Assembly (NCBI GenBank): GCA_030693425.1
Contig: JAUYAM010000002.1
Span: 320,632 to 384,631, forward strand
From: a bacterium
Lineage (GTDB): Bacteria > Patescibacteriota > Minisyncoccia > Minisyncoccales > GWA2-46-15
Reading direction: 5' to 3'
Length of the DNA stretch: 64,000 nucleotides
The notes beneath the pieces are model-generated. The model did no database searches, had not been told where the DNA came from, and saw only the letters and a list, made by a program, of their open reading frames with translations. The position numbers were made by a program, and so were the translations under genes. Shown here piece by piece: positions 1 to 64,000 of this stretch (positions are counted from its first letter, which is position 1; each line of letters begins with the position of its first letter).

Positions 1-683
1 CTATGACTAATAAACCCAGAAAATCCCAGTCGGACAAGATCTAAAAACCCGTAGCGGGTCTTGCCGGACTTTCTTTTACCGGCCGCAAAGAAAATATAGT
101 CCCTTTTAAAACCCAGCCAATCAATCAAGCCCCTGGCAATTCTCCCTTTCTCAGTGAAGCGGTTAAATTCTCTAACTACTGTCTGGTCGAGTAAGCGGAA
201 ATCTGTTTCTCCGGAAATAATCTTAGTTTCGCCAATCAAATCCATGATTTTGTAAAACAACCAAGAGCCGGCTTTTCTGACCAAGTTTTGGTCATCGCTT
301 TTTTCCCTGACGCCGATGACCACCTCTATCCCGCTTTCCCACTTGGAAATAAATTCGGGGATTATTTCTGGCGGATGCTCCAAGTCTGCGTCGAGAGTCA
401 GAACTGCCTGACCTTTAGCACAGCCGAGGCCTGCGGTCAAAGCGATTTCCTTGCCAAAGTTGCGCGAAAACTCAATGTATTTTACCCGAGAGTCAGAAGC
501 AGATAACTTCTCCAGAACTTCGGCTGAGTTATCAGTACTGCCGTCATTGACAAAGATGACCTCAAAATCATATCTATCTTCCAGGCTACTCGTAGTTTTT
601 GACAATGACTGATAAAACAAAGGCAAGTTTTTTTCCTCGTTGTAGACCGGAACAATGATTGAAATTAGTTTTTTATCTGGCAT
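1..683 (-). CDS. Family 2 glycosyltransferase (GT-A fold); 3' end runs off the window
   Basis: Absent from the ORF track because no stop lies in the window. Own translation from ATG 683-681: MPDKKLISIIVPVYNEEKNLPLFYQSL...VIFVNDGSTDNSAEVL...LTLDADLEHPPE. IVPVYNEE, NDGSTD and the DxD motif are GT2 hallmarks. The frame stays open to position 3. Confidence 0.85.
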   Translation of the reverse strand, partial: MPDKKLISIIVPVYNEEKNLPLFYQSLSKTTSSLEDRYDFEVIFVNDGSTDNSAEVLEKLSASDSRVKYIEFSRNFGKEIALTAGLGCAKGQAVLTLDADLEHPPEIIPEFISKWESGIEVVIGVREKSDDQNLVRKAGSWLFYKIMDLIGETKIISGETDFRLLDQTVVREFNRFTEKGRIARGLIDWLGFKRDYIFFAAGKRKSGKTRYGFLDLVRLGFSGFISH

Positions 684-770
684 TTCTTCATCCTAACACT
701 CCAAAAGGCCCGGCGCAAACAAAAAAGCCGCTCAAAAGCCGAACGGTTAAATCGCCGAAATGGCGATTTT

Positions 771-1490
771 CTATCTCAGCCCAGAAAAGATGCCGCAAGC
801 GCCGGACAGCAGAACGATTGCCATCGCCAGAAATCTGAACAATTTTTGAGGCAGCTTTTCAGATATCATATTCCCAAAGAAAGCGCCTAAAATCACAAAA
901 GGAGCGGCGATCAGGCCGAGAACCGCTCCCTGGGAATTGACTATTTGATTTGCAAAGAAAAGAAGAAGGGAAACTATTCCTATTGAAAGAAAAAATGCGG
1001 TCAGCGTTTTGCGAAACTCGTCTTTGGGAATGTCCTGGCCCATCAGCAGAAGAACGACCGGAGGGCCGCTCATGTTGGTGCTGGTGCTCAAAAGGCCGCT
1101 GAAAAATCCGGCAACTGACGTTAAGAAAACACTTTTGGGCAATCTAATTTTTCCAGAGCAAACAGCCAGAACAAAGAAAATCGCCAGGCTGCCGACCAAA
1201 ACCTTCATTATTTCCATTGGGATGACTTTTAAAATCCAGATCCCGATTGGCATGCCGGCCAAGCTTGATAAAAAGAGGATGGCTCCCAGCCTTAAGTTTG
1301 CCTTTCCGGGAATTTTCCTGATTAAAAACCCGCCTAAAACAATATTGGCGATAGCCATAGAGGAAATAGCCGGTTCCTTGGCCAGAAAGGTCAGTATCAA
1401 GGGCATGGCAATTAAGTTGGAGCCAAAACCAACGGTTCCCCCAACCAGACTGGCTAAAATGACTATGATTATAAAAAAGAAGATTTCCAT
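771..1490 (-). CDS. TauE/SafE (DUF81) family membrane exporter
   Basis: Multi-TM protein. The likely true start is the internal MEIFFFIIIVILASLVGGTVGFGSNLIAMP; a Gly-rich first helix and a repeated 4-TM layout are typical of TauE. The upstream 29 codons of the track ORF look non-coding. Confidence 0.7.
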   Translation of the reverse strand: MEIFFFIIIVILASLVGGTVGFGSNLIAMPLILTFLAKEPAISSMAIANIVLGGFLIRKIPGKANLRLGAILFLSSLAGMPIGIWILKVIPMEIMKVLVGSLAIFFVLAVCSGKIRLPKSVFLTSVAGFFSGLLSTSTNMSGPPVVLLLMGQDIPKDEFRKTLTAFFLSIGIVSLLLFFANQIVNSQGAVLGLIAAPFVILGAFFGNMISEKLPQKLFRFLAMAIVLLSGACGIFSGLR

Positions 1491-1654
1491 CTTCCTAAAC
1501 GAAATGGCGGAATTAAGCCTCGATCCTTGAAAAAAGATAACTGCCAATGGCCAAGAAAACCATGGGCAAAAAGGCAAACGTGGGAGGTCGGACCTCCTTT
1601 GTTTTTTTTAAATCGCCGAAATGGCGATTTATCTGATTTCAGTTTTAAGATAAA

Positions 1655-2818
1655 TTATTTAATATTTTTCTTGCCAGCTAAAGCTTTAAGCAATTTCTCA
1701 ACCCGGTCGGTCTTTTCCCAAGAAAATCCTGTTCGGCCAAAGTGGCCATAGCAGGCGGTTCTTTCGTAAATCGGATGCAGCAAATCAAGCTCCCTGATTA
1801 TGCCGCCAGGCGAAAGGTCAAAAACCTTTAAAACAGCTTTTGTCAGCTTTTCCTCGGACACTTTGCCAGTTCCGAAAGTCTCAAGGCTTGTTTCTGTGGG
1901 TTTTGTCCCACCGATAACATAGGCTAACCTAACTTGGCATTTTTCTGCCAGCCCCGCTGCCACTATGTTTTTGGCAACGTACCTGGCCATGTAGGCTCCC
2001 GATCTATCAACCTTGGTCGGGTCTTTGCCGGAGAACGAACCTCCGCCGACAGGAACGCCAATGCCATAGCTGTCAACCGCGGTTTTTCTGCCAGTCATGC
2101 CGGTGTCAGAAACCGGGCCGCCGATGACAAACCTGCCAGTGTTGTTTATAAAAAACTTTGTCCTGCTGTCTAAATACTTTTTGCAAACCGGTTTTATCAC
2201 TTTATCGATAATGTCTTTTTTAAGCTTTTCTGATGAAACGTCTGGATCATGCTGGGCAGCAATAACGACATTGTTCAGCCTTTTAGCCCGGCCGTTTTCA
2301 TACTCAAAAGTCACCTGGGATTTTCCGTCCGGCCTCAAATAGGATAGAATCTTTTTTTGGCGGGCTTCAGCCAGCCTCCTGACAAGTTTATGGGCTGTCA
2401 TTATCGGCAAGGGCATTAACTCCGGAGTCTCTGAACAGGCGTAACCGACATTTGAACCTTGATCACCAGCTCCCTGTTTTCTGCTGGCGGTTTTTTTCAC
2501 CCCTAAAGCGATGTCGGGCGACTGCTTGTTGATGGTATTTAGAACGGCGACGGTATGGCCGTCAAATCCGTATTCCGGCTTATCGTAGCCGATACCAAGA
2601 ATGACCCTTCTGACGATTTCGTTAATATTGACCCAGGTCTTGGTGGTGATTTCGCCGCCGACAATGACATATCCCCGACTGACAAAAACCTCGCAGGCAA
2701 CCCTGGCGTGTTTGTCGTCTTTTATAATCGAGTCAAGAATGGCGTCGGCAATCTGGTCAGCCACTTTGTCTACGTGGCCGGGAGCGACAGACTCCGACGT
2801 CAATAAGTGTTTTTTCAT
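1655..2818 (-). CDS. metK: S-adenosylmethionine synthetase
   Basis: [40 protein letters not shown] and [34 protein letters not shown] are canonical MetK motifs. The track start at 2827 is TTG; ATG at 2818 is preferred. Confidence 0.95.
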
Positions 2819-2845
2819 GTTGAACAATTATTTTTACGTTCTCTC

Positions 2846-2892
2846 ATTATAGCGGACTAACGTCCGACATATCGAGCATTTCGCTCATTATA
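2846..2892 (-). promoter_or_regulatory. Duplicated gcTATAATgag boxes upstream of metK (candidate tandem -10 elements)
   Basis: Minus-strand TATAAT at 2851-2846 and 2892-2887, each inside the same 11-mer gctataatgag. Small hairpins (gagc-gaaat-gctc, cggac-gtta-gtccg) lie between them. Confidence 0.35.
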
Positions 2893-2939
2893 GCAAAAGC
2901 TTGTCTTTTGGCGAGACTTCTTTTGCCGAGAAATCATCC

Positions 2940-3731
2940 TTATTTCCTGTCGTCATACAAGAATTCATAGTAAGACAGGGCGGCCGAGCTGAACAAAATC
3001 ACGAAAAAGACAAATTCCTCTATTGGAAATCTCTGGCCAAAGACATTAATCCAGCCGACAAAATCAGGTCCCGGAAATTCCCAGTGGTGAAGAGTCAGCC
3101 CTGTCAGTTCAAAAACAATAAGCAGTAAAAAGAAGAGTATTCCTGCTTTGAAAAACTTAGAAATTAGTTTTGGATAGAGGATTATGAAAAGAAGCATTGG
3201 CGCCAAAGCAAAGACAGCGCCTATGACGAAATAAAAATATGGCACATATAATAACCTTGGTTTCAGATAAATGAGGAGAATGCTAAAAATCGCAGAAAGA
3301 GCCAAGAATAATAGGCAATATTTTAATGGCTTCTTTATGAGAAAGAGATTCTTTCCCTCGTCTAAAAAATACTCGTAAACAAGGATTAACAGATAAACCA
3401 TCAAAAAAGCCCAGATTAAGTCTTCTAGGGGGATAATCTGAAAGAGACGAAAAGGAAAAACAGTCTCGGGCACAATCCAGGCCCCGCTAGAAACAGCCAA
3501 AATATCTACAGTGACTGCTGGGATTAAGCATAAAGAAGCGAAAACAAGGGCTTTTTTAATCTGTCCCTTACTCACCCTTAAAGACAAATAAGCAGCCGGG
3601 ATCCCGAAAAAGAAGAGCGTGGATAGTAAATAGGAAACATTTAAGCCCAGGGAAAGGAATCTGGCTATGACAAGAAAAAAGCAGAGCAATAATAAATCTC
3701 TCCTTCTTTTATTTAAAAACTTAGTCGACAT
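2940..3731 (-). CDS. Membrane protein with two lycopene-cyclase-type (CrtYc/CrtYd-like) domains
   Basis: Polytopic. It carries two copies of the W..(5-15)..P(L/I)E(E/D) motif: AWIVPETVFPFRLFQIIPLEDLIWAF and HHWEFPGPDFVGWINVFGQRFPIEEFVFF. Confidence 0.55.
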   Translation of the reverse strand: MSTKFLNKRRRDLLLLCFFLVIARFLSLGLNVSYLLSTLFFFGIPAAYLSLRVSKGQIKKALVFASLCLIPAVTVDILAVSSGAWIVPETVFPFRLFQIIPLEDLIWAFLMVYLLILVYEYFLDEGKNLFLIKKPLKYCLLFLALSAIFSILLIYLKPRLLYVPYFYFVIGAVFALAPMLLFIILYPKLISKFFKAGILFFLLLIVFELTGLTLHHWEFPGPDFVGWINVFGQRFPIEEFVFFVILFSSAALSYYEFLYDDRK

Positions 3732-3756
3732 TTGGCTTTACTGTTTAAGTTTGTTT

Positions 3757-4620
3757 CTAGCTCCCCAATAAGAGCTTGGCTTCTCTTATTATAGAATAAA
3801 GATGCTTTGGCGATAGTTTCAGTCTTCTTGAAAATGTCTCCGGGTCTGTCTTTAAAAGATCTTCAACCAGCATAATGTTTCTGGAAACAAGAACATCTTT
3901 TAAATAGCCTTTTAACGAAGACAAGATGGTCAAGGGATAAAGGTTTTTCTCCTCTATTAAAGATTCCAAACCCCTGCCCTTTGGGTGCTTCCACCCCAAA
4001 AGCTCAATCCCCTGACAAAAGCAGTAAGCAATTGCCCTGGCAGTAAATTTTTCATTGGTAACCATCATTGGCCTGATTTGACAGCCCTTAAAGCTCCTGC
4101 TCTTGAAATAGGGACCCTTTAAAAGATCCAGAAAACGGGCGTGGTTGGCGAGAACATCGTCAGTATGGACCTTTTCGCCGGCGACATTGCGGTATTTGCA
4201 CTCGCCGACATAAACCAGGTTGTCTTTTTGCGCCAGGAAATCTATTTCATAATCGCCAAGACAAAAACCAGGCAAGTAGAGATTGAGCTCGACTGCAAAA
4301 CCCAGCCTTTTGAAGACCTCTCCGACAAACTTCTCAAAAGGGAAACCGCTCGGCCCCAATCTCCTCATGCCTTCTTTTAAATTGAACCTGACGGCGGCTG
4401 CCGGAGCCTCTCGGTGAAGAAAGTTTTCAACTCTTTGGAAAATCTCTGAGGTTTTCATTCCCGGATAGGCTTCCGTTTCAATCGCCTCAACTATCTGCTG
4501 AGCCAGTTTTCTCGAAGCTCCAACCCGCCTGGCAGATCTGTATACTTTCTGCGGGGAAAAGGACTCTTTGTCTCCGCCAGAGTTTAAAACATATAGATTT
4601 CCCATGTGTTTTTCTTCCAT
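3757..4620 (-). CDS. ATP-cone domain protein fused to a PD-(D/E)xK (restriction-endonuclease-like) domain
   Basis: N-terminus LYVLNSGGDKESFSPQKVYRSARRVGAS...IVEAIE resembles an ATP-cone. The middle has GDYEIDFLAQKDNLVYVGECKYRN, a D...ExK nuclease-type motif. Confidence 0.6.
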   Translation of the reverse strand: MEEKHMGNLYVLNSGGDKESFSPQKVYRSARRVGASRKLAQQIVEAIETEAYPGMKTSEIFQRVENFLHREAPAAAVRFNLKEGMRRLGPSGFPFEKFVGEVFKRLGFAVELNLYLPGFCLGDYEIDFLAQKDNLVYVGECKYRNVAGEKVHTDDVLANHARFLDLLKGPYFKSRSFKGCQIRPMMVTNEKFTARAIAYCFCQGIELLGWKHPKGRGLESLIEEKNLYPLTILSSLKGYLKDVLVSRNIMLVEDLLKTDPETFSRRLKLSPKHLYSIIREAKLLLGS

Positions 4621-4629
4621 ATTAACTTC

Positions 4630-4635
4630 ATTGTA
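4630..4635 (-). promoter_or_regulatory. -10 box TACAAT directly after a T-tract
   Basis: Minus strand reads ggcgccgttttttagTACAATgaagttaatATG, with 9 nt between the box and ATG 4620. Confidence 0.35.
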
Positions 4636-4720
4636 CTAAAAAACGGCGCCTTTGACGACTCCACGCCGAGCTTGACGGCCACCAAGAACGTGCTAACATC
4701 AGTCTTATTGGGAAAAGAAA

Positions 4721-5755
4721 ATGACAGACTCAAATCCGTCCGATAAAAACAGTGACGAGCCTCCGAGTACCAGTTTTGCCTCCTTAAACGGGAAGATTTC
4801 CTTAAAAAAACCTGAAGATCAGACCGGTCCTTTTTCTGTTCAAGAGCCGGTTTTTTTGGTTACCGAAGTCGTCTCCGATATCGAGGAATGCCACTCTCTT
4901 TTCGAACAATTCAGCCTAAAAGCCAACCTTTTTGACACCTGGGAGTTCAGATACGCCTTTTACAGGGCCTACAAATTCAAGCCCTATTTTCTCCTTCTGA
5001 AAAACAACTTTGGAAACCTGGCTCTTCTGCCTCTCTGGTACGACGAGGACAAAAAAAGGTATACCTGGTTCGGCAGCGACTGGCAGGAGGAAATCAGCTT
5101 TTTTGCCAGAAACTTAAATCTCGTCCCTACCCTTCTCTCGGCCGCCCCCTCGCCTCTTTTCTTGAACGCCATTTCGAGAAGGCCGGTGGAACCGTTAATG
5201 GCAAGCATTAATTTTACCGAAGACTTGCCAAAGTACATCCTCAATTTGGAGAATTTTGGCAGCCACGAAGATTTCCTGATGACCCTAAAGAAGAACCGCC
5301 GGCACGACCTGAGGAAAGACCGAAGGAGAATTGAAAGACAGAATCCGGAAATCGTCATCAATAACTTTGATGACATAGACCAGTTGGTTTCCCTGTCAAA
5401 GGAAAGATTCAAGGACAAAGGGAAAAAAACCGACTGGGAAGATCCAAGAAGAATACAAGCTTTCAAAGAAGTGATAAACCTGGGGGGCCGGTCCTACGAA
5501 ACGAGAATGATCACCATAAACATCAAGGGGGTGACCGCCGGAGTCGACCTGATCTGCCTTTACCAAGATACCTATTTTGCCGTCAAGTGCGGCTATAACG
5601 TTAAAAATTTTTCCGGAATCGGGAACTTCATGAACGTCATTGAGATAGACGACGCCATCAAGCTCGGCATGAAAAAGATTGATTTCCTCCAGAACAATTA
5701 CGAGTGGAAAGAGAGATGGTTCGAACAAGTTCCCCTAGTCCAGTATAAAAAGTAA
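4721..5755 (+). CDS. GNAT-fold acetyltransferase, BioF2/CelD/FemAB-like
   Basis: Disordered N-terminus, then a domain ending GVDLICLYQDTYFAVKCGYNVKNFSGIGNFMNVIEIDDAIKLGMKKIDFLQ, typical of the Acetyltransf_6-type family. This is motif-level recognition only. Confidence 0.5.
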   Translation: MTDSNPSDKNSDEPPSTSFASLNGKISLKKPEDQTGPFSVQEPVFLVTEVVSDIEECHSLFEQFSLKANLFDTWEFRYAFYRAYKFKPYFLLLKNNFGNLALLPLWYDEDKKRYTWFGSDWQEEISFFARNLNLVPTLLSAAPSPLFLNAISRRPVEPLMASINFTEDLPKYILNLENFGSHEDFLMTLKKNRRHDLRKDRRRIERQNPEIVINNFDDIDQLVSLSKERFKDKGKKTDWEDPRRIQAFKEVINLGGRSYETRMITINIKGVTAGVDLICLYQDTYFAVKCGYNVKNFSGIGNFMNVIEIDDAIKLGMKKIDFLQNNYEWKERWFEQVPLVQYKK

Positions 5756-5766
5756 AGGACTTCATT

Positions 5767-6219
5767 ATGGCTCTTAACATCAAATTGAGAAAATTCAGGA
5801 TTTCAGACCTAGACCGCATCCTGAGAATAGAGAAATCGTCATTTTCTAGCGTCGACGCCTATTCAAAAAGGAGATTCCAATGCCTTTACCGAAAACACCC
5901 TCAAGACTTCATCGTCGCCGAAAAGGTGAACGAGATTGTCGGCTACATCATCGCTTACGGCAAAAAAGGCTTCGTCGACTTCAACTCGATAGCCGTAGAC
6001 AAAAGTCACCGGAATCTGGGAATCGGCAGTCTTTTGATCAATTCCGTTTTCAAACGTTTTAGAAACCGTGGTTTCAAAAAAGCTCTTCTTGAAGTCAGAA
6101 TGACAAACAGAAAAGCCATGTCTTTTTATAAAAAGATTGGTTTTAAGATCAAAAAAACCATAAAAAAGTTCTACAAAGACGGGCAAGGCGCCTATCGGAT
6201 GGAAAAATCTTTGTCTTAG
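5767..6219 (+). CDS. GNAT N-acetyltransferase, RimI-like
   Basis: 150 aa. IAVDKSHRNLGIGSLLINSVFKRFRNRGFKKALLEVRMTNRKAMSFYKKIGF is the acetyl-CoA binding R/Q-x-x-G-x-G/A motif region. Confidence 0.75.
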   Translation: MALNIKLRKFRISDLDRILRIEKSSFSSVDAYSKRRFQCLYRKHPQDFIVAEKVNEIVGYIIAYGKKGFVDFNSIAVDKSHRNLGIGSLLINSVFKRFRNRGFKKALLEVRMTNRKAMSFYKKIGFKIKKTIKKFYKDGQGAYRMEKSLS

Positions 6220-6860
6220 ACGGCTCTCATCGCCGAGGCTTTCCTGCCCCTCTGATCGATAATAATCAGGGCATGAAAGTCCTGATAAATGTCTGTGCTT
6301 TTAGGCAAACTCTTTTCAAAGAGTTCTTTCAGATAATCGTAAGTCAGTGTTTTTGACAGCTTCAGCTCCCCTGCCAACCTTTTAGTGTACTCGTCAATGA
6401 CAAAAGAGGGTTTGTCCATTGCATAGAGAAGAATCGTATCAGCCGTCTCGGGACCAATGCCGTAAAGATTAAGCAGCTTTTCTCTTGCAGCTTTCAAATC
6501 TTCTCTGATAAAGTTTTTTAAACTCCCGCACTCCTTAGCGATAAAACGGGCCAGGCCAAAGAGACGTTTCGGTTTTGTCTGATAAAAGCCGGCTGGCCTT
6601 ATCAATTCTTTCAAAACATCAAGGTCTTTTAAAGAAGCGATCTTTTCCAAAGAAAGAAGCCTGGCTTTTTTAAGATTTTTTAGAGCCAGATCAGCATTAT
6701 GCCAGCTTGTTCTTTGGGCCAGGATCGCCCCGATGGCAATAATCTCTCTCAACCTTGAACCTTTCTTATCCGCGCACCATTGAGGCCATAAACTTTTAGG
6801 ATCGCCGTGTTTCCCGCAAAGCTCCAGATAAAGCCGGTAAATCCTGTTTAAAGCCATCAT
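6216..6860 (-). CDS. HhH-GPD superfamily base-excision glycosylase (endonuclease III-like)
   Basis: ILAQRTSWHNADLALKNL plus the helix-hairpin-helix LYGIGPETADTILLYAMDKPSFVIDEYTKR. No C-terminal 4-Cys cluster is visible. Confidence 0.75.
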   Translation of the reverse strand: MMALNRIYRLYLELCGKHGDPKSLWPQWCADKKGSRLREIIAIGAILAQRTSWHNADLALKNLKKARLLSLEKIASLKDLDVLKELIRPAGFYQTKPKRLFGLARFIAKECGSLKNFIREDLKAAREKLLNLYGIGPETADTILLYAMDKPSFVIDEYTKRLAGELKLSKTLTYDYLKELFEKSLPKSTDIYQDFHALIIIDQRGRKASAMRAV

Positions 6861-6867
6861 AAATAAG

Positions 6868-7713
6868 CTAAAAAGTTAAGCATAGGACTCCGATAAAAAC
6901 GACCAAGAGGCCAACAATTTTTTGCCACAGCCTTTCTTTTTCCTTAAGAATGAAAATTCCTGCTAAAACCGAAAGGATCAAAGAAATATTCTGGACCGGC
7001 AAAACCCTGGAAGCTTCGCCTACCTGAAGGGCCTTTATAAAGAAAAATATCCCCAGGCAGAAAGACAATCCGGTCAGAACGACCGTCCATTTCTGGAGCT
7101 TCAGCTCGTCCTTGATTCTCTTGACTCTGTTTGGCATAAAGCAGAAAATCCAGAAAGAAGTAATCAGAAAAGTGAAGGTTTTGTAGAGAGCCGGCGAGAA
7201 AACATTACCGACCATGTATTTATCGATCAGGGAGCTGACCGTAAAAAGCAGAGTGGCCAAGAAAAGGAGCTTTAATCCCCTCGACAGCTTGATTCCCTGG
7301 CCCTGCCAGAGAGCGACGATATTGCCGGCGGCAATCAAACAGACGCCGGCTATCTTGTTTAATAAAAGGGATTCTCTGAAGAATATCGCCCCTCCGAAAA
7401 GAGACCAGACCAGCCCTGCCTGGACCACCATCGAAACTGTTGAAACTTCCTCCATCTGCCTTGCCTTGATGAAAAGAATATCGGTAACGGCATAGATTAG
7501 AGTGACAAAAATGATAAAGACAAGAAGATTGAGGTCCAATCGATAATATTTTTGTTCAAGGAAAACGATCGGAATCAGAAAAAATGCCGACAGGAAATCA
7601 ATGAGAAAGACAAAGGCAACGGCGTCGCCCTTCCCTTTGAGAAAAACCCTTGCCAAAACCGAAAAGACGCTTATGAAGACAGCTGAAAGAAGCGCGTAGA
7701 AAAACCAGTTCAT
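6868..7713 (-). CDS. EamA/DMT family transporter
   Basis: 281 aa with about 10 TM helices arranged as two 5-TM halves. Confidence 0.75.
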   Translation of the reverse strand: MNWFFYALLSAVFISVFSVLARVFLKGKGDAVAFVFLIDFLSAFFLIPIVFLEQKYYRLDLNLLVFIIFVTLIYAVTDILFIKARQMEEVSTVSMVVQAGLVWSLFGGAIFFRESLLLNKIAGVCLIAAGNIVALWQGQGIKLSRGLKLLFLATLLFTVSSLIDKYMVGNVFSPALYKTFTFLITSFWIFCFMPNRVKRIKDELKLQKWTVVLTGLSFCLGIFFFIKALQVGEASRVLPVQNISLILSVLAGIFILKEKERLWQKIVGLLVVFIGVLCLTF

Positions 7714-7716
7714 GTC

Positions 7717-8421
7717 TTAGAATTTAGCCTCTGGATTATCTTTATCCAGCATAAATTGAGTAATCACGCCGCTGCAATAATGCCCGATTAACTCCTTCAG
7801 TTCTCCTAGAATCTGCCCTATTTCTTCTTTGGCGACCGGCGGCAGTCCCTCTACCACCAAAACGGCATTTTTGGTCTCTTCCGTAAATTTTGTCCTGTCT
7901 GCCTCCCGCCAGTTAAACCTTCTGCAAATTGCCGAAACTTCATCCTTATAAATGACTTCCCCTCTATGGGGAGATTTTTCTTCTTTATCTCCTAAGAGCA
8001 AAACCTGGGGCTCGCTTTCTCCGGCAATAGTCAGATGAACGTCGCCTTTTATCTTGTCCAGATCCTCTCCGCCGGCAGGGACCATATATTTGATGGAAAT
8101 GTAATTATAGATATCGACTATCTTGTTTATGTGCCTGACCGCTTCCCCTTTGAGTATTCTCCTGTAAAGGCTTTCTACAGAACTGTTGTAATCTTTCGGC
8201 TTTGCCCCAAAGCTCCTATACGCCTCACGCCAGACGCCTATCCTCGGATTTTCAGACAGGGCCTCTAGACCAAACTGCGAATTAATTCTTGAACTTTCTT
8301 TTACGATCATCTCGGCCAGCTCTTGAGAGCTTCCTCGGTTGTCTGTATTCTTTAAAACCAAAATCCCCAGGCTTAGCTGGGGGAACCTTTTAAAAATCGC
8401 TTTGTTTACCATCAGCTTCAT
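7717..8421 (-). CDS. B3/B4 tRNA-binding domain protein (PheT-related)
   Basis: FPQLSLGILVLKNTDN, GVWREAYRSFGAKPKDYNSSVESLYRRILKG and INKIVDIYNYISIKYMVPAGGEDLD match the stand-alone B3_4 family. Confidence 0.7.
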   Translation of the reverse strand: MKLMVNKAIFKRFPQLSLGILVLKNTDNRGSSQELAEMIVKESSRINSQFGLEALSENPRIGVWREAYRSFGAKPKDYNSSVESLYRRILKGEAVRHINKIVDIYNYISIKYMVPAGGEDLDKIKGDVHLTIAGESEPQVLLLGDKEEKSPHRGEVIYKDEVSAICRRFNWREADRTKFTEETKNAVLVVEGLPPVAKEEIGQILGELKELIGHYCSGVITQFMLDKDNPEAKF

Positions 8422-8465
8422 ATTTTCTATCCTACCCCTTCAATTAGTTCAGGGCAAGCAAAAAA

Positions 8466-8503
8466 CCCCGCAGCAGTCCCGCTTTCAGCGGGACGCTACG
8501 GGG
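8466..8503 (-). terminator. Intrinsic terminator hairpin ('cccc-gta...tac-gggg' REP type)
   Basis: Minus strand reads ccccgtagcgtcccgctgaaagcgggactgctgcgggg followed by ttttt. Related hairpins occur at 21770-21812 and 45184-45220. Confidence 0.6.
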
Positions 8504-8870
8504 CAGGCCGCCTCTTTAGCGATTTTCCTGGCTCCGCCCATAGAACGATGTTAGAACCTGTTTGTTGGTGCAATAAAAAATGACACGGTTCTATCAAGGA
8601 CGCAAAAAGAACCGTGTCATTAGAATGCCGTCGATTGTCAAAGACCACTATAGCTTGTTCCTTGCTCCATCGACGCCACTTCGTCAGTATTCGCCATTCG
8701 GTAATGTTCACCAGGGTGCAAACTGCACTCCAGACAAAGAGTCCCCCAGTGGCGAGACAAACGAAGCGTTGAGCCGTCATATGGACACCGTTCGCCCTTT
8801 TGTACAGTGTCGGATAATAGTGAACCTACTAAGGTTACTGTTACCATGGACATACCTCCTTTCCAATTCT
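8504..8870 (-). ncRNA. rnpB: Candidate RNase P RNA (divergent, type-A-like)
   Basis: Minus-strand matches appear in canonical order. GAGGUAUGUCC at 8858-8848 (CR-I GAGGAAAGUCC). AAGGGCGAACGGUG at 8799-8786 (CR-II AGGGUGAAAGGGUG). GGAGCAAGGAACAAGCUAUAG at 8668-8648 (CR-III GGAGCAAGGCCAAAUAGG). UAAUGAC at about 8622-8614. A 12-bp hairpin at 8619-8581. ACAGGUUCUAAC at 8561-8550 (CR-V ACAGAAC...). The region is visibly more GC-rich than flanking DNA and ends at a terminator. P1-P3 pairing was not found. Confidence 0.5.
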
Positions 8871-8929
8871 TATTTACAACGTAAAAAGATTTTTGTCTAG
8901 TCTAGTAGAAACTAAAAACCGCCTCCTTG

Positions 8930-9110
8930 TCCTGAGCTCTTCGAGCTCCTCGAGTTCCTCGAATCCCTCGGGACTGAGTCCTCGGGACGAATGTCTGAGT
9001 GATCTCGGAATCGAAGATCTGAGCGATCTCGGAGTCGAAGACCTGAGCCTCAGAGCCGAAGGCCTGAGTCGTATGAAGGACCTGTCCTAAGTCGTATGAA
9101 GGATTGGCGA
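8930..9110. repeat. Degenerate tandem array of REP-like units (ctgag..ctcgg..cgaag)
   Basis: 24-nt units tctgagtgatctcggaatcgaaga (8994-9017) and tctgagcgatctcggagtcgaaga (9018-9041), with weaker copies either side. gtcgtatgaagga occurs twice (9068-9080, 9091-9103). The 27-mer at 9041-9067 is identical to 34561-34587. Confidence 0.7.
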
Positions 9111-9140
9111 CAAAAAACCAAGCCCGAGAACGGGCTTGGT
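9111..9140 (-). terminator. Intrinsic terminator of the cold-shock gene
   Basis: Minus strand reads accaagcccg-ttct-cgggcttggt followed by tttttt. Confidence 0.75.
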
Positions 9141-9167
9141 TTCTGTCTAATCTTGGTAGACCAACTC

Positions 9168-9371
9168 TTAAATTTTGGTCACGTTTGTGGCGTTGGGCCC
9201 TTTGGGAGAATCGGTCTTTTCAAAAGAGACTCTGTCGCCTACTTTTAAATCTTCGTAGGCCACGTCTTTGAGCTCGTTCCTGTGAAAAAACAAGTCTTTT
9301 TCTTCTCCATCAACGGTAATGAACCCAAATCCTCTGTCTGTAAGATTTTTAATTGTTCCTTCCATGGTCAC
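9168..9371 (-). CDS. Cold-shock protein, CspA family
   Basis: GTIKNLTDRGFGFITVDGEEKDLFFH carries the RNP1-like KGFGFI-type and RNP2-like VFVH-type motifs of a CSD. Size is 65-67 aa. Confidence 0.9.
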   Translation of the reverse strand: MTMEGTIKNLTDRGFGFITVDGEEKDLFFHRNELKDVAYEDLKVGDRVSFEKTDSPKGPNATNVTKI

Positions 9372-9530
9372 AGTTAAATATAAATTAATTTAATTAATAT
9401 TTTAAGGTTTTACCCTAAAGTTTAGTTCCCTTAATAAACTCGACGAAGTTTTTATAAGCGAAGCTTGAAAACTACGTTTTAAAGCAAGCTTTCAAACTTG
9501 TTTATATAAGGTACCTATCTTACATAAATA

Positions 9531-9559
9531 ATCCTAGCACCTAAAAACCAATCTGTCAA
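9531..9559 (-). promoter_or_regulatory. Sigma70-type promoter of the csp gene with a long AT-rich leader
   Basis: Minus strand has TTGACA (9559-9554), a 17-nt spacer, then TAGGAT (9536-9531). This implies a leader of about 150 nt to ATG 9371, as is usual for csp mRNAs. Confidence 0.55.
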
Positions 9560-9626
9560 TCTAAACCTATTGATTAGAGTAAAAACCAACAACAAGATGT
9601 TAAATAGCTAAATTCTCAAATGTTCT

Positions 9627-10037
9627 TTACTCATTACAAGGCGCTTCTATTTTGTCCTTAGCAGGCCCTTGATAACACTTGCATTCCCCGCATGTTCCAT
9701 GGCAAATATCCGTACCGCTGTCGCATACTACGCCCGAAGGACAAGTGAACTTTTCAAGCTGTCCGGAACATTCGCAGACAATATCTCCAAATGTATTCCA
9801 TCCTCCGCAGGAAACGCCTTCTTCTATTTCGTATTCAGGACAGGGCGCAAACTCACAATCAGGGCCCGTGCGGCCAACAGCAGACCCATCGGGACAAATT
9901 TTTGCCTCCTTCGTGCAAGCGCCTGATTTTTGAGCCTTCTTTCCTAAAAAATAATACGTTCCCCCGGCCGCGACTAAAATTCCAACGATCATTAAAATTA
10001 TTAAAATTGGCGCGATTCCTTTATTGAAACATTTCAT
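9627..10037 (-). CDS. Secreted/membrane-anchored Cys-rich small protein
   Basis: N-terminal TM helix (IAPILIILMIVGILVAAGG) followed by 16 Cys in about 100 aa. Confidence 0.6.
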   Translation of the reverse strand: MKCFNKGIAPILIILMIVGILVAAGGTYYFLGKKAQKSGACTKEAKICPDGSAVGRTGPDCEFAPCPEYEIEEGVSCGGWNTFGDIVCECSGQLEKFTCPSGVVCDSGTDICHGTCGECKCYQGPAKDKIEAPCNE

Positions 10038-10068
10038 AGATTTTAACGTTAGTTAATTATCTTTTTCT

Positions 10069-10077
10069 ATTCTATCA
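10069..10077 (-). promoter_or_regulatory. Extended -10 promoter TGaTAGAAT fused to an upstream terminator T-tract
   Basis: Minus strand reads cgggccgggcggttttttGATAGAAT, 31 nt upstream of ATG 10037. Confidence 0.45.
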
Positions 10078-10196
10078 AAAAACCGCCCGGCCCGTAAAGC
10101 ATAGGGGCGATCACTCTAATCGCTAAATTACTAAGATACTAATAAACTCGTTTATCTTGCCTACGGGACGCTTTGCCTGTCCGCAGGAGGAACAGT

Positions 10197-11402
10197 CTAC
10201 CCATTTTCATTTAAGGGTTCTAGCGTTTCTTTCTTAAGAGGAGAAAGTATAAACAGGCCCAGTGACAATGCCCCGACAAGAAACAGAGCTATGGTCAAGG
10301 ACTTATCTGCTATAAGGCCAACAAGTGGATTTAGCGCTACGAGCATAAATCTTTTGAACATAGAAATTGACGACAGAATCGTCGCCCTTTGTTCAGAAGG
10401 AATGAGCTTGTTCATGTAGACAAACATGAGTTCAAGCCTTGTCAACCCGAAACCGCCGGCAAAGAGCAAGAATAATATTACCGTAAAGACATTGGGCAGA
10501 ACCGCCACTAATAAAAAGGTGGCTCCGGTAGCCAATGTTCCGAACTTCAAGAAATTTTTACCAGAACCAAACAGTTTTTCAAGTCTAACAAAATTACTGG
10601 TTATAATAATTTCTGTGGCAACCAAAAATGCGTGGAAATAGCCGAAATACAAAACAGGGACATTAAGACGAATAAGCAAGGCTTGATAAAACCAAACAAC
10701 AAAATAAGCGGCAGCGGCAACCAGGATTCCGTCAATGGCAATAATTCTTAATTTCTTATGATGACGCAGGAATGAAATTCCTTTTTTAGCAATGTCTAAA
10801 TAACGCCTTGATTCTAAAGTTGTTTGATATCGCTTCGGCTCATTTATAAGAAAAGCAATGATTGCCGCCAAAAGAAAAGGAATGCAAGAAAACAGCATCG
10901 GCGCATTTAACCCGAACTTGGCCGCAACAATACCGCCCAAAGGAGCGGATACAAACATGGCTAGATACTCAAAAGATTTAGCTCGACCGAAAACTTTTTT
11001 ACTGTCTTCTTCCCGGTTAGATTCCTTAAGAGCATCGTACAATAAAGCTTTGTCAGCTCCGGACATAAACGCTATTGCGATCGCGAAAAGAAACTCCCCC
11101 GCCAGAAACATTTCGAAACGGGGAAAGCTTCCGTAAAGTATGGCTGCAAGGGCGACAATAACTCCTCCTGCGGCAAGGGAATATTTACGCCCAAAACGGT
11201 CCGCAACAATGCCGGTGGGAATCTCCAAGATGAAGATCCAGAACATAAACCACGACTGAAGAAGCTGAACCCTGAACAAAGATATTCCTCCCCAGACGGT
11301 GAAAAAGGGAATGAGGACTGCCGAAAACAGGGAAAACGCCTTAAAAAAGCTGAAGGCGTAATAAAGATGGACAGTGTTGAAAGTTTTGCGGTTCATTAAC
11401 AT
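10197..11402 (-). CDS. MFS transporter
   Basis: 401 aa, about 12 TM helices, and the loop motif GIVADRFGRKYSL (MFS D-R-x-G-R-K/R) between TM2 and TM3. Confidence 0.8.
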   Translation of the reverse strand: MLMNRKTFNTVHLYYAFSFFKAFSLFSAVLIPFFTVWGGISLFRVQLLQSWFMFWIFILEIPTGIVADRFGRKYSLAAGGVIVALAAILYGSFPRFEMFLAGEFLFAIAIAFMSGADKALLYDALKESNREEDSKKVFGRAKSFEYLAMFVSAPLGGIVAAKFGLNAPMLFSCIPFLLAAIIAFLINEPKRYQTTLESRRYLDIAKKGISFLRHHKKLRIIAIDGILVAAAAYFVVWFYQALLIRLNVPVLYFGYFHAFLVATEIIITSNFVRLEKLFGSGKNFLKFGTLATGATFLLVAVLPNVFTVILFLLFAGGFGLTRLELMFVYMNKLIPSEQRATILSSISMFKRFMLVALNPLVGLIADKSLTIALFLVGALSLGLFILSPLKKETLEPLNENG

Positions 11403-11408
11403 ATAATC

Positions 11409-11417
11409 AGTCTACCA
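11409..11417 (-). promoter_or_regulatory. Extended -10 TGgTAGACT; candidate leaderless transcript
   Basis: Minus strand reads gggttttttGGTAGACTgattatATG, with only 6 nt between the box and ATG 11402. Confidence 0.35.
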
Positions 11418-11468
11418 AAAAACCCACAAAGCAAAAACCCCGATTAAGGGGTTTTGCTTTAGTAATCA

Positions 11469-11795
11469 TTACCAGCGGTCTCTGTCGTTTCCGCCAAATC
11501 CTCTGCCGCCGCGGTTGAATCCTCCGCCCTGGCGGGGAGCTCTCGGCTCCATCGGACGAGCTTCGTTCACGGTAACGTTCCTGCCGTCGATATCCTTGCC
11601 ATTGAACATTTCAATGGCTTTTTGGGCCTCTTCGTCAGACGACATTTCCACAAACCCGAATCCCTTTGAACGACCGGACATTCTATCGATAATCACGGTC
11701 GCTGTTTCAACGGTCCCGGCTTTAGCAAAAGTCTCTTTCAAAGTCGCGTCGGTAGTGTCATAAGACAGCCCGCCTACGTATAACTTCTTTGCCAT
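11469..11795 (-). CDS. RRM-type RNA-binding protein with RGG tail
   Basis: RNP2 KLYVGGL, RNP1 KGFGFVEM, and the C-terminal tail QGGGFNRGGRGFGGNDRDRW. Confidence 0.9.
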   Translation of the reverse strand: MAKKLYVGGLSYDTTDATLKETFAKAGTVETATVIIDRMSGRSKGFGFVEMSSDEEAQKAIEMFNGKDIDGRNVTVNEARPMEPRAPRQGGGFNRGGRGFGGNDRDRW

Positions 11796-11975
11796 GTTGA
11801 TCTTTTAATAGTTTTATTATCAGTAAGCCGACCTGCTATCTCATTTCTATTCTACGGCTTACTGCTAACAGAAACCCAAGAAAGAAATTCAATAGAAACT
11901 TACTCACGTTTGATATATTACATCTTTTCCTCCAGAAAAGCAAGCCGTTAGTCAACCGCCCGATTGCGACCAGCC

Positions 11976-12008
11976 AAATGGCGTCAAAAACTAGAGTTGA
12001 CACCATTT
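11976..12008. repeat. Hairpin repeat family 'aaatgg(c/t)gtcaa-N9-ttgacaccattt' (terminator-like), copy 1
   Basis: aaatggcgtcaaaaactagagttgacaccattt. Paralogs lie at 17382-17416 (perfect 13-bp stem) and 18437-18470 (degenerate). All three sit at 3' ends of minus-strand genes. Confidence 0.6.
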
Positions 12009-12021
12009 TATTTCGTCATAA

Positions 12022-13818
12022 TCAGTTTTTGGGAAGAAAGCCGCCCGCTTGAATATTCCAAAGCTTGGCGTAGAGGCTGCCATCTTTTTTGATCAGATCT
12101 TCGTGAGTGCCTTCTTCGAAAACCGAACCGTTTTTTATAACCACAATTCTGTTCATTTTTCTGATCGTCGACAAGCGGTGAGCAATAACGATAACCGTTT
12201 TACCCTTCATGAGAACATCAAGGGCGTTTTGAATTAAACCTTCCGAATGAGAATCCAAACTAGAGGTCGCTTCGTCTAAAATCAATATCGGAGAATTTTT
12301 AAGAATGGCGCGGGCGATAGCCACGCGCTGTCGTTCTCCGCCGGAGAGCTTAATCCCCCGATCGCCCACATAAGTTTCGTATTTATTGGGCAGGTATTCG
12401 ACAAACTCATCGCAGTGGGCCAGGCGCGCGGCTTCAATAATTTCTTTGTTTGTCGCCGACGGCTTGCCATATCCTATATTTTCCATAATAGTGCGATGAA
12501 AAAGCAAAGGATCTTGCGGCACCAGGCTTATATTTCCCCTTAGGCTTTCTAATGTCACATGATGGATCTTCTGTCCGTTGATGGTGATTTTGCCGCTGGT
12601 TAAATCGTAAAAACGCAGCATCAATCTGATGAGCGTTGTCTTCCCGGCTCCCGAAGGACCGATGATGGCCACTTTCTCGCCCGGGTTGATTTTTAGATTT
12701 ATTTTCTTCAGCACCTGTCGGGTCTTATTGAAAGAAAAACTGACGTCTTTGAAGATTATCTCGCTCGAAGAGATGTCGAGAGGTTTCGCGAGCGGCGTAT
12801 CCTTAATTTCATGCGGGAGTTTTATGATCTCCACCATTTCTTTTGCGTCAGCATAACTTTCGTAAAAATCGCGGATAATACGGCTAAAGCCCCATAATCT
12901 AGAACCAAGCCCGATAATATATAATTGGATGAGGACGAAGACGCCCAGCGTTACTATGCCTTGCTGCCAATAACGAATAGAAAAATAAAAGATAAAGAAT
13001 TCTATCAAGACAATGAGCGCCGCTTGAATGGAATCAAGCCCGGCATCAGTATTCCAATTTGAAAGAGTTATTTTTGCCTGATCCTCCGTCACTCTTTTAA
13101 ACCGGCGGGATTCTTCTTTGTGACGCCAGAAAACATCGACATTGTTTTGATTGGCGATGGCGTCAGAAAGCATGGCCGTTGTCCGTGAATCTGCCTCCGT
13201 CATTTTAAGGCTGTATTTCAATCTCCAGGTTGAATAAAAATAATTTATGATTAAATACAAGATTGTCCAGCCGATAATTAAGATAGAGAGAGCTGGTTTA
13301 ACCGTCCAGGTAATAATGGTAATTCCAACAATGCGAACCAGAAGAGATAAAAGATCCCAAACGATACGGTCGGTAATGCGCTCGAAGGCTCGGGCGTAAC
13401 GCCCGACTCGTTGGACTAAAGCCCCTGTAAAATTATTAATGAAAAAACTGTATGAGTGGTATGTCAGATAATCATAAGCTTGCTGCCTTAGCCCGGCCAT
13501 TGTTTTTGCCTCAAAATGACTGTTGGCAAACGAGCCGATGCGCCAAGACGTCCAAGCGCCAGCACCCAGAATTAAAATAACGAAAATGGCACGAAAAAGT
13601 TGAGAAGCGATAATCTCTTTGTTTTGCCCCGAAGAGAGGATGTCAAAGAAGTGTTTATAATAAATTGGGATGATAACCTCAAAGAGGCTGGCGGCAACCA
13701 CTCCGGATATAGTCAAAAATAATGAAATCCAATGTTTGCGCGCTACTTGCCACAAGAAAAACAATACATCTGTAATATGTACTTCCGGATAGATTATGTT
13801 AGATTTTTTAGATTTCAT
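12022..13818 (-). CDS. ABC exporter, fused permease/ATPase (MsbA/type-1 exporter fold)
   Basis: Six-TM N-terminal half, Walker A GPSGAGKTT, signature LSGGERQRVAIARA, and Walker B ILILDEATS. The track start at 13830 is TTG; ATG at 13818 is preferred. Confidence 0.9.
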   Translation of the reverse strand: MKSKKSNIIYPEVHITDVLFFLWQVARKHWISLFLTISGVVAASLFEVIIPIYYKHFFDILSSGQNKEIIASQLFRAIFVILILGAGAWTSWRIGSFANSHFEAKTMAGLRQQAYDYLTYHSYSFFINNFTGALVQRVGRYARAFERITDRIVWDLLSLLVRIVGITIITWTVKPALSILIIGWTILYLIINYFYSTWRLKYSLKMTEADSRTTAMLSDAIANQNNVDVFWRHKEESRRFKRVTEDQAKITLSNWNTDAGLDSIQAALIVLIEFFIFYFSIRYWQQGIVTLGVFVLIQLYIIGLGSRLWGFSRIIRDFYESYADAKEMVEIIKLPHEIKDTPLAKPLDISSSEIIFKDVSFSFNKTRQVLKKINLKINPGEKVAIIGPSGAGKTTLIRLMLRFYDLTSGKITINGQKIHHVTLESLRGNISLVPQDPLLFHRTIMENIGYGKPSATNKEIIEAARLAHCDEFVEYLPNKYETYVGDRGIKLSGGERQRVAIARAILKNSPILILDEATSSLDSHSEGLIQNALDVLMKGKTVIVIAHRLSTIRKMNRIVVIKNGSVFEEGTHEDLIKKDGSLYAKLWNIQAGGFLPKN

Positions 13819-13876
13819 AGGCCAAGACAAGCGGAGAATGTCATTTTTCTAAATCAAGGGTTTCGTCAATGCGACA

Positions 13877-13973
13877 GAAAAGGGGTCAGGTACCTTTTTT
13901 GACTAATGCATAATATACTTTCTTAATGCCTCGTGCTTCTCGCATGGCCTAAAAAGGTACCTGACCCCTTTTC
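13877..13973. repeat. Perfect 23-bp inverted repeat pair (gaaaaggggtcaggtaccttttt) around a 50-bp core
   Basis: The left arm is 13877-13900 and the right arm is 13951-13973. The arm sequence recurs as solo copies at 20622-20646 and 21913-21939. Confidence 0.8.
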
Positions 13974-13978
13974 TTGCA

Positions 13979-14581
13979 TTACCATTTTAACAAAAAATCG
14001 TGATGAGAATCTCCTCGGTGGACGCATTTTACCTCTTCACAACTGACAGCTTTGCCAACCACCATGCTGAGTATGCCAGAAAAATATCCCATCAAGCTTG
14101 AGCACATATACGGGTCGCCGGTAAAATCATTTAGCCTAACTATAAACTGCTTTCCGCTCTTGTCTATTTTTACTGCTTTGAGGCTGCCGATCGAAAACTG
14201 ATCCCTCCACATTTTCGGAACTACTTGAGCCAAGCGCTCTAAAGAAGCAAAATGGCTTAAAAATATTCTGATCAGGGGTGACGAATTTTTAGCTTCTGCT
14301 TTTCCCATTTCCGAAAATCTTTTCTCGTCATAGCCAAAAAGTCTATGAAGAGCGGTAAAATGAAACATAAATAATCCCAATGGGTAGAAACTCGTTGATT
14401 TTATTTCCTTGTATTTTAGGGGATAGTCAAAGTCAACCATGGCTTGCTCAAGTTTTTTTACCCCCTCTTCGCCTTGGTCTTTTTGGATGTAATCGGCCTT
14501 GGTCATAAGAAAAAGACCCTTAACCTCGCCGGGAATTTCCATAAATTTTTTTGCTTCTTCTTTAGAGACTATTTTTTCCAT
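13979..14581 (-). CDS. Hypothetical ligand-binding-type protein (V4R/DUF2378-like, tentative)
   Basis: 200 aa and soluble. The C-terminus MCSSLMGYFSGILSMVVGKAVSCEEVKCVHRGDSHHDFLLKW resembles V4R-type C-terminal Cys/His patterns. The assignment is weak. Confidence 0.3.
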   Translation of the reverse strand: MEKIVSKEEAKKFMEIPGEVKGLFLMTKADYIQKDQGEEGVKKLEQAMVDFDYPLKYKEIKSTSFYPLGLFMFHFTALHRLFGYDEKRFSEMGKAEAKNSSPLIRIFLSHFASLERLAQVVPKMWRDQFSIGSLKAVKIDKSGKQFIVRLNDFTGDPYMCSSLMGYFSGILSMVVGKAVSCEEVKCVHRGDSHHDFLLKW

Positions 14582-15126
14582 ATGTTTTTGTTAGATTTAT
14601 TATATTCGCTTGGCAAGGCTGTTCCAAAACGCTTGTGCAAGGCGTAGACGTCCTTGAAATCATCCTTTTTAAGCTTATAACCGGTATGGGATTTAACTGA
14701 ATACTCTGCCGAAACGCATTTTACGGCATACCCTCGAATTATGCCCGATCCGGCAAGCGAGGCCGCCGGATACATCATCCCTTTTTCTTTAGGCCCGTAG
14801 AGTCCGTTGCCCTTTTTGTCAAAAGCAATCGCGTGTACATCTACTTGGCGTCCTTTATCGTTGCCCAAGACAAAGTTCCAGGCGCTGGTATCGTCTCTTT
14901 CCACGTCTTTGTAGCCGCGCTCTTCAAGCAGGCCACGCAGTTTTGGCACGTCTTTGCGCTGAACGACTATATCCAAATCACTGTGGGAGCGCGTCTGCTT
15001 GCCCAAAAGAGCATCAACGGCCCAGCCGCCGTCGAGCCAGACATCAATATTTTTAGCCTCCAGCAGTCTTACGGTATCAAGGACATCTTTTGCCTCCATT
15101 ACCGTTTTTAACTCTCTTTTTCGCAT
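14569..15126 (-). CDS. Nucleotidyltransferase of the ANT(2'')/lincosamide-NTase-like family
   Basis: DVWLDGGWAVDALLGKQTRSHSDLDIVV closely parallels the LWIGGGWAIDARLGRVTRKHDDIDL core of aminoglycoside 2''-nucleotidyltransferase. Size is 185 aa. Confidence 0.65.
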   Translation of the reverse strand: MRKRELKTVMEAKDVLDTVRLLEAKNIDVWLDGGWAVDALLGKQTRSHSDLDIVVQRKDVPKLRGLLEERGYKDVERDDTSAWNFVLGNDKGRQVDVHAIAFDKKGNGLYGPKEKGMMYPAASLAGSGIIRGYAVKCVSAEYSVKSHTGYKLKKDDFKDVYALHKRFGTALPSEYNKSNKNIWKK

Positions 15127-15168
15127 ATTTCAATATCGATTTTACCTGGCCAAAGATTTTTAGTCTTT

Positions 15169-15669
15169 TTAGATACGAGGTAAAATCTTTTTTCTTAATT
15201 CGGCGGTAAAAAATCCCAATCCAAGGCCAACCATCAATAATATCCAAAACATGGGTATGATGTTAAACGAAGTCGCTTTCTCTCCTCCGAACCCGCCGAA
15301 AAAATAAGCAAAATAGCTCGTATAAGAGAGGAAATAGGCGGGCGTCATGCTAAACAGTTTGATCGGTTCCAGCAATAGGATAAATAGAGCCGCAAAAAAT
15401 ACCGCCACAGGCATCGCCAGGGTTTCCCCGGTTAAATTAGAGATGGGGAGAACGGCAATCAGCGTTAAATAGCCGAAGATCATTCCGTTTGTAAGCCCGG
15501 CTATTTCTTTGGGCAGTTCAGATGGTTTCCCGCCAGCGATAAAATATAATGCCCAGCTGATGAATGGGAGCCAGAGGGCGCTGACTTGAAAATATTGAGC
15601 GATTAAAACATAAACAGCGGCTGTTAGGGCAATCGCGACGGCCGTTGGCAAAAGCTGGACAAATCTCAT
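15169..15669 (-). CDS. Small polytopic membrane protein (DUF1097-like, tentative)
   Basis: 166 aa with 4-5 TM helices and no catalytic motifs. Confidence 0.5.
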   Translation of the reverse strand: MRFVQLLPTAVAIALTAAVYVLIAQYFQVSALWLPFISWALYFIAGGKPSELPKEIAGLTNGMIFGYLTLIAVLPISNLTGETLAMPVAVFFAALFILLLEPIKLFSMTPAYFLSYTSYFAYFFGGFGGEKATSFNIIPMFWILLMVGLGLGFFTAELRKKILPRI

Positions 15670-15696
15670 CTCTTCAAAGATTAAGATTAATGATAT

Positions 15697-15705
15697 ATCT
15701 TACCA
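15697..15705 (-). promoter_or_regulatory. Extended -10 TGgTAAGAT after a T-tract
   Basis: Minus strand reads ggggttttttGGTAAGATatatcatt, 27 nt upstream of ATG 15669. Confidence 0.35.
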
Positions 15706-15779
15706 AAAAACCCCGCGCAAAAACAGAGTTTTGACATATCAAGCCTTCGACTTGCTATAGCAGTTAGTAAACTGATATA

Positions 15780-16361
15780 TCAAACCTCTGGTTTGCTATA
15801 GAGAAAATCTGCTATTCTCTTAATAACTGCGCTCACCGCAACGGCGAAAAGAATATAAATAGTTCCCACAAAACAAATAAGAAATGCTGCCAATAAGTTT
15901 AAGGCAATGTTATCCCAAAGACCGCCTAGTACAAAAGATATAAAAAAGCTCGGGAGGGCTAAAAAAATGTTAATAGCTAAAATAATCTCTATTTTCTTTT
16001 TAAATGTAAAATTAAATTTAACTCTTAAAATGCGGTTTATAAAACTTCCCAACATGTAAAGGGTGAGCGATAACCAGCCGTATATTATCAAAACAGTCCT
16101 TTTATCAATTTCAAAAGAATTGGGAACCCTGAAAAACACATTAATAATGCTAAAGAGTGGGGTTAATGTTCCGCCGAAAACCAGCTCTTGAAATAAAATC
16201 AGTACAACGCTAATTAAAAAAGCATAAAAAATAATTACCGGCACCATTACTAAATAACCGAGGTATTGAAAAATCTCAGCAAAAATCATCAATCCAGTAC
16301 GGCTCAAAAAATCATTTCTTTTTGCGGAAACATCCGCCTTTTTATAGACAAGATTAACCAT
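15780..16361 (-). CDS. Hypothetical polytopic membrane protein
   Basis: 193 aa with about 5 TM helices and no recognisable motif. Confidence 0.55.
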   Translation of the reverse strand: MVNLVYKKADVSAKRNDFLSRTGLMIFAEIFQYLGYLVMVPVIIFYAFLISVVLILFQELVFGGTLTPLFSIINVFFRVPNSFEIDKRTVLIIYGWLSLTLYMLGSFINRILRVKFNFTFKKKIEIILAINIFLALPSFFISFVLGGLWDNIALNLLAAFLICFVGTIYILFAVAVSAVIKRIADFLYSKPEV

Positions 16362-16590
16362 TGATTTACTTTAACAAAAACTCGCCAATGACAAAGGCGG
16401 ATAAAACTATTAACAAAAATGTCTTGTTTTTCTCGAAAAACTGCTTCATGGGCCCTACCTATATTCAAAATAGCCTTGTTTTAAGTAAAAGGCAACGGTT
16501 GCTGCCTGGCTTTTGGTTGTTTAGCTTGGCCAAGCAACTGCAAACGCTCTTGTAGTGAGTGTATCGAATCTACTCTTTCCCTTCAGAAAC

Positions 16591-17196
16591 TCATTCGTCT
16601 TTCAGCTGTTCTTCAATGACTTTAAAATCGTTTTTGAGGTCATCTAGCAGATGACGATTATAAACCGCCACCGCCGGGTGATATAAGGGAATGATGGTGT
16701 AATGTTTCTGGGTCAGCGGATCTTGAACTGCAAATTTTTTGCCTCTCAGCTTGCTGATGCCAAGACCGCTTTCGAGCACGCCAAAGTGCTCTAAAATAAA
16801 ATGGGTTGAGTGGTTGCCCAGACTAGCAATAACCTTGGGTTCTATGATCGAGATCTGCCTCAAAAGATAGGAAGCGCAGGCTTTAACTTCTTCTAAAGCC
16901 GGTTCCCGATTGGCCGGCGGTCTGCATTTTAAAATGTTGGCGATATAGACATCTTCTCTTTTGAGGCCGGCGGAAGATAAGAGCAAGTTTAAAACTTGGC
17001 CCGCCTCTCCGCAAAATGGCACTCCGGTTTTGTCCTCATTCGCCCCCGGCGCTTCACCGATGAACATAATTTTGGCGCCATGGTTTCCCTGACCGATGAC
17101 CGGAAAATTGCGAGTTTTGTAAAGTTGGCATCCTCGGCAGTTGATGACTTCCTCTTTTATCGCTAAAAGCAATTTGTCTTTTTGATTTTCCCTCAT
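16591..17196 (-). CDS. Uracil-DNA glycosylase, family 4
   Basis: CRGCQLYKTRNFPVIGQGNHGAKIMFIGEAPGANEDKTGVPFCGEAG (GEAPG motif A with Fe-S Cys residues) and HPAVAVYN (motif B). Confidence 0.85.
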   Translation of the reverse strand: MRENQKDKLLLAIKEEVINCRGCQLYKTRNFPVIGQGNHGAKIMFIGEAPGANEDKTGVPFCGEAGQVLNLLLSSAGLKREDVYIANILKCRPPANREPALEEVKACASYLLRQISIIEPKVIASLGNHSTHFILEHFGVLESGLGISKLRGKKFAVQDPLTQKHYTIIPLYHPAVAVYNRHLLDDLKNDFKVIEEQLKDE

Positions 17197-17381
17197 ATTT
17201 TATATTTTACGCTGGCGGCGGAAAATTCAAGTATTGAATAAATAGTCTCAGCCCTGATTTCTCATGATTTCTGAATCTTCTTAATCCTGCCTACCGAGTT
17301 TAAAGAAGTTATTAAGTATGTGAATGGTATATTCGGAATGGTTATTCTTGATGGGCGCGACATATTAGATTATCCTAACTA

Positions 17382-17416
17382 AAAATGGTGTCAAAAACCA
17401 GAGTTGACACCATTTT
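17382..17416. repeat. Hairpin repeat family copy 2 (perfect 13-bp stem)
   Basis: aaaatggtgtcaa-aaaccagag-ttgacaccatttt. Confidence 0.7.
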
Positions 17417-17482
17417 AACATTAACATGAAACGTAAACAGAAAAGGCGCCCGATGTTCCGGTACGCCAATTCTTGATGGCTG

Positions 17483-17659
17483 TTATGCCGTTTCCCAGCT
17501 CAGGAAACTCCAGTCAATTATTGCGCCTGCCCAATTTCGTTTGCCTACTATAACGCAGATAAGGCAAGCCAGGGCCAGCAAGCATAACCAAATGATGATG
17601 CTGGGGCCGGTGATCGGCAGTAATAGCCATTTGAGCCACTCAGGCAGCCCTTTTTTCAT
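17483..17659 (-). CDS. Small membrane protein (58 aa)
   Basis: A strong SD (aggaggcgcct) lies 6 nt upstream of ATG 17659. The product is MKKGLPEWLKWLLLPITGPSIIIWLCLLALACLICVIVG. The longer track ORF starts at a non-ATG codon. Confidence 0.5.
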   Translation of the reverse strand: MKKGLPEWLKWLLLPITGPSIIIWLCLLALACLICVIVGKRNWAGAIIDWSFLSWETA

Positions 17660-17773
17660 AGGCGCCTCCTCTCTTATAGTCAAGATACCATGTACATTTT
17701 GAATTGACAATATACTTGGAATTATAGTTTAATTACGACAAAGAAAGTCTTCATGAGAAGTGATGTTAAGGAG

Positions 17774-18100
17774 TTAAAAGAGCTGGCCATCTTCTTCTTT
17801 CTGGGAAAATATTATGGTGAAAGAAGAGAGGAGGAAAGAAACTAAAAGCCACCAAAGGATGTCCTCAAGATGGGTTAAGCCAATTTTGATGTCTAAAATT
17901 TTTTCGGGAGAATAAGCCCAGGTTTGCCACAAAAGCCCTAGAGGCCAAAGAAAATACCCATAAGTAGTTAAGATAAGAGTAGTGAGAAAAACCGTTTTGA
18001 CCTTTCTCTTCAGAATTGGAAAATAGTAGCCCCATAGAAGACAAATTAAAGGAAGAGCAAAAAATAAAGTATAAAAAAGATAAGTATTTTTTCCAAACAT
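17774..18100 (-). CDS. Lycopene-cyclase-domain protein (CrtYd-like half)
   Basis: 108 aa, 3 TM helices, with the motif WQTWAYSPEKILDIKIGLTHLEDILWW. Confidence 0.6.
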   Translation of the reverse strand: MFGKNTYLFYTLFFALPLICLLWGYYFPILKRKVKTVFLTTLILTTYGYFLWPLGLLWQTWAYSPEKILDIKIGLTHLEDILWWLLVSFLLSSFTIIFSQKEEDGQLF

Positions 18101-18103
18101 AGC

Positions 18104-18424
18104 CTATTTTAGTTTTAGACGTTCTCGGATAATCAACGTGATGGTCGCCACAAACATTGGAAAAATCAGAATAAAAAGATATTCCTCTAAGGGTAATCCG
18201 CTGCCTGACGGACCAAACCAAACTCCAAGCGTTGGTGCCGCATCATACCACCACAGGCCTGTTTTCACCGAAAGCATATCCCAGGGAACCCCAAAAATAA
18301 AAGCAAAAAAGACAGTTAAAAGAAAAGTTTTTTTATATTTTCTCAAAAAAGGAAAAAATTTTAGCCAAAACAAAACTGTAGGAAAAAGAAAAAAAATGAG
18401 TAGAAATTTAAGATAAACAGGCAT
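18104..18424 (-). CDS. Lycopene-cyclase-domain protein (CrtYc-like half)
   Basis: About 106 aa, 3 TM helices, with the motif GLWWYDAAPTLGVWFGPSGSGLPLEEYLFIL. It lies 3 nt upstream of its partner gene. Confidence 0.65.
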   Translation of the reverse strand: MPVYLKFLLIFFLFPTVLFWLKFFPFLRKYKKTFLLTVFFAFIFGVPWDMLSVKTGLWWYDAAPTLGVWFGPSGSGLPLEEYLFILIFPMFVATITLIIRERLKLK

Positions 18425-18436
18425 GGACACTAGGAA

Positions 18437-18470
18437 AAATGGCGCTGAAAACCAGAGTTGACACTATTTT
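18437..18470. repeat. Hairpin repeat family copy 3 (degenerate)
   Basis: aaaatggcgctgaaaaccagagttgacactatttt. Confidence 0.5.
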
Positions 18471-18576
18471 TGTTCTATCCGGATAGAATTTACAAATTCA
18501 CACCAAATCCAAAATTTGAGCTTAATTTTGTTCCTATCCTCGATGGTGACAGTCACCTTTCCACCTTTCCAAAATC

Positions 18577-19497
18577 TTATTTGTCATTTTTCGATGTTTC
18601 CTTCAATTTATTGATTTCTTTTTTCAGTTCTATCATTTTTAATTCTCGGCCGATTGTAAGTTTGTTAAATCTCTCTAAGTCATTGACTTTTTCTTGAAGC
18701 TCTTTCGTTTTTTGTGTGACTTTTTCTGCCAGCCCCTCTCTTTCTTCTTTTAAAGCTTCTGTCCTGTCTTTTAATTTTTCAGCCATGACATTAAAGCTAA
18801 AAAACAGATCTCCGATTTCATCTTGTCTCTTGGTTTTAACCCGATAGTCTAATCCGTCGCTTCCAATTTTCTCCATTCCGCTAAGCAATTGTTTGATTGG
18901 ATCTATTACTGTAATTTTTATTGAAAAGGAAAGGGTGCCGATGATGGCCAGGATGGATATCAAGGTAATCAATAAAAACTCTCTTTGCGTTTTGGCAATA
19001 ATTTTTTCTAAGGAGTCCAAAGATAGTTTTATACTGTAAATGCCGACTCTTTGGCCGCCAATATGAACAGGAGTAATGACTCTCAGCACATTGGTGCCAT
19101 CTAATTCGGTCACAACCTTAGTGGAAATCGTCCCGTCTTGATAGGAAGCAATACTTTCTGGAATAGCCATTTTTCCAATCAGGCTAGTATCATTAGAAGC
19201 TATAATTTTTAAACCAGTTTCAACGGGCAAGCTAATGCTGATTCCGACAATATTAGAGCTTAGCCATATCATCTTGTAAATATTGGATTGCAGCTTGGCA
19301 ACATCGTTTAATTCGTTTTTGCTGCCAATGCTGGCATCAAGCGCTTGAGCCAAACTGATGGCTGAATCGCGAAAAGAATCATAGAAAATCTTCCTCTGGT
19401 TATTGACGCTCAAATAATAAAAAACCGAAAGGGTCAAAGCAATAACCAGGGTAACGACAATGAGTAGTTTTAATTGAAGATTAGGTTTAAATTTCAT
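18577..19497 (-). CDS. Membrane sensor-like protein: TM - periplasmic domain - TM - HAMP - coiled coil, with no output domain
   Basis: The HAMP region is IKQLLSGMEKIGSDGLDYRVKTKRQDEIGDLFFSFNVMAEKLK, followed only by a Glu/Lys-rich coiled coil. No HisKA/HATPase or MCP signalling motif is present. Confidence 0.7.
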   Translation of the reverse strand: MKFKPNLQLKLLIVVTLVIALTLSVFYYLSVNNQRKIFYDSFRDSAISLAQALDASIGSKNELNDVAKLQSNIYKMIWLSSNIVGISISLPVETGLKIIASNDTSLIGKMAIPESIASYQDGTISTKVVTELDGTNVLRVITPVHIGGQRVGIYSIKLSLDSLEKIIAKTQREFLLITLISILAIIGTLSFSIKITVIDPIKQLLSGMEKIGSDGLDYRVKTKRQDEIGDLFFSFNVMAEKLKDRTEALKEEREGLAEKVTQKTKELQEKVNDLERFNKLTIGRELKMIELKKEINKLKETSKNDK

Positions 19498-19539
19498 TTA
19501 AAATGAAAGATTTGTCTTTTCCAAAAACAATAGTCCTTT

Positions 19540-20346
19540 TTACTGGCTCAACCACTTTTCTTCTATCTTCTTGAGCTCTCCCTCCCGCTTAAGCCGCCTT
19601 ATGGTTTTATTAATCTGCGAAAGCAACCCTGGCTGATCTTTTTGAATGGCAATTCCGTAAAACTCCTGGGTAAAAATATCCCCCACTATTTGCAAGTCTT
19701 TTTCCTTGGCTGTCATTCCAACCGCTGCCGGATAATCGATAATAATCGCGTCGATCTTGCCTTTAAGCAAATCTTCTTTGGCTAAATCATAATTCTCATA
19801 AGTGTTCACCAAAGACGGATTAGCGGCATATTTCCGCGCCTCTTCTTCGCTGGTGGTTCCGACCTGAACCCCTACCCTATATTCCTTTAGGTCTTCTGGC
19901 TCATTAATGATCCTTTTCTTGTCTGTCGTGCTTACAATCACCTGACCGGCATTAAAATAGGGGTCAGAAAAGCCCAGAGTCTCAGCTCTTTCCCTGGTAA
20001 TGGTGATGGCAGATATGATCATGTCCACTTCCTTGTTCTTAACAGCATCAAAAATTTCTTCCCAAATAATATTCTTGAATTTTGCTTCAACGCCAAGATC
20101 TGAAGCAATCTCCTTGGCTATATCTATATCCATGCCGAAGAAGTTTCCCTGTTCGTCCACGCTTTCCATGGGCGGATAAGTGGCGTCGGTGCCGATAATA
20201 ATCTCGCCTCTCTTTTTTATCTCATTGATTCTTCCCAGCTCGGGCGCCCTGCCTCTCTCTGAAAAGAACTGGTTATAGATGAAAAACCCGAAACCTCCAA
20301 GCGCAAATATGATTACTATTGCCAAAACAATTATTCTCTTGGTCAT
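19540..20346 (-). CDS. Amino-acid-type ABC/sensor substrate-binding protein (SBP_bac_3 fold)
   Basis: IIIGTDATYPPMESVDEQGNFFGMDIDIAKEIA, MIISAITITRERAE and DAIIIDYPAA are family-3 SBP motifs. ATG at 20346 (MTKRIIVLAIV signal anchor) is preferred. Confidence 0.8.
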   Translation of the reverse strand: MTKRIIVLAIVIIFALGGFGFFIYNQFFSERGRAPELGRINEIKKRGEIIIGTDATYPPMESVDEQGNFFGMDIDIAKEIASDLGVEAKFKNIIWEEIFDAVKNKEVDMIISAITITRERAETLGFSDPYFNAGQVIVSTTDKKRIINEPEDLKEYRVGVQVGTTSEEEARKYAANPSLVNTYENYDLAKEDLLKGKIDAIIIDYPAAVGMTAKEKDLQIVGDIFTQEFYGIAIQKDQPGLLSQINKTIRRLKREGELKKIEEKWLSQ

Positions 20347-20492
20347 ATTAAGTACTGTTATTATTTCGAGCGAAGTGAGAAACAAGGTTCTTGCCGAAGG
20401 CAAGGTTCTTATTTTGTTTTACTTAACGACCTTTTACTCTTGTCAATGTGAAAAGTGACATTGACTCTACTTTGTATTCTATTGTCAACCTT

Positions 20493-20501
20493 ATTCTAGC
20501 A
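20493..20501 (-). promoter_or_regulatory. Extended -10 TGcTAGAAT
   Basis: Minus strand reads gatgggtttttGCTAGAATaagg. A second TAGAAT lies at 20481-20476. Confidence 0.35.
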
Positions 20502-20621
20502 AAAACCCATCTTTACCAAAAGGCGGATTGGCGATCTTTTGAGCCTAGTTTACCCTGAGCCGAGTCGAAGGGCTCCGCCCATATTTTTGTTCGATGACAG
20601 TCACCTTTCCAGCCAATGATT

Positions 20622-20646
20622 AAAAAAGGTACCTGACCCCTTTCCC
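20622..20646. repeat. Solo copy of the 'aaaaggtacctgacccctt' repeat
   Basis: aaaaaaggtacctgacccctttccc, in the same orientation as the copies at 13951-13973 and 21913-21939. Confidence 0.8.
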
Positions 20647-20658
20647 TCCTTTTCCCTC

Positions 20659-21057
20659 TTAATCTTTTACAATTGTAACAATTATTTTCCTGTCTCTCGG
20701 CCCGTCTAATTCTAATAAAAATATTTGCTGCCAAGTTCCCCGAATTATCTGACCGCCTCTAAGAGGAAGTATCTTTTCTTGGCCCACAAGACCGGAAAGA
20801 ATATGAGAATCGGCATTATCGTCGATTTTATCATGCTGAAAACCTGAACCGGAAACTAACTTTTTAAGAAAAACTAACCAATCTTGCTTTAAACCCTCTT
20901 CGTTTTCGGTTAATAAAATACCGGCTGTTGAATGCGGCACGAACACCAAAACTAACCCGTCTTTAATACCGCTTTCTTTTACCACTTTCTCAACCTCATC
21001 AGTAATATCAATCAACTGATATCTTTCCTGGCTTGAAACACTAAATTCGCTTATCAT
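20659..21057 (-). CDS. YjbQ/UPF0047 family protein
   Basis: QLIDITDEVEKVV, LVFVPHSTAGILLTENEEG, DNADSHI and GTWQQIFLLELDGPRDR are conserved UPF0047 blocks. ATG at 21057 is preferred over the TTG track start. Confidence 0.8.
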   Translation of the reverse strand: MISEFSVSSQERYQLIDITDEVEKVVKESGIKDGLVLVFVPHSTAGILLTENEEGLKQDWLVFLKKLVSGSGFQHDKIDDNADSHILSGLVGQEKILPLRGGQIIRGTWQQIFLLELDGPRDRKIIVTIVKD

Positions 21058-21073
21058 TTTTATGTTATATATA

Positions 21074-21079
21074 ATTCTA
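21074..21079 (-). promoter_or_regulatory. -10 box TAGAAT for yjbQ-like gene
   Basis: Minus strand reads cgTAGAATtatatataacataaaaATG. Confidence 0.4.
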
Positions 21080-21227
21080 CGAGTCAAAAGGAGCTAAGCT
21101 CCTTAGAAAAGCTCCTTGGAATACTTACAGAATCGACTTTTTGCTTAGAATAGATTTGACCCCCATTTTTACTTGACAAGCATTCTGTATTTGATAATAT
21201 TATAATATCACTACGAAAAAGACCCTG

Positions 21228-21755
21228 TTAAGGCTCGTCCTTAATGGGGGCTTTTTCTTTATTATTCAAAGAAATTTTATTTTTGACGTCATTCAGATAA
21301 GTGATTGGCGCGTTGGTTCTTTTTAATAATATTGAACATCTTTTTTGAATACTTGGGGAAAGTATGATTCTCAGTTTATTTTTTTCTTGCAAAAATTTTA
21401 CCAAACCGGCGTAATCTCCGTCGCTGGTAACTAACACTAGTTTTTCGCAAGAATTTTCATAAACATCCCTAGCTGCCCGTAAAACTAAATCGGCATCGCA
21501 ATTACCCTTTGGTTTGCCTTCTCCGTCATAAACCACTTCTTTAAAAATCAGAGTAAATCCGGCCTTTTGCAGCGCCTCATACATGTCTTTTTCCTTAGGG
21601 ATTAAACCAATAAAATAATAAGCTCTATCTACTCCATATTTGTCCTTTAGCCACTTTCTGAATCTGGAAAAATCAATCTTCCAGCCAGAATTATTTACTC
21701 CGCGGTATAAGTTATTGCCGTCTATAAACGCGTAATTATTTTCTTCTTTCTCCAT
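21228..21755 (-). CDS. NYN-domain (LabA-like) putative RNase
   Basis: NYAFIDGNNLY...AYYFIG...GNCDADLVLRAARD...LVLVTSDGDYAGLVKFL are the PIN-like acidic residue blocks of NYN/LabA proteins. Confidence 0.8.
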   Translation of the reverse strand: MEKEENNYAFIDGNNLYRGVNNSGWKIDFSRFRKWLKDKYGVDRAYYFIGLIPKEKDMYEALQKAGFTLIFKEVVYDGEGKPKGNCDADLVLRAARDVYENSCEKLVLVTSDGDYAGLVKFLQEKNKLRIILSPSIQKRCSILLKRTNAPITYLNDVKNKISLNNKEKAPIKDEP

Positions 21756-21912
21756 AATTTTACCTGCCCCGTAGCGTCCCGCTTTTAGCGGGACTGCTAC
21801 TGGGGTTTCTCAATTAATTCCCTCTTTTTGTTTTGCGTTCTCCGAGGCGCCCGGAGGACGACTCATTTCCGCCACGCACTTCCGAAGTCCCTCGACAAAC
21901 TCGGGACGGATA

Positions 21913-21939
21913 ATAAAAGGTACCTGACCCCTTTTCTCC
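21913..21939. repeat. Solo copy of the 'aaaaggtacctgacccctt' repeat
   Basis: ataaaaggtacctgaccccttttctcc. Confidence 0.8.
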
Positions 21940-22018
21940 TTTTAGATTATTTCTAAATGATTCAATACGGACTATTTATCTCGTCTTTTATCAGTCACGC
22001 AAAATGAAGATTTAAATT

Positions 22019-22690
22019 TTAAACATAAAACGTTAATGATTTATCTTTGTAATAATCCCTAAGCTCATTTTCAATTTTTTCTTTTGCCCCGTAAGCTCTC
22101 CCGCTGTAATGAGTCAGTTGTACAAAATTAATCATTCGATTATCTATTTTTACAGAAAATCTTTTTGAATTTATTTCATTTAATTTAACCGAATAGTAAT
22201 CTTTAAAGAATTTTTTAATAAAATAATATGTTGTACCTCCAAAACAAAAAACTGTTTTTATCTGGAAAACAGCTATCTCTTTGAGTAAAGCCTCCCCGCA
22301 CTTTTCTAAGATTTCGGGATTTGCCCTAACAACCGCATATACCTCTCCTGAGTTAGTATATTTATCTCTTTCTAAAAACTTCCTGAGGATTGAATGCTTT
22401 ATAAAATCAGATAGATAGCTTCCCTTTAATTTTTCTCTAATGTTTTTGCTTTTAAAATTTCCTATCAAGGCCAAAATAGGATGCCTCATATTATCCAACT
22501 CTAAACGATATAGATTAGGCAAACTACGATTCAAACCCAAAAACATTGTTTTTAACCTTTCTTTACTGGTTATTTTAGATAATTTACATTCAAAATACTC
22601 GTCTGGCAATAAAATACTAATATCTTCCAATGTTGTTGAGGGAACCTCAGAAATCATTTTTTTAAATTGTGCGTGATTTATGTTCTTCAT
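22019..22690 (-). CDS. Hypothetical protein, possibly a divergent uracil-DNA-glycosylase-fold protein
   Basis: 223 aa. TMFLGLNRS sits where UDG motif A (G-x-N/D-P-G/Y) would be. VQLTHYSGRAYG sits where motif B (H-P-S-x) would be. Both carry substitutions (P->R, P->Y). Weak, motif-only. Confidence 0.3.
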   Translation of the reverse strand: MKNINHAQFKKMISEVPSTTLEDISILLPDEYFECKLSKITSKERLKTMFLGLNRSLPNLYRLELDNMRHPILALIGNFKSKNIREKLKGSYLSDFIKHSILRKFLERDKYTNSGEVYAVVRANPEILEKCGEALLKEIAVFQIKTVFCFGGTTYYFIKKFFKDYYSVKLNEINSKRFSVKIDNRMINFVQLTHYSGRAYGAKEKIENELRDYYKDKSLTFYV

Positions 22691-22722
22691 AAAACTTTCC
22701 TTTATTTCGTCCTAAATTTTGA

Positions 22723-23112
22723 TTAAAGTGTAATCTCACGAATTTCTAATTGTGTTTTGCCTTCTTTTTTCGGTTGTTGAAAATTGATCAAAAGACCGTT
22801 TCTGATCTTTAAAATCTTCATGTAATTCTTAATCTGTTGTTCTTCCGACAAACCCAAACTGCCGCCGACTGCCTTCAACTCCAAGATTATTTTTTCCTGG
22901 CCAAAATGAACAATTATATCCGGATATCCTTCGCCCACATAATACTCTCTATATTTAAGTTCTACCACCTTTTGGCTCTCATATTTTATTTTTGCAAGGC
23001 GCAGCCCAACCTGCATCGCTTTATCATAAACATCTTCTGAAAAACCAGAACCAAGATTCTTATAAACGTCTTTTGCGATGGAAATTATTCTTTGAATTTT
23101 AATATTTTTCAT
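22723..23112 (-). CDS. GxxExxY family protein (PD-(D/E)xK nuclease fold)
   Basis: 129 aa. It has GSGFSEDVYDKAM (G-x-x-E-x-x-Y), YPDIIV and ILELKAV. Confidence 0.8.
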   Translation of the reverse strand: MKNIKIQRIISIAKDVYKNLGSGFSEDVYDKAMQVGLRLAKIKYESQKVVELKYREYYVGEGYPDIIVHFGQEKIILELKAVGGSLGLSEEQQIKNYMKILKIRNGLLINFQQPKKEGKTQLEIREITL

Positions 23113-23151
23113 ATTTTTATTTTCGTCAGCTTCCTAATTTTCTCTTTGAGT

Positions 23152-24780
23152 TCAAATATTATAAGCAAATTTAATATAATCGCCGATTTTGTTTTCGAGT
23201 TGTCTATTCCGATTTAGTTCTTTTATTTTTTCAGCGACCTTCAGTGGTTTATTATCACGACTAGAGATTTGAATACCAAGGTATGTTTCGATATTTGGCG
23301 AAAATGTCTTTCTTCTAGTTTCTTGGTTATTCAATAATTCTAAAATTTTTCCATTGGCTCCTGAATTCAAATCCTGACCTTCTGTATCATGAATAACAAC
23401 ATAATCTATCTGAAAGTGATTAAGAACTTTTTGAAACAAGGGAATAAAATCCCTACCGCGACAATTTATAAGAGTTGTATCTTCTTTTTTATGAAGATTA
23501 GTCTCTTCACTTAAAACATTCATAAACTCTCCGCCCTCTTTAAGGGTGACAAATTCACTATCTCCTTCTAATAAGACAACTCTTCTTGCGAAAAATAATT
23601 CGTTCACTGCAGGATCAAAGCGTATAATCATCTGCAATCTTTCTTTTGCTTCTTCTCTATTTCCGCCAGTGAATATTTCTTCGCTCTGCTGAAAAGTTTT
23701 CAAGTGATTTTCTGATGTCCGCACAAAACGAATGAGGGCTTTCTTTTTGTCTACTATACGAATTAAAAAGGGAGAATGTGTTGTTAAAATTACTTGCGCT
23801 TTTCCTTCTTCAGCAATTTCGTATAAAGTATTAGTAATTTTCCTAATCATTTGTGGATGCATATATATCTCTGGCTCCTCGATCATCAGGAGATTACGAG
23901 GACCGATTTCTTTAGAAGCGGGGCTTTTGGTTTCGGCAAGGAGTTCCAAGAGTGCAAAGATAAGTGCTCTTTGAAAACCGTGACCCTGTTCTTCTGGACT
24001 TGTAGTAATTTCTCTTCCATCGTTTGCAAGAATATTCGGAGTCGGCAGAATTTTTTCGACTTTAGGCACCTCGGCATCTATCAAACTTTTAGCAGGGATA
24101 ATTCGCGATAACCTCTCTGTAATTTTCCCTTCTATTTCCTTGATTTTAGGAAGCTGTGTTCCCCCCTTAAAAAGTGCTGCATATTTTTGGAACGCACCTA
24201 ACAACTCTTTGAATTGTGGTGTTTTTTCAAGATCGTTACGCAAAATTAGATTAAACAACTGGCCGAAAACGGCTTTCGTGTTGCCTTCTGTCACATCAGA
24301 TATACTTTTTATAGCCTCAATATAAATTTTCTGCATTTTTTCATCAGTAAAAAGATCGTCGCAGTTTTGAGGCCGGCCGGTTGGATTTCTTTTTTCTTCG
24401 CCATTCACGATCGCGATATAATCACATTGAGCACTACCATCTTCCAAATAGTAATAAGACTTTCTTAAAATCCACACATCTTCTTTGTCCTCTTGTGAAA
24501 TATATGGCGATATTGCCAGATGGACTTTATCTCTATTAGTAAGATTATTAAACACAACTGTAATCACGACAGCATGGGTTTGATCATTTTGTTTATTAAA
24601 GAAGTATTCTACCGGCATCGTCTTTGTGCCAGAAAAATAAATATCTAGAGCTTTAAGGACAGAAGACTTTCCAACGTTATTCTCCCCTATTAATACTAAA
24701 ATATCGTCCGAAAAATCAAAGTCAATTGGGTCTGGACCTAGGCATTTAAAGTTCTGTATTGTGAATTTCTTGATCTTCAT
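23152..24780 (-). CDS. OLD-family nuclease: ABC-type ATPase fused to a TOPRIM domain
   Basis: Walker A GENNVGKSSVLKALD, Walker B LLMIEEPEIYMHP, TTHSP, then the TOPRIM-type motifs VVLLEGDSE and YVVIHDTEG. Confidence 0.8.
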   Translation of the reverse strand: MKIKKFTIQNFKCLGPDPIDFDFSDDILVLIGENNVGKSSVLKALDIYFSGTKTMPVEYFFNKQNDQTHAVVITVVFNNLTNRDKVHLAISPYISQEDKEDVWILRKSYYYLEDGSAQCDYIAIVNGEEKRNPTGRPQNCDDLFTDEKMQKIYIEAIKSISDVTEGNTKAVFGQLFNLILRNDLEKTPQFKELLGAFQKYAALFKGGTQLPKIKEIEGKITERLSRIIPAKSLIDAEVPKVEKILPTPNILANDGREITTSPEEQGHGFQRALIFALLELLAETKSPASKEIGPRNLLMIEEPEIYMHPQMIRKITNTLYEIAEEGKAQVILTTHSPFLIRIVDKKKALIRFVRTSENHLKTFQQSEEIFTGGNREEAKERLQMIIRFDPAVNELFFARRVVLLEGDSEFVTLKEGGEFMNVLSEETNLHKKEDTTLINCRGRDFIPLFQKVLNHFQIDYVVIHDTEGQDLNSGANGKILELLNNQETRRKTFSPNIETYLGIQISSRDNKPLKVAEKIKELNRNRQLENKIGDYIKFAYNI

Positions 24781-24843
24781 TTTTGTTCTTCAACAATTTT
24801 TATTTCCTCCGGGGTGAGGCTGTAGAGTTTATAAACCATTTGG

Positions 24844-26739
24844 TCAATTTGTTTTTCGTATTCGCGAACTTTGGATTGCTTGTTTAATTTCTGGTAAATG
24901 ACTCCTAAAATACTTCTCTGTATCTTTATCCATAAAATAAACGTACACGCCTTTATGGGCTCTGGAAAAAAGTACGCGATAAACGTTTTTTAAGTGATTC
25001 GTAAGGTTTGGATTATTGCGTTTCACTTGCGTATCATAAGAATTCTCTGGAACCGCCCGCCACTTATTTGCAACTGGATCGAAAACTAAATCTTTGCCGA
25101 AAATTACGGCGATATAATCGAATTCAAAACCTTGTGCCGTATACACAGTACCGACTTGTTCCATACCCGAATTATCTGTGGCCCACTTCCAAAACTGGTC
25201 TTTTTTCTCCCAGGGCATTTCAAAACTCCCGATTTTTACATCGTTTACCAACGAACCATCTAAATTGGGGCTGCTCCAAGGCCAACAAAATCCAGCCGCT
25301 ATACGAGCCGAGTTTGGTTTTTCTTTATTTCGTTTTCTAATTTCAGCCATCATATCTGATGGGTTATTGAAAATGCGGAATTCCATTCTTGTATCAAATT
25401 CTGTAATTTCCGTATCTTGAATTTCTAAAATATTATCTAGCCATTGCAGATAAGCGTCAGAGCCGGAACATCTAAATTGAGTTTTTAATTCGAACTCAGC
25501 TATATTTTTATTATCTATACCAAAACGCCTAGCAGTTTCCTTGATCATCGCAATGCTGCCAACTTCACTCGGCCGTACAATTTGATACTCATCTATAAAG
25601 AAAATGCTTAATTTCGCCGGTCTTATCAAATCATCTATCTGCGGGTTTTTTGACTTAAATTTAAATGGCACTCCATAGTCGTTACTATCCTTGCGAACAC
25701 GATGAGCTTCGTCGCAAATCAATATGTCGATAGAATTATCTGGTTCTTTTGTAAAATTAAAGAAAAATTTAAAAAGGTTTTTTCCCCTCTCTCCCCCAAC
25801 TATTTTTTTGAGAGTATTGGTAAATGCGGACGAACCAGTAGCATGCATAACTTTTATACCTTTTCTTAGAAGTTCTCCCATTACCTCGAGCGCAATAACT
25901 GACTTACCGGTACCGGGCCCACCTTTTACTATTACTACTGATTTTTGTTTTGTTTTCGCAAGCTGCTTAACTTTGTGCATTATCGCATTATAAGCAGCAA
26001 TTTGCTCATCGATTAAATTAAAAATTTGCCTCTTATTTATCATCTCTGATGTATGATCAAGTAATTTCTTAGACGGCTCTATTGGACTTCTTGCAAATCG
26101 CTCATAAATTATTTGTCCCCTGCCACCTTGAAGTCGTTTTTTTAAATATCTTCCTAATTCAACGGCGTCTTCCTTTGCAAATAGCGGAAAGATTTTAATT
26201 ATTCTGGAAAATTCTGGAGAAAAAAGAATAGCATTTATTTTCTTTGAATAATTATGCAGATATGCAGATGCACTTAACTCTGGCGGGTTGTTTTCTTCAA
26301 AAATCTTAAGAAAATCCTTTAGTCCGAAGTAATATCCTTGTACTTGTAGGGCGGGGTGTGGTTGTTCCTTCTTAAATTGTCCATAATTAACAATTACATT
26401 ACCGTCAGTTTCGGCGTCTTGCACATGTTGATTTGACCATTGTTTGAGTTCCACTATCACAATATTTTCTTGTCCATCTATGTCATGCCCAAAAAGTAAA
26501 ACATCAATTCTTCGCGACGAATAAGGAAGTTCATATTCGACAATTATATGGTTGTCTTTAAGGCCAGCGTAATGGAAGCTATTATTTAGGATTGCAAGCG
26601 AAATTGCCCAAGATCGATACTCGGGTTCACCGGGATTTCGGTTGTAATATGTTCGGTACTTTTCAGCCGCACGATCCGCAATGCAATTCTGCATTACATC
26701 TTCGTTAAATCGCTCAATTGTTTCTTCATAAAGAATCAT
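24844..26739 (-). CDS. DUF2075-type protein: N-terminal PD-(D/E)xK nuclease motif fused to an SF1 helicase-like ATPase
   Basis: RRIDVLLFG...VIVELKQW (D...ExK), Walker A GGPGTGKS, Walker B ICDEAHR, TVYTAQGFEFDYIAVIFG and YRVLFSRAHKGVYVY. Confidence 0.85.
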   Translation of the reverse strand: MILYEETIERFNEDVMQNCIADRAAEKYRTYYNRNPGEPEYRSWAISLAILNNSFHYAGLKDNHIIVEYELPYSSRRIDVLLFGHDIDGQENIVIVELKQWSNQHVQDAETDGNVIVNYGQFKKEQPHPALQVQGYYFGLKDFLKIFEENNPPELSASAYLHNYSKKINAILFSPEFSRIIKIFPLFAKEDAVELGRYLKKRLQGGRGQIIYERFARSPIEPSKKLLDHTSEMINKRQIFNLIDEQIAAYNAIMHKVKQLAKTKQKSVVIVKGGPGTGKSVIALEVMGELLRKGIKVMHATGSSAFTNTLKKIVGGERGKNLFKFFFNFTKEPDNSIDILICDEAHRVRKDSNDYGVPFKFKSKNPQIDDLIRPAKLSIFFIDEYQIVRPSEVGSIAMIKETARRFGIDNKNIAEFELKTQFRCSGSDAYLQWLDNILEIQDTEITEFDTRMEFRIFNNPSDMMAEIRKRNKEKPNSARIAAGFCWPWSSPNLDGSLVNDVKIGSFEMPWEKKDQFWKWATDNSGMEQVGTVYTAQGFEFDYIAVIFGKDLVFDPVANKWRAVPENSYDTQVKRNNPNLTNHLKNVYRVLFSRAHKGVYVYFMDKDTEKYFRSHLPEIKQAIQSSRIRKTN

Positions 26740-26741
26740 AA

Positions 26742-27089
26742 TTAAAGCCTGTTGTATTTAGTATATTTCCCTTTTGCTTTTTTGAGCGGATATTTCTCTT
26801 CGTTTTTTTTGATTTTTTTATCAAGCGCATCGAGAATATCAATTTTAAGATCATGGCTCATCAATAAAACCCAATATAAAACATCTGCCAATTCTTCACC
26901 AATATCGGCTTTATTTGTTCCAATATACTTATCAATCTCCTCTTTATTTTTCCATTGAAAATGCTCCACGACCTCGCCAGCTTCAAGAACAAGCGAAAGC
27001 GCGACATCTTTTGGATTATGAAATTGTTTCCAATCTCGCTCGTTGCGAAATTTTATAATTTTTTCTGTAAGTTTTTTTATATCAGACAT
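26742..27089 (-). CDS. MazG-like nucleotide pyrophosphohydrolase (all-alpha NTP-PPase)
   Basis: 115 aa. It has RDWKQFHNPKDVALSLVLEAGEVVEHFQW and IGEELADVLYWVLLMSHDLKIDI, the EExxE/ExxD metal motifs. Confidence 0.85.
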   Translation of the reverse strand: MSDIKKLTEKIIKFRNERDWKQFHNPKDVALSLVLEAGEVVEHFQWKNKEEIDKYIGTNKADIGEELADVLYWVLLMSHDLKIDILDALDKKIKKNEEKYPLKKAKGKYTKYNRL

Positions 27090-27093
27090 AAAT

Positions 27094-27807
27094 TTATATT
27101 AAATTTTGTTCTTTTAGACTATAAAATTTGTCTCTAGTAACAATAATGTGATCGAGAAGTTCAATGCCAAAAATTTTAGCTGCCTCTTCTAGACGTCTTG
27201 TCAATGCAATATCTTCTGGCGAAGCCTCTAAATTTCCTGACGGATGGTTATGGGCAATTATTATTTGTGCAGCAGAGGATTGAATCGCTTCTTTAAAAAC
27301 TTCTCGGGGGTGAACAATACTTGCATTAAGCGAGCCCACCGAGATATTACTGATTTTTATCAAATAATTATGTGCATCGAGAGACAACATAACAAAGTGC
27401 TCTTTCTTTTCCCGACCGATAGATTTTTGTAAAAAATCAGCTACGGCCTTTGATGAATTAAGCGTAACTTTTTCTGGTATATGTTCTTTAGCAAAGCGTT
27501 CAGATACCGCCTGAAAAAGTTTTATACCGAATGTGTTAGATGGACCAATACCTTTAATTTGCTGTAGTTCATCAAACGAAGCATCAAGTACGCCGCGCAA
27601 TCCTTTAAATATTTTAATTGCTTCTTTTGCCATTTGCTTGCAATCTTTCCGCGGAGTACCCAAGGTCAAAAGTAATTCCACTATTTCATAATCAAGAAAT
27701 CCATGGAGTCCTGACTGTAAAAATCTACCCCTCAGTCGCTTTCTATGACCAGCACCCACAGGCTTTTCTCTCGGCCTTTCAATTTTAGGCAGGTCTTTTA
27801 TTCTCAT
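27094..27807 (-). CDS. radC: RadC-like JAB/MPN domain protein
   Basis: An N-terminal HhH region (ELQQIKGIGPSNTFGIKL) and a C-terminal JAB motif (IIIAHNHPSGNLEASPEDIALTRRL). Confidence 0.9.
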   Translation of the reverse strand: MRIKDLPKIERPREKPVGAGHRKRLRGRFLQSGLHGFLDYEIVELLLTLGTPRKDCKQMAKEAIKIFKGLRGVLDASFDELQQIKGIGPSNTFGIKLFQAVSERFAKEHIPEKVTLNSSKAVADFLQKSIGREKKEHFVMLSLDAHNYLIKISNISVGSLNASIVHPREVFKEAIQSSAAQIIIAHNHPSGNLEASPEDIALTRRLEEAAKIFGIELLDHIIVTRDKFYSLKEQNLI

Positions 27808-27810
27808 AAA

Positions 27811-28117
27811 TTCTTTATAAATATTTTTTGATTTCTTGAGTGAGGTTTTTTTTGAAATCTTTTAGAATCATCTGATGGCTGGCCGGCAGGAGTTTTTTCA
27901 GCTCGGTTTTGAAGTTAGTATTGGAATTTTGAAGCAATTTCAGAACTATTTCTAAATTTTCCTTCGACTTCCAACCGATTCAGTTTTTTTACCATATTGT
28001 ACCAAAAATGAATCATGTATTTCGATATAACCGGCTGAAAAATAATGTCAATTGGATCAATTTCTCTTCCTTGAGGTTAAATGCCTTGTTTTACGGGATC
28101 AAGCAGATCTTTGGAAA
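27811..28117 (-). pseudogene. Possible degraded gene between AbiEii and radC
   Basis: Own translation of the minus strand gives three coding-looking pieces. They are KDLLDPVKQGI*, ...REIDPIDIIFQPVISKYMIHFWYNMVKKLNRLEVEGKFRNSSEIASKFQY* and, in another frame, NFKTELKKLLPASHQMILKDFKKNLTQEIKKYL*. No family was recognised. Confidence 0.25.
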
Positions 28118-28822
28118 TCAGTTTTCGCTCTCCAGCTTCAATTTCAGCTGGAAGATGGCCTCGGTGCGGAGCTTGGCCCGGGCCCAGTCTTTTTGTTTTT
28201 CGTTCAAAAGCTCACCCATGCCGGCAAGAATACTTCTCTTGTCCGTTTTTTCTAAAAGATCTATGCACTTCTGTAAAAAGTTCTTAAACGGCATTCCAGT
28301 CCGCGTTTCAACGATTTCTTTATTAACCGGCCAGTTTTTTTCCAGGAAATACCAGACATCATAAATATCGCGGTTGGTTTTGGTGATTCGTTCGTACATA
28401 GCGCAAAGCTTATGGGCAAACATATCCTCCTGCGTCATGACTTTCATGGAGATGCCCAGATACGATTCCACTTTATATTTTGAGCCGAATCCCCGGCGAT
28501 TAATATCCACTTTGATATTTTGGGCAGCCGGAGTCTTATCGCTGTAGGCAAGCACGAAAGACAGATTGAAGCGCTTTTTCCCGGCTTCTTTGACGACCCC
28601 GTATTTCTCCAGGATCTTTCGCGCTTCTTCAAAAACAAAATCTTCTTTGCTTTCTTCAAGCAAATCAAAATCCAAATCAACGGAAAAACGGTCGAGTCCG
28701 TAGAACAAATAGGCTGCCGTACCGCCTTTAAAGCCCAAAATCGGCCCGATCGCATGATCCGTGTAAATATCTTTCAGTATCTTGATCAGAATATTTTTGT
28801 GTGTGACGATATTGAGCGACAT
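28118..28822 (-). CDS. AbiEii/AbiGii-family nucleotidyltransferase toxin (type IV TA)
   Basis: LGFKGGTAAYLFYGLDRFSVDLDFDL is the NTase G-G-T...D-x-D core. ATG at 28822 (MSLNIVTHKNIL) lies 4 nt after the AbiEi stop, so the longer track start is unlikely. Confidence 0.85.
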   Translation of the reverse strand: MSLNIVTHKNILIKILKDIYTDHAIGPILGFKGGTAAYLFYGLDRFSVDLDFDLLEESKEDFVFEEARKILEKYGVVKEAGKKRFNLSFVLAYSDKTPAAQNIKVDINRRGFGSKYKVESYLGISMKVMTQEDMFAHKLCAMYERITKTNRDIYDVWYFLEKNWPVNKEIVETRTGMPFKNFLQKCIDLLEKTDKRSILAGMGELLNEKQKDWARAKLRTEAIFQLKLKLESEN

Positions 28823-28826
28823 AGGT

Positions 28827-29414
28827 TTAATTGATTTTGTCTTGAGCCAATTGGTAATATTGCTTGACTTTTTTCTCCATTCTTTTATTGCCGCCATAGA
28901 TTGGCAGGATTTCATAAACCTTGTTCCAATTTAAAGGGGAAAGATTATCAAAATGGTAATCCTTGCAGAGATAGATGACATCCAAAAAAGCGCGCTCCGG
29001 CAAAGCGATGGAATAGTTGTCTCTTTTTTCGATTCCGGCCGGATCGGTTAAAATCTTATCCTTAATCTTTTTATAGGCATAAGCTTGACCGTCAGCCGTT
29101 ATTTCTCTTGTCAGATAAGAAGCGACGAAGATCTGGCCGTAAAACTGGAAAGTCACTCCCGCTCCACCTAAAACGGTCTCAAAACTGATATACGAAGGAC
29201 TAAATATCTTTGTCGCTAATTCCAGTTTTTCGTAATTCTTATCCTTAGCATACATGCCCCTTCTAACCGGATATAACTCTCCTTTTTTAATGTAATAACT
29301 GATCCGCCTTCTCAATAAGGCAGGGTTGGTTTCGCCTGACGACAAAAGTATCTCTTTAAAAGAGAAAACGGTGTTGTTCGACCTTAAAATGCTCAAAATA
29401 TCAGCTTTTTCCAT
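28827..29414 (-). CDS. AbiEi-family antitoxin / transcriptional regulator
   Basis: N-terminal wHTH FSFKEILLSSGETNPALLRRRISYYIKKGELYPVRRGMYA, plus a position directly upstream of AbiEii. Confidence 0.8.
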   Translation of the reverse strand: MEKADILSILRSNNTVFSFKEILLSSGETNPALLRRRISYYIKKGELYPVRRGMYAKDKNYEKLELATKIFSPSYISFETVLGGAGVTFQFYGQIFVASYLTREITADGQAYAYKKIKDKILTDPAGIEKRDNYSIALPERAFLDVIYLCKDYHFDNLSPLNWNKVYEILPIYGGNKRMEKKVKQYYQLAQDKIN

Positions 29415-29538
29415 GATTTTATAGAGATACGCCTAAAGGTTACACGTAATGTCACCTTTAGTTTAAATCATGCAGAAGTTGAAGTCAACCCCGTAAACTC
29501 AAAACCCCGTAGAACAACAGAGTTGTCTACGGGGCTGG

Positions 29539-29670
29539 CCCCACACAATGCTTTCCACTCCCGAATCCTACGGGTTCGCGTCATGGTGGCGCATATACGG
29601 GGCAGGCCCCGTACAAGGCTTTCCACTCCCGAATCTTACAGGTTCGCGTCGTGGTGGCGCATATACGGGG
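29539..29670. repeat. Two tandem 64-nt imperfect-palindrome units (period 68), locus 1
   Basis: Units at 29539-29602 and 29607-29670: cccc(g/a)(t/c)a..gctttccactcccgaatc(c/t)tac(g/a)ggttcgcgtc(a/g)tggtggcgcatatacgggg. Paralogous to 43032-43163. Confidence 0.9.
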
Positions 29671-29677
29671 CACGCCC

Positions 29678-29731
29678 CTCCTTGACGATAAAATCAGAAA
29701 ACGTGGGAGGTCGGACCTCCTTTGTTTTCAA
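29678..29731 (+). repeat. 54-nt repeat with terminator-like hairpin (gggaggtc-g-gacctcc + tttgtttt)
   Basis: ctccttgacgataaaatcagaaaacgtgggaggtcggacctcctttgttttcaa is identical at 41046-41099. A 30-nt partial copy lies at 1576-1605. Confidence 0.9.
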
Positions 29732-29760
29732 CCGAGGGTTTTCAATCAAAACTAATGATC

Positions 29761-29874
29761 TTGTGCGAAGCTAAGCTTCGCACAAACTCCCTGAACAATA
29801 AAACTGTGTCTCCCTAATTTTCTCCTTGGCTAAGCCAAGGAGAAACTAACTCTAAAGGAGCTAAGCTCCTTTAG
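29761..29874. repeat. Array of three perfect hairpins sharing a gc-TAA-gc apex
   Basis: ttgtgcgaagc-taa-gcttcgcacaa (29761-29785), tctccttggc-taa-gccaaggaga (29821-29843) and ctaaaggagc-taa-gctcctttag (29852-29874). A related copy, aaaggagctaagctcctt, lies at 21087-21104. Confidence 0.85.
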
Positions 29875-29959
29875 ATATTATAAGTTGTGCTAAATCGGGC
29901 TTAGCGCAAGATCAAAAAAAATCGCCTCTTTGGCGATTGCGGGCAAAGAACATCCTGAT

Positions 29960-30580
29960 TTATTTTTTGATTTTAGAAATAATCCTGTTTACTTTCTCTA
30001 GAAGTTCTTTTTTGTCTCCGATCCCGTAATATCCTTCAACTTTTCCGACTACTCCTCCGTCTTTGAAAAATATCAAAGATGGCAATTTTTTGATTTTGTA
30101 TCGCCTCAATAATCCGTCGTTTTCCTGAACCTCTATTTTCCGGTACTTGATTTTGACGTTTTTGAATAACTCGTTTACCGGCACTGAATGTAAAAGGCAT
30201 TTGATTGAATCGTGATTGAAAAATTCAACTACCGCCGGCTGCACCGATTCAAGAATTTGAATCTTAAACTTTTCCGCCGGAATGATAAAAGCAGGGCTTT
30301 TCGGCTCGCTGCCGTACCGATCAATGAATAAATCCGAAACCCGGCGCGGATCTCTGGCAATTTCGCTTTTTATTCTTTTATAATCTACGGCCGTTCTTGC
30401 TACTCTAATGGCGCCAACCGGACAGGATTCTTCACAGAGACCGCAGCTTTTGCATTTCTTATTATCCACCGCAATTGTTCTTCTCTTCCTGTCCCAATAA
30501 AAAGCTTTTATTGGACAAACTGCGATTCCGCTGCAATCTTTAGAATTGTCGCAAATTTTAAAATTGATTAAAACAGCCAT
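29960..30580 (-). CDS. 4Fe-4S ferredoxin domain fused to a thioredoxin-fold domain
   Basis: The N-terminus has CDNSKDCSGIAVCP and CKSCGLCEESCP (two Fe-S Cys clusters). The C-terminus, YKIKKLPSLIFFKDGGVVGKVEGY, is thioredoxin-like without CxxC. Confidence 0.7.
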   Translation of the reverse strand: MAVLINFKICDNSKDCSGIAVCPIKAFYWDRKRRTIAVDNKKCKSCGLCEESCPVGAIRVARTAVDYKRIKSEIARDPRRVSDLFIDRYGSEPKSPAFIIPAEKFKIQILESVQPAVVEFFNHDSIKCLLHSVPVNELFKNVKIKYRKIEVQENDGLLRRYKIKKLPSLIFFKDGGVVGKVEGYYGIGDKKELLEKVNRIISKIKK

Positions 30581-30618
30581 AAACCTTAATTTTTATCTCC
30601 TTAGTTTTCGTCGGCTTT

Positions 30619-30627
30619 ATCCTACCA
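30619..30627 (-). promoter_or_regulatory. Extended -10 TGgTAGGAT after a terminator T-tract
   Basis: Minus strand reads aatcgccaattaggcggttttttGGTAGGATaaagccgacgaaaactaaggagataaaaattaaggtttATG. Confidence 0.45.
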
Positions 30628-30758
30628 AAAAACCGCCTAATTGGCGATTTTATGATAAAAACGTATTTACCGATGTTTTTTTAAAAATCGCCTGCGTCTT
30701 GTTCTGCTCTTGCAATAATTTTTACTCTTTTTGTTTTTCATAATCTGTTCAGCTAGAT

Positions 30759-30998
30759 TTATGCTTTCTTTTTACCCCAAGATGAAGAAGTGAGCCACAA
30801 AATAAATGGCCTCCTGAGTTTGTCTATAGGCCAATCATTGCTCTTAAAAAGCGAAGCTTTTTCTACTCTAAAACGAGAAAGTAAAGGAATAGTCGCTTTC
30901 AAGTTTTCGGGAGACAATCTGTTGTGCTCCTCTAAGAACTGCTCTTTATTTAAGTGTTGGTTTATAGCTTTTGGAGCCTTTTTGAATCTTGGAATCAT
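30759..30998 (-). CDS. Hypothetical protein (79 aa from internal ATG)
   Basis: The first 71 codons of the 150-aa track ORF overlap a non-coding repeat copy and a terminator hairpin (gcccgagagttttttctcgggc, about 31148-31169). A shorter product, MIPRFKKAPKAINQHL..., is therefore more plausible. No family was recognised. Confidence 0.3.
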   Translation of the reverse strand: MIPRFKKAPKAINQHLNKEQFLEEHNRLSPENLKATIPLLSRFRVEKASLFKSNDWPIDKLRRPFILWLTSSSWGKKKA

Positions 30999-31138
30999 GT
31001 TTCGTAGATAAAAAGCAACTCCTAATAACGGTGAGTCGCAAATAGCATTATTGAGTCTTTTCCTTAATGCCAATCTGGCAACTATTTGTAGGCCAAAACT
31101 CTCAGAGTCTCTATTTTTATCATACGCCTTTTTTACTA

Positions 31139-31301
31139 GAAAGCAAGCCCGAGAAAAAACTCTCGGGCAAAAATCGGTGCTCCCCGGATGGGACGATTTT
31201 CGAACTTTCATCCAGGGGCAAAGTGAGTATATCTATATACCAGATTTACGGATGCAAACTTAATTTATCAAACTTTACCCTACCGTGCTACTCTCTATTT
31301 C
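31139..31301 (-). repeat. Copy of a structured element of about 100 nt plus a shared 3' module; paralog of 46945-47075
   Basis: Minus strand 31301-31206 aligns with 47072-46973 (tagca(c/g)ggtagggtaa ... atctggtat(a/g)ta(g/a)atatactca(c/t)ttt ... ctggat). It is followed by module ggtgctccccggatgggacgattttcgaac (31176-31205, + strand) and a hairpin. Confidence 0.6.
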
Positions 31302-32391
31302 AAGAAATGATTCTTAAAAAAACTTCTTCGTAATAGTCTATCATGCGCTGAATGCTGAAATTTTTCTCAATGTGCCTCCTGCAATCTAACCTTTTGATTT
31401 TATCAATTTTTTTTACTGCGCCGGCCATGGCTTCCAAATTATTATCTTTTATTATGAATCCTGTTTTTCCTTCCACGACGATTTCGGGAACAGATCCCCT
31501 TTCAAAGGCAATCACGGGCGTGCCGCAAGCCATAGATTCGGCCAAGATCAAGCCAAACGGTTCTTCCCACTGGATCGGCACAAGAGTGGCTTTAGCTCGC
31601 TGATAATATTTAAAAAGTTCTTGCCGCGGCATAAAACCAAGATATTGAATTTTATCTCCGAGATAAGGAGCGATTTTTTTGTCCCAGTATTCTCCGGTCA
31701 CCGGCGGGCCAATGATCAATAATTTTTCGCCGGCCATTCCTGCAATTTGGACAGCCTCGGCCAGACCCTTTTCCGGCTGAAGGCGACCGGCAAAAAGTAA
31801 ATAATCGTCATGGCTTTCGGAAAATGGAAAGGCGTCCAAATCAATACCGTTATAAATGGTAGCCGCATAATTTAAATTAGGGGCGGGTTTGCGCTGGGCG
31901 TCGCTGATAGAAATATAATGCTGATTTGGGCTGGCAAACATAGAAAATACCTCCGCCTTCCAAGAATAAATTGGGTCATGAAGTGTATAAAAAACCGGGG
32001 TTTCTGGATGAGACAGAGCTAAGGGTAAGGCTCTATCGGCTGGGTGAATATGAAGCAAATCATATTTACCTTTTTCTGCCTCTTCAAACATTTTAGCGAT
32101 TAAAAATTGGTCCCAAAGATTGAAAATCTTATTGACTTCTGCGTTACCGACATTTTGCCCCTTAGTAATTGCTTCACCTTCCGGCTGGTTTAGCGCTTTC
32201 AGCCCAGCCGAAACGACATTGGTTACTTTAACCTTTGTTCCTTCGGGACCGTAAAAATCGACTTCGTGTCCTTTTTTAACCAAGCCCTCGCTTACTTCCA
32301 CTGCAATGTCCATAGGAGCGTAAACTATTCCTTTTGGCGGAGGAGTAGTGAAATGCCCGGTAACCATTGTGGCAATTCTAAGTTTTTTCAT
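31300..32391 (-). CDS. GT4 (GT-B fold) glycosyltransferase, paralog 3 of 3
   Basis: EPFGLILAESMACGTPVIAFERGSVPEIVVEGKTGF is the E-x7-E region of the GT4 family. N-terminus is MKKLRIATM. Confidence 0.85.
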   Translation of the reverse strand: MKKLRIATMVTGHFTTPPPKGIVYAPMDIAVEVSEGLVKKGHEVDFYGPEGTKVKVTNVVSAGLKALNQPEGEAITKGQNVGNAEVNKIFNLWDQFLIAKMFEEAEKGKYDLLHIHPADRALPLALSHPETPVFYTLHDPIYSWKAEVFSMFASPNQHYISISDAQRKPAPNLNYAATIYNGIDLDAFPFSESHDDYLLFAGRLQPEKGLAEAVQIAGMAGEKLLIIGPPVTGEYWDKKIAPYLGDKIQYLGFMPRQELFKYYQRAKATLVPIQWEEPFGLILAESMACGTPVIAFERGSVPEIVVEGKTGFIIKDNNLEAMAGAVKKIDKIKRLDCRRHIEKNFSIQRMIDYYEEVFLRIIS

Positions 32392-33458
32392 GATAATAAT
32401 TCATAATAAGCTTTTTCGTAATCATCAACCATCCTTTCTTTGCTGAATCTTTCTTCGACTCGTTTTCTGGCTAAAGCCCGATTAATCTGATTAACTTTCT
32501 TCATCGCTTCAACCAACAAACCTATATTGCTGTCGATAACGAATCCGGTTTTGCCATCTTCAATCAACTCAGGCATCGAACCGCGGCGGTAAGCAATCAC
32601 CGGCGTGCCGCAGGCCATTGATTCTGCCACCACTAAACCAAAAGGCTCTTCCCATTCTATCGGATACAGACAGGCTTTGGCCGGACCATAAAAATCAGAA
32701 AGCTGCTGCTCGGTAAGCTCGCCGACATATTTAATTTTTTCATTGAGGTGCGGCTTGATATACGTATCAAAATATTCTACTTGGGTTGGGTCAATTCTGC
32801 CGGCTAAAAGTAATCTGACGCCCAATTTTTCTGCCGCGGCAATGGCGTTTTCCACTCCTTTATGTTTATTCATCCGAGCAATCCAGACAAAATGATCACC
32901 GCCTTTTTTATTGAATTTAAAATGCGATAAGTCTATTCCATTATAAATAATTCTTGACCGATTTTTCGGAAATTCCAGCATCGCCTGATCTTTGGCCGAC
33001 TGGCTGATAAAAACGATATTTGTTCTTTTTGCCTCTTCCCTAAAAAGGCGCAAACGATCATCTTTGTTTGCGTCAGCGTTGGTTCTGTAAAGGGGATTGT
33101 GCATCGTATGGATTACCGGCGTTTTTGTCAGATTATGGAAAAACAGCGCCCAAAGATCAAGATGAGAATGAATAATATCAAATTTGCCCGCATTAGCCAT
33201 TTCTATAGCCAAAGAAAGATTGCGCAGGTTCCAGATTGGATTTGACCAGGCGATGTTAGCGTCAAGAAGAGGCTTTTCAAAAACCGAGATTAGTTTTCCT
33301 TTAGCCGTTGAGCCGGGTGAGGCAAAAAGCGTTACCTCATGCCCTTTATCTACTAAACCATCGCAAAGCATGGCAACGATTCTTTCAATTCCCCCGTATT
33401 TTAATGGCGGGATGGTTATCCAAAGAGGAGCAATTTGGGCTATGCGCAATTTTTTCAT
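32388..33458 (-). CDS. GT4 glycosyltransferase, paralog 2 of 3
   Basis: EPFGLVVAESMACGTPVIAYRRGSMPELIEDGKTGF. There is an ATGA overlap with the downstream paralog. Confidence 0.85.
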   Translation of the reverse strand: MKKLRIAQIAPLWITIPPLKYGGIERIVAMLCDGLVDKGHEVTLFASPGSTAKGKLISVFEKPLLDANIAWSNPIWNLRNLSLAIEMANAGKFDIIHSHLDLWALFFHNLTKTPVIHTMHNPLYRTNADANKDDRLRLFREEAKRTNIVFISQSAKDQAMLEFPKNRSRIIYNGIDLSHFKFNKKGGDHFVWIARMNKHKGVENAIAAAEKLGVRLLLAGRIDPTQVEYFDTYIKPHLNEKIKYVGELTEQQLSDFYGPAKACLYPIEWEEPFGLVVAESMACGTPVIAYRRGSMPELIEDGKTGFVIDSNIGLLVEAMKKVNQINRALARKRVEERFSKERMVDDYEKAYYELLS

Positions 33459-33467
33459 ACAAATGAA

Positions 33468-34517
33468 TTAAATCAGTTTTTTGTAAATTTCCTCATATTT
33501 ATCAACCATTTGCTTTAGGGTGAAATTTTGTTCAACATGGGCGCGGCAATCTTTTCGCTTGATAGTATCAATTTTTTTGATAGCTTTGACCATTTCTTCT
33601 TTCGTTCCGACAATAAAACCGGTTTTCTTATCCTTAATTATTTCTGGCACTGAGCCGCGGCGGTAAGCAATCACCGGCGTGCCGCAGGCCATGGCTTCAA
33701 TCATAACAAGTCCAAAAGGCTCCCGGCGGTTAATTGGGTAAAGTAACCCTTTTGCCTTGCTGAGTAATTTGACTTTTTCGTCAAAACCAACTTGACCGAC
33801 AAATTTAATATTTTCATCATTTAAATGCGGTTGGACTTCGTGTAAAAAATAATTCCATTCTTCGCCACCAACAATATTGCCAGCCACTATTAGCTTAATC
33901 CCTGCTTCTTTGGCCATTTGCAGCGCTTGAAGAATGCCTTTTTCTTTATTCAAGCGGCCCAGATAGATAAAATAGTCTTCCGGCGATTCATTAAAGGTGT
34001 AATCAGCTGGGTTGATTCCGTTATAAACCACATCAATTATTGGAATATTGTTTTCTTCAGCGCTTTGACGCTGGTCTTGGGAAATAGCGCAAAATTTCAT
34101 CTGGCTATTGTAGTATTTAAAAACTTCGATGGTGACTGGATCTAATGGTCGGTGCAACGTAGTTAAAATCGGAGTTTTATTGGTTTTATTATTAATCAGC
34201 GATAAAGGGAACATAAAAAAATCAAAATGATTATGAATCAAATCAAAATGATGCATTTGGCTAGAGATTTTTTTAAGAGCCAGACTAATATAAGCATGGG
34301 GACTACGCAATCCTTTTTGCAGCCAAATCCCTTTTTCTGTTAAAGGAATTAATTTTGCCGATGTTTTTGAATCGCCGGAAGCAAAAAGAGTGATATCGTA
34401 ATCTCTCGCTACTAATTCTTCAGTAAGCAAAGATAATACTAACTCAATGCCGCCGTAAGTTTTCGGTGGTACTGGAATCCAAAGCGGAGCTAGTTGAGCT
34501 ATCTTTGTTTTTTTCAT
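33468..34517 (-). CDS. GT4 glycosyltransferase, paralog 1 of 3
   Basis: EPFGLVMIEAMACGTPVIAYRRGSVPEIIKDKKTGF. Confidence 0.85.
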   Translation of the reverse strand: MKKTKIAQLAPLWIPVPPKTYGGIELVLSLLTEELVARDYDITLFASGDSKTSAKLIPLTEKGIWLQKGLRSPHAYISLALKKISSQMHHFDLIHNHFDFFMFPLSLINNKTNKTPILTTLHRPLDPVTIEVFKYYNSQMKFCAISQDQRQSAEENNIPIIDVVYNGINPADYTFNESPEDYFIYLGRLNKEKGILQALQMAKEAGIKLIVAGNIVGGEEWNYFLHEVQPHLNDENIKFVGQVGFDEKVKLLSKAKGLLYPINRREPFGLVMIEAMACGTPVIAYRRGSVPEIIKDKKTGFIVGTKEEMVKAIKKIDTIKRKDCRAHVEQNFTLKQMVDKYEEIYKKLI

Positions 34518-34526
34518 TGTATTTTT

Positions 34527-34535
34527 ATTCTATCA
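34527..34535 (-). promoter_or_regulatory. Extended -10 TGaTAGAAT; near-leaderless start of the GT4 operon
   Basis: Minus strand reads gcagttttttGATAGAATaaaaatacaATG, with 9 nt between the box and ATG 34517. Confidence 0.45.
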
Positions 34536-34560
34536 AAAAACTGCTCTCTTGTCTCTTCGA

Positions 34561-34587
34561 ACCTGAGCCTCAGAGCCGAAGGCCTGA
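34561..34587. repeat. 27-mer identical to 9041-9067 (REP-like hairpin ctcag-agccgaaggc-ctgag)
   Basis: acctgagcctcagagccgaaggcctgag. The flanking ...atcgaaggattggcga also matches 9094-9110. Confidence 0.9.
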
Positions 34588-34823
34588 GCCACATCGAAGG
34601 ATTGGCGATTCTTTTGGCTTGCCAAATGGGACGATTTTCCTTGTCCCGCCGAAGCCCTTCGATAAACTCAGGGCGAAGGAGGAAAATCTTTAAGTGGGCT
34701 GTAACTAGTTGCTTGGCCCGGCCAAGCAACCGCCCAGAAATTCAGGCAAGGCGAGGCCTTATGTACCGTGTTGTTAAAAAGAAAAGCTCGGCGGCAACGA
34801 ACTGATGACGCTATGCCGAGCTT

Positions 34824-35129
34824 TTAGTGGTGGTTGGAAAGAAGCTTTGTTATTGTTCGCTGAACAATTTCTATGGTTTGTTCAGTAAATTCCGGGTTGA
34901 GATCGTATTGTTTTAATTTTACGACCCTAACCTCTATTTTCTCAGGACCAGCAATAAGCTTTATGAGATAGCCGTGGTTAAACCGCGTCCTTTTTCTCAC
35001 TATTGCTAATCCTGTGGTAACGGGCCAGACAATAACGCTTGATCCAAGATTTTTGCGTAGTTCTGGCTCAAAGTGAGCCAGAACCTTCTCAGCTCCCTTC
35101 CAACCGTAGGGGTTGGATATCTTAACCAT
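34824..35129 (-). CDS. Hypothetical protein (101 aa)
   Basis: A strong SD (aaaggaggtgaaat) precedes ATG 35129, and a terminator-like hairpin lies downstream at about 34785-34826. No family was recognised. Confidence 0.55.
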   Translation of the reverse strand: MVKISNPYGWKGAEKVLAHFEPELRKNLGSSVIVWPVTTGLAIVRKRTRFNHGYLIKLIAGPEKIEVRVVKLKQYDLNPEFTEQTIEIVQRTITKLLSNHH

Positions 35130-35427
35130 ATTTCACCTCCTTTCCGTGAAAGGATTAAGACACTGGCTTCATTATACGGCATTTCGCGGGCAAAGAAAAA
35201 CCCGGCTAGAAAAACTTCTGAAAGACGCCGGCCAAAGAGGGAAAAACGGTTGAAAATGAACTCAAAACCCCAGAGCAGTCACATTTAACGTGACGCCGCG
35301 GGGCAAGCCGCCATTGCCGGCTAAAAACGACTGAAAAAGACCGGACTAATTTCGGTAGACAAAAACAATAAATTCTGCTAATACTGATAAGAAACAAAAC
35401 AATTTCTGAATTGCGGAGGAGGCGCTA

Positions 35428-35865
35428 ATGAACAGAAAAACGATTGTTCAAACTATCTCTAGAGAGATAGGACAAACCAAACAAAGACTTCAAGAACTGG
35501 CCAATGATAAAAGGGATGGCGAAGGCCCGAGAACCAGCTGGCACGACCAGACCCACCTCGACGTCGAAAGGGCTATTGAGGATAGCCAACGGCATCTGGC
35601 AAGGTGCCTCAGGGTTCTCGCTTCTGTGCAGGGCCACGAATCGTCTATGGTTATTAGCGACGGTTCGCTGGTTAATCTCTCTATCGACGGAGAAAGAGGA
35701 GATTACGTTATCGTCGAAAGAGAAGACGGAGGCGCCATAGGCAACGTACTTGTCCTTTCGTCCCAGTCCCTGATCGGAGGAGCGATCTGGAACAAACCGC
35801 GGGGCGAGCACAAGGTGCGAACGTCTAGCGGTCTAGTCCGGGTCAAAATCTTAGAAGTCTCATAA
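35428..35865 (+). CDS. GreA/GreB C-terminal-domain-like protein
   Basis: SD ggaggagg. The C-terminus, VNLSIDGERGDYVIVEREDGGAIGNVLVLSSQSLIGGAIWNKPRGEHKVRTSSGLVRVKILEV, follows the Gre C-terminal pattern (x-V...iS..SPlG.Al.G...Gd.v). Confidence 0.5.
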   Translation: MNRKTIVQTISREIGQTKQRLQELANDKRDGEGPRTSWHDQTHLDVERAIEDSQRHLARCLRVLASVQGHESSMVISDGSLVNLSIDGERGDYVIVEREDGGAIGNVLVLSSQSLIGGAIWNKPRGEHKVRTSSGLVRVKILEVS

Positions 35866-35905
35866 TATAAAAACCGGCAAGGAGAACCGGTTTTTATTGT
35901 TCCCA

Positions 35906-36349
35906 TTATTTTCTGTTTAGTCTTTCAAAAGCTTTAAGAACGTAATTTTTAACGTTGATGTTATGAAAATCAAAACTGTCAATTTCTTCCGGCCCTATCC
36001 ATTTGACGTCAGCTGTTTCTTCCGTGACTTTCGGCTCCCCTGATTTGTAATGGCATAGAAAAACCATGGCGATCACCTGTAATTTGTCTTCATTATGCTC
36101 AAAGGTATTGTTGGCGATCAGCTCCATCTCATTCTCAATCTCAATCCCGGCTTCCTCTAAAGCCTCTTTTTTTGCAGTCTCCTGCAAGGCGTTGTGGACA
36201 ACGCCGGTAAACTCTAATTTACCGCCAGGAACCGACCAGGTGCCGGCACCGTGCTTTTCCTGCCAGCCACGCTGAACAAGGAGAACCTTGTTCTCCCTGT
36301 TAACAATAATGGCGTTGACGACTACTGAATATTTCTGTTCTTCTGGCAT
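35906..36349 (-). CDS. NUDIX hydrolase
   Basis: The Nudix box is GGKLEFTGVVHNALQETAKKEALEEAGIE (G-x5-E-x7-REUxEExGU-like). Confidence 0.85.
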   Translation of the reverse strand: MPEEQKYSVVVNAIIVNRENKVLLVQRGWQEKHGAGTWSVPGGKLEFTGVVHNALQETAKKEALEEAGIEIENEMELIANNTFEHNEDKLQVIAMVFLCHYKSGEPKVTEETADVKWIGPEEIDSFDFHNINVKNYVLKAFERLNRK

Positions 36350-36354
36350 ATTTT

Positions 36355-36969
36355 TTATTTACTGGAGTAAGCGCACTCCCGTTTTATTAATTCTACATCT
36401 TTATGGTTGAAAATGCCTTTTTCCAAACCGGCCTGGCACAGCCCGTCAAGATCAGAAAGATAAACAATCCTCAGTTTAGTCATAAACTCTTTCATCTGGG
36501 GCAGGTAGCTGAAAATCGCGCAAACTTCTGCGTTATAGCCGGCTGCCTGCAACTCCTCGACATTGGCCGTGCTGATTTTGCCTTCGCCGATAACGTCATC
36601 AATAACCGTGACAAGACTGCCCTTGGCATCCGGCAAACTGCCGACGAATCGATGGCCGAGACCGTATTCTTTTGACTCTTTACGGAAGAAAATCAGCGGT
36701 TTTCTTAAAATATCGGCTACAACGGCAGCATAATAGTTTGCCCCGCTTTCAATGCCACAAATACAGACTGATTCAGGACTTACTAAAGAAGCTAATTGTT
36801 CAGCTAAATAACGTCTGACTTTAAAATCTTTTGTCGTGCTTTTAATATTTACAACCAAGGGCGTCATTACGCCCGGCTGGACTTCAATATAATTCTTGGT
36901 GCTGTAATTCACTACATCAGGAGTTTTCAATAGCAAGTCCTCGGTTTTTACTTTTGCTTCCTGACTCAT
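36355..36969 (-). CDS. Type I phosphoribosyltransferase (orotate-PRTase-like)
   Basis: The PRPP-binding loop is LVTVIDDVIGEGKIS, preceded by FFRKESKEYGLGHRFVG. Confidence 0.7.
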   Translation of the reverse strand: MSQEAKVKTEDLLLKTPDVVNYSTKNYIEVQPGVMTPLVVNIKSTTKDFKVRRYLAEQLASLVSPESVCICGIESGANYYAAVVADILRKPLIFFRKESKEYGLGHRFVGSLPDAKGSLVTVIDDVIGEGKISTANVEELQAAGYNAEVCAIFSYLPQMKEFMTKLRIVYLSDLDGLCQAGLEKGIFNHKDVELIKRECAYSSK

Positions 36970-37056
36970 TCTTATACAAAGTTATTTAATATTCTCGGTT
37001 TTCTAATATTAAAATATGGTCGGGGGGAGGGGTAGAGGTCTCTCCCCCGACAAGGC

Positions 37057-37605
37057 CTAATCTGTCATGAACGGCCAGAGAAGAAACGAGAAACGCCGGG
37101 CCTTTTCCTGGAGCTGCGACAGTGTGCCAATGTTTTCCACTGAGATGTCTGCCGCGGCCAAGATTTGTTCTAGACCCATGTCAACCGACTCGTCATTCTC
37201 CAACCTTTCGAATTCCTCCTTGGTACCTAACGGAATCTTTCCTCTCACCTTTAACCGCTCGAAGCGATCGTCAGGCGTCGAGGTGACTTTGACGACAAGA
37301 AGGTCGGGAAAAAGCTTTCGCAAGTATTCCAGCTCGAACCAGTAGCGAAGCCCATCAAGAACAAGAAATTGCTTAGGGCTTTTCTCCGGTTCAGCCAGAA
37401 CGTATTCTACCTGCCACATGCGGTTTCTCCCATACCATTCTTTTGCCAGGGCATGGATATTGTCGTGGGTCACTTTCAACCCGCGCCTTCCCACCTCCTC
37501 TACCATAGGTTTGCTGAGCACACAGTGGCACTCAGGGGAAAGTCCCATCACCTGGACAAATGTACTTTTGCCGGCACCTGACCGGCCGACGACAACGACT
37601 AACAT
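37057..37605 (-). CDS. P-loop NTPase, nucleotide-kinase-like
   Basis: Walker A is VVVGRSGAGKSTF. The 182-aa size and absence of other domains fit this class. Confidence 0.55.
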   Translation of the reverse strand: MLVVVVGRSGAGKSTFVQVMGLSPECHCVLSKPMVEEVGRRGLKVTHDNIHALAKEWYGRNRMWQVEYVLAEPEKSPKQFLVLDGLRYWFELEYLRKLFPDLLVVKVTSTPDDRFERLKVRGKIPLGTKEEFERLENDESVDMGLEQILAAADISVENIGTLSQLQEKARRFSFLLWPFMTD

Positions 37606-37633
37606 ATCAGCCTCCTTTGCTTTAGTTAGTTAT

Positions 37634-38380
37634 TCATACCATCAATTCTGACTTCAAAACCATCCTTTTTTCAAAAAAATTGATCGCGTAGTAAAAACTA
37701 AGACCCATTATGCTGGAAATGGCAACGGCCGCAAGAACTAAAGCGGTATTCATATTATAATAACTCGAGATTATCAGAAAACCCAAGCCCTTATTGGAAC
37801 TGATGAATTCACCGACCAATGCCCCGATTACCGACAAAGAACTTGAAACCTTGAAAGCGGCAAATAGATAAGGCATTATCGCCGGCAGAATCAGCATCTT
37901 TGTCAGCTGTTTCCTGTCAGCGGCATAAACCCTAAAAAGCGCCAGCAAATCCCGATCCAAGCACTTAATCCCCCGAAGAACATTGACCAGAGCCGGAAAA
38001 AAGCAGATCAGCATCGCCGTCACTATTTTAGAAAAGACGCCCGGTCCGAACCAAATTATTAAAAGCGGGACAATGGCAATAATCGGCATCGTCTTGATAA
38101 CAATGGCTATCGGCATGACAACGTCTTCCAATTTATTGTGAAAAGCGATCAGAAGCGCAATCAGAATGCTGATCAGATTGGCTAATAAAAAACCAGTAAA
38201 GGATTCCAGAAACGTAATAACCGCGTTAAAAGAAATAATCTCGATGTTTCCGATCAAAACGTTAAAAACTTCAAGGGGCGAAGGCAAAATATAGGCGGGA
38301 AAGCTGAAAAACTGCACCAGTAAATGCCAGCTCAGAAAAAAGACGACGACACTTATTATTTTCGGAAAAACCTTATTCAT
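37634..38380 (-). CDS. ABC transporter permease (NitT/TauT family)
   Basis: 248 aa, 6 TM helices, with an EAA-like loop LFRVYAADRKQLTKMLILPAIMP. Confidence 0.85.
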   Translation of the reverse strand: MNKVFPKIISVVVFFLSWHLLVQFFSFPAYILPSPLEVFNVLIGNIEIISFNAVITFLESFTGFLLANLISILIALLIAFHNKLEDVVMPIAIVIKTMPIIAIVPLLIIWFGPGVFSKIVTAMLICFFPALVNVLRGIKCLDRDLLALFRVYAADRKQLTKMLILPAIMPYLFAAFKVSSSLSVIGALVGEFISSNKGLGFLIISSYYNMNTALVLAAVAISSIMGLSFYYAINFFEKRMVLKSELMV

Positions 38381-39113
38381 TGATCAGTTCCTGTTTAATG
38401 ATCTTAATGTAATTGATGAATTTTTCAGAAAGGGTAATCGCTTCATTCCTGTTTTCGAAATCAATACTAAATATTTTTTTGACCTTAGACGGCCTCGGGG
38501 TTAAAACTATCACCTTTTCAGCCAGATAGACTGCTTCGGCGAGCGAATGAGTGACCATTATGGTAGTCTTATTCGTCTGACCGTGGATCTCCAGCAAATA
38601 ATCGTGCATTTTGGCGCGATTGATCTCGTCAATACAAGAAAATGGTTCATCGAGCAAAAGAATATCCGGGTCCAGAATCAGCGCTCTGACAATAGAAACC
38701 AGCTGTTGCATGCCCCCGGATAACTCGTAAGGCATTTTTAGAGAAAGACCACCAAGCTTTACTTTCTCCAATAAATGATAAGCTCTTTGCTCGTCCTTAA
38801 TTCCGGCAATTTCCTGAGGCAAGGTAATATTTTGGATGACATTCCGCCAGGGCAAAAGAGTTGGCTTTTGGAAGACATATCCTATTTTCCTGTTCTTTTT
38901 CACTTCTTTCGGGGCTTTTCCTTTTATCTTAATTGTCCCGGAATAATCTTCCGTTACTCCTCCGAGAAGATTCAGAAGAGTCGTCTTGCCGCAGCCAAAC
39001 GGGCCGACAACAGAAACAAAATCGCCTTCGTCAACAGAAAAATTCAAATCTTGTAAGGCGTAAAATCCTTTGGCGTATTCTTTGGTTACAGACTTAACTT
39101 CAATAAAGTCCAT
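38373..39113 (-). CDS. ABC transporter ATP-binding protein (NitT/TauT family)
   Basis: Walker A GPFGCGKTT, signature LSGGMQQLVSIVRA, and Walker B ILLLDEPFS. It overlaps the permease gene by 8 nt. Confidence 0.9.
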   Translation of the reverse strand: MDFIEVKSVTKEYAKGFYALQDLNFSVDEGDFVSVVGPFGCGKTTLLNLLGGVTEDYSGTIKIKGKAPKEVKKNRKIGYVFQKPTLLPWRNVIQNITLPQEIAGIKDEQRAYHLLEKVKLGGLSLKMPYELSGGMQQLVSIVRALILDPDILLLDEPFSCIDEINRAKMHDYLLEIHGQTNKTTIMVTHSLAEAVYLAEKVIVLTPRPSKVKKIFSIDFENRNEAITLSEKFINYIKIIKQELINE

Positions 39114-39116
39114 TGC

Positions 39117-40107
39117 CTAATCAAGAAAATCATTAGTAAAAACCTTGTCTATCTCCACTCGGTTTTTCATTATTTCCTGGTTCAATAACATTTCCTGAAT
39201 GGATTCCCAGACATTTTTGTCCGAATAGCCGATTTTCCCTCCGGCGTTGATTAAAGGAACGCTGAGCTCAAAGAATTTCGTCTGGTGTTCCCTATCAAGG
39301 GTATTATTCATCAGCATCACCTCGTCTATGGCTTCAGTGGGATTGGCTAAAGCGCTTTCCCATCCTTTGATGGTCGCCTGAACAAAAGCTCTAACTGCTT
39401 CTGGACGCTCCTTGATCATTTTTTCCGTCGTGAACAAGGTATCGGCATAGAAATTAATTCCGTAATCTCTGGGCTTTATCAAATTAACCTCAAATCCTTC
39501 TTGCTCCAGCAGAATCGGCTCGTTAATTTCATAAAGTACCTGGGCGTCAAACTGTCCTGTCGTAAGTTGGGAAATCCCGGCAATGACCGGAACCTCCTCG
39601 ATTTTTTTAGTATCAATATTCTCTTTCGCCAATAAGGCCCGATAAATAATTTCCTCGTCTCGGCCGTAGACAACTCCTACTTTCTTCCCCTCAAGATCTT
39701 TGGGAGCAATAATGTTTTTGTCCTTTAGAGATCCTATCTATGGCCACGGGAGATTGCTTGTATATTACCGCCAAGGCGACTATCGGCACTCCTTTTTCTC
39801 TAGCCAACAGAATCTGATCTGCGCCCGTAATGCCGAAATCATTCACTCCGGTGACAACCATCTGAACCGGAGAAATATCAGGGCCCCCAGGATAAATCCC
39901 TACGTCCAAACCATTTTCCGCATAGAAACCAAGCTTATTTGCCATATAAAAACCTGAGAACTGAGCCTGGTTAATCCACTTTAGCCTTAAAGAGACTTTC
40001 TTGGACTCTTCCTGGGCTCCCGGCCAGTATTTCATGCCCACCGTTATTAAGATGATTGTGAGTAAAAGACCTAAAAACAAAAATACGTATTTCAGTTTTT
40101 TCGTCAT
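39117..40107 (-). pseudogene. NMT1/THI5-type (SsuA/TauA-like) substrate-binding protein interrupted by a frameshift
   Basis: The N-terminal ORF (39691-40107) ends AVIYKQSPVAIDRISKGQKHYCSQRS*. The adjacent frame continues the family sequence as SLKDKNIIAPKDLEGKKVGVVYGRDEEIIYRALLAKENI... down to 39117. The shift must lie between 39694 and 39738. Confidence 0.6.
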
Positions 40108-40251
40108 GTTTTTATTAAATTACCTCTTATTATAAAAATGACTGGCTACGCTAACTTAAGTAATATAACAGATATTAAGGCTTTTGTCAACTAAGCCGTG
40201 GGCGCCCGTGGAAATGCTGTCAATCTTGATTCTTTCTCTTTCTCCATTTTT

Positions 40252-40260
40252 ATTCTACCA
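40252..40260 (-). promoter_or_regulatory. Extended -10 TGgTAGAAT after the palindromic terminator
   Basis: Minus strand reads cctgcctaccggtaggcagggttttttGGTAGAAT. Confidence 0.4.
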
Positions 40261-40266
40261 AAAAAC

Positions 40267-40286
40267 CCTGCCTACCGGTAGGCAGG
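40267..40286. terminator. 20-bp perfect palindrome cctgcctaccggtaggcagg with flanking A- and T-tracts (bidirectional terminator type), copy 1
   Basis: It lies 53 nt downstream of the CYTH gene stop. Identical copies occur at 40886-40905 and 46903-46922, each followed by ...tcttt(t)ggcgatt. Confidence 0.65.
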
Positions 40287-40338
40287 CGCCTCTTTGGCGA
40301 TTATCCGGCTGTTTTTATCCAAGGGAAAGCTATATTCA

Positions 40339-40863
40339 CTAAGGATAAACAATTTTGTGATAGCCGTACTTTGCCAGGAACGGTTCAATGTCAGAGTACG
40401 CTTTGCCCGCCAATATGCCGCCGGCAAAAGCTTTTTCCTGGGTAACGTCTGCCAGGCAAAAGTCGGGCATTTGGAAACTATTCTTCTTTTCGCTTGAGTC
40501 AAACTCAAAATCAACCGCGACCAGACCCTCCAAATCGTCTTTGTAAACATCAATTTCCGCGGTTCGGTTTTCGAAGTTATAGTAATGCCGGATTTTCCTG
40601 AATCTTTTCCCTTTAATCCTTGAGAGTTCCTGATACTCTGTTTCTGACAGGAAAATTGTTTGTTCGTGCTGCTCCGAGGAATCAGTGCCGGCCAAAGGCA
40701 TCTTTTTGGTCATCTCGAAACTATCCCCTCTTTTCCTGATTCTCAAAACAGGGTGTTCTGCAGACGCGGGAATATAAATATCGATAATTTCTGTTGAATT
40801 CGATTTTTCGAAACCCTCCGGCAGTCTCTTTGCCAAAAAGGTTCTTTCTAATTCTATTTCCAT
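40339..40863 (-). CDS. CYTH-domain protein (CyaB/ThTPase-like triphosphate tunnel enzyme)
   Basis: N-terminal MEIELERTFL (ExExK-type start), followed by LRIRKRGDSFEMTKK and AEIDVY...LVAVDFEF. Confidence 0.85.
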   Translation of the reverse strand: MEIELERTFLAKRLPEGFEKSNSTEIIDIYIPASAEHPVLRIRKRGDSFEMTKKMPLAGTDSSEQHEQTIFLSETEYQELSRIKGKRFRKIRHYYNFENRTAEIDVYKDDLEGLVAVDFEFDSSEKKNSFQMPDFCLADVTQEKAFAGGILAGKAYSDIEPFLAKYGYHKIVYP

Positions 40864-40870
40864 ATTCTTT

Positions 40871-40879
40871 ACTCTATCA
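40871..40879 (-). promoter_or_regulatory. Extended -10 TGaTAGAGT; candidate leaderless CYTH transcript
   Basis: Minus strand reads gggttttttGATAGAGTaaagaatATG, with 7 nt between the box and ATG 40863. Confidence 0.45.
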
Positions 40880-40885
40880 AAAAAC

Positions 40886-40905
40886 CCTGCCTACCGGTAG
40901 GCAGG
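40886..40905. repeat. Palindrome cctgcctaccggtaggcagg, copy 2
   Basis: Identical 20-mer. No gene ends next to it on either strand. Confidence 0.85.
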
Positions 40906-41045
40906 CGCTTCTTTGGCGATTTTTGGCAAGTCTTTTATTCTCATTCCGTTATTTCACTCTATGTTAAAATAAATTTCCCGTCAATTTTACCCCAAAATTA
41001 ACTCAAAACCCCGCACAGCGACAGAGTTGCGTACGGGGCAGGCTC

Positions 41046-41099
41046 CTCCTTGACGATAAAATCAGAAAACGTGGGAGGTCGGACCTCCTTTGTTTTCAA
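41046..41099 (+). repeat. 54-nt repeat, second identical copy
   Basis: Identical to 29678-29731. It is preceded by a cccc...gggg hairpin (about 41024-41056), as at locus 1. Confidence 0.9.
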
Positions 41100-41206
41100 T
41101 GTGTTCTATGGCTACAGTTTTTAACATAGTTTTTTCTCTGCTCCTGGTATATAATTAATAGACATACTGGTATATGATTATAAAAGGAATATACAACTTC
41201 AAAAAT

Positions 41207-41476
41207 ATGAACAAAAAAACTTTCTTTTTATTAGGCGCTATTGTTTTACTGATAGCGTTCGGCGTTGGCGGTTATTTTATCTGGAATAAATGGAAAATCA
41301 TCTCTGGCAAAAACGCCATAAATAAAGCCGGCGAGACGGCGAACAAAATAATTGAGACTGCGCTCAAAGGCGTTTTGCCCGAGATGGGCGTCAATCCTTT
41401 AGAAAACAAACCGGATATCAACCCGGCCGATAAATTCAATCCTTTTAAAAATATTAAAATCAATCCCTTTGAATAA
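41207..41476 (+). CDS. Small membrane-anchored protein (89 aa)
   Basis: MNKKTFFLLGAIVLLIAFGVGGYFIW signal anchor. The stop lies 4 nt before the next ATG. Confidence 0.5.
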   Translation: MNKKTFFLLGAIVLLIAFGVGGYFIWNKWKIISGKNAINKAGETANKIIETALKGVLPEMGVNPLENKPDINPADKFNPFKNIKINPFE

Positions 41477-41480
41477 AAAT

Positions 41481-43025
41481 ATGAAAACGAAACATCTCGC
41501 CAGTTTTATTATCCTAGGTTTTTTAATAATCGGCTCAACCGTTTTAACCGGCCGGACATTTGCCGAAGAAACAACCAAAACGATAAACGTCCAGTATCCG
41601 GTCAATGAACTGGGTGGTTGTAAAAATGAAACTGACTGTCGTTTTTACTGTGACAAACCGGGAAATGCGGAGGCCTGCTTGGACTTTGCCCAAGAGAACA
41701 ATTTAATGTCTGAAGGAGAAATCAATGCGGCTAAAAATTTTCTGAAAATTGATGAAAATGGTCCGGGCGGATGCAAGGGAAAAGAAGAATGCGAAGAATA
41801 TTGCAGTAATACGAACCATATTGATGAATGTATTTCTTTTGCTGAAGAAAACAACTTAATACCGCCGGAAGAATTAGAAGAAGCGAGAAAAGTCCAAGCC
41901 GCGATTAGAAGAGGTTTCAATCCGCCTCCTTGCGGCAATAAAAAACGATGCGATATTTACTGCGACCAACCGGAACATATGGAAGAATGCATTACTTTCG
42001 GCATAGAAGCCGGTTTTATCCAGGGCGAAGAGCTTAATAACGTTCAAAAAATGCTGGCCGCCATTAAAAAAGGCGTAAAACCGCCTCCCTGCCGAGGCAA
42101 AGAGGCCTGCGATAAATATTGCGGCGAGCCCGACAATATGGAGGTCTGCATGACTTTTGCCATGGAAGCTGGTTTTATGACCGAGCAGGAAAAAGCCGAC
42201 TCCCAAAAAATGCTCCAGGCGCTCAAAAAAGGAATCAAGCCGCCTAATTGCCGAGGCAAAGAAGAATGCGATGTTTATTGCGGCCAGGAAGAGCATTTTG
42301 AAGAATGTATAAATTTTGCTGAAGCGGCTGGCTTTATGACTTCAGAAGACGCGGCAATGGCCCGCAAAACAAAAGGCAAGGGCCCGGGCGGCTGCAAAAA
42401 TAAGGAGGAATGCGAGGCGTTCTGCAATAATCCTGATAATCAAGAAGCATGTTTCAATTTTGCCAAAGAAAACGGAATGATACCGGAAGAAGACCTAAGA
42501 CAAATGGAAGAAAGCAAGCAGAAGCTCCAGGAGTCGCTGAACCAGGCGCCGCCGGCCGTGCTCGATTGCCTGAACTCGGTTCTGGGCAGCGACATGGTGG
42601 AAAAGATAAAGAGCGGCCAGGCGCTACCGCCGAGAGAAACCAACGACCAGATGCGCGCCTGTTTTGAAAAGATGAGGTCGCCGGCCGGAGAGGAAGGCCA
42701 GGGACAGATGCCGCCAGGACAAACCGGCCCGGACGGCCCTAATGGCCCGGCCGGGCCTCAGGGCTGCCAAAGCCCTACCGAATGCCAGGCTTTTTGCGAG
42801 AATAATCCTCAAGAGTGCCAAAACTTCGGGCCGCAATCAGAAGGGCCGACCCGACCCGAAGAACCTAACTCTCCAATGCCTCCCAATCAGCAGCTACCGA
42901 TAGAAAACCCTCCGCCTCCGGAAAATCCGCCTCCGTCAAACGAAAATCCTCCGGCCGGCTTATTCGGCCCGAACTCCCTACTTGGATCAGTCGCGAATAT
43001 TTTCCTCAAGATATTCAATCAATAG
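41481..43025 (+). CDS. Secreted protein built from 6-7 four-cysteine repeats of about 53 aa, plus a Pro-rich tail
   Basis: Signal anchor KHLASFIILGFLIIGSTVLTG. The unit C-x5-C-x3-C-x9-C followed by F(A/G)xExGF is repeated, for example GGCKGKEECEEYCSNTNHIDECISFAEENNL, PCRGKEACDKYCGEPDNMEVCMTFAMEAGF and NCRGKEECDVYCGQEEHFEECINFAEAAGF. The tail reads PIENPPPPENPPPSNENPP. Confidence 0.8.
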   Translation: MKTKHLASFIILGFLIIGSTVLTGRTFAEETTKTINVQYPVNELGGCKNETDCRFYCDKPGNAEACLDFAQENNLMSEGEINAAKNFLKIDENGPGGCKGKEECEEYCSNTNHIDECISFAEENNLIPPEELEEARKVQAAIRRGFNPPPCGNKKRCDIYCDQPEHMEECITFGIEAGFIQGEELNNVQKMLAAIKKGVKPPPCRGKEACDKYCGEPDNMEVCMTFAMEAGFMTEQEKADSQKMLQALKKGIKPPNCRGKEECDVYCGQEEHFEECINFAEAAGFMTSEDAAMARKTKGKGPGGCKNKEECEAFCNNPDNQEACFNFAKENGMIPEEDLRQMEESKQKLQESLNQAPPAVLDCLNSVLGSDMVEKIKSGQALPPRETNDQMRACFEKMRSPAGEEGQGQMPPGQTGPDGPNGPAGPQGCQSPTECQAFCENNPQECQNFGPQSEGPTRPEEPNSPMPPNQQLPIENPPPPENPPPSNENPPAGLFGPNSLLGSVANIFLKIFNQ

Positions 43026-43031
43026 CAAAAA

Positions 43032-43163
43032 CCCCGTATAACGCTTTCCACTCCCGAATCCTACGGGTTCGCGTCGTGGTGGCGCGTATACGGGGCAGGC
43101 CCCGCACAACGCTTTCCATTCCCGAAGCTTACAGCTTCGCGTCATGGTGGCGCGTATACGGGG
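43032..43163. repeat. Two tandem 64-nt imperfect-palindrome units (period 68), locus 2, between convergent genes
   Basis: Units at 43032-43095 and 43100-43163. The inner stems are gaatcc/gggttc and gaagct/agcttc (compensatory changes). Confidence 0.9.
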
Positions 43164-43188
43164 CAGGCCGCCCGGCCAAGAAACTTCC

Positions 43189-43626
43189 CTACTTTTTGGA
43201 AACCTTTTTAACCGATTTTTTAGCTTTAACGGCTGGAACCATGGCTTCTATTGCTTTAATAAGCCGGTCCATATTTACATTCAATATTTCCAATTGTTTT
43301 TTCAACCCATCATTATTTCCTTTACTAATGTCACCTCCAAAATCTGGTTTGAGAGGAGCCTTGTAGCTGTCATAACTCTTTTGCGGAAATCTATCCCCGC
43401 CCCTATTGCCGGTTTCTTTTTTGCCTCCAAAACAAGCATTGCAATACACTGGCTTGCCGCTAGTCGGCCTGAAAGGCACCTCGCATGGCTTTCCGCATTG
43501 GTCGCAAATCGCTTGATGTATGGTAACCGGGCCGCGATCTCTGCCCCCGCCAAATCCGCCTCGCCTGCCGAATCCGCCCCCATGGCCACCGAAACGTTTC
43601 TCACCGCCTCTTTTAAAATCTCCCAT
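43189..43626 (-). CDS. RGG-rich zinc-ribbon (CxxC...CxxC) nucleic-acid-binding protein
   Basis: N-terminus GGHGGGFGRRGGFGGGRDRG, then ICDQCGKPCEVPFRPTSGKPVYCNACF, then a Lys-rich tail. Confidence 0.75.
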   Translation of the reverse strand: MGDFKRGGEKRFGGHGGGFGRRGGFGGGRDRGPVTIHQAICDQCGKPCEVPFRPTSGKPVYCNACFGGKKETGNRGGDRFPQKSYDSYKAPLKPDFGGDISKGNNDGLKKQLEILNVNMDRLIKAIEAMVPAVKAKKSVKKVSKK

Positions 43627-43641
43627 ATGTTTATATATTAG

Positions 43642-43764
43642 TTATTTATGCTTTCTTTTGTTTGCCCTAGCTTCAAGCATAAGCCGCTTTATCGCTAGGC
43701 GCTTTTTAGTTTTGTGAGAATGCGATTTTTTATGCTTTCCGATTCCCGTTTCTCTTTTTGCCAT
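43642..43764 (-). CDS. Small highly basic protein, 40 aa (not in ORF track)
   Basis: Own translation: MAKRETGIGKHKKSHSHKTKKRLAIKRLMLEARANKRKHK*. It is co-directional with the zinc-ribbon gene and ends 15 nt upstream of it. The composition resembles a ribosomal protein, but no family was recognised. Confidence 0.4.
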   Translation of the reverse strand: MAKRETGIGKHKKSHSHKTKKRLAIKRLMLEARANKRKHK

Positions 43765-43816
43765 GTGAGTATTTTATTAATGTGTTTAAATGTGGCTTTA
43801 TGCTTCGACGAATACT

Positions 43817-45094
43817 TCATTTTGTTTTGGGCTTCCAGGACAGGTAACGATCCTCGTTGCGAGGTTTCATTCGGAGGGTAACGCTTTTACTGAAGAGTTT
43901 TCCTGTTTTAGATCGAATTACCAGTTCCACATCCGAGTCGCCATGGTTAGACAAGACATACTGGAAATAGGGATCCCTGGAACGATAGAGCGACTGATTG
44001 CCTGAGCGCCCATAGCTGACAATGGGCCAGTTGCTGGCAATCTTGCCATTGATTTTCATCAGGGCATCCCCGGACTTTATGCCTTGTTCTGCTGCCACCG
44101 AAAACGGTTCTACGTAACGGATGACGCGCCAGTCCGAAGGATTAAACCCAAGCCCCAGCCCGCCGTAACGAACGCGGCGCGCATAGCATTTGGAAGATTT
44201 GGCGGCTCGGTCCGAAAACTGGCCCATCAGCTCGTCAAATATAACCGGTGCGATTCCGCGGATATCCGGATTAAGCCCTTCGTGATCCGCTTCGCCAACC
44301 CAGATCAATGGCGGGATTTCCAGTTTTTCGCCTTTCACTAACTTGGCGTGGTTTAGAAAGTTGAGCCTGATATTGCTGTAATAACTGACTGTGGTGTAGC
44401 CGGGCGTCGTCTGCGAGCTTATGACCGGCACCGCTGAAGTGAACCCGCCTACATTCCAGCCGATCATGCCGGTGGTCCAGACATACTTTGTTTCCGTGCT
44501 GGTAACCGTGGTCGGCGGCGTATACTGTTCCTTTTTACCGATAAAGAAATCCATGCTGATGATGGTTTGCGGATCCTTGGTGGCGCGCATCAGCCTATGC
44601 GTCTGCAAGACTTTTTCCAGCTGCAAGAATAGTTCTTTTTCCAGAAGCGGGTTCGTCTTGCTGGTGTAGTCAAAATCAAAGGTCTTATAATCGGCAAGGG
44701 ATTCTTCGGCGTCCCTATAGACCCGGATATTGACTTCTTCGGTGGGAAAGGCAACGGGAAAGAAGTCCTGGGCATTGGAACCTGCAGCCTGGTTCCCCAA
44801 TGTGCTCACAATATTGGCCTCGAAAGTATATGAAGAGTTTCCCATGCTGTCCAACGAATTCCGGATTATATAAATCCTGCGATTTATGCGGCTGAGAAGA
44901 ATAGAGTACACAACCAATCCTATCACCGCATAAACGATATAAGCATCATTTTTCAGGAATATATCAAGGGCATTTTCAGGCCCCTCTGAGAAAATAAAAA
45001 CTGCGACTAGCAGTAATGGGATCGTTATAAAAAGCGCTTTTACAACCCTATAAAACAACAAAACAACTTCTGTAAATGATTTTTTAATAGACAT
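43817..45094 (-). CDS. Membrane protein with C-terminal PDZ domain
   Basis: Two N-terminal TM helices. The PDZ-like region is GLGLGFNPSDWRVIRYVEPFSVAAEQGIKSGDALMKINGKIASNW. Confidence 0.65.
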   Translation of the reverse strand: MSIKKSFTEVVLLFYRVVKALFITIPLLLVAVFIFSEGPENALDIFLKNDAYIVYAVIGLVVYSILLSRINRRIYIIRNSLDSMGNSSYTFEANIVSTLGNQAAGSNAQDFFPVAFPTEEVNIRVYRDAEESLADYKTFDFDYTSKTNPLLEKELFLQLEKVLQTHRLMRATKDPQTIISMDFFIGKKEQYTPPTTVTSTETKYVWTTGMIGWNVGGFTSAVPVISSQTTPGYTTVSYYSNIRLNFLNHAKLVKGEKLEIPPLIWVGEADHEGLNPDIRGIAPVIFDELMGQFSDRAAKSSKCYARRVRYGGLGLGFNPSDWRVIRYVEPFSVAAEQGIKSGDALMKINGKIASNWPIVSYGRSGNQSLYRSRDPYFQYVLSNHGDSDVELVIRSKTGKLFSKSVTLRMKPRNEDRYLSWKPKTK

Positions 45095-45219
45095 GATTTT
45101 TAACTATGAATTATTATTTATGTATTATACGATAATGAAAACAAAATCGCTAACTTGACTCCCCTGGTTGGACAACGCTTAACCCCGTAGTTCCCGCTGA
45201 AAGCGGGATACTACTGGGG

Positions 45220-45498
45220 TTAGAACCTGTTTTGCAACGGAATACAAATATTCCCGTTAAAACACTTATCTTCACCGCAATCACAGCTTTTTACCTGATG
45301 ACTGTTGGTTGGCGAACAACCACAGGCGCCGATTAAACATGAATTCGGAAAATCGCTAGTTGAATTGCAACACAATGATGTCTTAATGCTTCCTCCCGAA
45401 AGCACGCAAGTTTGTTCTTTTTGGGTTTGATAAAACCAAAAGCCTATTCCGATGATGACGGCTGTTATAATTAAGGCAAAGGTGATTTTTTTAGACAT
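45220..45498 (-). CDS. Small secreted Cys-rich protein (92 aa)
   Basis: Signal anchor ITFALIITAVIIGIGFWF, then 12 Cys, including CCNSTSDFPNSCLIGACGCSP and CDCGEDKC. Confidence 0.6.
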   Translation of the reverse strand: MSKKITFALIITAVIIGIGFWFYQTQKEQTCVLSGGSIKTSLCCNSTSDFPNSCLIGACGCSPTNSHQVKSCDCGEDKCFNGNICIPLQNRF

Positions 45499-45523
45499 TT
45501 ATTATTGCTTAATTAATGGCTTT

Positions 45524-45532
45524 ATTCTATCA
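45524..45532 (-). promoter_or_regulatory. Extended -10 TGaTAGAAT after a terminator T-tract
   Basis: Minus strand reads ccgccagttggcggagaggtggttttttGATAGAATaaagcc, 26 nt upstream of ATG 45498. Confidence 0.45.
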
Positions 45533-45780
45533 AAAAACCACCTCTCCGCCAACTGGCGGATAAAAGGCGATTTTGTCAGCTCGCTTAGCGAGACAGCTTT
45601 CGAACATTTAATTAGGAGAAAGCGTTTCCTTCTCCCGAGCTTGTTGTTAGTCAAGTAAGGCAATTATTAGCTTTGGCTTAGTTTACCCCACTATGCTACT
45701 CACTATTGTTTGGGAATAAAAAAAAGAACCCCCTCTCTCTTTGCAGCTTTAACTACATTAAGAGGAGGGGCCTTTGTTCC

Positions 45781-45996
45781 TTATGCGTCATCTAAAGCGC
45801 ATTTATCGGAACAGTAAACTGCGACATGCGTTGGATGAAGCGGTTTATTGCAGGCTGGATTCATGCATCTTCTTCCGTTGGGATGGTCTTTGGGGGTTAA
45901 CCATCCTCTATCATTACATGCCTGGCATCCATTTCCTCCACATCCATCACATTGTACAGAGTCAACCGGATAGGTCTTGTCTTTTGGAATGTCCAT
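45781..45996 (-). CDS. Small zinc-finger protein (DnaJ-type CxxCxGxG-like)
   Basis: SD aaaggag. Motifs: CDGCGGNGCQAC, CMNPAC and CSDKC. Size is 71 aa. Confidence 0.6.
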   Translation of the reverse strand: MDIPKDKTYPVDSVQCDGCGGNGCQACNDRGWLTPKDHPNGRRCMNPACNKPLHPTHVAVYCSDKCALDDA

Positions 45997-46044
45997 GAGA
46001 TTTCTCCTTTAGTAAAGGGCTAGAAAACATTTAACAACATTTAT

Positions 46045-46072
46045 ATATTACACAAACTTTAAAAATTGTCAA
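46045..46072 (-). promoter_or_regulatory. Sigma70-type promoter
   Basis: Minus strand has TTGACA (46072-46067), a 16-nt spacer, then TAATAT (46050-46045), about 45 nt upstream of ATG 45996. Confidence 0.55.
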
Positions 46073-46094
46073 ACAAAAACCTAAAACCTTGAAC

Positions 46095-46440
46095 TTTTTG
46101 GCTCCCCTGGTTGGACAACGCTAAAACCTTGTCCGTCTTTATAAATAGCAAGGATCTTGTCGTTGCAACAAGATCCTTACCCAACTATCCCCTTTGCTGG
46201 GGAGAGGCAAGCATAGGTTTTATGTTGGTCCTTGATAAATCTCGTTCGAATCGAGACGTATCCCTGGACGTACCCTAGGGCACAAATTACTCCATTCTCC
46301 CTCAATGTCTGACTCACGATGTAAAGGTCTGCCGGCGGTGTCTCCTCTCTCCTGCCACCGGGATCATTGAGGTATACCTAGGATTACGAAAAGAGCAAAG
46401 CCTTTCGGTGACTGTTTAATACCGCATTATAAGGTAAACG
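46095..46440 (-). ncRNA. Candidate structured ncRNA of unknown class
   Basis: About 350 nt contain no ORF of 60 aa or more in a genome with tiny spacers, and the region has locally GC-rich stems. Examples are ccggtgg...ccgccgg at about 46339-46368 and aaggatcttgt-tgcaacg-acaagatcctt at about 46150-46178. The 3' end carries the shared module (46100-46134). One segment, GGGAUACGUCUCGAUUCGAACGAG, resembles a tmRNA 5' end, but no tRNA-like 3' end was found. Confidence 0.3.
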
Positions 46441-46551
46441 TCAACATACCGTATTTCTCCTATTCAACAACCAAAAAACCGCCTCTTTGGCAATTTCTTT
46501 ATTCAGTCACGCAAATAGAAAGGAGCGGTCTTCACGATCGCTCCTTCGATT

Positions 46552-46782
46552 TCACGCAGTCATGGCTTGTTTGACCGTCAGCTGTCCGCCACCCCATTTA
46601 AAGTGGATTCCATCCACTTTCTCTGGGGCGATGCCGAAACTGCCGAGGATTTCTGATTTTTCTGCCTTTTCCTCGGCATTATTTCTGGCATAATAGCAGA
46701 GAGTGATTGCTCGCCAAAAGCCAAGTCTTAATCCGCGGAAATCAACACCTCCCCATCTCTCGAGCCAAAAACATTTTAACAT
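46552..46782 (-). CDS. Hypothetical protein (76 aa)
   Basis: A strong SD (gaggaggtaggtc) precedes ATG 46782. No family was recognised. Confidence 0.45.
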   Translation of the reverse strand: MLKCFWLERWGGVDFRGLRLGFWRAITLCYYARNNAEEKAEKSEILGSFGIAPEKVDGIHFKWGGGQLTVKQAMTA

Positions 46783-46902
46783 GACCTACCTCCTCAAGAA
46801 CTATAGAATGTTCTTAGACATTTAATTTTTATAACAATCCTACCATTTGTCAAGACAACCTGCCGTAATGCTTCAGTAGATAGTAATCCCCTGCCAAAAA
46901 AC

Positions 46903-46922
46903 CCTGCCTACCGGTAGGCAGG
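46903..46922. repeat. Palindrome cctgcctaccggtaggcagg, copy 3
   Basis: Identical 20-mer with the same flanks (caaaaaac / cgtctttttggcgatt). Confidence 0.85.
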
Positions 46923-46944
46923 CGTCTTTTTGGCGATTTTCATT

Positions 46945-47103
46945 GGCTCCGCATCGTAGACAACGTTAGAACTATTATCCAGCGACAAAATGAGTATATT
47001 TACATACCAGATCTGCGGTCACAAGGGCAGATCTAGTTTATTGATTGTTACCCTACCCTGCTATATCTCTCCGATGTCTTTGCTTACAGGACGACGTTAG
47101 AAC
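46945..47103 (-). repeat. Shared 3' module split by a 121-bp segment bounded by a 10-bp direct repeat
   Basis: acgttagaac occurs at 46963-46972 and 47094-47103. Joining the flanks gives ggctccgcatcgtagacaacgttagaacctgttta, which is colinear with the uninterrupted 8530-8563 (ggctccgcccatagaacgatgttagaacctgttt). Confidence 0.7.
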
Positions 47104-47193
47104 CTGTTTATGTGTATAGAGGGGTATCCCCTAGTCTGTTTTCTAGAATACTATTATTTAGCTCTCTTATAGGAAAATTGGGATTTTGACAAA

Positions 47194-47538
47194 TTATGGT
47201 TCATAGACCGTTTCAACAGTCATTAGGTTATCAAGGGCCCATCCCATTTCATCGTAAGAACTCCACGCATATTCCTGAGCATCTTCAATATACGAATTTA
47301 CTTCTTCTATATTATTATTGGCTTCTTGAAGAGCCATTTGGTAATCGTATAATTGCCATTCTGAATTATCGTTAGCTTCTTGAAGAGTTATTTGGCAATC
47401 GTCTAATTCCCCTTCTAAATAATAATTATCATTCTCGAGTCGTGTTATTGTTTTATGATTATTCCAAATCCAGATTGTTGCGATGACGATTATTAAAATT
47501 ATCAGTCCCTTTTTGTTATCTTGAGTTTCTATATCCAT
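47194..47538 (-). CDS. Membrane-anchored protein with an acidic repeated segment
   Basis: TM helix GLIILIIVIATIWIW. Internal repeat: ITLQEANDNSEWQLYDYQ / MALQEANNNIEEVNSYIE. The track start is TTG; ATG at 47538 is preferred. Confidence 0.5.
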   Translation of the reverse strand: MDIETQDNKKGLIILIIVIATIWIWNNHKTITRLENDNYYLEGELDDCQITLQEANDNSEWQLYDYQMALQEANNNIEEVNSYIEDAQEYAWSSYDEMGWALDNLMTVETVYEP

Positions 47539-47571
47539 ATTCAAATTATTTATTTTTAATTTATATCAATA

Positions 47572-47802
47572 TTACCACTCCAATCCTTTTTCTATTAAAC
47601 AAGCCCTATATTTTCCAGCCTGATTCTTAGATGCAAAGTTTGGGTTTTCTCCCATAACTCTTAAACACTCTTTTCTTATTTCTATCGGCCTCAAATCGTA
47701 CCAATAGAATAATCCTACTCCAACCAAAATTATTGCAAGAATTAATTTGTGTTTATCTATTAGTGTAATTATTTTCTTAATTTTTTCTTTCATGGGCTTC
47801 AT
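47572..47802 (-). CDS. Small membrane-anchored protein (about 75 aa)
   Basis: A single TM helix (LILAIILVGVGLFYWY) and two Cys. Confidence 0.45.
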   Translation of the reverse strand: MKPMKEKIKKIITLIDKHKLILAIILVGVGLFYWYDLRPIEIRKECLRVMGENPNFASKNQAGKYRACLIEKGLEW

Positions 47803-48001
47803 TTTTACTTTTTAAGATATTAAATATTAAATAGAGCGGAACTACTATAAGCAATAATATTAATCCCTGCCTTACAATTATAAAAACCCAAAGGAATCCG
47901 ATAGAAAACATGTCTTTTATCAAATCAAGGCCGCCTAAAAGACCAAAAAGAATAGTCCAAAATATTATTATGAATATAACTTTGCCGACTTTTTCTTTCA
48001 T
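47777..48001 (-). CDS. Small two-TM membrane protein (74 aa)
   Basis: VIFIIIFWTILFGLLGG and FLWVFIIVRQGLILLLIVVPLYLIF. Confidence 0.45.
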   Translation of the reverse strand: MKEKVGKVIFIIIFWTILFGLLGGLDLIKDMFSIGFLWVFIIVRQGLILLLIVVPLYLIFNILKSKNEAHERKN

Positions 48002-48005
48002 AAGA

Positions 48006-49529
48006 TTACCTCTTAAAAATTCTCGAAAAGAAACTTTTTATTGACTCAAATATTCGGGTAAAAAATCTCTGCTCGGGTTTTTCCTTGGTTGTTTCAGCTA
48101 CTTTCTCAGGAGCGGTTTCTATAACAGAATTAGCAAGCGTCGATATATCCTCTTCAGCTGGTTCACTTTCTACGACCAATTTTTCTTGTCCTACTGTAGG
48201 ATTATTAGTTTGTGGTACTTCTTTTTGCAAAACATCTGTTTTCTGTACGACTGGCAACGGACTTGCGGCTACTGGAGGCATTGTCGGCTTCACTTCTATT
48301 TTTATACATGCTGTTATATTTGAATTCCAAGCGTATCCACTATCGCAGTCACAATGAGAAATACCATTTATCATTCTAACAAGAGCATAATCTCCATAAC
48401 TTAACCTGCAATATTCCGTGCTTGAAATACACTGATTATTGTAAATAGAATACCCACTAGTGCAAGTGCAAGAGTTTTTGTCGCCGTATGAGTTTGCACC
48501 ATACTTTGCTTGGCAACTTTGGGTATATGTTATACAAAAACCATTGTTCGCTGTGTATCCATTATTACAAAAGCATTCGCCATTAACTTTGGAAGAATTG
48601 AGAGGACAGGTTACGGATTTCTCTGGAATAGTATATACAATAGTTTCTTGCGGCTCTTCTACGCATCTATTATTGTCTAAAACATATCCATAATCACAGA
48701 TATTATTAGAACCGAATGTGCGGCTTACGCTGATGACATCACATGTTTCGCTATCGTCTTGAAGGACAATTTTGTCCCAACTATCTAGATCAAAATCTGT
48801 TCCAAGATTGATAACTATCTTGTTGTTTACATATCGTCCGAAGGAAAAATCGTAGCATCCATATCCGTATTTGATAAGGTATTCTCTATAGTCGTAATCA
48901 CTTTTAACAATAGCTTTTCGATTATTGAGATCTAGTTTCTCTACTAGAAAATATACATTATTCTGTTTCTCTACGCATTGATTGGACTCGTCTAGAGTAT
49001 AACCATCGTTACACTCACATTGTTTTGAAAGATAATCATACGAAGAATGAAGTCCATATTTGGAAAAGCAAGATTTACACTCTAATCCTCCTCCAAATTT
49101 TAGAGAAAATTCATAGCCACTCGAACACTCACACTTATCAGTCAAACTATTATAGCGGGAGTTAAAGCCATATTTATTCCTGCACCATTCATCTTCAGAA
49201 ATGCACTGAGTTCTACCGATAATATCTTCTCCTAATACATATCCGATGTAGCATTCACATCCGCCATAGAGGTTATCATAGCGAGACATAACTCCATATT
49301 TGTCTCTACATAATTGGTCCGCTGATACGCACGATGTATTCCCAAAAATATCTTTACCGAATACATACCCACTCATACATTTGCAGGTGTTTGTGTAAGA
49401 TTCATAATAGACCATGTATCCATATTCAGAGCATTCACCATAAGCCATTACGGTGTTTTTTTGTGGAAGAGTGCACCACAACGCAACGAGTGTCAGGATT
49501 AGTAATATAGCTTTAATTTTTTCTTTCAT
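48006..49529 (-). CDS. Secreted protein with about 8 Cys-rich 'C-x-C-x2-GY' repeats
   Basis: Signal peptide. The module C(R/F)xKYGxxSxY..(C)xCxxGYxx...C is repeated: CKCMSGYVF, CECYIGYVL, CECSSGYEF, CECNDGYTL, CFCNNGYTA, CTCTSGYSI, CDCDSGYAW. The C-terminal tail is low-complexity. Confidence 0.75.
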   Translation of the reverse strand: MKEKIKAILLILTLVALWCTLPQKNTVMAYGECSEYGYMVYYESYTNTCKCMSGYVFGKDIFGNTSCVSADQLCRDKYGVMSRYDNLYGGCECYIGYVLGEDIIGRTQCISEDEWCRNKYGFNSRYNSLTDKCECSSGYEFSLKFGGGLECKSCFSKYGLHSSYDYLSKQCECNDGYTLDESNQCVEKQNNVYFLVEKLDLNNRKAIVKSDYDYREYLIKYGYGCYDFSFGRYVNNKIVINLGTDFDLDSWDKIVLQDDSETCDVISVSRTFGSNNICDYGYVLDNNRCVEEPQETIVYTIPEKSVTCPLNSSKVNGECFCNNGYTANNGFCITYTQSCQAKYGANSYGDKNSCTCTSGYSIYNNQCISSTEYCRLSYGDYALVRMINGISHCDCDSGYAWNSNITACIKIEVKPTMPPVAASPLPVVQKTDVLQKEVPQTNNPTVGQEKLVVESEPAEEDISTLANSVIETAPEKVAETTKEKPEQRFFTRIFESIKSFFSRIFKR

Positions 49530-49550
49530 AAACTTATTTAGATTTAAGTT

Positions 49551-49796
49551 TTAAGGCAGAGACTCGCACGCAACACCATCCTTATTCTTATCTAGGTTAT
49601 GATAATCCTTATTCGGCCCCCCGTTCTTAATGAAAAACGCCTGGGCTTCCTCCTGCGTAGAGAAATCCGAACAATCATAATCACCGTATTCGGTGTTATA
49701 AGAAGGTTTTGAGTTTCTGGAAATTAGGTATCCGACAAATATCACAATCACAGCAAATATTCCACACCCCAAAATTATTTTAGTTTTCTTTGTCAT
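49551..49796 (-). CDS. Excalibur calcium-binding domain protein
   Basis: TM anchor, then [17 protein letters not shown]...[14 protein letters not shown] (Excalibur D-x-D-x-DG-x-x-CE motif). Confidence 0.75.
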
Positions 49797-49807
49797 GTGA
49801 ATTAAGG

Positions 49808-50131
49808 TTATTTTTTATAAATAATGTAACATACAAATCCTATCCCAATTACTATCCACCAGTTAAAATTACTACTTGAGTCTTTATTAGGGCTATCGAT
49901 GTAATCATTACCTTTATTTGAATTTATACCAGAATTATCAATAGAATCATCGCTTCCACCATGACAATGTCTTTGATTCCAAGCAACCCCCCAATAATCA
50001 CAATTAGTTCTACAATAATGACAACCGTCCGAGGCTGTATTCCCCGGATGAGCAAGAGTAGGAGTGTAGAGAACAAGCAACCCCCCGATAATTATCGTAA
50101 GAATCAAGATTTTCTTAGTTTTTTCTCTCAT
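49808..50131 (-). CDS. Secreted His/Cys-rich metal-binding-type protein (YHYH-like), C-terminal TM
   Basis: [33 protein letters not shown], with the C-terminal helix [15 protein letters not shown]. Confidence 0.45.
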
Positions 50132-50240
50132 AAATTTATCTTAGCCTAATTTACCCTACCCCGCTACTCACTATTGTTTAGAAACAAAAACTCCCGCATT
50201 GGGAGTTCTTTGTTGGAGTAACACTCTTAAGAGAGGTATA

Positions 50241-50495
50241 TTACCATCCTCTGTAGCTTTTATATGGACTTGTAGACCCTCTTTTTCCCGTATAAGGGTT
50301 GTAATTGCCTTGTGTTGAGTAATTATCCCATCTGGTGCTGTTGGGACTTGAGCGGTAATAAGGCTGAACATAAGTTCCCGTGCTAGGCTTATAGTAACCT
50401 CTTACACGAGCCGCTTCTGCGGTACTTGCAAAAAAGGAGAGTCCTCCTAATAAAATCGCTAACGAAAATAAACCTCCGATAATGTATTTTTTCAT
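50241..50495 (-). CDS. Small secreted Tyr/Pro/Ser-rich protein (84 aa)
   Basis: Signal peptide ending STAEA, then ARVRGYYKPSTGTYVQPYYRSSPNSTRWDNYSTQGNYNPYTGKRGSTSPYKSYRGW. Confidence 0.55.
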   Translation of the reverse strand: MKKYIIGGLFSLAILLGGLSFFASTAEAARVRGYYKPSTGTYVQPYYRSSPNSTRWDNYSTQGNYNPYTGKRGSTSPYKSYRGW

Positions 50496-50534
50496 ATTGT
50501 GTATTGTTAATTTTTAAATGTAGACTGTTTCGCC

Positions 50535-51311
50535 CTATTTTTTCTTTTTCGCAAAATAGGAATAAGCCAAATAAATAATCAAACCGATTGCAAGTATAAC
50601 AATTATGCCAATAATATTATTTCCTGTCCCAAGTGTTATAAAACTACTGACAGCGGCGAGGAAAAGATTCGGACTCTCAACGGCAGGAACCTCGGCGGGA
50701 ATTTCCGTCGGTTGTTGTTCTGTTTCTGAAGTTGTTATTTCTGGTGTCGGAGTTGATATGGATGTGGGCGTTGGCGTTGGTTTTAGGGTTAATACAGATG
50801 CAGGTGTGGACGTGGGCGTTGGTGTTGGTGTTGAAGTAAGCATTGGTGTTGAAACAGCATTAATCGTGTAGTTTCCGCTTGTTGAAACTGAGCCGACTGA
50901 TACACCCTCACCTATGATATCAACGCCCGTAAAGCTAATAGAGGCTGTACCGGCATTTCCTGCCCTGGCTGACACTGTAAACAATACCTTGTTTGCCGTT
51001 GTACAACTTGGCACGCCAAGTAAGAAGTAAGGATTTGAACAAGTAGGCAAAGATTGTGGGGTGACATCGCTTGCCACAGTTATGCTTTGGCAAGTTAGAT
51101 TGTTAAAAACTAATGTACCCTCAACTGCGCAAACCTTACTTCCCGAAGCATCAACTCCTACGGACACGCTAAAAGTATCCCCGGCGGTTTTGGTTAAACT
51201 TGCTGGGGAGACATATAGAGAAGAACTCGCGGCAACTACTATTCCGACAAAACCAGCAATCGATAAAAAGATAATTGCTGATAATATAAATTTTGTTTTA
51301 GTGTTTTTCAT
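50535..51311 (-). CDS. Membrane-anchored cohesin-domain protein
   Basis: Signal peptide, then a cohesin-like beta-sandwich pattern: LYVSPASLTKTAGDTFSVSVGVDASGSKVCAVEGTLVFNNLTCQSITV...ISFTGVDII. A Pro/Thr linker (TPTPTPTSTP...) and a C-terminal TM helix plus KKKK stop-transfer follow. Confidence 0.6.
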   Translation of the reverse strand: MKNTKTKFILSAIIFLSIAGFVGIVVAASSSLYVSPASLTKTAGDTFSVSVGVDASGSKVCAVEGTLVFNNLTCQSITVASDVTPQSLPTCSNPYFLLGVPSCTTANKVLFTVSARAGNAGTASISFTGVDIIGEGVSVGSVSTSGNYTINAVSTPMLTSTPTPTPTSTPASVLTLKPTPTPTSISTPTPEITTSETEQQPTEIPAEVPAVESPNLFLAAVSSFITLGTGNNIIGIIVILAIGLIIYLAYSYFAKKKK

Positions 51312-51315
51312 GTTT

Positions 51316-53091
51316 TTATATGCTCCAATTTAACATTAATAAAGCGAAATCATATTTATCGACTTTACCATTATTATTCAAATCAGAAATGTTTGTTCCT
51401 GTTTTACCCCAATTAGCCATCATTAAAGAGAAATCGTATTTGTTTACTTTACCATCATTGTTCATATCGCCAATACCGCTTATGCCACCTTCTTTTGCCG
51501 TAGTAAAGCTTTTATCAGTATAGGAACCTATGTTTCCAGTACTGTCTTTTGATTTAACTGAATAGTGATAAACAGTATCGGGAGAAAGATTACTCAAAAC
51601 TAGGGAGTGAGAGGTATTGTAAGTTGTCGTCTTTGCCTCTAAACCGTAGCTTGTGGATATACCGTAAACTATCCAAGAAATAGAGGGTTCATTTGTAGTC
51701 CATGTAATCCTTGCCTCATTTGCGCCTTTTGCTGCGCTTATATTACTAATTGTCGGAGCAGTATAGTCGCCTCCTCCTCCACCACCGCCACCACCGCCAC
51801 CACCGCCACCGCCGCCGCCAGATGGAACCACGGCCTGCGTATAAGTTACGAAGCTTGTGAAATGCTTGGTCCAAACGATCAAGTCAGAACTAATACTAAT
51901 TTTACAGTCTCCCTCGGCGGGCAGAGCATCGCCTGCGGCTTGCGTATTCGCAGAGCAAACTGTATTTATTTTTGTGAAAACGCCGCCCCTTGAATAACCA
52001 ATTTCCTTGCTCGCCTGACCGGAAAAAACAAGCCGCACGGCTTTATTGAAAGTTAATTTAGTATCGCCGTATCCAATTTCTATAACCGAGGAGACGGTGG
52101 CAGTATTCCCACTATCCGGCGTAACTGTAACCATAGAATTTGGTTTAACCTGCGGGACGTTAATGATTCCATTCCAAGTTGAAGTACCAGCCACTACTTG
52201 GATGCCAGCCGGAATTTCTACCTTCACGGGTCCGATAGTTGTAGAGGCGTTAATGATAATTGCACTTTGAATAATCGCCGTTACGCTAGTCGCGGTACTC
52301 GTTGTAAGCGCGTTTACGTTAATCGTTGCGTTGGTCACGCTTTCGGGAATTGTAATAACAGAACTAGAGGTATTATTGTCGCCTACTAAAATCTCTGGGG
52401 CGTTTGTGCTAACAATTATATTCTCGCCGAGTAATTGCGCAGAACTGGAAACAGGCAGTACATTAACTGTTCTGGCAACCTGAACAGCATGATTTCCCGC
52501 TGCATCTGAAACATTGTAAGTAATTGCGTAGGCTCCAATAGTTGTTGAGTTGACTGGATTTAGAATAACGATATTCGAGGTAATATTTCCGTTAACATTG
52601 TCCAAAGCAGTTGCTCCGGCATCAACATATATTGATCCTACGTATATATCCATGACGCTCATTCCCTGAAGAGTAATGACCGGAGGTGTAACGTCAGGCT
52701 GAACGGTAATAAAACTCAAATCTTTTTGAACGATAGCCCCTGATACGAAATTAGCGTATTTAATTTCCGGACTACCAGCCAAGGCCTCGCTAGCCCCCGA
52801 AAGCAAGTATTTAAAAAGAATATCGCCGTCACAATTTGATACTAATAATTTATTTTTTGTGGCTTCATTGTAACCATATGTCCCACTCTCTATCATAGTT
52901 ATCTCTCCAATTAGATTGTTACCGCAATAAGCCCTAATTTCAGTTCCGGCGGGCAAGGGAAGATTATTTAAAGTGACATCACCCCAAAAAGCCATCGGAA
53001 AAGATGGAAAACTGGTCTCAGCCAAAGATAAGGTTGGTAACAACCAAAATCCTAATGCAAGAATTGATAATTTTATTAGTTTTAATTTCAT
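51316..53091 (-). CDS. Secreted multidomain protein: DUF5011/Ig-like - poly-Gly linker - FN3 - type-I dockerin
   Basis: DUF5011-type segment: PPVITLQGMSVMDIYVGSIYVDAGATALDNVNGNITSN...GAYAITYNVSDAAGNHAVQVARTVNV. A 17-Gly run follows. FN3-like segment: ITWTTNEPSISWIVYGISTSY...DTVYHYSVKSKD. Dockerin duplicate: GDMNNDGKVNKYDFSLMMANW / DLNNNGKVDKYDFALLMLNW. Confidence 0.75.
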   Translation of the reverse strand: MKLKLIKLSILALGFWLLPTLSLAETSFPSFPMAFWGDVTLNNLPLPAGTEIRAYCGNNLIGEITMIESGTYGYNEATKNKLLVSNCDGDILFKYLLSGASEALAGSPEIKYANFVSGAIVQKDLSFITVQPDVTPPVITLQGMSVMDIYVGSIYVDAGATALDNVNGNITSNIVILNPVNSTTIGAYAITYNVSDAAGNHAVQVARTVNVLPVSSSAQLLGENIIVSTNAPEILVGDNNTSSSVITIPESVTNATINVNALTTSTATSVTAIIQSAIIINASTTIGPVKVEIPAGIQVVAGTSTWNGIINVPQVKPNSMVTVTPDSGNTATVSSVIEIGYGDTKLTFNKAVRLVFSGQASKEIGYSRGGVFTKINTVCSANTQAAGDALPAEGDCKISISSDLIVWTKHFTSFVTYTQAVVPSGGGGGGGGGGGGGGGGGDYTAPTISNISAAKGANEARITWTTNEPSISWIVYGISTSYGLEAKTTTYNTSHSLVLSNLSPDTVYHYSVKSKDSTGNIGSYTDKSFTTAKEGGISGIGDMNNDGKVNKYDFSLMMANWGKTGTNISDLNNNGKVDKYDFALLMLNWSI

Positions 53092-53118
53092 ATCTATAAA
53101 TCCCAATGGATTAGAGAG

Positions 53119-56100
53119 CTACTTACTGAGCGTCAAAGTTGAGAGCGGGAAGCTCGGAACTTTGTAGTCGTCTGACCAGTCAGAAGTTGTCACCGCGTGG
53201 CTGGCAGCTGATCTGTCAGACCAGGCAAATGACTTGGTAACGGTTGTACCTGTAGTGCCGCTGTCCGCAGCGTTGGCAGTACCGAAGGCTAGAAGATAGG
53301 TGGTAGTTGCCACCGATGAAGCCAAATCAGGCACTCTTACTAGAACCGCGTCACCAGTGTAGCCGCCGTAAGCCAGATCACCTCTTAATTCATAGGTGTT
53401 GGTTGTTCCGTAGGCTATCACTTCTTCGTTGGTAGCGACAAAAACAGCGTAAGTTCCGCCATTGGCATCAGTATCGGTCCTGAAGTGCCAGGCTCCGGCA
53501 ACTTGAGTGTTGGTCGCTGAATTGTAAACCTTCATTGAAGATTCATCAATCAGTTTGGTGTCAGGATTGGTGGCAGCACCAGCAACAATCATGTATATGC
53601 CATCGTAAACTGGCGTGGTTGTGTCATCCGTACCGATAGTCCTAACAGTAGTAGCGTCAGTGTGAATGGAACCAGAGAAGTGGAACATCATTGCTTTCCA
53701 GCCGATATTGCCGATTGCGTCAGCAGAAACAGTCCACTTGTAGAGCGTCTTTGTGCCAGAACTCAACAGAGTTGAAGGCAGAGAAGAAGCAGCTAAAGTA
53801 GGAACTGATTGTCTAAAGATCTGCTCGCTGCCGCAAAGGTCTGTTCCGCCGGCAACGCTGATAGAGCCCTTGGACTCGGCTCCTTCAGCCGTGATGTAGT
53901 AGTTCGTGGTTCCGTCTGAATCAACGCAGAGCTTTGGAGCGTCTCCGCTTGAAGCGCCGCTAGTAGATCCAATGCCTGCCAAGTTTCCAACAAGAGTCAA
54001 AACCTTGGTCGCGTTCTTAGGCACTCTCACATAAGCTCCTGGAAGGAAATTGAATGTGACTGTGCCGCCGGAAAGGTATCCGGTTGAATCGACCTGGGTT
54101 GTCCCGTCGTAAATCTTGACAGCGGAAAAGTCTCCGTCTGCACCGCCTGACCTAATAACTATGATTGACTTTATATCAACTGCTTCGTAAACAGCCGTAA
54201 ACAAGAGTTTAGTGAAGTTTACCGCAGTCTTGCCCTGTCCTTCGGCTCCGACTGCCTGAGTGGCAATGATCGGAGTGTCAGGATTGGTTGTTAAAGTCAA
54301 TGATCCGGCTGTCGTCAGAGTCACCTCGTATTCTCCAGCACCAGTAACAGCGTAGTTAACGCCAGTCGTTGGGCTAAGAGTCGCGGTCGGGTTGGTATTT
54401 GAAGTCAATCCAGTCACGGTCACACTGCCGGCCACGTCGATACCTAAGGCATTAATATGCCCGCTGGTAGCGGTGGAAGGCACATCCGCTTTCGCGTAAA
54501 TGACCACCTGTTGACCCTTGGCAATGTCAATGCCCAGGGAGTTCAGGAAGTCCGAAGCCGAGAAAGTAACCGTGGCTGAACTCAAGGACTTGTAAGCGGT
54601 CAGTCTGGTGCCTGCCGAGTCATAATAAAGGGCGAGGTTGGACAGATCCGCGTCCGCACCCGTGCCCGAAGACGTTCTCGTCAGCTTGATCGAGCTAACC
54701 CGGATATCTTCGGCCGAGCCGGCCGTCAAAACGAAACCAGCATAGGTTACGCCAGTAGCGTTAAGAATGGCCGTCTGATCAGCCGGGCTGGAAGCGATGG
54801 AAACAGTCAAACTGCCCGTACCCACGACCATCAGATTGCCGAGAGCCGAACCGGTTTCGGTAATATCAGCTGTGGAATAAACGCCGGTAGAAGTGATGTC
54901 CGTAGTCACAGTCGCTGCCGCTACGTCAAAGTGGACACCGTTAGTGCCCAGAGCCGTTGTCGTCGGAATATCGGCCACCACGGTTAAGGTGGCGGTATTG
55001 CCGGCCGACACGGTTAAGCTGCCCGAGAACGACTCGGTTGTGCTGGGAGCAGCGACAGTTGAACCGAATTGAGTGCCGTCTTCCTTTAACAGCTTGACAT
55101 TGGTAACGTCGCCCGAAGCCGTGGCTGTGCTCGTGCCCGAAGCGGCGTAAGACTTGACGGTCACGGCGGAGATCAAAATATCTTCGCCCGTGCCAGCAGT
55201 AAAGTTGATTTTCGTGAACACTTTAGCGATCGCGCCTTTAATATAGGTTTGAGCTGCCGGCGTGGTTGACGCCAAAGAAACTGCTAAAGTTCCATAACCT
55301 ACGATAGTGTGACCGTTGCCAGTTGGCGTCGGGCTGCCGAGAGTCACTGAACCAGACGGTAAATCATACTGAGAAGTAAGGCCATCTGCTTTCAGATCAG
55401 CTGCGGCATTGACTTTCAAGCCAATTCGGCTGGCTCCAGCGGTTGCCCCTGACGGAATGTCAGCTTTGGCTGAAATCACTTTGTTGGTAGAAGCCGCCAT
55501 ATCAAACAAGCCACCGCTTGAATCCCAGCCAATGGTGTTTGAACCGAATTTTACGGTTGAACCAACCATAGATCCTGAAGCAATCAGGGTTGAACCATCG
55601 TATAAGTTGATATTGGAAATATCAGTCGCGGTTCCGTTAGTGCTTGCCTGGGTAAGAGTCAATTCAGTCACTCTTACGCCTTCTGTTGAACCAGTAGAGA
55701 ATTTGAAAGCTGCAATCAAACGGCTGGTTGTCCCCAAGACATAACTCTGGACTGCCGGGTTAGTAGCAGAGTCCAAAGCAATATTTAAAGTTCCGGCTGC
55801 AGTAATGGCATTAACAGTTAATGTATTGCTAATTGGTAAGCCAGTTATAATGATATCGTGGTTTAGGGTTGCATTTTCTAATGTAAATTTATGAGTTCTT
55901 CCTCCAACGGCCGTGGAATTGACATCAGCCACTAATTTTATTCTTTTGGCTCCTGAGGAAAGGTTTGTTATCAAGTTCGAAAAAATGATTTTATTGTTCT
56001 CGTTGATGGAAGCCGCTGATCCTAATAAAGCATTGCTGTCCGTATCGTATAATCTAAAGTTGCTAATGTTGTTTTTATCTCCCGTTCCGTCATGCAAAAA

Positions 56101-59100
56101 TGTTAATGAGTTGGTATTGACATCGTATAGAGAATCGACTTGAAAATTAAATAATGTTTGGTTCTCGGGACCCGCATTTATCGTACTAGGATTAGTGCCA
56201 CTGGTTGAGAATTTAAAACCATCGTTTATGTTTTGTGAACCGTGATAATCATCGGTTGTTTCTGTAACAAAAACGCCGTAACCCTTTAGTTCTCTAAAAT
56301 CATTTAAATTATCAGCTTCCGAAGCTACTTTTACGCTCCAGGTATCTCCAATCTTTACAGAATCCAGGCTTGATTGATCGGCAGTAAAATCAATTACTTG
56401 CGAGACTGAATCAACAACAGAACTAAAAATTTTACTAATATTATTAGTATCAATATTTGCAGCGCCTTTTTGTAAAGCGTAATCAGGAGAAGCTACGCCA
56501 ATGGCGTTCCACCCGCCATTGAGAATCCTTTGAAATAATCTTTGTCCTGGCGATAGATTAAAATCATATTTCAGTTTCAGGATCTGGACTTGATTGGTTT
56601 TATTATTAATAAAATAAGCAAAGAGGGGTTGGAATTCGCTTTGACCGGCTTCCTGCATTGTCTGCCAGCCAGAAACGGAATTGGGGTTTAATAAATAAAT
56701 ACCAAGGTTGTCTGAAGTCTCAGCAACAGAGAATTCATGACTCGACAAAACCCTTGGGGTTGAGACGATATTCCATCCCGGCTCTAAATTGATAACTTGA
56801 TACGGTGCTTGGGGAATATCCGCATTTACAGTCACTGTATAAGTGATTACCGTTGTTCCGTCTTGGGCCGTGACCACTAATGTGTTGCCGGTTACTACCG
56901 TATCGGCTATGCCCGCATCAATCCACGTTTGATGAATCTCGCCTTTGATTAGAGTAGCTAAGAAAGTAGCTTTGGTCGTTCCAAACGATACATTGGTAAT
57001 AGTTTCAGTGGCTGTTCCGCCTAAGCTTACTGTATAAGTTGCAGAGTTTATTGTCGCTACTGTACTTGCTGGCAATTTTAATACTGTTAATGAAAATGAT
57101 TTTGTATCAGATACGACGCCTTTGGCTAGAGCGGCTGTTAGAGTTACGACTGCATTTCCGCTTGCAAAAGCCGGCCTGCTGATTGTTTGTCCATCGTTTG
57201 AAACAACGGTTGGATTGCTTGATAACCAAGAGATTGTTGACCCACTAGCTCCAAGTGATGGCAACGGGTTCGTAAGGGCTACTGTAATACTTGATAAATC
57301 AGGATTTGCTCCTTTGATGGAATCATCTACTAATGCTGCTTTATCAGCGGCTACGGCAGCAATGTCGGGATTAGCGATTACATTAACTGTTCTGGTTATT
57401 TCTTCTGCCGGATTGCCAGCAGCATCTGAAACATTGTAAGTTATGATGTAAGTTCCTGGAGTGCTGGTGTCTACGGTGTTACCTCCAATAATAATAGAAT
57501 TTGTTAAGTCGCCTTCAATGTCATCAATGGCTGTCGCCCCCAGTTCATCGTAAGAATCACCCACAGTAAGGTTTATTGTTTCATCGCCGTCTAGGTTGAT
57601 CTCTGGCGGGGTTGTGTCAATTGTAAAAGCTGAAACATTTAATGGTACGCTTTCATTACTAGCTGTATCAGTAACGGTTATTGTGCAGTCACTATATAGA
57701 TCATCATCTAATTCATTAAAACTGATTGTGTTGTTGCCTGCTATAGCTGTGATAATTGAACTGGAACAGGAACCATCATAAGTAATAGTCCCTGCTTCAT
57801 CTGAACTGAACGTATAATCAGGAGTATTGTCATTGGTCGGAGTTGAGACAGACGTGACTTCGGCCAATGTTGGTGCTGTCTGATCGTCAAAATCAAGTTC
57901 AGCAGTTGCAAATGGTTCGTAAATAACTTTGCCCAAAGAAATATCATCATAATAATCATATATTTTATTTGATATTGATACATTATCCGTTATACCCCAA
58001 TAATTATTAATTGCATCAATATTGGCAGAACTATCATCCATCCTTAAATTATAATTCGTGTTTCCATAGATATTATTGTTCGATATGTCAACCAGACCAT
58101 AACTATTATATTTATATATATATATCCCAACATTATTATTATTTATTATATCGTTTTCTTCAATAATATTGCCGGAACCGGATCCTCCATAATAATCAAT
58201 ACCTGCAAAACTATTATGAGACATAATATTGTTTTTTATTATGTTGTTTGCTCCATATAATTTGATCCCGCAAGCATTATACGTAAATGAGTTGTTCTGC
58301 ACTATATTATTATTTGAATTAGATATTATAAAACCATTTATTCCGTTATTGGTAATAGTATTGTCTTTTACAATATTCTGACTTGAATATATTTCTACTA
58401 TGCCATTACCGCAATCCCCAGGAAAAGCTAAATAGTTATTCTTTATTATATTATTTGTTATCTTACTACGAGCACCAAGTATATACACAGCCTTATAATA
58501 GTTATCTTCAATAATATTATTATCTATAAATAAAGATGTGCTATCAGAATAGATAGCCCAGGGTGAAGAACCAGAATACCCAGAATAATTTATATTGCAA
58601 TATCTAAAAATACTTCCTTCAACATAGTTGTTGTCTGCGTCAAAAATGGCATCAGTTGCGGTGTTAAAAAACTTTATTCCAATCCAATCTCCCGCTTTTG
58701 GTGTTGATAAATTGGAAGTAAAAATAATAATATTATCGATAGTTCCTGAAGCAATTAATTCACCGCCAATATTTAAACCAGTATTTGTGTTAAATTTTAC
58801 AGTAACCCCAGGCTCAATAGTTAGTGTGGCCCCTTCTAAAACTTGAACGGTGCCCGTAACAATATAAGGACTATTGGCCAGTGTCCAAGTCGTATCTTCG
58901 GTTATATTGCCAGAGACGGTATTAGCGGCAACGGTAACAGTCACAACATAAGCTTGGGTAGAAGAATCAGCAGCAGTAACGGTATAAGTTACTGGACTCG
59001 TGAAATCTTGAGCTGCGCCGGAAATCGGACTTACTGAAGCTCCTGTAATTGTGATTATTGGGACAAGGGCAGTGACATTGGTTCCGAATGGAACGGTGAT

Positions 59101-61284
59101 TGCGATTGTATGATCAGCTTCGTTAATGACACCCGTGGTTGCTGGGGTGGCGAAACTAAAAGCAGTGATTGCTTTGGCGGGGTTAGCGGCTTGGAGGGCT
59201 TTTTGCGCATTGATTCTTTTACCTGTTACGGTTTTACCAGATAAAGACGTTAAACTGTCGCCCGTTGTTAAAATTGTATTTTTTACTTGTGATGATGTGA
59301 GACCAGGGTTATATCCTCCTATCAACGCCGCGAGACCTGCAACATGTGGCGCAGCCATGGAAGTACCATTCAGATAACCGTACTGCTCATCTGAACCATC
59401 GCTATATTTGGTAATTCTTATGTCATCAACCGAACAACCATCTCCGTTGCCAGTATCCGCGTTCCCATTTGCTACCCATCTGAATCTAAATTTAAAATTG
59501 CTAGTTGAATATTGACTTGGAATACTCAAGTTTTCAAAATGATATGCTGCACTGCCAGAAGGGTTCGTATTCGAATCTATCGAAGGCTCGTTCCACTTTA
59601 ACATCTCAGTAAAAGTGCTTCCACCATCATTACTAAATTCCAACGCCATATAGTCAGTCCAACTGGTTATACTATATTCTGTATCGCATCTGGTCCAAAA
59701 ATCTATATTCGCCCCACCCGCACTTAAATTATATGCTGGCGAGGTAATGGTAGAATTAGCTGTCCGTGCATAGGGTATGTTCTTTACATCACCATATAAT
59801 ACTTTGCCCCAAACAGTACCGCTATCTAACGGATATGTTCCCCAATCTCCAGTAGGCAAAAGATAGGCTGGCACGGCGGGTGGCGTTACTCCTTCAAAGT
59901 TTTCAAATAAGACGGTTGTTTCTTGGGGAACAGTACTATAAATATTCGTCCCCGGAGCACCAACATCAACAGAAGTTGCACCATAATCTGAAAATGTAGT
60001 CAAGGCATCGTTTTGATCCGTAGCGGCAACGCAAATAATGTTATTAGCCATATGGTCACACGGATAAGAATGCAAAGTTTGACCATTGTCATGGTTGTCT
60101 CCACCATCATCAGTATCTCCATCACCGTTTCCAGCAGCTGTAATAAATAACCCAGGGAAAGATTCGATTGCACTCATCATAGCCGAATCTCTATAATCAC
60201 CACTTCCTCCACACACGGCGTGAGTTCCGCCTTGGTCAGAACCATAACACAACCAACTCGCATTTATAATCTTGGCTCCGTTTTGTCTGGCGAAATTTAT
60301 ACTTTTTACGTTATCAGTAGTAGTAAGAGAAGATTTTAATGCCATTATCTTTGTATTTGGAGCTACTCCGATAATGCCTTTGCTGTTATTTTTGGCCGCA
60401 GCTATCGTTCCAGCGATATGAGTGCCGTGAGACGAGGTAGTGGGCAACGGCGTATTGTCGCCATCTTCATAGTCATAACCGTGGTTACAACCTCCTGCTA
60501 TAGTAATGCCATTTTCATCTTTACAGCTTGTCCCATCCCACATATTCGCAGCCAAATCAGGATGATTATAAGCAATACCGCTATCAATCACAGCCACTAT
60601 AACAGAAGCATTTATGCCTTCATTTATTGTCCAAGCCTCGGGCGCATCAATATCAGCGTCAGCTAATCCAGTATGAACAGGATATGTCCCACCTACTGTC
60701 TGGCCTGTATTATCTAATCCCCATAGAATGACCCTGCTTGTATCGTTCGTGTTAATATCTGCAGGATAATATTGAAAATTCGGTTGAGCATACTCAACGT
60801 TAGGATCGTTTTTTAACTCGGCTATTTTCTGCTCAACTGTTTTAGCATCCTTAATTCTTAAAACTGAGACATTTATCTTTCTTAAATCTTCTTTTTTCTC
60901 CAACGATTTAGAACGAATAAAATTCAAAGCTGCGGCCCTACCAAAAGAAGTATTCAAATTAATCTTATTATTTTTATACTTTACTAAAATCTCACCTTCT
61001 ACATAATCTTTTTTCTTTCCTTCTGCTTGTTGAGACTTTTCTAACCCAATCTTTTCTTTTTTGGTTATCGACAAGTCCGAAGATAAACTTTTAACCTCTT
61101 TGGGTGAAAAGCTTATTTTATTAAAAGCCGTTCCGCCACTATCAAGTGGAGTTTCGGTCCTGACCCGCTCAAAGTTAACATCATTCTTTTCAACAGCTAA
61201 AACGGGCAAATTAAAGTTGCCTAGAATAACAAAAATAGTTAAACAGACCGAAAGAAACGAACTAAGCTTTTTAAATTTTTTCAT
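53119..61284 (-). CDS. Giant (2721 aa) secreted subtilisin-family (S8) protease with beta-helix, DUF5011 and many Ig-like repeats
   Basis: Signal peptide. S8 triad motifs VAVIDSGIAYNHPDL (Asp), SHGTHIAGTIAAA (His) and GTSMAAPHVAGLAALI (Ser). Parallel beta-helix repeats (NNIIKNN..., ITNNGINGFIISNSNNNIVQNN). DUF5011 segment (GATAIDDIEGDLT...TYNVSDAAGNPAEEITRTVNV). The C-terminal half has repeated modules of about 100 aa with the (I/V/L)SN(I/L)xLYDxxG pattern. Confidence 0.85.
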   Translation of the reverse strand: MKKFKKLSSFLSVCLTIFVILGNFNLPVLAVEKNDVNFERVRTETPLDSGGTAFNKISFSPKEVKSLSSDLSITKKEKIGLEKSQQAEGKKKDYVEGEILVKYKNNKINLNTSFGRAAALNFIRSKSLEKKEDLRKINVSVLRIKDAKTVEQKIAELKNDPNVEYAQPNFQYYPADINTNDTSRVILWGLDNTGQTVGGTYPVHTGLADADIDAPEAWTINEGINASVIVAVIDSGIAYNHPDLAANMWDGTSCKDENGITIAGGCNHGYDYEDGDNTPLPTTSSHGTHIAGTIAAAKNNSKGIIGVAPNTKIMALKSSLTTTDNVKSINFARQNGAKIINASWLCYGSDQGGTHAVCGGSGDYRDSAMMSAIESFPGLFITAAGNGDGDTDDGGDNHDNGQTLHSYPCDHMANNIICVAATDQNDALTTFSDYGATSVDVGAPGTNIYSTVPQETTVLFENFEGVTPPAVPAYLLPTGDWGTYPLDSGTVWGKVLYGDVKNIPYARTANSTITSPAYNLSAGGANIDFWTRCDTEYSITSWTDYMALEFSNDGGSTFTEMLKWNEPSIDSNTNPSGSAAYHFENLSIPSQYSTSNFKFRFRWVANGNADTGNGDGCSVDDIRITKYSDGSDEQYGYLNGTSMAAPHVAGLAALIGGYNPGLTSSQVKNTILTTGDSLTSLSGKTVTGKRINAQKALQAANPAKAITAFSFATPATTGVINEADHTIAITVPFGTNVTALVPIITITGASVSPISGAAQDFTSPVTYTVTAADSSTQAYVVTVTVAANTVSGNITEDTTWTLANSPYIVTGTVQVLEGATLTIEPGVTVKFNTNTGLNIGGELIASGTIDNIIIFTSNLSTPKAGDWIGIKFFNTATDAIFDADNNYVEGSIFRYCNINYSGYSGSSPWAIYSDSTSLFIDNNIIEDNYYKAVYILGARSKITNNIIKNNYLAFPGDCGNGIVEIYSSQNIVKDNTITNNGINGFIISNSNNNIVQNNSFTYNACGIKLYGANNIIKNNIMSHNSFAGIDYYGGSGSGNIIEENDIINNNNVGIYIYKYNSYGLVDISNNNIYGNTNYNLRMDDSSANIDAINNYWGITDNVSISNKIYDYYDDISLGKVIYEPFATAELDFDDQTAPTLAEVTSVSTPTNDNTPDYTFSSDEAGTITYDGSCSSSIITAIAGNNTISFNELDDDLYSDCTITVTDTASNESVPLNVSAFTIDTTPPEINLDGDETINLTVGDSYDELGATAIDDIEGDLTNSIIIGGNTVDTSTPGTYIITYNVSDAAGNPAEEITRTVNVIANPDIAAVAADKAALVDDSIKGANPDLSSITVALTNPLPSLGASGSTISWLSSNPTVVSNDGQTISRPAFASGNAVVTLTAALAKGVVSDTKSFSLTVLKLPASTVATINSATYTVSLGGTATETITNVSFGTTKATFLATLIKGEIHQTWIDAGIADTVVTGNTLVVTAQDGTTVITYTVTVNADIPQAPYQVINLEPGWNIVSTPRVLSSHEFSVAETSDNLGIYLLNPNSVSGWQTMQEAGQSEFQPLFAYFINNKTNQVQILKLKYDFNLSPGQRLFQRILNGGWNAIGVASPDYALQKGAANIDTNNISKIFSSVVDSVSQVIDFTADQSSLDSVKIGDTWSVKVASEADNLNDFRELKGYGVFVTETTDDYHGSQNINDGFKFSTSGTNPSTINAGPENQTLFNFQVDSLYDVNTNSLTFLHDGTGDKNNISNFRLYDTDSNALLGSAASINENNKIIFSNLITNLSSGAKRIKLVADVNSTAVGGRTHKFTLENATLNHDIIITGLPISNTLTVNAITAAGTLNIALDSATNPAVQSYVLGTTSRLIAAFKFSTGSTEGVRVTELTLTQASTNGTATDISNINLYDGSTLIASGSMVGSTVKFGSNTIGWDSSGGLFDMAASTNKVISAKADIPSGATAGASRIGLKVNAAADLKADGLTSQYDLPSGSVTLGSPTPTGNGHTIVGYGTLAVSLASTTPAAQTYIKGAIAKVFTKINFTAGTGEDILISAVTVKSYAASGTSTATASGDVTNVKLLKEDGTQFGSTVAAPSTTESFSGSLTVSAGNTATLTVVADIPTTTALGTNGVHFDVAAATVTTDITSTGVYSTADITETGSALGNLMVVGTGSLTVSIASSPADQTAILNATGVTYAGFVLTAGSAEDIRVSSIKLTRTSSGTGADADLSNLALYYDSAGTRLTAYKSLSSATVTFSASDFLNSLGIDIAKGQQVVIYAKADVPSTATSGHINALGIDVAGSVTVTGLTSNTNPTATLSPTTGVNYAVTGAGEYEVTLTTAGSLTLTTNPDTPIIATQAVGAEGQGKTAVNFTKLLFTAVYEAVDIKSIIVIRSGGADGDFSAVKIYDGTTQVDSTGYLSGGTVTFNFLPGAYVRVPKNATKVLTLVGNLAGIGSTSGASSGDAPKLCVDSDGTTNYYITAEGAESKGSISVAGGTDLCGSEQIFRQSVPTLAASSLPSTLLSSGTKTLYKWTVSADAIGNIGWKAMMFHFSGSIHTDATTVRTIGTDDTTTPVYDGIYMIVAGAATNPDTKLIDESSMKVYNSATNTQVAGAWHFRTDTDANGGTYAVFVATNEEVIAYGTTNTYELRGDLAYGGYTGDAVLVRVPDLASSVATTTYLLAFGTANAADSGTTGTTVTKSFAWSDRSAASHAVTTSDWSDDYKVPSFPLSTLTLSK

Positions 61285-61334
61285 AGTAATAATCGCTGAT
61301 AATCTACGACAAAATAGGTAAACCTTGATTTTTA

Positions 61335-61363
61335 GTAATACATCATTTTCACAAGATTGTCAA
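61335..61363 (-). promoter_or_regulatory. Sigma70-type promoter of the giant protease gene
   Basis: Minus strand has TTGACA (61363-61358), a 17-nt spacer, then TATTAC (61340-61335), about 50 nt upstream of ATG 61284. Confidence 0.55.
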
Positions 61364-61392
61364 CCCTTCATTTTTCGTTGGCAGGAAACATA

Positions 61393-61486
61393 AAGCTCCT
61401 AGCCAGCGATCTCTTGCGAGACCCGTACACCTTTCAGTATACGACCTTTCACAGTGCTCTGACTAGGAGCTTAATACTGTGAAAGG
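61393..61486. other. Interleaved inverted repeats (pseudoknot or alternative-hairpin topology) at the boundary of the plus-strand block
   Basis: S1 pairs aagctcctagccag (61393-61406) with ctgactaggagctt (61459-61472), matching 13 of 14. S2 pairs cctttcacagt (61445-61455) with actgtgaaagg (61476-61486), matching 11 of 11. The order is S1-5', S2-5', S1-3', S2-3'. Confidence 0.6.
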
Positions 61487-61630
61487 TTTTACGCCATGCC
61501 TATAGTTGAATATGGGTTTAGGCGATATATTCAGTTGTCGATTTCAGATTAGTCCTATTTTAAGGAAAGGGCAAGGCTGAAATAAGGGTTGAAAAATGAC
61601 TTAAAAAGTGGTAAAAAGAAGGAAATTACA

Positions 61631-62602
61631 ATGAAAATTACAGATTTTATCAATTACTACAATTCAAATATTCCCCCGGATTTTCCTAGGGTAAATAAAC
61701 ATATTCTGACTATTTTCCGAGCAACTCACTATAAATTATTTAGGGTAGACGATTGGACAGTAGAAAAACACAGGAAGGCGGTTATGGACTGGCTTTATGA
61801 TAATGATGGCACTATAAGCAAGATTAAGTTCCCTTATTTTACATATAAAAATATAGTGGAGATCAAAAACGATTCTCGAATTCTCCATAAATATGATTTT
61901 TTATTAGGAGACGATAAAGAAGCAGGGGTTAAATATCCATTAACTCGTCACAACAAAAATCTTTATGTTTATACTTTAACCAAGAAAAGAAACTATTTTA
62001 ATCTTCCCGTACTCTTTTTTGATTTTACCAACCTAGACTTACTCAATAAGGATGGGACAAGCAATCGCTTAAGTGGCAAAGAAAATATTCCACCGATACA
62101 AATAAACAGGATTATATGGTTTGTTCAAAAATACGGCGTTGATTTTATCCCACACGACGTCAATGGAGACTTTGGTGATGATCCCGATGAGGGAATAGTA
62201 AACAATTATTTTTTAGGATTTAGTTCTATTTGGGGAAAATTCATGCTTCTAAAGAATTTGATAAAACAGGATAGGACCATACCTTATTCGAAAACAAAAA
62301 AGAAACTCAATGGATATTGGCCCGTGAGAATGTTCCAAGAAAATATCATAAAAGATTATTTTAGTAATAAGCTGCCCGTAATAACTAGTGAAGAAGAACG
62401 GGCCAAGGATTTATACTTGAACTATAAACCACCTATTTCTATCCTCTTTGAGTATTTAGTCAGCAACTTTACTCTGGCCAAAAAGTGTGAATACTGCCAC
62501 AAATATTTTGTAGCTGATCGAAAAGACGCAGAAGGTTGTTGCGTTCATCATAATAAATTACTACGCATGAGAAGATACAGGAGCAAACTCTCTCAACCTT
62601 GA
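61631..62602 (+). CDS. Hypothetical protein with C-terminal Cys/His zinc-finger-like motif
   Basis: ATG at 61631 (MKITDFINYY) is preferred over the TTG track start. The C-terminus reads CEYCHKYFVADRKDAEGCCVHHNKLLRMRRYR. No family was recognised. Confidence 0.55.
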   Translation: MKITDFINYYNSNIPPDFPRVNKHILTIFRATHYKLFRVDDWTVEKHRKAVMDWLYDNDGTISKIKFPYFTYKNIVEIKNDSRILHKYDFLLGDDKEAGVKYPLTRHNKNLYVYTLTKKRNYFNLPVLFFDFTNLDLLNKDGTSNRLSGKENIPPIQINRIIWFVQKYGVDFIPHDVNGDFGDDPDEGIVNNYFLGFSSIWGKFMLLKNLIKQDRTIPYSKTKKKLNGYWPVRMFQENIIKDYFSNKLPVITSEEERAKDLYLNYKPPISILFEYLVSNFTLAKKCEYCHKYFVADRKDAEGCCVHHNKLLRMRRYRSKLSQP

Positions 62603-62662
62603 CGATTTATCGAGTGACGTTTTATGTGACGGTTGGATAAGCCCCATTTGATAATCTAAAGT

Positions 62663-62690
62663 CAAAGCAGAATACGCTTTGGCTTTTTTA
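62663..62690 (+). terminator. Intrinsic terminator
   Basis: caaagc-agaatac-gctttg followed by gcttttttatttt. Confidence 0.5.
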
Positions 62691-62743
62691 TTTTGCCAGA
62701 GCAGCAAGGTCGTGACAACAAATTAACTTAACAACAAATTACT

Positions 62744-62992
62744 ATGACAGAAATATTACAAGAGAAAGATTACTTCAAATCATCAGATATAGCATTGTGC
62801 TCGGCACTTTGTTGTTATGGTTATCAAATAGAGGCAATAAATAGAAACGAACCGAGAGCAATTTTTCTCGTTCGTAGGAACGAACAATTGGACGAGATAT
62901 TACAGTTGTATTTTACGCACCAGCTCAAGGTTGAACCTTTGAGTTTTTTCGGTTTTTTGAGGGAAATTAAAACAAGAATTTATCACACATAA
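62744..62992 (+). CDS. Small protein, DUF5659-like (tentative)
   Basis: 82 aa. FKSSDIALCSALCCYGYQIEAINRNEPRAIFLVRRNEQLDEILQLYF resembles the small phage/plasmid-associated family remembered as DUF5659. This rests on memory only. Confidence 0.4.
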   Translation: MTEILQEKDYFKSSDIALCSALCCYGYQIEAINRNEPRAIFLVRRNEQLDEILQLYFTHQLKVEPLSFFGFLREIKTRIYHT

Positions 62993-62994
62993 GC

Positions 62995-63186
62995 ATGCCT
63001 TCAGACGAAATGATAACCAAATATCAAGAGCTTGTTAAAAAACGATTTAATCGTGTGATTAGCCGTGAAGAAGCGCTTGAGAACGGAACAAAATTACTTC
63101 GTCTGGTGGAACTGATTTACAAACCAATGACCGAGGCGGAATACCAGCAATTACGGAAACACCGCCAAAAAACCGGCAAATTATAA
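62995..63186 (+). CDS. Hypothetical small protein (63 aa)
   Basis: It starts 2 nt after the previous stop and is predicted helical. Confidence 0.4.
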   Translation: MPSDEMITKYQELVKKRFNRVISREEALENGTKLLRLVELIYKPMTEAEYQQLRKHRQKTGKL

Positions 63187-63202
63187 AATTAACAAAACCT
63201 AC

Positions 63203-63424
63203 ATGAGAAGACTTCCAAGAAAGCCAAGTCAGCGACAAGATCGGATCATCCAAGCAGTAGAAGAATGGTTCGGGAAGATGAATCCGGCAGAGAAAAAAGC
63301 GTCTGTTAGAATTTCTCTTTTCCTTATGGGTCGGAGGAAAGGAATTGAGCTTGCGGAGGAAGAAAAGGATATGACGTGGTATGTCAGCCAGAACCTTGCG
63401 TCAGAATCGCACCAGATGAGTTAA
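63203..63424 (+). CDS. Hypothetical small basic protein (73 aa)
   Basis: Co-directional with its neighbours and tightly spaced. Confidence 0.35.
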   Translation: MRRLPRKPSQRQDRIIQAVEEWFGKMNPAEKKASVRISLFLMGRRKGIELAEEEKDMTWYVSQNLASESHQMS

Positions 63425-63560
63425 GAGGGCATTTAACCCCTATAAACAAGATGTGTAAGTGTAATTACCTCCAACTACTTAGCCTGACTTTTTAAGGAGA
63501 AAGATCATTCGTTAAAAAAATAATTTTGTTTCTGATTTGGGTTCTTGGCGAAAGTGCTAT

Positions 63561-63602
63561 AGTGCCTCCCGCCGAGGGCCCTAATCAGAGACCGGAGGCA
63601 CT
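63561..63602 (+). promoter_or_regulatory. 9-bp perfect hairpin that sequesters the Shine-Dalgarno of the following gene
   Basis: agtgcctcc (63561-63569) pairs with ggaggcact (63594-63602). The GGAGG at 63594-63598 is the SD for ATG 63605. Confidence 0.5.
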
Positions 63603-63604
63603 AA

Positions 63605-64000
63605 TATGAAAAATCAAAATGTAAATACAGTAGAGGGATTTGATGGGGAAATGCTCCACCCCTCATTTGATATTAAAGATGGTATTCTGATCCTTGGTTT
63701 TCGTTACAAAAACAAAACAGGGAAAGACGAAAATATATTTTTCGTAGTCAAACACGATACCATTAGAGTAGAGCGGGAAGACTCGTGCGAGATTGATGGC
63801 AAGCGATATTTCTTTGAAATAAAAGGCAAAACACTTATGAGAGTTGAGGAAAGGTGGGGATTGAAGGCGTTGAACGAATTTGTAAAAGATTATTCAAGCG
63901 GAAAAACAGGGATTACACCAACGCCAAAGGAATTATTTGAAAAAACTAAGATTCTAGTAAAGAAATACGTTGAGCTTGAAAAAGAAATTGATTACTCTCT
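63605..64000 (+). CDS. Hypothetical protein, N-terminal 132 codons (runs off the window)
   Basis: Absent from the track. Own translation: MKNQNVNTVEGFDGEMLHPSFDIKDGILILGFRYKNKTGKDENIFFVVKHDTIRVEREDSCEIDGKRYFFEIKGK.... The frame is open to the last base. Confidence 0.6.

Follow-up and report, generated by a model that had tools for sequence, protein, structure and literature searches.

The window analysed here, a stretch of 64,000 nucleotides, carries on its minus strand three consecutive genes coding for a RadC protein (27807-27094), a MazG-like protein (26742-27089, with its ATG at 27089) and a DUF2075 nuclease-helicase (24844-26739, with its ATG at 26739 and its stop at 24846-24844). According to the minus-strand reading, the RadC stop codon (TAA, 27096-27094) is separated by 4 nt (27093-27090) from the MazG start codon (junction at 27087..27096), and the MazG stop codon (TAA, 26744-26742) by two nucleotides, tt (26741-26740), from the ATG of the nuclease-helicase (junction at 26737..26744). 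The same three genes were found in an independent public gene call (Logan contig, same DNA), and the 4-nt and 2-nt gaps given in the preliminary description are correct. The MazG/DUF2075 junction measured 4 nt or less in 33 of the 44 relatives with this arrangement (range -4 to +4 nt), a 4-nt overlap being present in 12. This near-zero spacing suggests that the genes are co-expressed in fixed proportion, and we infer from it that translation of the MazG-like and DUF2075 genes may be coupled. A promoter and terminator scan from 22.6 to 29.6 kb returned counts at chance level, and operon boundaries were not callable.

The nuclease-helicase (24844..26739, minus strand) is a protein of 631 aa with the architecture of Nhi, a validated anti-phage protein of S. 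epidermidis (SERP2475; Bari et al., bioRxiv 10.1101/776245). Its N-terminal domain (aa 1-245, 26005..26739) is predicted to be a NERD-like PD-(D/E)xK nuclease and is followed by an SF1 helicase core of the DUF2075/Schlafen group 3 type (aa 266-604, 24928..25944), which matched PF09848 (SLFN-g3_helicase) over the full profile (1-354) with an E value of 3.8e-80. The preliminary description had noticed a nuclease signature ahead of the helicase core in the segments RRIDVLLFG, which contains D79, and VIVELKQW, which contains E97 and K99. This observation stood up to alignment: the putative catalytic core E68...D79...E97-L-K99 (26443..26538) is invariant in 81 nuclease-helicase sequences of 37-100% identity, together with R77, Q100 and W101, and so are the Walker A (GGPGTGKS, aa 273-280, 25900..25923) and Walker B (DEAH, aa 343-346, 25702..25713) motifs of the helicase. 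The NERD profile (PF08378) matched the window protein weakly, with 18.4-20.2 bits (best E value 8.5e-4) against a cut-off of 22.1, and was matched by 21 of the 81 homologues at E <= 0.05 (best 1.8e-6), while SduA_C was matched by three of them and other PD-(D/E)xK families by single ones. Predicted beta strands at residues 64-69, 77-85 and 91-99 fit a PD-(D/E)xK core, although they lie in a low-confidence part of the structure model (full protein, 22-sequence alignment; mean pLDDT 58.7, N-terminal domain below 50), and when the N-terminal domain was run against the PDB as a profile of 81 sequences, the only matches were spurious ones to repeat proteins. The family is large: at least 5,288 proteins were related at E <= 1e-10 (90%-identity database, 8,000 candidates scored), and 1,358 representative clusters (50% identity) carry the N-terminal domain.

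The MazG-like protein (26742..27089, minus strand) is a predicted all-alpha NTP pyrophosphohydrolase of 115 aa. It matched PF12643 (4e-15, 56.2 bits against a cut-off of 27) and PF03819 (1.5e-7, 32 bits against a cut-off of 22), and in the PDB the pyrophosphatase 4qgp (5e-18) and DCTPP1/RS21-C6 (1.7e-17). Its two metal-binding motifs, E36-x-x-E39 (26973..26984) and E66-x-x-D69 (26883..26894), are formed by residues that are invariant in 42 helicase-linked MazG-like proteins and 128 relatives. The base pocket of DCTPP1, the closest characterised homologue, which prefers modified dCTP, consists of a Trp47/Trp73 sandwich, His38 and His51 as proposed cytosine filters, Asp98 and Tyr129 (PMC13291643). 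When these residue roles were transferred by alignment, D69 mapped to Asp98, and the equivalents W20, W46 (W/F), H24, D69 and Y100 were found to be conserved in the MazG-like family. The equivalent of His38 is Ile, Val or Leu, which makes the substrate preference uncertain. At the mapped pocket positions no difference was seen between nuclease-linked relatives and those in housekeeping contexts, so that the sequence bears no mark of specialisation; the latter adjoin rRNA methyltransferase, TGT or PurU genes.

The RadC protein (27094..27807, minus strand) is full-length, with 237 aa comprising a UPF0758 N-terminal HhH region and a RadC-like JAB domain (PF04002, 3.7e-45; PF20582, 1.3e-12), and it matched the NCBIfam equivalog NF000642 with 223 bits at a cut-off of 180. 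Its translation contains the stretch H186-N-H188-P-S190-G...S196-P-E-D199 (27211..27252), which we take, from general knowledge of the JAB/MPN family, to be the JAB metal-binding motif. The preliminary description had treated RadC as a neighbour lying 4 nt from MazG; the spacing is correct, but RadC is more than a neighbour in the clade of the window (at least 72% identity), where a full-length RadC was adjacent to MazG and DUF2075 in all 9 contexts examined, and the unit is therefore made of three genes here. Two gene orders, RadC-MazG-DUF2075 and MazG-RadC-DUF2075, were found in this clade amid unrelated flanking genes, and RadC identity tracks that of MazG and DUF2075, indicating that the three genes diverge together. 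The OLD nuclease gene located 63 nt downstream in the window was rejected as a cassette member, with 0 matches in 80 loci.

To assess how general the association is, we analysed the surroundings of 80 full-length nuclease-helicase relatives, each from a different species, which span more than 15 bacterial and archaeal phyla at 37-79% identity. In 44 of the 80, a MazG-like gene immediately preceded the helicase gene on its strand, in a slot of about 420 nt; 6 more had it adjacent in some other arrangement, and in a further 5 it lay within 3 kb. From the overall frequency of MazG ORFs in these flanks, about 0.31 cases of the upstream arrangement would be expected (Poisson P of about 1e-77, shared ancestry ignored). 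After grouping the relatives into clusters at 70% identity (61 clusters), 43 had MazG, 16 lacked it and one was mixed. Furthermore, MazG and helicase identities were correlated (Spearman 0.29, a value reached in 0 of 2000 permutations), and no other gene around the helicase was conserved to a comparable degree in these relatives. The pairing proposed in the preliminary description is thus enriched and is not due to chance. MazG was missing within 5 kb in 24 of the 80 relatives, which indicates that it is an accessory and not an obligatory partner and that the nuclease-helicase evidently can exist alone; MazG was also seen downstream or divergent in some loci. In the reverse census, 39 of the 80 closest metagenomic MazG relatives adjoined a DUF2075 gene, including GIY-YIG-DUF2075 variants, and other members of this set were coupled to HNH or Vsr/MTES_1575 nucleases. 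Long ORFs suggestive of MazG-nuclease fusions in these 80 metagenomic loci proved to be calling artefacts.

The cassette resides in defence islands, with variable flanks that carry defence genes. The island in the window contains AbiEi/AbiEii and the OLD-family nuclease, and the 143 flanking genes of relatives included HNH (7), PbeA (3), type IV restriction (2) and SoFic (2) genes, as raw counts, as well as type I REase, BrxP, DrmD and HmaA. Some cassettes are located amid ordinary genes (AlaRS, TspO). Copies were found on plasmids, and the three proteins share 60-90% identity across unrelated lineages and both domains, with a patchy distribution. A Priestia plasmid has the order DUF3578, MazG, DUF2075, in which DUF3578 is presumably McrB-N-like. 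In locus L049, a gene resembling SRA-HNH overlaps the helicase start (weak matches, SRA 2.6e-4 and HNH 3.1e-4), and DUF3427 or DUF3883 genes neighbour some helicase relatives, a neighbourhood that has likewise been noted before (PMC6765204). The links to modified-cytosine readers consist of few matches, some of them weak. A phage-gene origin was rejected, as only 4 of 50,697 phage records hold a relative and a scan of viral contigs with the helicase alignment gave no match. The enterobacterial relative L050, used as query, had no match in E. coli complete genomes.

All these data lead us, with moderate confidence, to read the locus as a horizontally mobile defence-island cassette formed by an Nhi-type effector and an accessory hydrolase of non-canonical dNTPs, apparently an undescribed multi-gene variant of the Nhi single-protein anti-phage system. 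By homology to Nhi, the nuclease-helicase would be the effector, loading onto and unwinding foreign DNA or replication intermediates at the expense of ATP and then cutting them. The MazG-like enzyme, whose invariant residues argue for catalytic competence, would convert nucleoside triphosphates to monophosphates and pyrophosphate. Because its pocket is DCTPP1-like and helicase relatives adjoin modified-cytosine readers, its likeliest substrates would be non-canonical, 5-modified pyrimidine dNTPs and not the bulk dNTP pool. The phage would thereby be denied the modified nucleotides that shield its DNA, and those set free when phage DNA is degraded could also be kept out of the host chromosome. 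RadC, for its part, may bind DNA via its HhH region. A more ambitious proposal, which we put forward tentatively and regard as less probable than the general reading, is that the MazG-like protein acts as an immune pool sanitiser of phage modified pyrimidine dNTPs (e.g. 5-hydroxymethyl-dCTP), leaving phage DNA unprotected for degradation by the nuclease-helicase while host DNA is kept clear, with RadC as a third subunit. MazG proteins paired with PD-(D/E)xK-, GIY-YIG-, HNH- and Vsr-type nucleases would then make up one undescribed defence class.

The gene layout also fits a safety catch, in which the upstream, co-translated MazG-like protein would work like an antitoxin and protect the cell from its own, hazardous nuclease-helicase. 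It would do so by excluding nucleotides of the targeted type from host DNA, or by breaking down a nucleotide that switches the nuclease on. A small gene that comes first and overlaps a larger nuclease gene by 4 nt, or ends at most 4 nt before it, shows the usual antitoxin-toxin arrangement, the same MazG clade precedes PD-(D/E)xK-DUF2075, GIY-YIG-DUF2075, HNH and Vsr nucleases alike, and one Nhi homologue is toxic on expression. However, 24 relatives have no MazG nearby, and the downstream or divergent position of MazG in some loci would be unusual for an antidote. This explanation, which we consider rather unlikely, overlaps with the mobile defence cassette favoured above and is compatible with it.

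We find more doubtful the two-pronged attack suggested in the preliminary description, in which MazG would, on infection, deplete canonical (d)NTPs and starve the phage while the nuclease-helicase degrades its DNA. As a means of defence, dNTP depletion is well established from the dCTP deaminase and dGTPase systems, the catalytic residues of the MazG-like protein are invariant, and rare variants of the dNTP-depleting PUA-Cal-HAD system carry a MazG-like domain in place of the effector (bioRxiv 10.64898/2026.01.15.699771). Against this, the MazG-like protein is minimal, its 115 aa holding no sensor or regulatory domain, and the DCTPP1-like pocket, which keeps the Trp pair and the His51 equivalent, is the same as in housekeeping relatives that are presumably constitutive and harmless. 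Depletion is thus not suggested by the sequence, and, given also the preference of DCTPP1 for modified dCTP, sanitation of non-canonical dNTPs appears to fit better, bulk depletion being less likely.

A non-immune role in DNA maintenance, with RadC, a house-cleaning pyrophosphatase and the nuclease-helicase taking part in repair or fork processing in organisms with small genomes, is in our estimation very unlikely. It would agree with a RadC that passes the equivalog threshold for ordinary RadC, with the housekeeping neighbourhoods of MazG-like relatives, with the cassettes found amid ordinary genes and with the near absence of the nuclease-helicase family from phage records. Nevertheless, it is at odds with the patchy spread of all three proteins at 60-90% identity across unrelated lineages and both domains, with the plasmid copies, with variable flanks in which restriction, Abi, OLD and BREX/DISARM genes abound and with an architecture shared with a validated defence protein. 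Lastly, chance adjacency or an annotation artefact, in whose favour one can say just that compact genomes in general have many small intergenic distances, is almost certainly wrong given the census (44 seen, about 0.31 expected), the agreement of the independent gene call and the conservation of the pair across both domains despite differing flanks.

If the defence cassette is indeed a working unit, Nhi-type single-protein defence would have multi-gene forms, and prokaryotic immunity would have enlisted more than once, next to DNA nucleases, a DCTPP1-like sanitiser from a family known in humans for excluding modified cytosines from DNA. Two very common and poorly understood families, the small MazG-like proteins and RadC, would also gain a concrete, testable role, and the cassette would suggest a defence principle, so far undemonstrated, in which the supply of modified nucleotides to the phage is attacked instead of or alongside its DNA. 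The nuclease-helicase family is widespread and therefore tractable, and its presence in cultured Bacillales and Burkholderiales makes experiments feasible.

Among known systems, the DUF2075 helicase domain (PF09848) also occurs in the Schlafen group 3 proteins of eukaryotes (SLFN5/11/13), which likewise carry a nuclease at the N terminus and act in virus restriction. Their nuclease is of an unrelated type, however, neither MazG nor RadC accompanies them, and the resemblance is very remote (E = 0.0076 for SLFN5 in the PDB). In PADLOC the window protein matched best the candidate PDC-S41, a DUF2075 protein of about 650 aa. Membership was rejected, because the match reached 2.8e-21 and was split into three fragments, whereas the true members encoded next door in L030 and L035 score 1e-288. 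PDC-S41 is a paralogous family, encoded side by side with ours as separate genes in these two loci and on a Hymenobacter plasmid.

With regard to the MazG-like protein, it resembles DCTPP1/RS21-C6 and archaeal 4qgp in its all-alpha MazG fold family, its size and its EXXE...EXXD metal site. The equivalents of DCTPP1 Trp47/Trp73, His51, Asp98 and Tyr129 are kept and His38 is replaced by an aliphatic residue; DCTPP1 is a stand-alone housekeeping enzyme, whereas the MazG-like gene lies here inside a nuclease operon. A recurrent pair of MazG and a DNA nuclease has been reported as Group 23 of the His-Me finger (HNH) proteins and read through E. coli MazEF/MazG and not as defence (PMC5714182); in it MazG is accompanied by an HNH protein instead of a DUF2075 nuclease-helicase. 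We recovered MazG and HNH pairs among close MazG relatives and in a Vibrio prophage accessory region. In the latter, a P2-like prophage, the close MazG relative sits beside HNH genes in the integrase-proximal part, near HEPN and restriction-enzyme genes. A pyrophosphohydrolase of B. thuringiensis pKK1, encoded next to HNH and DUF2075 genes, belongs to another subfamily (E = 0.019) and is an analogous association only. Defences acting on the nucleotide pool likewise use, or are predicted to use, an enzyme on nucleoside triphosphates, but they deplete canonical dNTPs or comprise other gene sets, and none is paired with a DUF2075 nuclease-helicase. DefensePredictor predicts MazG/MazG-C systems (PMC13092281), which we rejected as this cassette on account of their different gene set (MazG-C kinase, NMAD, UDG).

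In domain architecture the window protein resembles Nhi and Nhi-like, the latter also validated against phage and reported to have no sequence identity to Nhi (Millman et al., bioRxiv 10.1101/2022.05.11.491447). Both combine an N-terminal PD-(D/E)xK nuclease and a DUF2075 SF1 helicase in one protein, occur in defence islands and on plasmids, and have conserved nuclease and helicase residues; Nhi-like is likened to the window protein by its architecture as described and not by sequence. The relationship to SERP2475 is not of full length, since the PADLOC Nhi model matches the window protein only at aa 244-472, the helicase part (6e-12), the N-terminal domain is NERD-like here and not HsdR-like, and the protein lacks the glyoxalase-like domain that Nhi has at its C-terminus. 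As to novelty, a protein joining a nuclease to DUF2075 was already known from these two systems, but, in line with the preliminary description, we found no description in the searchable literature of the MazG/DUF2075 pairing, or of MazG with Nhi, Schlafen or RadC. Nhi and Nhi-like have been presented as systems of one gene, whereas the nuclease-helicase has here a conserved MazG-like partner and, in the clade of the window, RadC as well, which speaks for frequent cooperation of this family with accessory proteins.

The cassette is formed by three ORFs on the minus strand: RadC (27807-27094, stop TAA 27096-27094), the MazG-like protein (115 aa; 27089-26742, stop TAA 26744-26742) and the nuclease-helicase (631 aa; 26739-24844). 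Re-reading the window sequence gave exactly the coordinates and spacings of the preliminary description, with 4 bases between RadC and the MazG-like gene and 2 bases between this and the nuclease-helicase, and a public gene call made independently on the same DNA has these three genes as well. The tight junctions suggest co-translation. RadC carries the Pfam RadC JAB and UPF0758_N domains and scored above the NCBIfam equivalog threshold, the MazG-like protein matched PF12643 and PF03819, and residues 266-604 of the nuclease-helicase matched PF09848 (DUF2075, now named 'Schlafen group 3 helicase').

The pairing of the MazG-like gene with the helicase is conserved. We analyzed 80 full-length helicase relatives (37-79% identity; contigs with one genome per species) from bacteria (Patescibacteria, Acidobacteriota, Bacillota, Bacteroidota, Pseudomonadota, Actinomycetota, Chloroflexota and others) and archaea (Woesearchaeota, Methanosarcinales, Thermoplasmata and others). 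A MazG-like homologue was located immediately 5' of the helicase on the same strand in 44, immediately 3' in 4, adjacent on the opposite strand in 2 and at most 3 kb away with 1-3 intervening genes in 5; 24 had none within 5 kb, and an iterative profile search around the 80 relatives revealed no overlooked copies. The background MazG ORF density in the same flanks predicts only ~0.31 directly upstream placements, so that MazG is enriched next to DUF2075 homologues, as the coupling noticed in the preliminary description implied. The junction was -4 to +4 nt in 33 of these 44 pairs, twelve of them 4-nt overlaps, and clustering of all flanking ORFs found no other neighbour with comparable conservation. 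At 70% identity the helicases form 61 clusters (43 with MazG, 16 without and 1 mixed), which places the association in many lineages and implies several losses. In phage-collection records, a MazG relative adjoins the helicase relative in 4/4 cases.

MazG and helicase divergence were correlated (Spearman 0.29; 0/2000 permutations reached that value), with the exception of four of the relatives' loci, L020-L022 and L054, in which MazG is 63-74% and the helicase 41-45% identical. High MazG beside low helicase identity in these loci points to a putative exchange of the small genes between helicase clades. MazG, and RadC where present, is 60-74% identical to that of the window in L020, L021, L022, L054 and L102, next to helicases of 33-45% identity. 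Additionally, a tandem duo of MazG-like and DUF2075 pairs occurs in Paraburkholderia haematera (L052, 2291-6890).

RadC is part of the unit in the window's clade, where the triad is conserved. A full-length RadC was found beside the MazG/helicase pair in all 9 contexts examined (helicases ≥72% identical to the window's), which represent seven proteins at nine places whose flanks are unrelated apart from the cassette. RadC comes first (RadC-MazG-helicase) in the window, L169, L170, L171, L174 and L176, and second (MazG-RadC-helicase) in L172/L173, L175 and L177. The genome census added two loci with RadC first (L060, L003), one with RadC second (L001) and three with RadC downstream (L013, L014, L054), and the metagenome set L083, L081 and L102. 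RadC would be a mere bystander of the pair only with difficulty, because the linkage is kept while the gene position is permuted; this is unlikely. Its identity to the window's RadC (62-90%) parallels that of MazG and helicase.

All catalytic motifs of the cassette proteins are intact. In the nuclease-helicase, E68, R77, D79, E97, K99, Q100, W101, H128, P129, Y136 and H162, together with Walker A (GGPGTGKS) and Walker B (DEAH), are invariant in 22 close homologues and in 81 sequences with identities as low as 37%. The N-terminal 245 residues of the window protein scored slightly under the Pfam NERD threshold, NERD matched 21 of the 81 homologues (best 1.8e-6), the Shedu nuclease domain matched 3 and other PD-(D/E)xK families single homologues. 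Taken together, these residues and matches bear out the earlier reading of a PD-(D/E)xK nuclease ahead of the helicase, and the nuclease motif residues E68/D79/E97/K99 are conserved. The N-terminal domain occurs in 1,358 representative clusters (50% identity), almost always at the start of ~620-aa proteins; in a structure model it was too uncertain for use. The PADLOC model of the anti-phage protein Nhi matched only the helicase part of the window protein (6e-12), and that of PDC-S41, a candidate defence family, only fragments (2.8e-21), whereas true PDC-S41 members (1e-288) are separate genes neighbouring window-type helicases in some loci; by sequence, the protein therefore represents a distinct clade. 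A paralogous second DUF2075 gene adjoins the window-type helicase in L030 (6934-8913), L035 (6936-8939) and L161 (1904-3760), suggesting paired nuclease-helicases in some islands; the copies of L030 and L035 appear to be those PDC-S41 matches at 1e-288. Furthermore, helicases 60-80% identical to that of the window, which comes from a small-genome bacterium, are labelled Bathyarchaeia, Fibrobacteraceae, Pseudomonadota and Bordetella in public records (P0013, P0029, L001, L007); either the gene was recently transferred between very distant hosts or the contigs were mis-binned.

The nearest solved structures to the MazG-like protein are the archaeal pyrophosphatase 4qgp (5e-18) and the dCTP pyrophosphatase DCTPP1/RS21-C6 (1.7e-17). 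We mapped the pocket from the structure-match alignment and the DCTPP1 residue roles, which include two stacking tryptophans and the cytosine-selective His51 (PMC13291643). The tryptophans correspond to W20 and W46 and His51 to the invariant H24; equivalents of Phe41, Phe50, Asp98 (D69) and Tyr129 (Y100) are also conserved, whereas the His38 position is aliphatic in window-type proteins. Across 42 linked proteins and 128 relatives, the metal-binding residues E36/E39 and E66/D69 do not vary. Nuclease-linked copies have the same pocket as copies whose neighbours are rRNA methyltransferase, TGT or PurU genes, a pattern that would speak for house-cleaning of non-canonical pyrimidine dNTPs and against a regulated bulk-depletion effector.

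In a reverse census, which took the 80 metagenomic loci holding the nearest MazG relatives (40-83% identity), a DUF2075 gene was adjacent in 39. About 7 of these 39 proteins have a different N-terminal domain (L088:677-2400, L095:3851-5450 and ~5 further loci, L087, L089, L092, L112 and L132), a sister architecture; of the two scanned, L088 matched a GIY-YIG nuclease (7.6e-5) and L095 had no match. This MazG clade recurs beside other DNA nucleases as well, with an HNH protein (L082, L085 and their cluster) or a Vsr/MTES_1575 endonuclease (L101) tightly 3' of close relatives. An uncharacterised ~365-aa family without Pfam or PADLOC match occupies the same position in L103 (562-1659), L110 (3843-4949) and L111 (484-1611), and more distant MazG relatives lie in housekeeping neighbourhoods. 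In the Vibrio P2-like prophage 10N.286.55.A5_PE003 (L167:1885-6636), a close MazG relative overlaps an HmuI-like HNH gene in an integrase-proximal accessory region that also holds an HNH endonuclease, a RiboL-PSP-HEPN gene and a type II restriction enzyme. The adjacency of MazG and HNH genes has been on record since 2017, under the name His-Me finger 'Group 23' (PMC5714182).

The cassette lies in a defence-island setting. An AbiEi/AbiEii pair (28118-29414, minus; PADLOC 3.3e-59 and 2.6e-77) is directly upstream of RadC, and among the relatives AbiEii is 5' of the cassette only in L169 and L171. Downstream, a co-directional minus-strand run (21228-24780) encodes an OLD-family AAA_15 ATPase with Toprim nuclease (23152-24780, 3e-70), a PDDEXK_3 protein (22723-23112), a 223-aa protein with a weak UDG-superfamily match (22019-22690, E = 6e-4) and an NYN-domain protein (21228-21755), none conserved with the cassette; the OLD gene, 63 nt downstream, was thus rejected as a member. 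The gap from the DUF2075 stop to the OLD start holds a 20-codon minus-strand ORF (24777-24839), MVYKLYSLTPEEIKIVEEQK, whose own stop overlaps the OLD ATG (ATGA). Its peptide looks similar to the C-terminal tail conserved in many type IIG/type I DNA methyltransferases, and the ORF may be what is left of a deleted restriction-modification gene. The window DUF2075 has a 12-13-aa C-terminal extension missing in all close homologues, which suggests a recombination junction at its 3' end. Flanks of relatives contain HNH, type IV and type I restriction, SoFic, PbeA, BrxP, DrmD and HmaA genes. Among the neighbours are several proteins that read or cut modified cytosine: a gene for DUF3578, a McrB N-terminal-like domain, is directly 5' of MazG-DUF2075 on a Priestia plasmid, and in L049 an SRA-HNH-like gene (weak matches) overlaps the start of the helicase. 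Further neighbours are DUF3427 and DUF3883 genes, an association with DUF2075 already remarked (PMC6765204).

We propose that the nuclease-helicase would be an ATP-driven DNA-degrading effector, as Nhi, and that the substrates of the MazG-like enzyme are non-canonical dNTPs, probably of 5-modified pyrimidines. Hydrolysis of these could strip phage of protective DNA modification or keep host DNA from acquiring it, and an antidote-like safety catch overlaps with this reading. Bulk dNTP depletion, the role suggested for MazG in the preliminary description, accounts less well for a minimal, housekeeping-like enzyme whose DCTPP1-like pocket is common to housekeeping-context copies, and is not favoured. 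A repair module would poorly explain a distribution that is patchy, crosses domains and extends to plasmids.

Searching the full text of papers outside subscription journals gave none on DUF2075 with MazG or a pyrophosphohydrolase or on MazG, Nhi and phage together, and only irrelevant ones on MazG with Schlafen or RadC with MazG; within that scope the MazG-DUF2075 pairing seems undescribed, as first thought. In DefensePredictor (2026; PMC13092281), MazG figures as a predicted but not validated defence domain, in a system whose gene set differs from the cassette. An analogous arrangement built from non-orthologous parts is found on B. thuringiensis pKK1 (L164:2208-5800), where an unrelated NTP pyrophosphohydrolase of a different subfamily and an HNH gene precede a distant DUF2075 nuclease-helicase (25% identity) matched by 69 Bacillus plasmid records. 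The nuclease and DUF2075 architecture itself is already known from S. epidermidis Nhi (bioRxiv 10.1101/776245) and Nhi-like (bioRxiv 10.1101/2022.05.11.491447), validated single-gene anti-phage proteins with no sequence relationship between them and with exactly the layout of the window protein, nuclease then helicase; what appears new here is a Nhi-type nuclease-helicase with conserved accessory genes.

Follow-up and report, generated by a model that had tools for sequence, protein, structure and literature searches.

The stretch of DNA analysed here, 64,000 nucleotides long and called the window below, has a G+C content of ~42% and carries nearly all of its long ORFs on the minus strand, and the names attached to homologues of its proteins are those of Patescibacteria/Paceibacteria. 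We counted at least eight copies of a short module in it, grading from intact to degenerate and all on the minus strand (Table 1). The consensus of the window copies, read on this strand and thus in gene sense, is AAAC-AGGTTCTAAC-(A/G)T(C/T)GT(C/T)C-N7/8-GGAGCC(A). When up to three mismatches are allowed, TGGCTCCNC-N12-GTTAGAAC, a degenerate form of the module, matches the window at 8529, 46099, 46944 and 47075, which is four times against 0.25 expected and a number reached in none of 100 shuffles. Using nhmmer and a family HMM made from metagenome copies, 46941-46972 (E 1.9e-6), 47083-47110 (E 2.9e-6) and 46099-46133 (E 1.2e-4) were recovered as well. An earlier note on this DNA had described a recurrent module with several copies, and this module is indeed a real, transcription-oriented unit adjoining terminators; every copy it listed is present where it was placed, with a recurrence well above chance. 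Two of its entries have to be read differently, as 45157-45184 is family sequence but only the 3' half of a copy whose 5' half lies at 45219-45233, and 31176-31205 is a family member but a diverged one embedded in a longer unit. Two further diverged copies, at 45556-45617 and 34593-34650, had been missed.

Table 1: Copies of the module in the window and the features adjoining them.
Feature	Position	Strand	Remarks
Short-form copy c1, intact, AAACAGGTTCTAACATCGTTCTATGGGCGGAGCCA	8529-8563	-	Matches the strict family pattern exactly; separated by 11 nt from the preceding terminator (hairpin ~8575-8625) of a 71-aa ORF, and upstream of the B3_4-domain gene 7717-8421; the stretch upstream comprises this ORF, which has a Shine-Dalgarno sequence, the terminator just named and degenerate 9-24-nt tandem repeats
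Downstream flank of c1	8462-8528	-	Small hairpin AAAATCGCT..GGCGG interrupted by the palindromic hairpin CCCCGTAGC..GCUGCGGGG (8465-8505), then T-tract
Promoter GGTAGGAT after the c1 flank		-	-10 element 7 nt before the near-leaderless ATG at 8421 of the B3_4 gene; layout of promoter and start also present in the relative L065
Diverged copy c7, GGGACAAGGAAAATCGTCCCATTTGGCAAGCCAAAAGAATCGCC	34593-34650	-	nhmmer E 0.029, copy absent from the seed; upstream of glycosyltransferase gene 33468-34517
Long-form unit c4 (includes 31176-31205)	31175-31274	-	Covariance model R1 93.1 bits; fold z = -3.9
Terminator after c4, GCCCGAGAG..CTCGGGC	~31140-31170	-	
3' half of c3, GTTGTCCAACCAGGGGAGTCA	45156-45176	-	20 nt identical to the corresponding part of c2
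Palindromic 42-nt hairpin within c3	45177-45218	-	Directly after TAAC; -22.6 kcal/mol, z = -5.2; resembles the hairpin 8465-8505
5' half of c3, AAAACAGGTTCTAAC	45219-45233	-	Its TAA is the stop of the 92-aa ORF 45220-45498
Diverged copy c6, TGTTCGAAAGCTGTCTCGCTAAGCGAGCTGACAAAATCGCC	45556-45617	-	nhmmer E 2.4e-9 with a window-only HMM that has this copy in its seed; within a box-to-terminator unit upstream of the 92-aa gene
Promoter after c2, TTGACA-N16-TAATAT		-	Promoter of the 71-aa gene 45781-45996
Short-form copy c2, diverged, GGTTTTAGC..GGGGAGCCA	46099-46133	-	nhmmer E 1.2e-4
Terminator region of c5: AAAATCGCC..GACG, palindrome CCTGCCTACCGGTAGGCAGG, T-tract	46885-46938	-	Member of repeat family D5, which recurs at 40249 and 40868; break point of the independent assembly L063
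Long-form unit c5 ('121-bp insert' plus right 'half' of the earlier note)	46942-47047	-	Covariance model R1 111.5 bits, E 3e-19; contains a 5' hairpin, the conserved stretch CTGGTATGTAAATATACTCATTTTG and a 3' hairpin domain with the motif variant GGATAATAGTTCTAACGTTGTCTACGATGCGGAGCC
Promoter-like box GAGATATAGCAGGGTAGGGTAAC upstream of c5	47048-47070	-	Also at 31256-31299, 45664-45707 and 50132-50175, and in L084, L101, L112 and L170
Short-form copy c5b (left 'half' of the earlier note)	47076-47110	-	nhmmer E 2.9e-6; 5' 21 nt intact (AAACAGGTTCTAACGTCGTCC), 3' portion degenerate; immediately upstream of c5

The segment 46945-47112 had been taken for one module split by a 121-bp mobile element that duplicated 10 bp of its target. 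Part of this description holds, since the 10-mer ACGTTAGAAC is exact at both 46963-46972 and 47094-47103, as a pattern match confirmed, and removing one repeat together with the segment between leaves a colinear module. Taken alone the 10-mer is not rare, with four matches against 2.7 expected at up to one mismatch. The homology of the segment to 31206-31301 was confirmed too, and the GGTAGGGTAA box and the 8-bp hairpin AGATCTGC/GCAGATCT are present. However, the segment and the right 'half' make up one unit of ~106 nt that recurs elsewhere: in 10 loci the segment is colinear with the right-hand copy, and most of these lack a left-hand copy. The left copy itself runs for at least 21 nt, c5b and the c5 motif share 17-21 nt and thus more than the 10-bp repeat, and L093 has the same tandem arrangement as the window, with a complete 35-mer short form followed by a long form. 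As the segment recurs as a unit with the right copy, c5b is full-length and the tandem layout is found again in L093, the repeat is a shared motif core and not a duplication made by an insertion. The '121-bp insert' is thus best read as the 5' two-thirds of a conserved long form, the 'direct repeat' as the core common to two adjacent copies, which is the most conserved part of the family, and 46945-47112 as a short form and a long form, two neighbouring family members. An insertion with target-site duplication at this place is highly improbable, even if true insertions into the motif exist elsewhere, at the same TAAC point. The genuinely interrupted copy of the window is c3 (45156-45233), which is split by a 42-nt hairpin, and comparable interruptions at the same point were found in L080, L165, L178 and L156. 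We rejected such an optional stem as an argument for an RNA fold because interrupted copies are rare, ~7 against 178 intact ones, and the insertion points vary.

The short form is widespread: with the family consensus AAAC-AGGTTCTAAC-RTCGTCC-N7-GGAGCC(A), 35 nt in gene sense, the motif AGGTTYTARCNNYGTYNNNNNNNNGGAGCCA occurs on at least 120 metagenome contigs, where a rough estimate gives ~2 expected by chance, and viral contigs scanned with two patterns gave no match. The conservation profile of the 126 distinct matches among those listed starts abruptly at AAA[C/T], a head present in ~90% of the copies, and ends at GGAGCC(A), and the positions that the search pattern had left free are conserved as well (T 94%, C 91%, C 92%, C 85%). 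In the flanks of the same 126 listed matches no sequence is conserved at a set distance from the motif, be it upstream or downstream, and no positioned promoter was seen. With the family HMM we obtained ~280 copies in 0.63 Mb of motif-bearing loci among the matches listed, reaching a density of 10 copies in 13 kb (L114), or about one per gene, and among related genomes the density spreads from ~1 per kb to ~1 per 10 kb or none. No copy was found in 1 Mb of loci retrieved via the B3_4 protein, nor in L064-L066, whose PDZ proteins are 66-71% identical to that of the window; the search for close relatives via the B3_4 protein yielded contigs with at most 58% identity, and the protein search only the same genome and matches of at most 65%. 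Proteins common to motif-bearing contigs have a median identity of ~50%, so that the conservation of the motif far exceeds that of the proteins surrounding it. The long form stands next to unrelated genes, and other small spacer modules also recur in the window and in other genomes. Searching the literature by sequence and by topic we found no description of the element, which apparently represents a previously uncatalogued intergenic repeat family of Patescibacteria-type bacteria.

The 7-nt centre of the 35-mer, between GTCC and GGAGC, shows 76% identity within contigs against 40% between contigs when segmental duplicates are excluded, and identical centres make up 34% of the within-contig pairs but 1.2% of those between contigs. 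Orthologous sites carry the variant of their own genome, as exemplified by L105, L154 and L155. The sole consistent helix in the 35-mer is GGUUC(U)/(G)GAGCC, with 5-6 bp including two G.U pairs, and it encloses a middle of 17 nt, 10 nt of which are conserved. No covariation was found between positions within the 35-mer, and we rejected an internal RNA structure for the short form on this ground and because the genome variants would give different mini-hairpins in different registers. A tRNA-like T-arm or ...GCCA end was rejected likewise, because the flanks lack the pairing for a T-stem and copies outside the strict pattern do not conserve the terminal CA.

The genomic context was counted from simple ORF calls, a method that is noisy when genes are small. 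Between genes of the same direction, 116 copies point the same way as the genes and five the opposite way, at least some of the latter being artefacts of ORF calling, and the motif almost never lies inside a called ORF (7 of 219 copies). It follows the upstream stop at a median distance of 48 nt and precedes the next start by 96 nt. The typical order in a spacer is stop, optional terminator, motif, small hairpin or T-tract, -10 and an often leaderless start. As the motif is present in convergent and divergent gaps too, a role confined to 3' UTRs would leave some cases unexplained, and so would one confined to promoters. Only two informative copies lie where gene direction conflicts with the majority strand, and they point one each way. 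An own promoter for the short form was discarded, there being no -10 signal at a fixed distance and the distances from T-tract to motif being broad. The motif itself is not an intrinsic terminator: by strict criteria, a terminator (hairpin plus T-tract) lies at most 70 nt downstream in 80 of 186 copies and at most 60 nt upstream in 23 of 186. It does not encode a conserved C-terminus (..NRF*) either, as only 9 of 203 copies end an ORF of at least 60 codons.

The window has one such coding case, the gene of the 92-aa protein that ends inside c3, and we compared the spacer between this gene and the following PDZ/DUF4136 gene with its orthologous counterparts. The orthologues of the protein have 88 aa and stop four codons earlier at ..IPL*, hence the window case arose from a TAA-to-CAA change. 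In L188 and L192, with small proteins 86% and 72% identical to that of the window, the spacer is 40 nt long and carries no motif. The window itself has a 125-nt spacer with c3 and its hairpin, and L190 (small protein 80% identical) one of 256 nt, in which a degenerate short form right after the TAA is accompanied by a degenerate long form and an inverted partial copy. In L067, with a PDZ protein 93% identical, an unrelated hairpin sits in the motif's place and the promoter beyond it is conserved. The left junction between filled and empty spacers follows TAAA(A), with no target duplication or junction signature visible. Thus, the search for empty and filled sites in relatives that the earlier note had proposed was informative: with empty, filled and replaced spacers among relatives, the element has been gained, lost or swapped over short evolutionary distances, and both neighbouring genes can do without it. 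Empty/filled pairs were not found among near-identical genomes, the motif-selected loci giving only filled-filled pairs. A MITE was rejected, as the 35-mer has no terminal inverted repeats and the filled-vs-empty junction no duplication.

The explanation that we favour, tentatively and at somewhat less than an even chance, is that the copies belong to a large new family of short, oriented repetitive extragenic elements in Patescibacteria-type bacteria. The copies lie, in gene sense, between the stop of one gene and the terminator/promoter composite of the next. The unit may spread or be homogenised within a genome as a single-stranded hairpin-type element whose arms GGTTCT/GGAGCC, with G.T pairs, flank a non-complementary middle. 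We infer that a conserved trans-acting enzyme recognises the 35-mer, and such recognition would explain why the arms are near-invariant across hosts of ~50% protein identity while the centre drifts genome by genome. The single orientation could reflect strand-specific insertion or selection against the other orientation. Lying upstream of terminators, the copies are probably co-transcribed as 3' trailers and tolerated, and some may have been co-opted as spacers of terminator-promoter cassettes. Mobility of the IS200/IS605 type gives one orientation, and it would explain this feature of the family together with the lack of inverted ends and of target duplications. Elements of this type are without terminal inverted repeats or large target duplications, and the REP/RAYT anatomy comprises a head, arms and a non-complementary middle in co-evolution with a dedicated transposase (PMC2817692). 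No hit was obtained by tblastn with a Y1-transposase query (IS608 TnpA) in the 0.72 Mb searched, short pieces of ~120 genomes, so that this negative carries little weight. Besides the missing enzyme and the lack of empty/filled pairs among near-identical genomes, of a junction signature and of a target duplication, further points count against the repeat reading. Selfish repeats seldom keep 24 positions nearly invariant across hosts that have diverged deeply, and a host signal read by conserved machinery would fit this at least as well, the tight geometry with stops, T-tracts and the extended -10 looks functional, and the arms are weak and the copies single and in one orientation, unlike REP doublets.

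Among known kinds of element a repetitive extragenic element of the REP/BIME sort, as known with RAYT transposases from Enterobacteria, Pseudomonas and Stenotrophomonas, fits best. Like these, the family consists of extragenic units of ~35 nt in high copy number with a 4-nt head, two arms and a non-complementary middle (PMC2817692, PMC3116915), shows genome-specific variants, lies beside terminators and in mosaic spacers with other small modules, and is devoid of terminal inverted repeats and target duplications. In contrast, the head is AAAC here and GT(A/G)G in REP (PMC2817692), the arms have only 5-6 bp with G.T pairs around a long and conserved middle, and the copies are single and in one orientation where REP form inverted pairs, the sole inverted partial copy being that in L190. 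Moreover, the sequence is conserved across hosts of ~50% protein identity and no RAYT was found. As the GTAG head and the inverted doublets are lacking, the palindrome is of doubtful quality and no transposase was found, we did not file the family as REP. A likeness also exists to BOX of Streptococcus pneumoniae and to Correia/MITE-like repeats, which are modular, intergenic, made of short and long combinations, co-transcribed with their neighbours, and carry or adjoin promoters and terminators. These elements differ in being limited to a species or genus, at least 100-150 nt long and built with inverted ends (MITEs) or from boxA/B/C modules, and none is known to have a 35-nt core common to deeply diverged genomes.

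The main rival reading, unlikely in our view, is that of a host signal for gene boundaries, a 'punctuation' in which the 35-mer would be a putative binding site, in nascent or mature RNA or in DNA, for a conserved factor that helps to end one transcription unit and insulates or starts the next. The factor might strengthen weak terminator hairpins of 4-5 bp, define or protect mRNA 3' ends, or the motif might act as an upstream element of T-tract/extended -10 promoters, and the centre would co-evolve with the factor. This reading gains from a primary sequence conserved far beyond the host proteins, the strict orientation, the exclusion from coding sequence, a density of up to about one copy per gene and centres that are homogeneous within genomes. 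The positions relative to other signals speak for it as well: 43 of ~160 copies (27%) start within 12 nt of the upstream stop or overlap the stop codon, which can be uAAAc, aaaUAGg or the internal UAA, 49 of 186 copies (26%) have the T-tract of a terminator starting 20-29 nt downstream, and an extended -10 lies downstream of 103 of 186 copies, with a peak at 25-35 nt, but upstream of only 26. However, flanking genes manage without the motif in the 40-nt spacers of L188 and L192, and a close relative has another hairpin instead. The density varies greatly among related genomes, both convergent and divergent spacers are occupied, and the distance to promoters and terminators varies in most copies. 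Many copies also come after and not before the T-tract of a terminator, as ~100 of 206 copies have a T-rich tract, in many cases a clear terminator, no more than 25 nt upstream.

The yeast mitochondrial dodecamer offers a parallel to such a signal, as there, too, one conserved oriented element stands just after many or most coding regions of a very compact genome. The dodecamer is required and coincides with a mapped processing site, whereas orthologous spacers here function without the motif. Spelled out in full, the boundary reading becomes more doubtful still: a genome-wide signal in a large branch of Patescibacteria, in which a putative conserved factor would read the 35-mer just after the stop, fix the 3' ends of mRNAs or their termination and shield the leaderless promoter that comes next, with a co-evolving centre and the long form as decoy or partner RNA.

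The long form has to be considered separately. The units c4 and c5 are colinear over ~100 nt. In each, a box ..TAGC.GGGTAGGGTAA is succeeded by a 5' hairpin, then by the stretch CTGGTAT.TA.ATATACTCA.TTTG and by a 3' hairpin domain that contains the module and has a terminator behind it, and it is within this 3' hairpin that the long form embeds a variant of the same 27 nt. A covariance model, as the earlier note had suggested, was built from six units and proved informative, giving ten clear members: the two in the window and those in L101, L097, L084, L093, L135, L109, L180 and L125. For these 10 sequences a three-helix structure has 77% of its cells paired, against ~38% with slid partners, and the covariation is modest, the observed score being reached by 10 of 500 shuffles; the folding z-scores of the window units are -2.6 and -3.9. 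Genes downstream of the long forms have no similarity among one another, which argues against a gene-specific leader. One might therefore think of small RNA genes, in which at least the long form would be an sRNA of 110-160 nt, reaching from its own promoter-like box to its own terminator with the motif in the 3' hairpin, and the short forms relics or targets sharing a protein partner. The conserved box with a -10-like TAAGAT/TAAAAT, the terminator, the pairing and a 5' hairpin that varies in sequence while its pairing is kept are in line with this. On the other hand, the covariation is weak and based on 10 sequences, the short forms outnumber the long ones by more than 10 to 1 without having a positioned promoter, and at 50132-50175 the box also stands directly before a protein-coding start. 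The family of sRNAs sharing a terminator module that the earlier note had considered is thus tenable for the long form, with its promoter-like box, hairpins and terminator, but not for the commoner short form, and as an account of the family we regard small RNA genes as improbable.

A polar signal at the DNA level for replication or DNA uptake, be it an uptake sequence or a lagging-strand-template signal, is scarcely credible: the density of ~1 per kb resembles that of uptake sequences, Patescibacteria depend on DNA uptake and all copies lie on the gene-carrying strand, usually the leading strand in such genomes, but uptake sequences (USS/DUS) occur in both orientations and also inside genes, whereas the motif has one orientation relative to the genes, is excluded from ORFs and differs greatly in density among related genomes.

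Several other identities were discarded. The label 'RNase-P-like' given by the earlier note found no support, as neither RNase P nor any other Rfam family matched at gathering threshold or permissive E-values, and with RNase P RNA the module has nothing in common beyond being non-coding and near a hairpin. In the window only LOOT (61408-61524) reaches the Rfam gathering score, searches at permissive E-values gave nothing relevant for 8300-9300, for 45000-47300 or for five motif-rich loci, and the window holds no tRNA or tmRNA. The downstream genes are mixed (B3_4, PDZ/DUF4136, small Cys-rich proteins, glycosyltransferase), which does not fit a riboswitch or gene-specific leader. An integron attC site (RYYYAAC with GTTRRRY 60-140 nt away) was rejected because no conserved GTTAGAA partner lies downstream and the copies are scattered among housekeeping genes. 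Judged from sequence, the motif disagrees in spacing, symmetry or order with boxA (GUUCUAACA vs GCUCUUUAACAA), a sigma-54 or ECF promoter, a loxP/dif-like recombination site, a CsrA double site and pairing with the 16S 3' end, which were set aside.

In summary the original observation of a recurrent module was correct and led to something larger than first noticed. Patescibacteria have tiny, tightly packed genomes in which little is known about the delimitation of transcription units. As a selfish repeat, the element would be a very successful one, and unusually well conserved for genomes regarded as streamlined. As a host signal, it would be a general expression signal overlooked so far, and a true boundary signal would be a bacterial counterpart of organellar 'punctuation'. 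Either way the element can serve as a handle for the annotation of gene boundaries and promoters and as a search sequence for metatranscriptomes, and it explains assembly breaks at intergenic repeats.

One copy of the 35-nt motif, the short form of an oriented intergenic repeat family, reaches into the coding sequence of the 92-aa Cys-rich protein, which carries four extra C-terminal residues (QNRF) compared to its 88-aa orthologues, as the stop codon was lost by a TAA-to-CAA change and the ORF now terminates at a TAA within the repeat. A remnant of the motif, AATCAATAGGTTTAGA, immediately adjoins the TTGACA -35 of the cold-shock gene promoter, and the full motif is found at the matching position upstream of csp in four loci outside the window (L075, L077, L092 and L114). 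A further locus outside the window, L103 (1447-1591), shows a mini-array with three motifs in tandem at a spacing of 55 nt, the surrounding gene calls being ambiguous on both strands.

A perfect 20-nt palindrome, CCTGCCTACCGGTAGGCAGG, is inserted in three terminator/promoter composites, where it separates the small AATCGCC..GGCG hairpin from the T-tract. L063, which assembles the same genome independently, breaks exactly at the site of this palindrome. The relative L192 carries a near-identical palindrome (3480-3500) between T-tract and -10. Several genomes also carry a family of palindromic hairpins, ~40 nt long and patterned as (AA)CCCC(A/G)GTAG...CTAC(C/G)GGGG(TT), which sit within the 35-nt motif and within terminator loops and look like a distinct small insertion element.

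Features in the window and related loci
Feature	Window coordinates	Strand	Remarks
C-terminal extension, 92-aa protein	45220-45232	-	
Motif remnant AATCAATAGGTTTAGA	9560-9575	-	
Composites with palindrome CCTGCCTACCGGTAGGCAGG	40249-40302, 40868-40921, 46885-46938		
~40-nt hairpins	8465-8505, 45177-45218, 15700-15730, 29494-29524, 40998-41050		also L080, L142, L166
Degenerate tandem repeats	8930-9068, 34561-34588		
Exact 28-nt recurrence	9041-9068, 34561-34588		
Duplicated 138-nt segment	29471-29676, 42964-43169		
30-nt hairpin-terminator AAACGTGGGAGGTCGGACCTCCTTTGTTTT	1576-1605, 29699-29728, 41067-41096		
Stretch lacking a convincing ORF	46140-46480	-	
LOOT RNA (RF03000)	61408-61524	-	between 2721-aa ORF (53119-61284) and plus-strand gene (61589-62602)
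Box AATAGTGAGTAGC(N1-3)GGGTAGGGTAA	31256-31299, 45664-45707, 47027-47070, 50132-50175	-	also L084, L101, L112, L170
Composite AAATCGCC..TAGAATAAA	plus-strand starts 10064, 30614, 34522, 40247, 40866, 45519	-	

Additional dispersed intergenic repeats are the 138-nt segment, duplicated with 90% identity and an internal period of 68 nt, and the 30-nt hairpin-terminator sequence, whose three copies are 100% identical. The degenerate tandem repeats have periods of 9, 21 and 24 nt, are rich in CTGAG, TCGAG and TCGAAG and share one 28-nt stretch exactly; in L080, L104, L115 and L165 the sequence after the motif contains comparable stretches rich in GAGCTC/TTCGAC. The ~340 nt between the 76-aa gene and c2, a diverged copy of the motif, hold a strong hairpin, GGATCTTGTTGCAACGACAAGATCC, with neither a convincing ORF nor an Rfam match. 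The sole Rfam family within the window is a full-length LOOT RNA, which scores 89.5 bits where the gathering cutoff is 46.4.

A conserved box is found upstream of the long-form units, the ~106-nt versions of the repeat, and at 50132 directly before a protein start; it could represent either a specialised promoter or a further repeat module. In the recurrent terminator/promoter composite, AAATCGCC-N5-GGCGG-TTTTTT-G(A/G)TAGAATAAA, a small terminator-like hairpin is joined to a T-tract and an extended -10 promoter, and an ATG lies 5-12 nt further downstream. The composite is conserved across many metagenome contigs, its extended -10 giving mRNAs that are predicted to be leaderless or near-leaderless.
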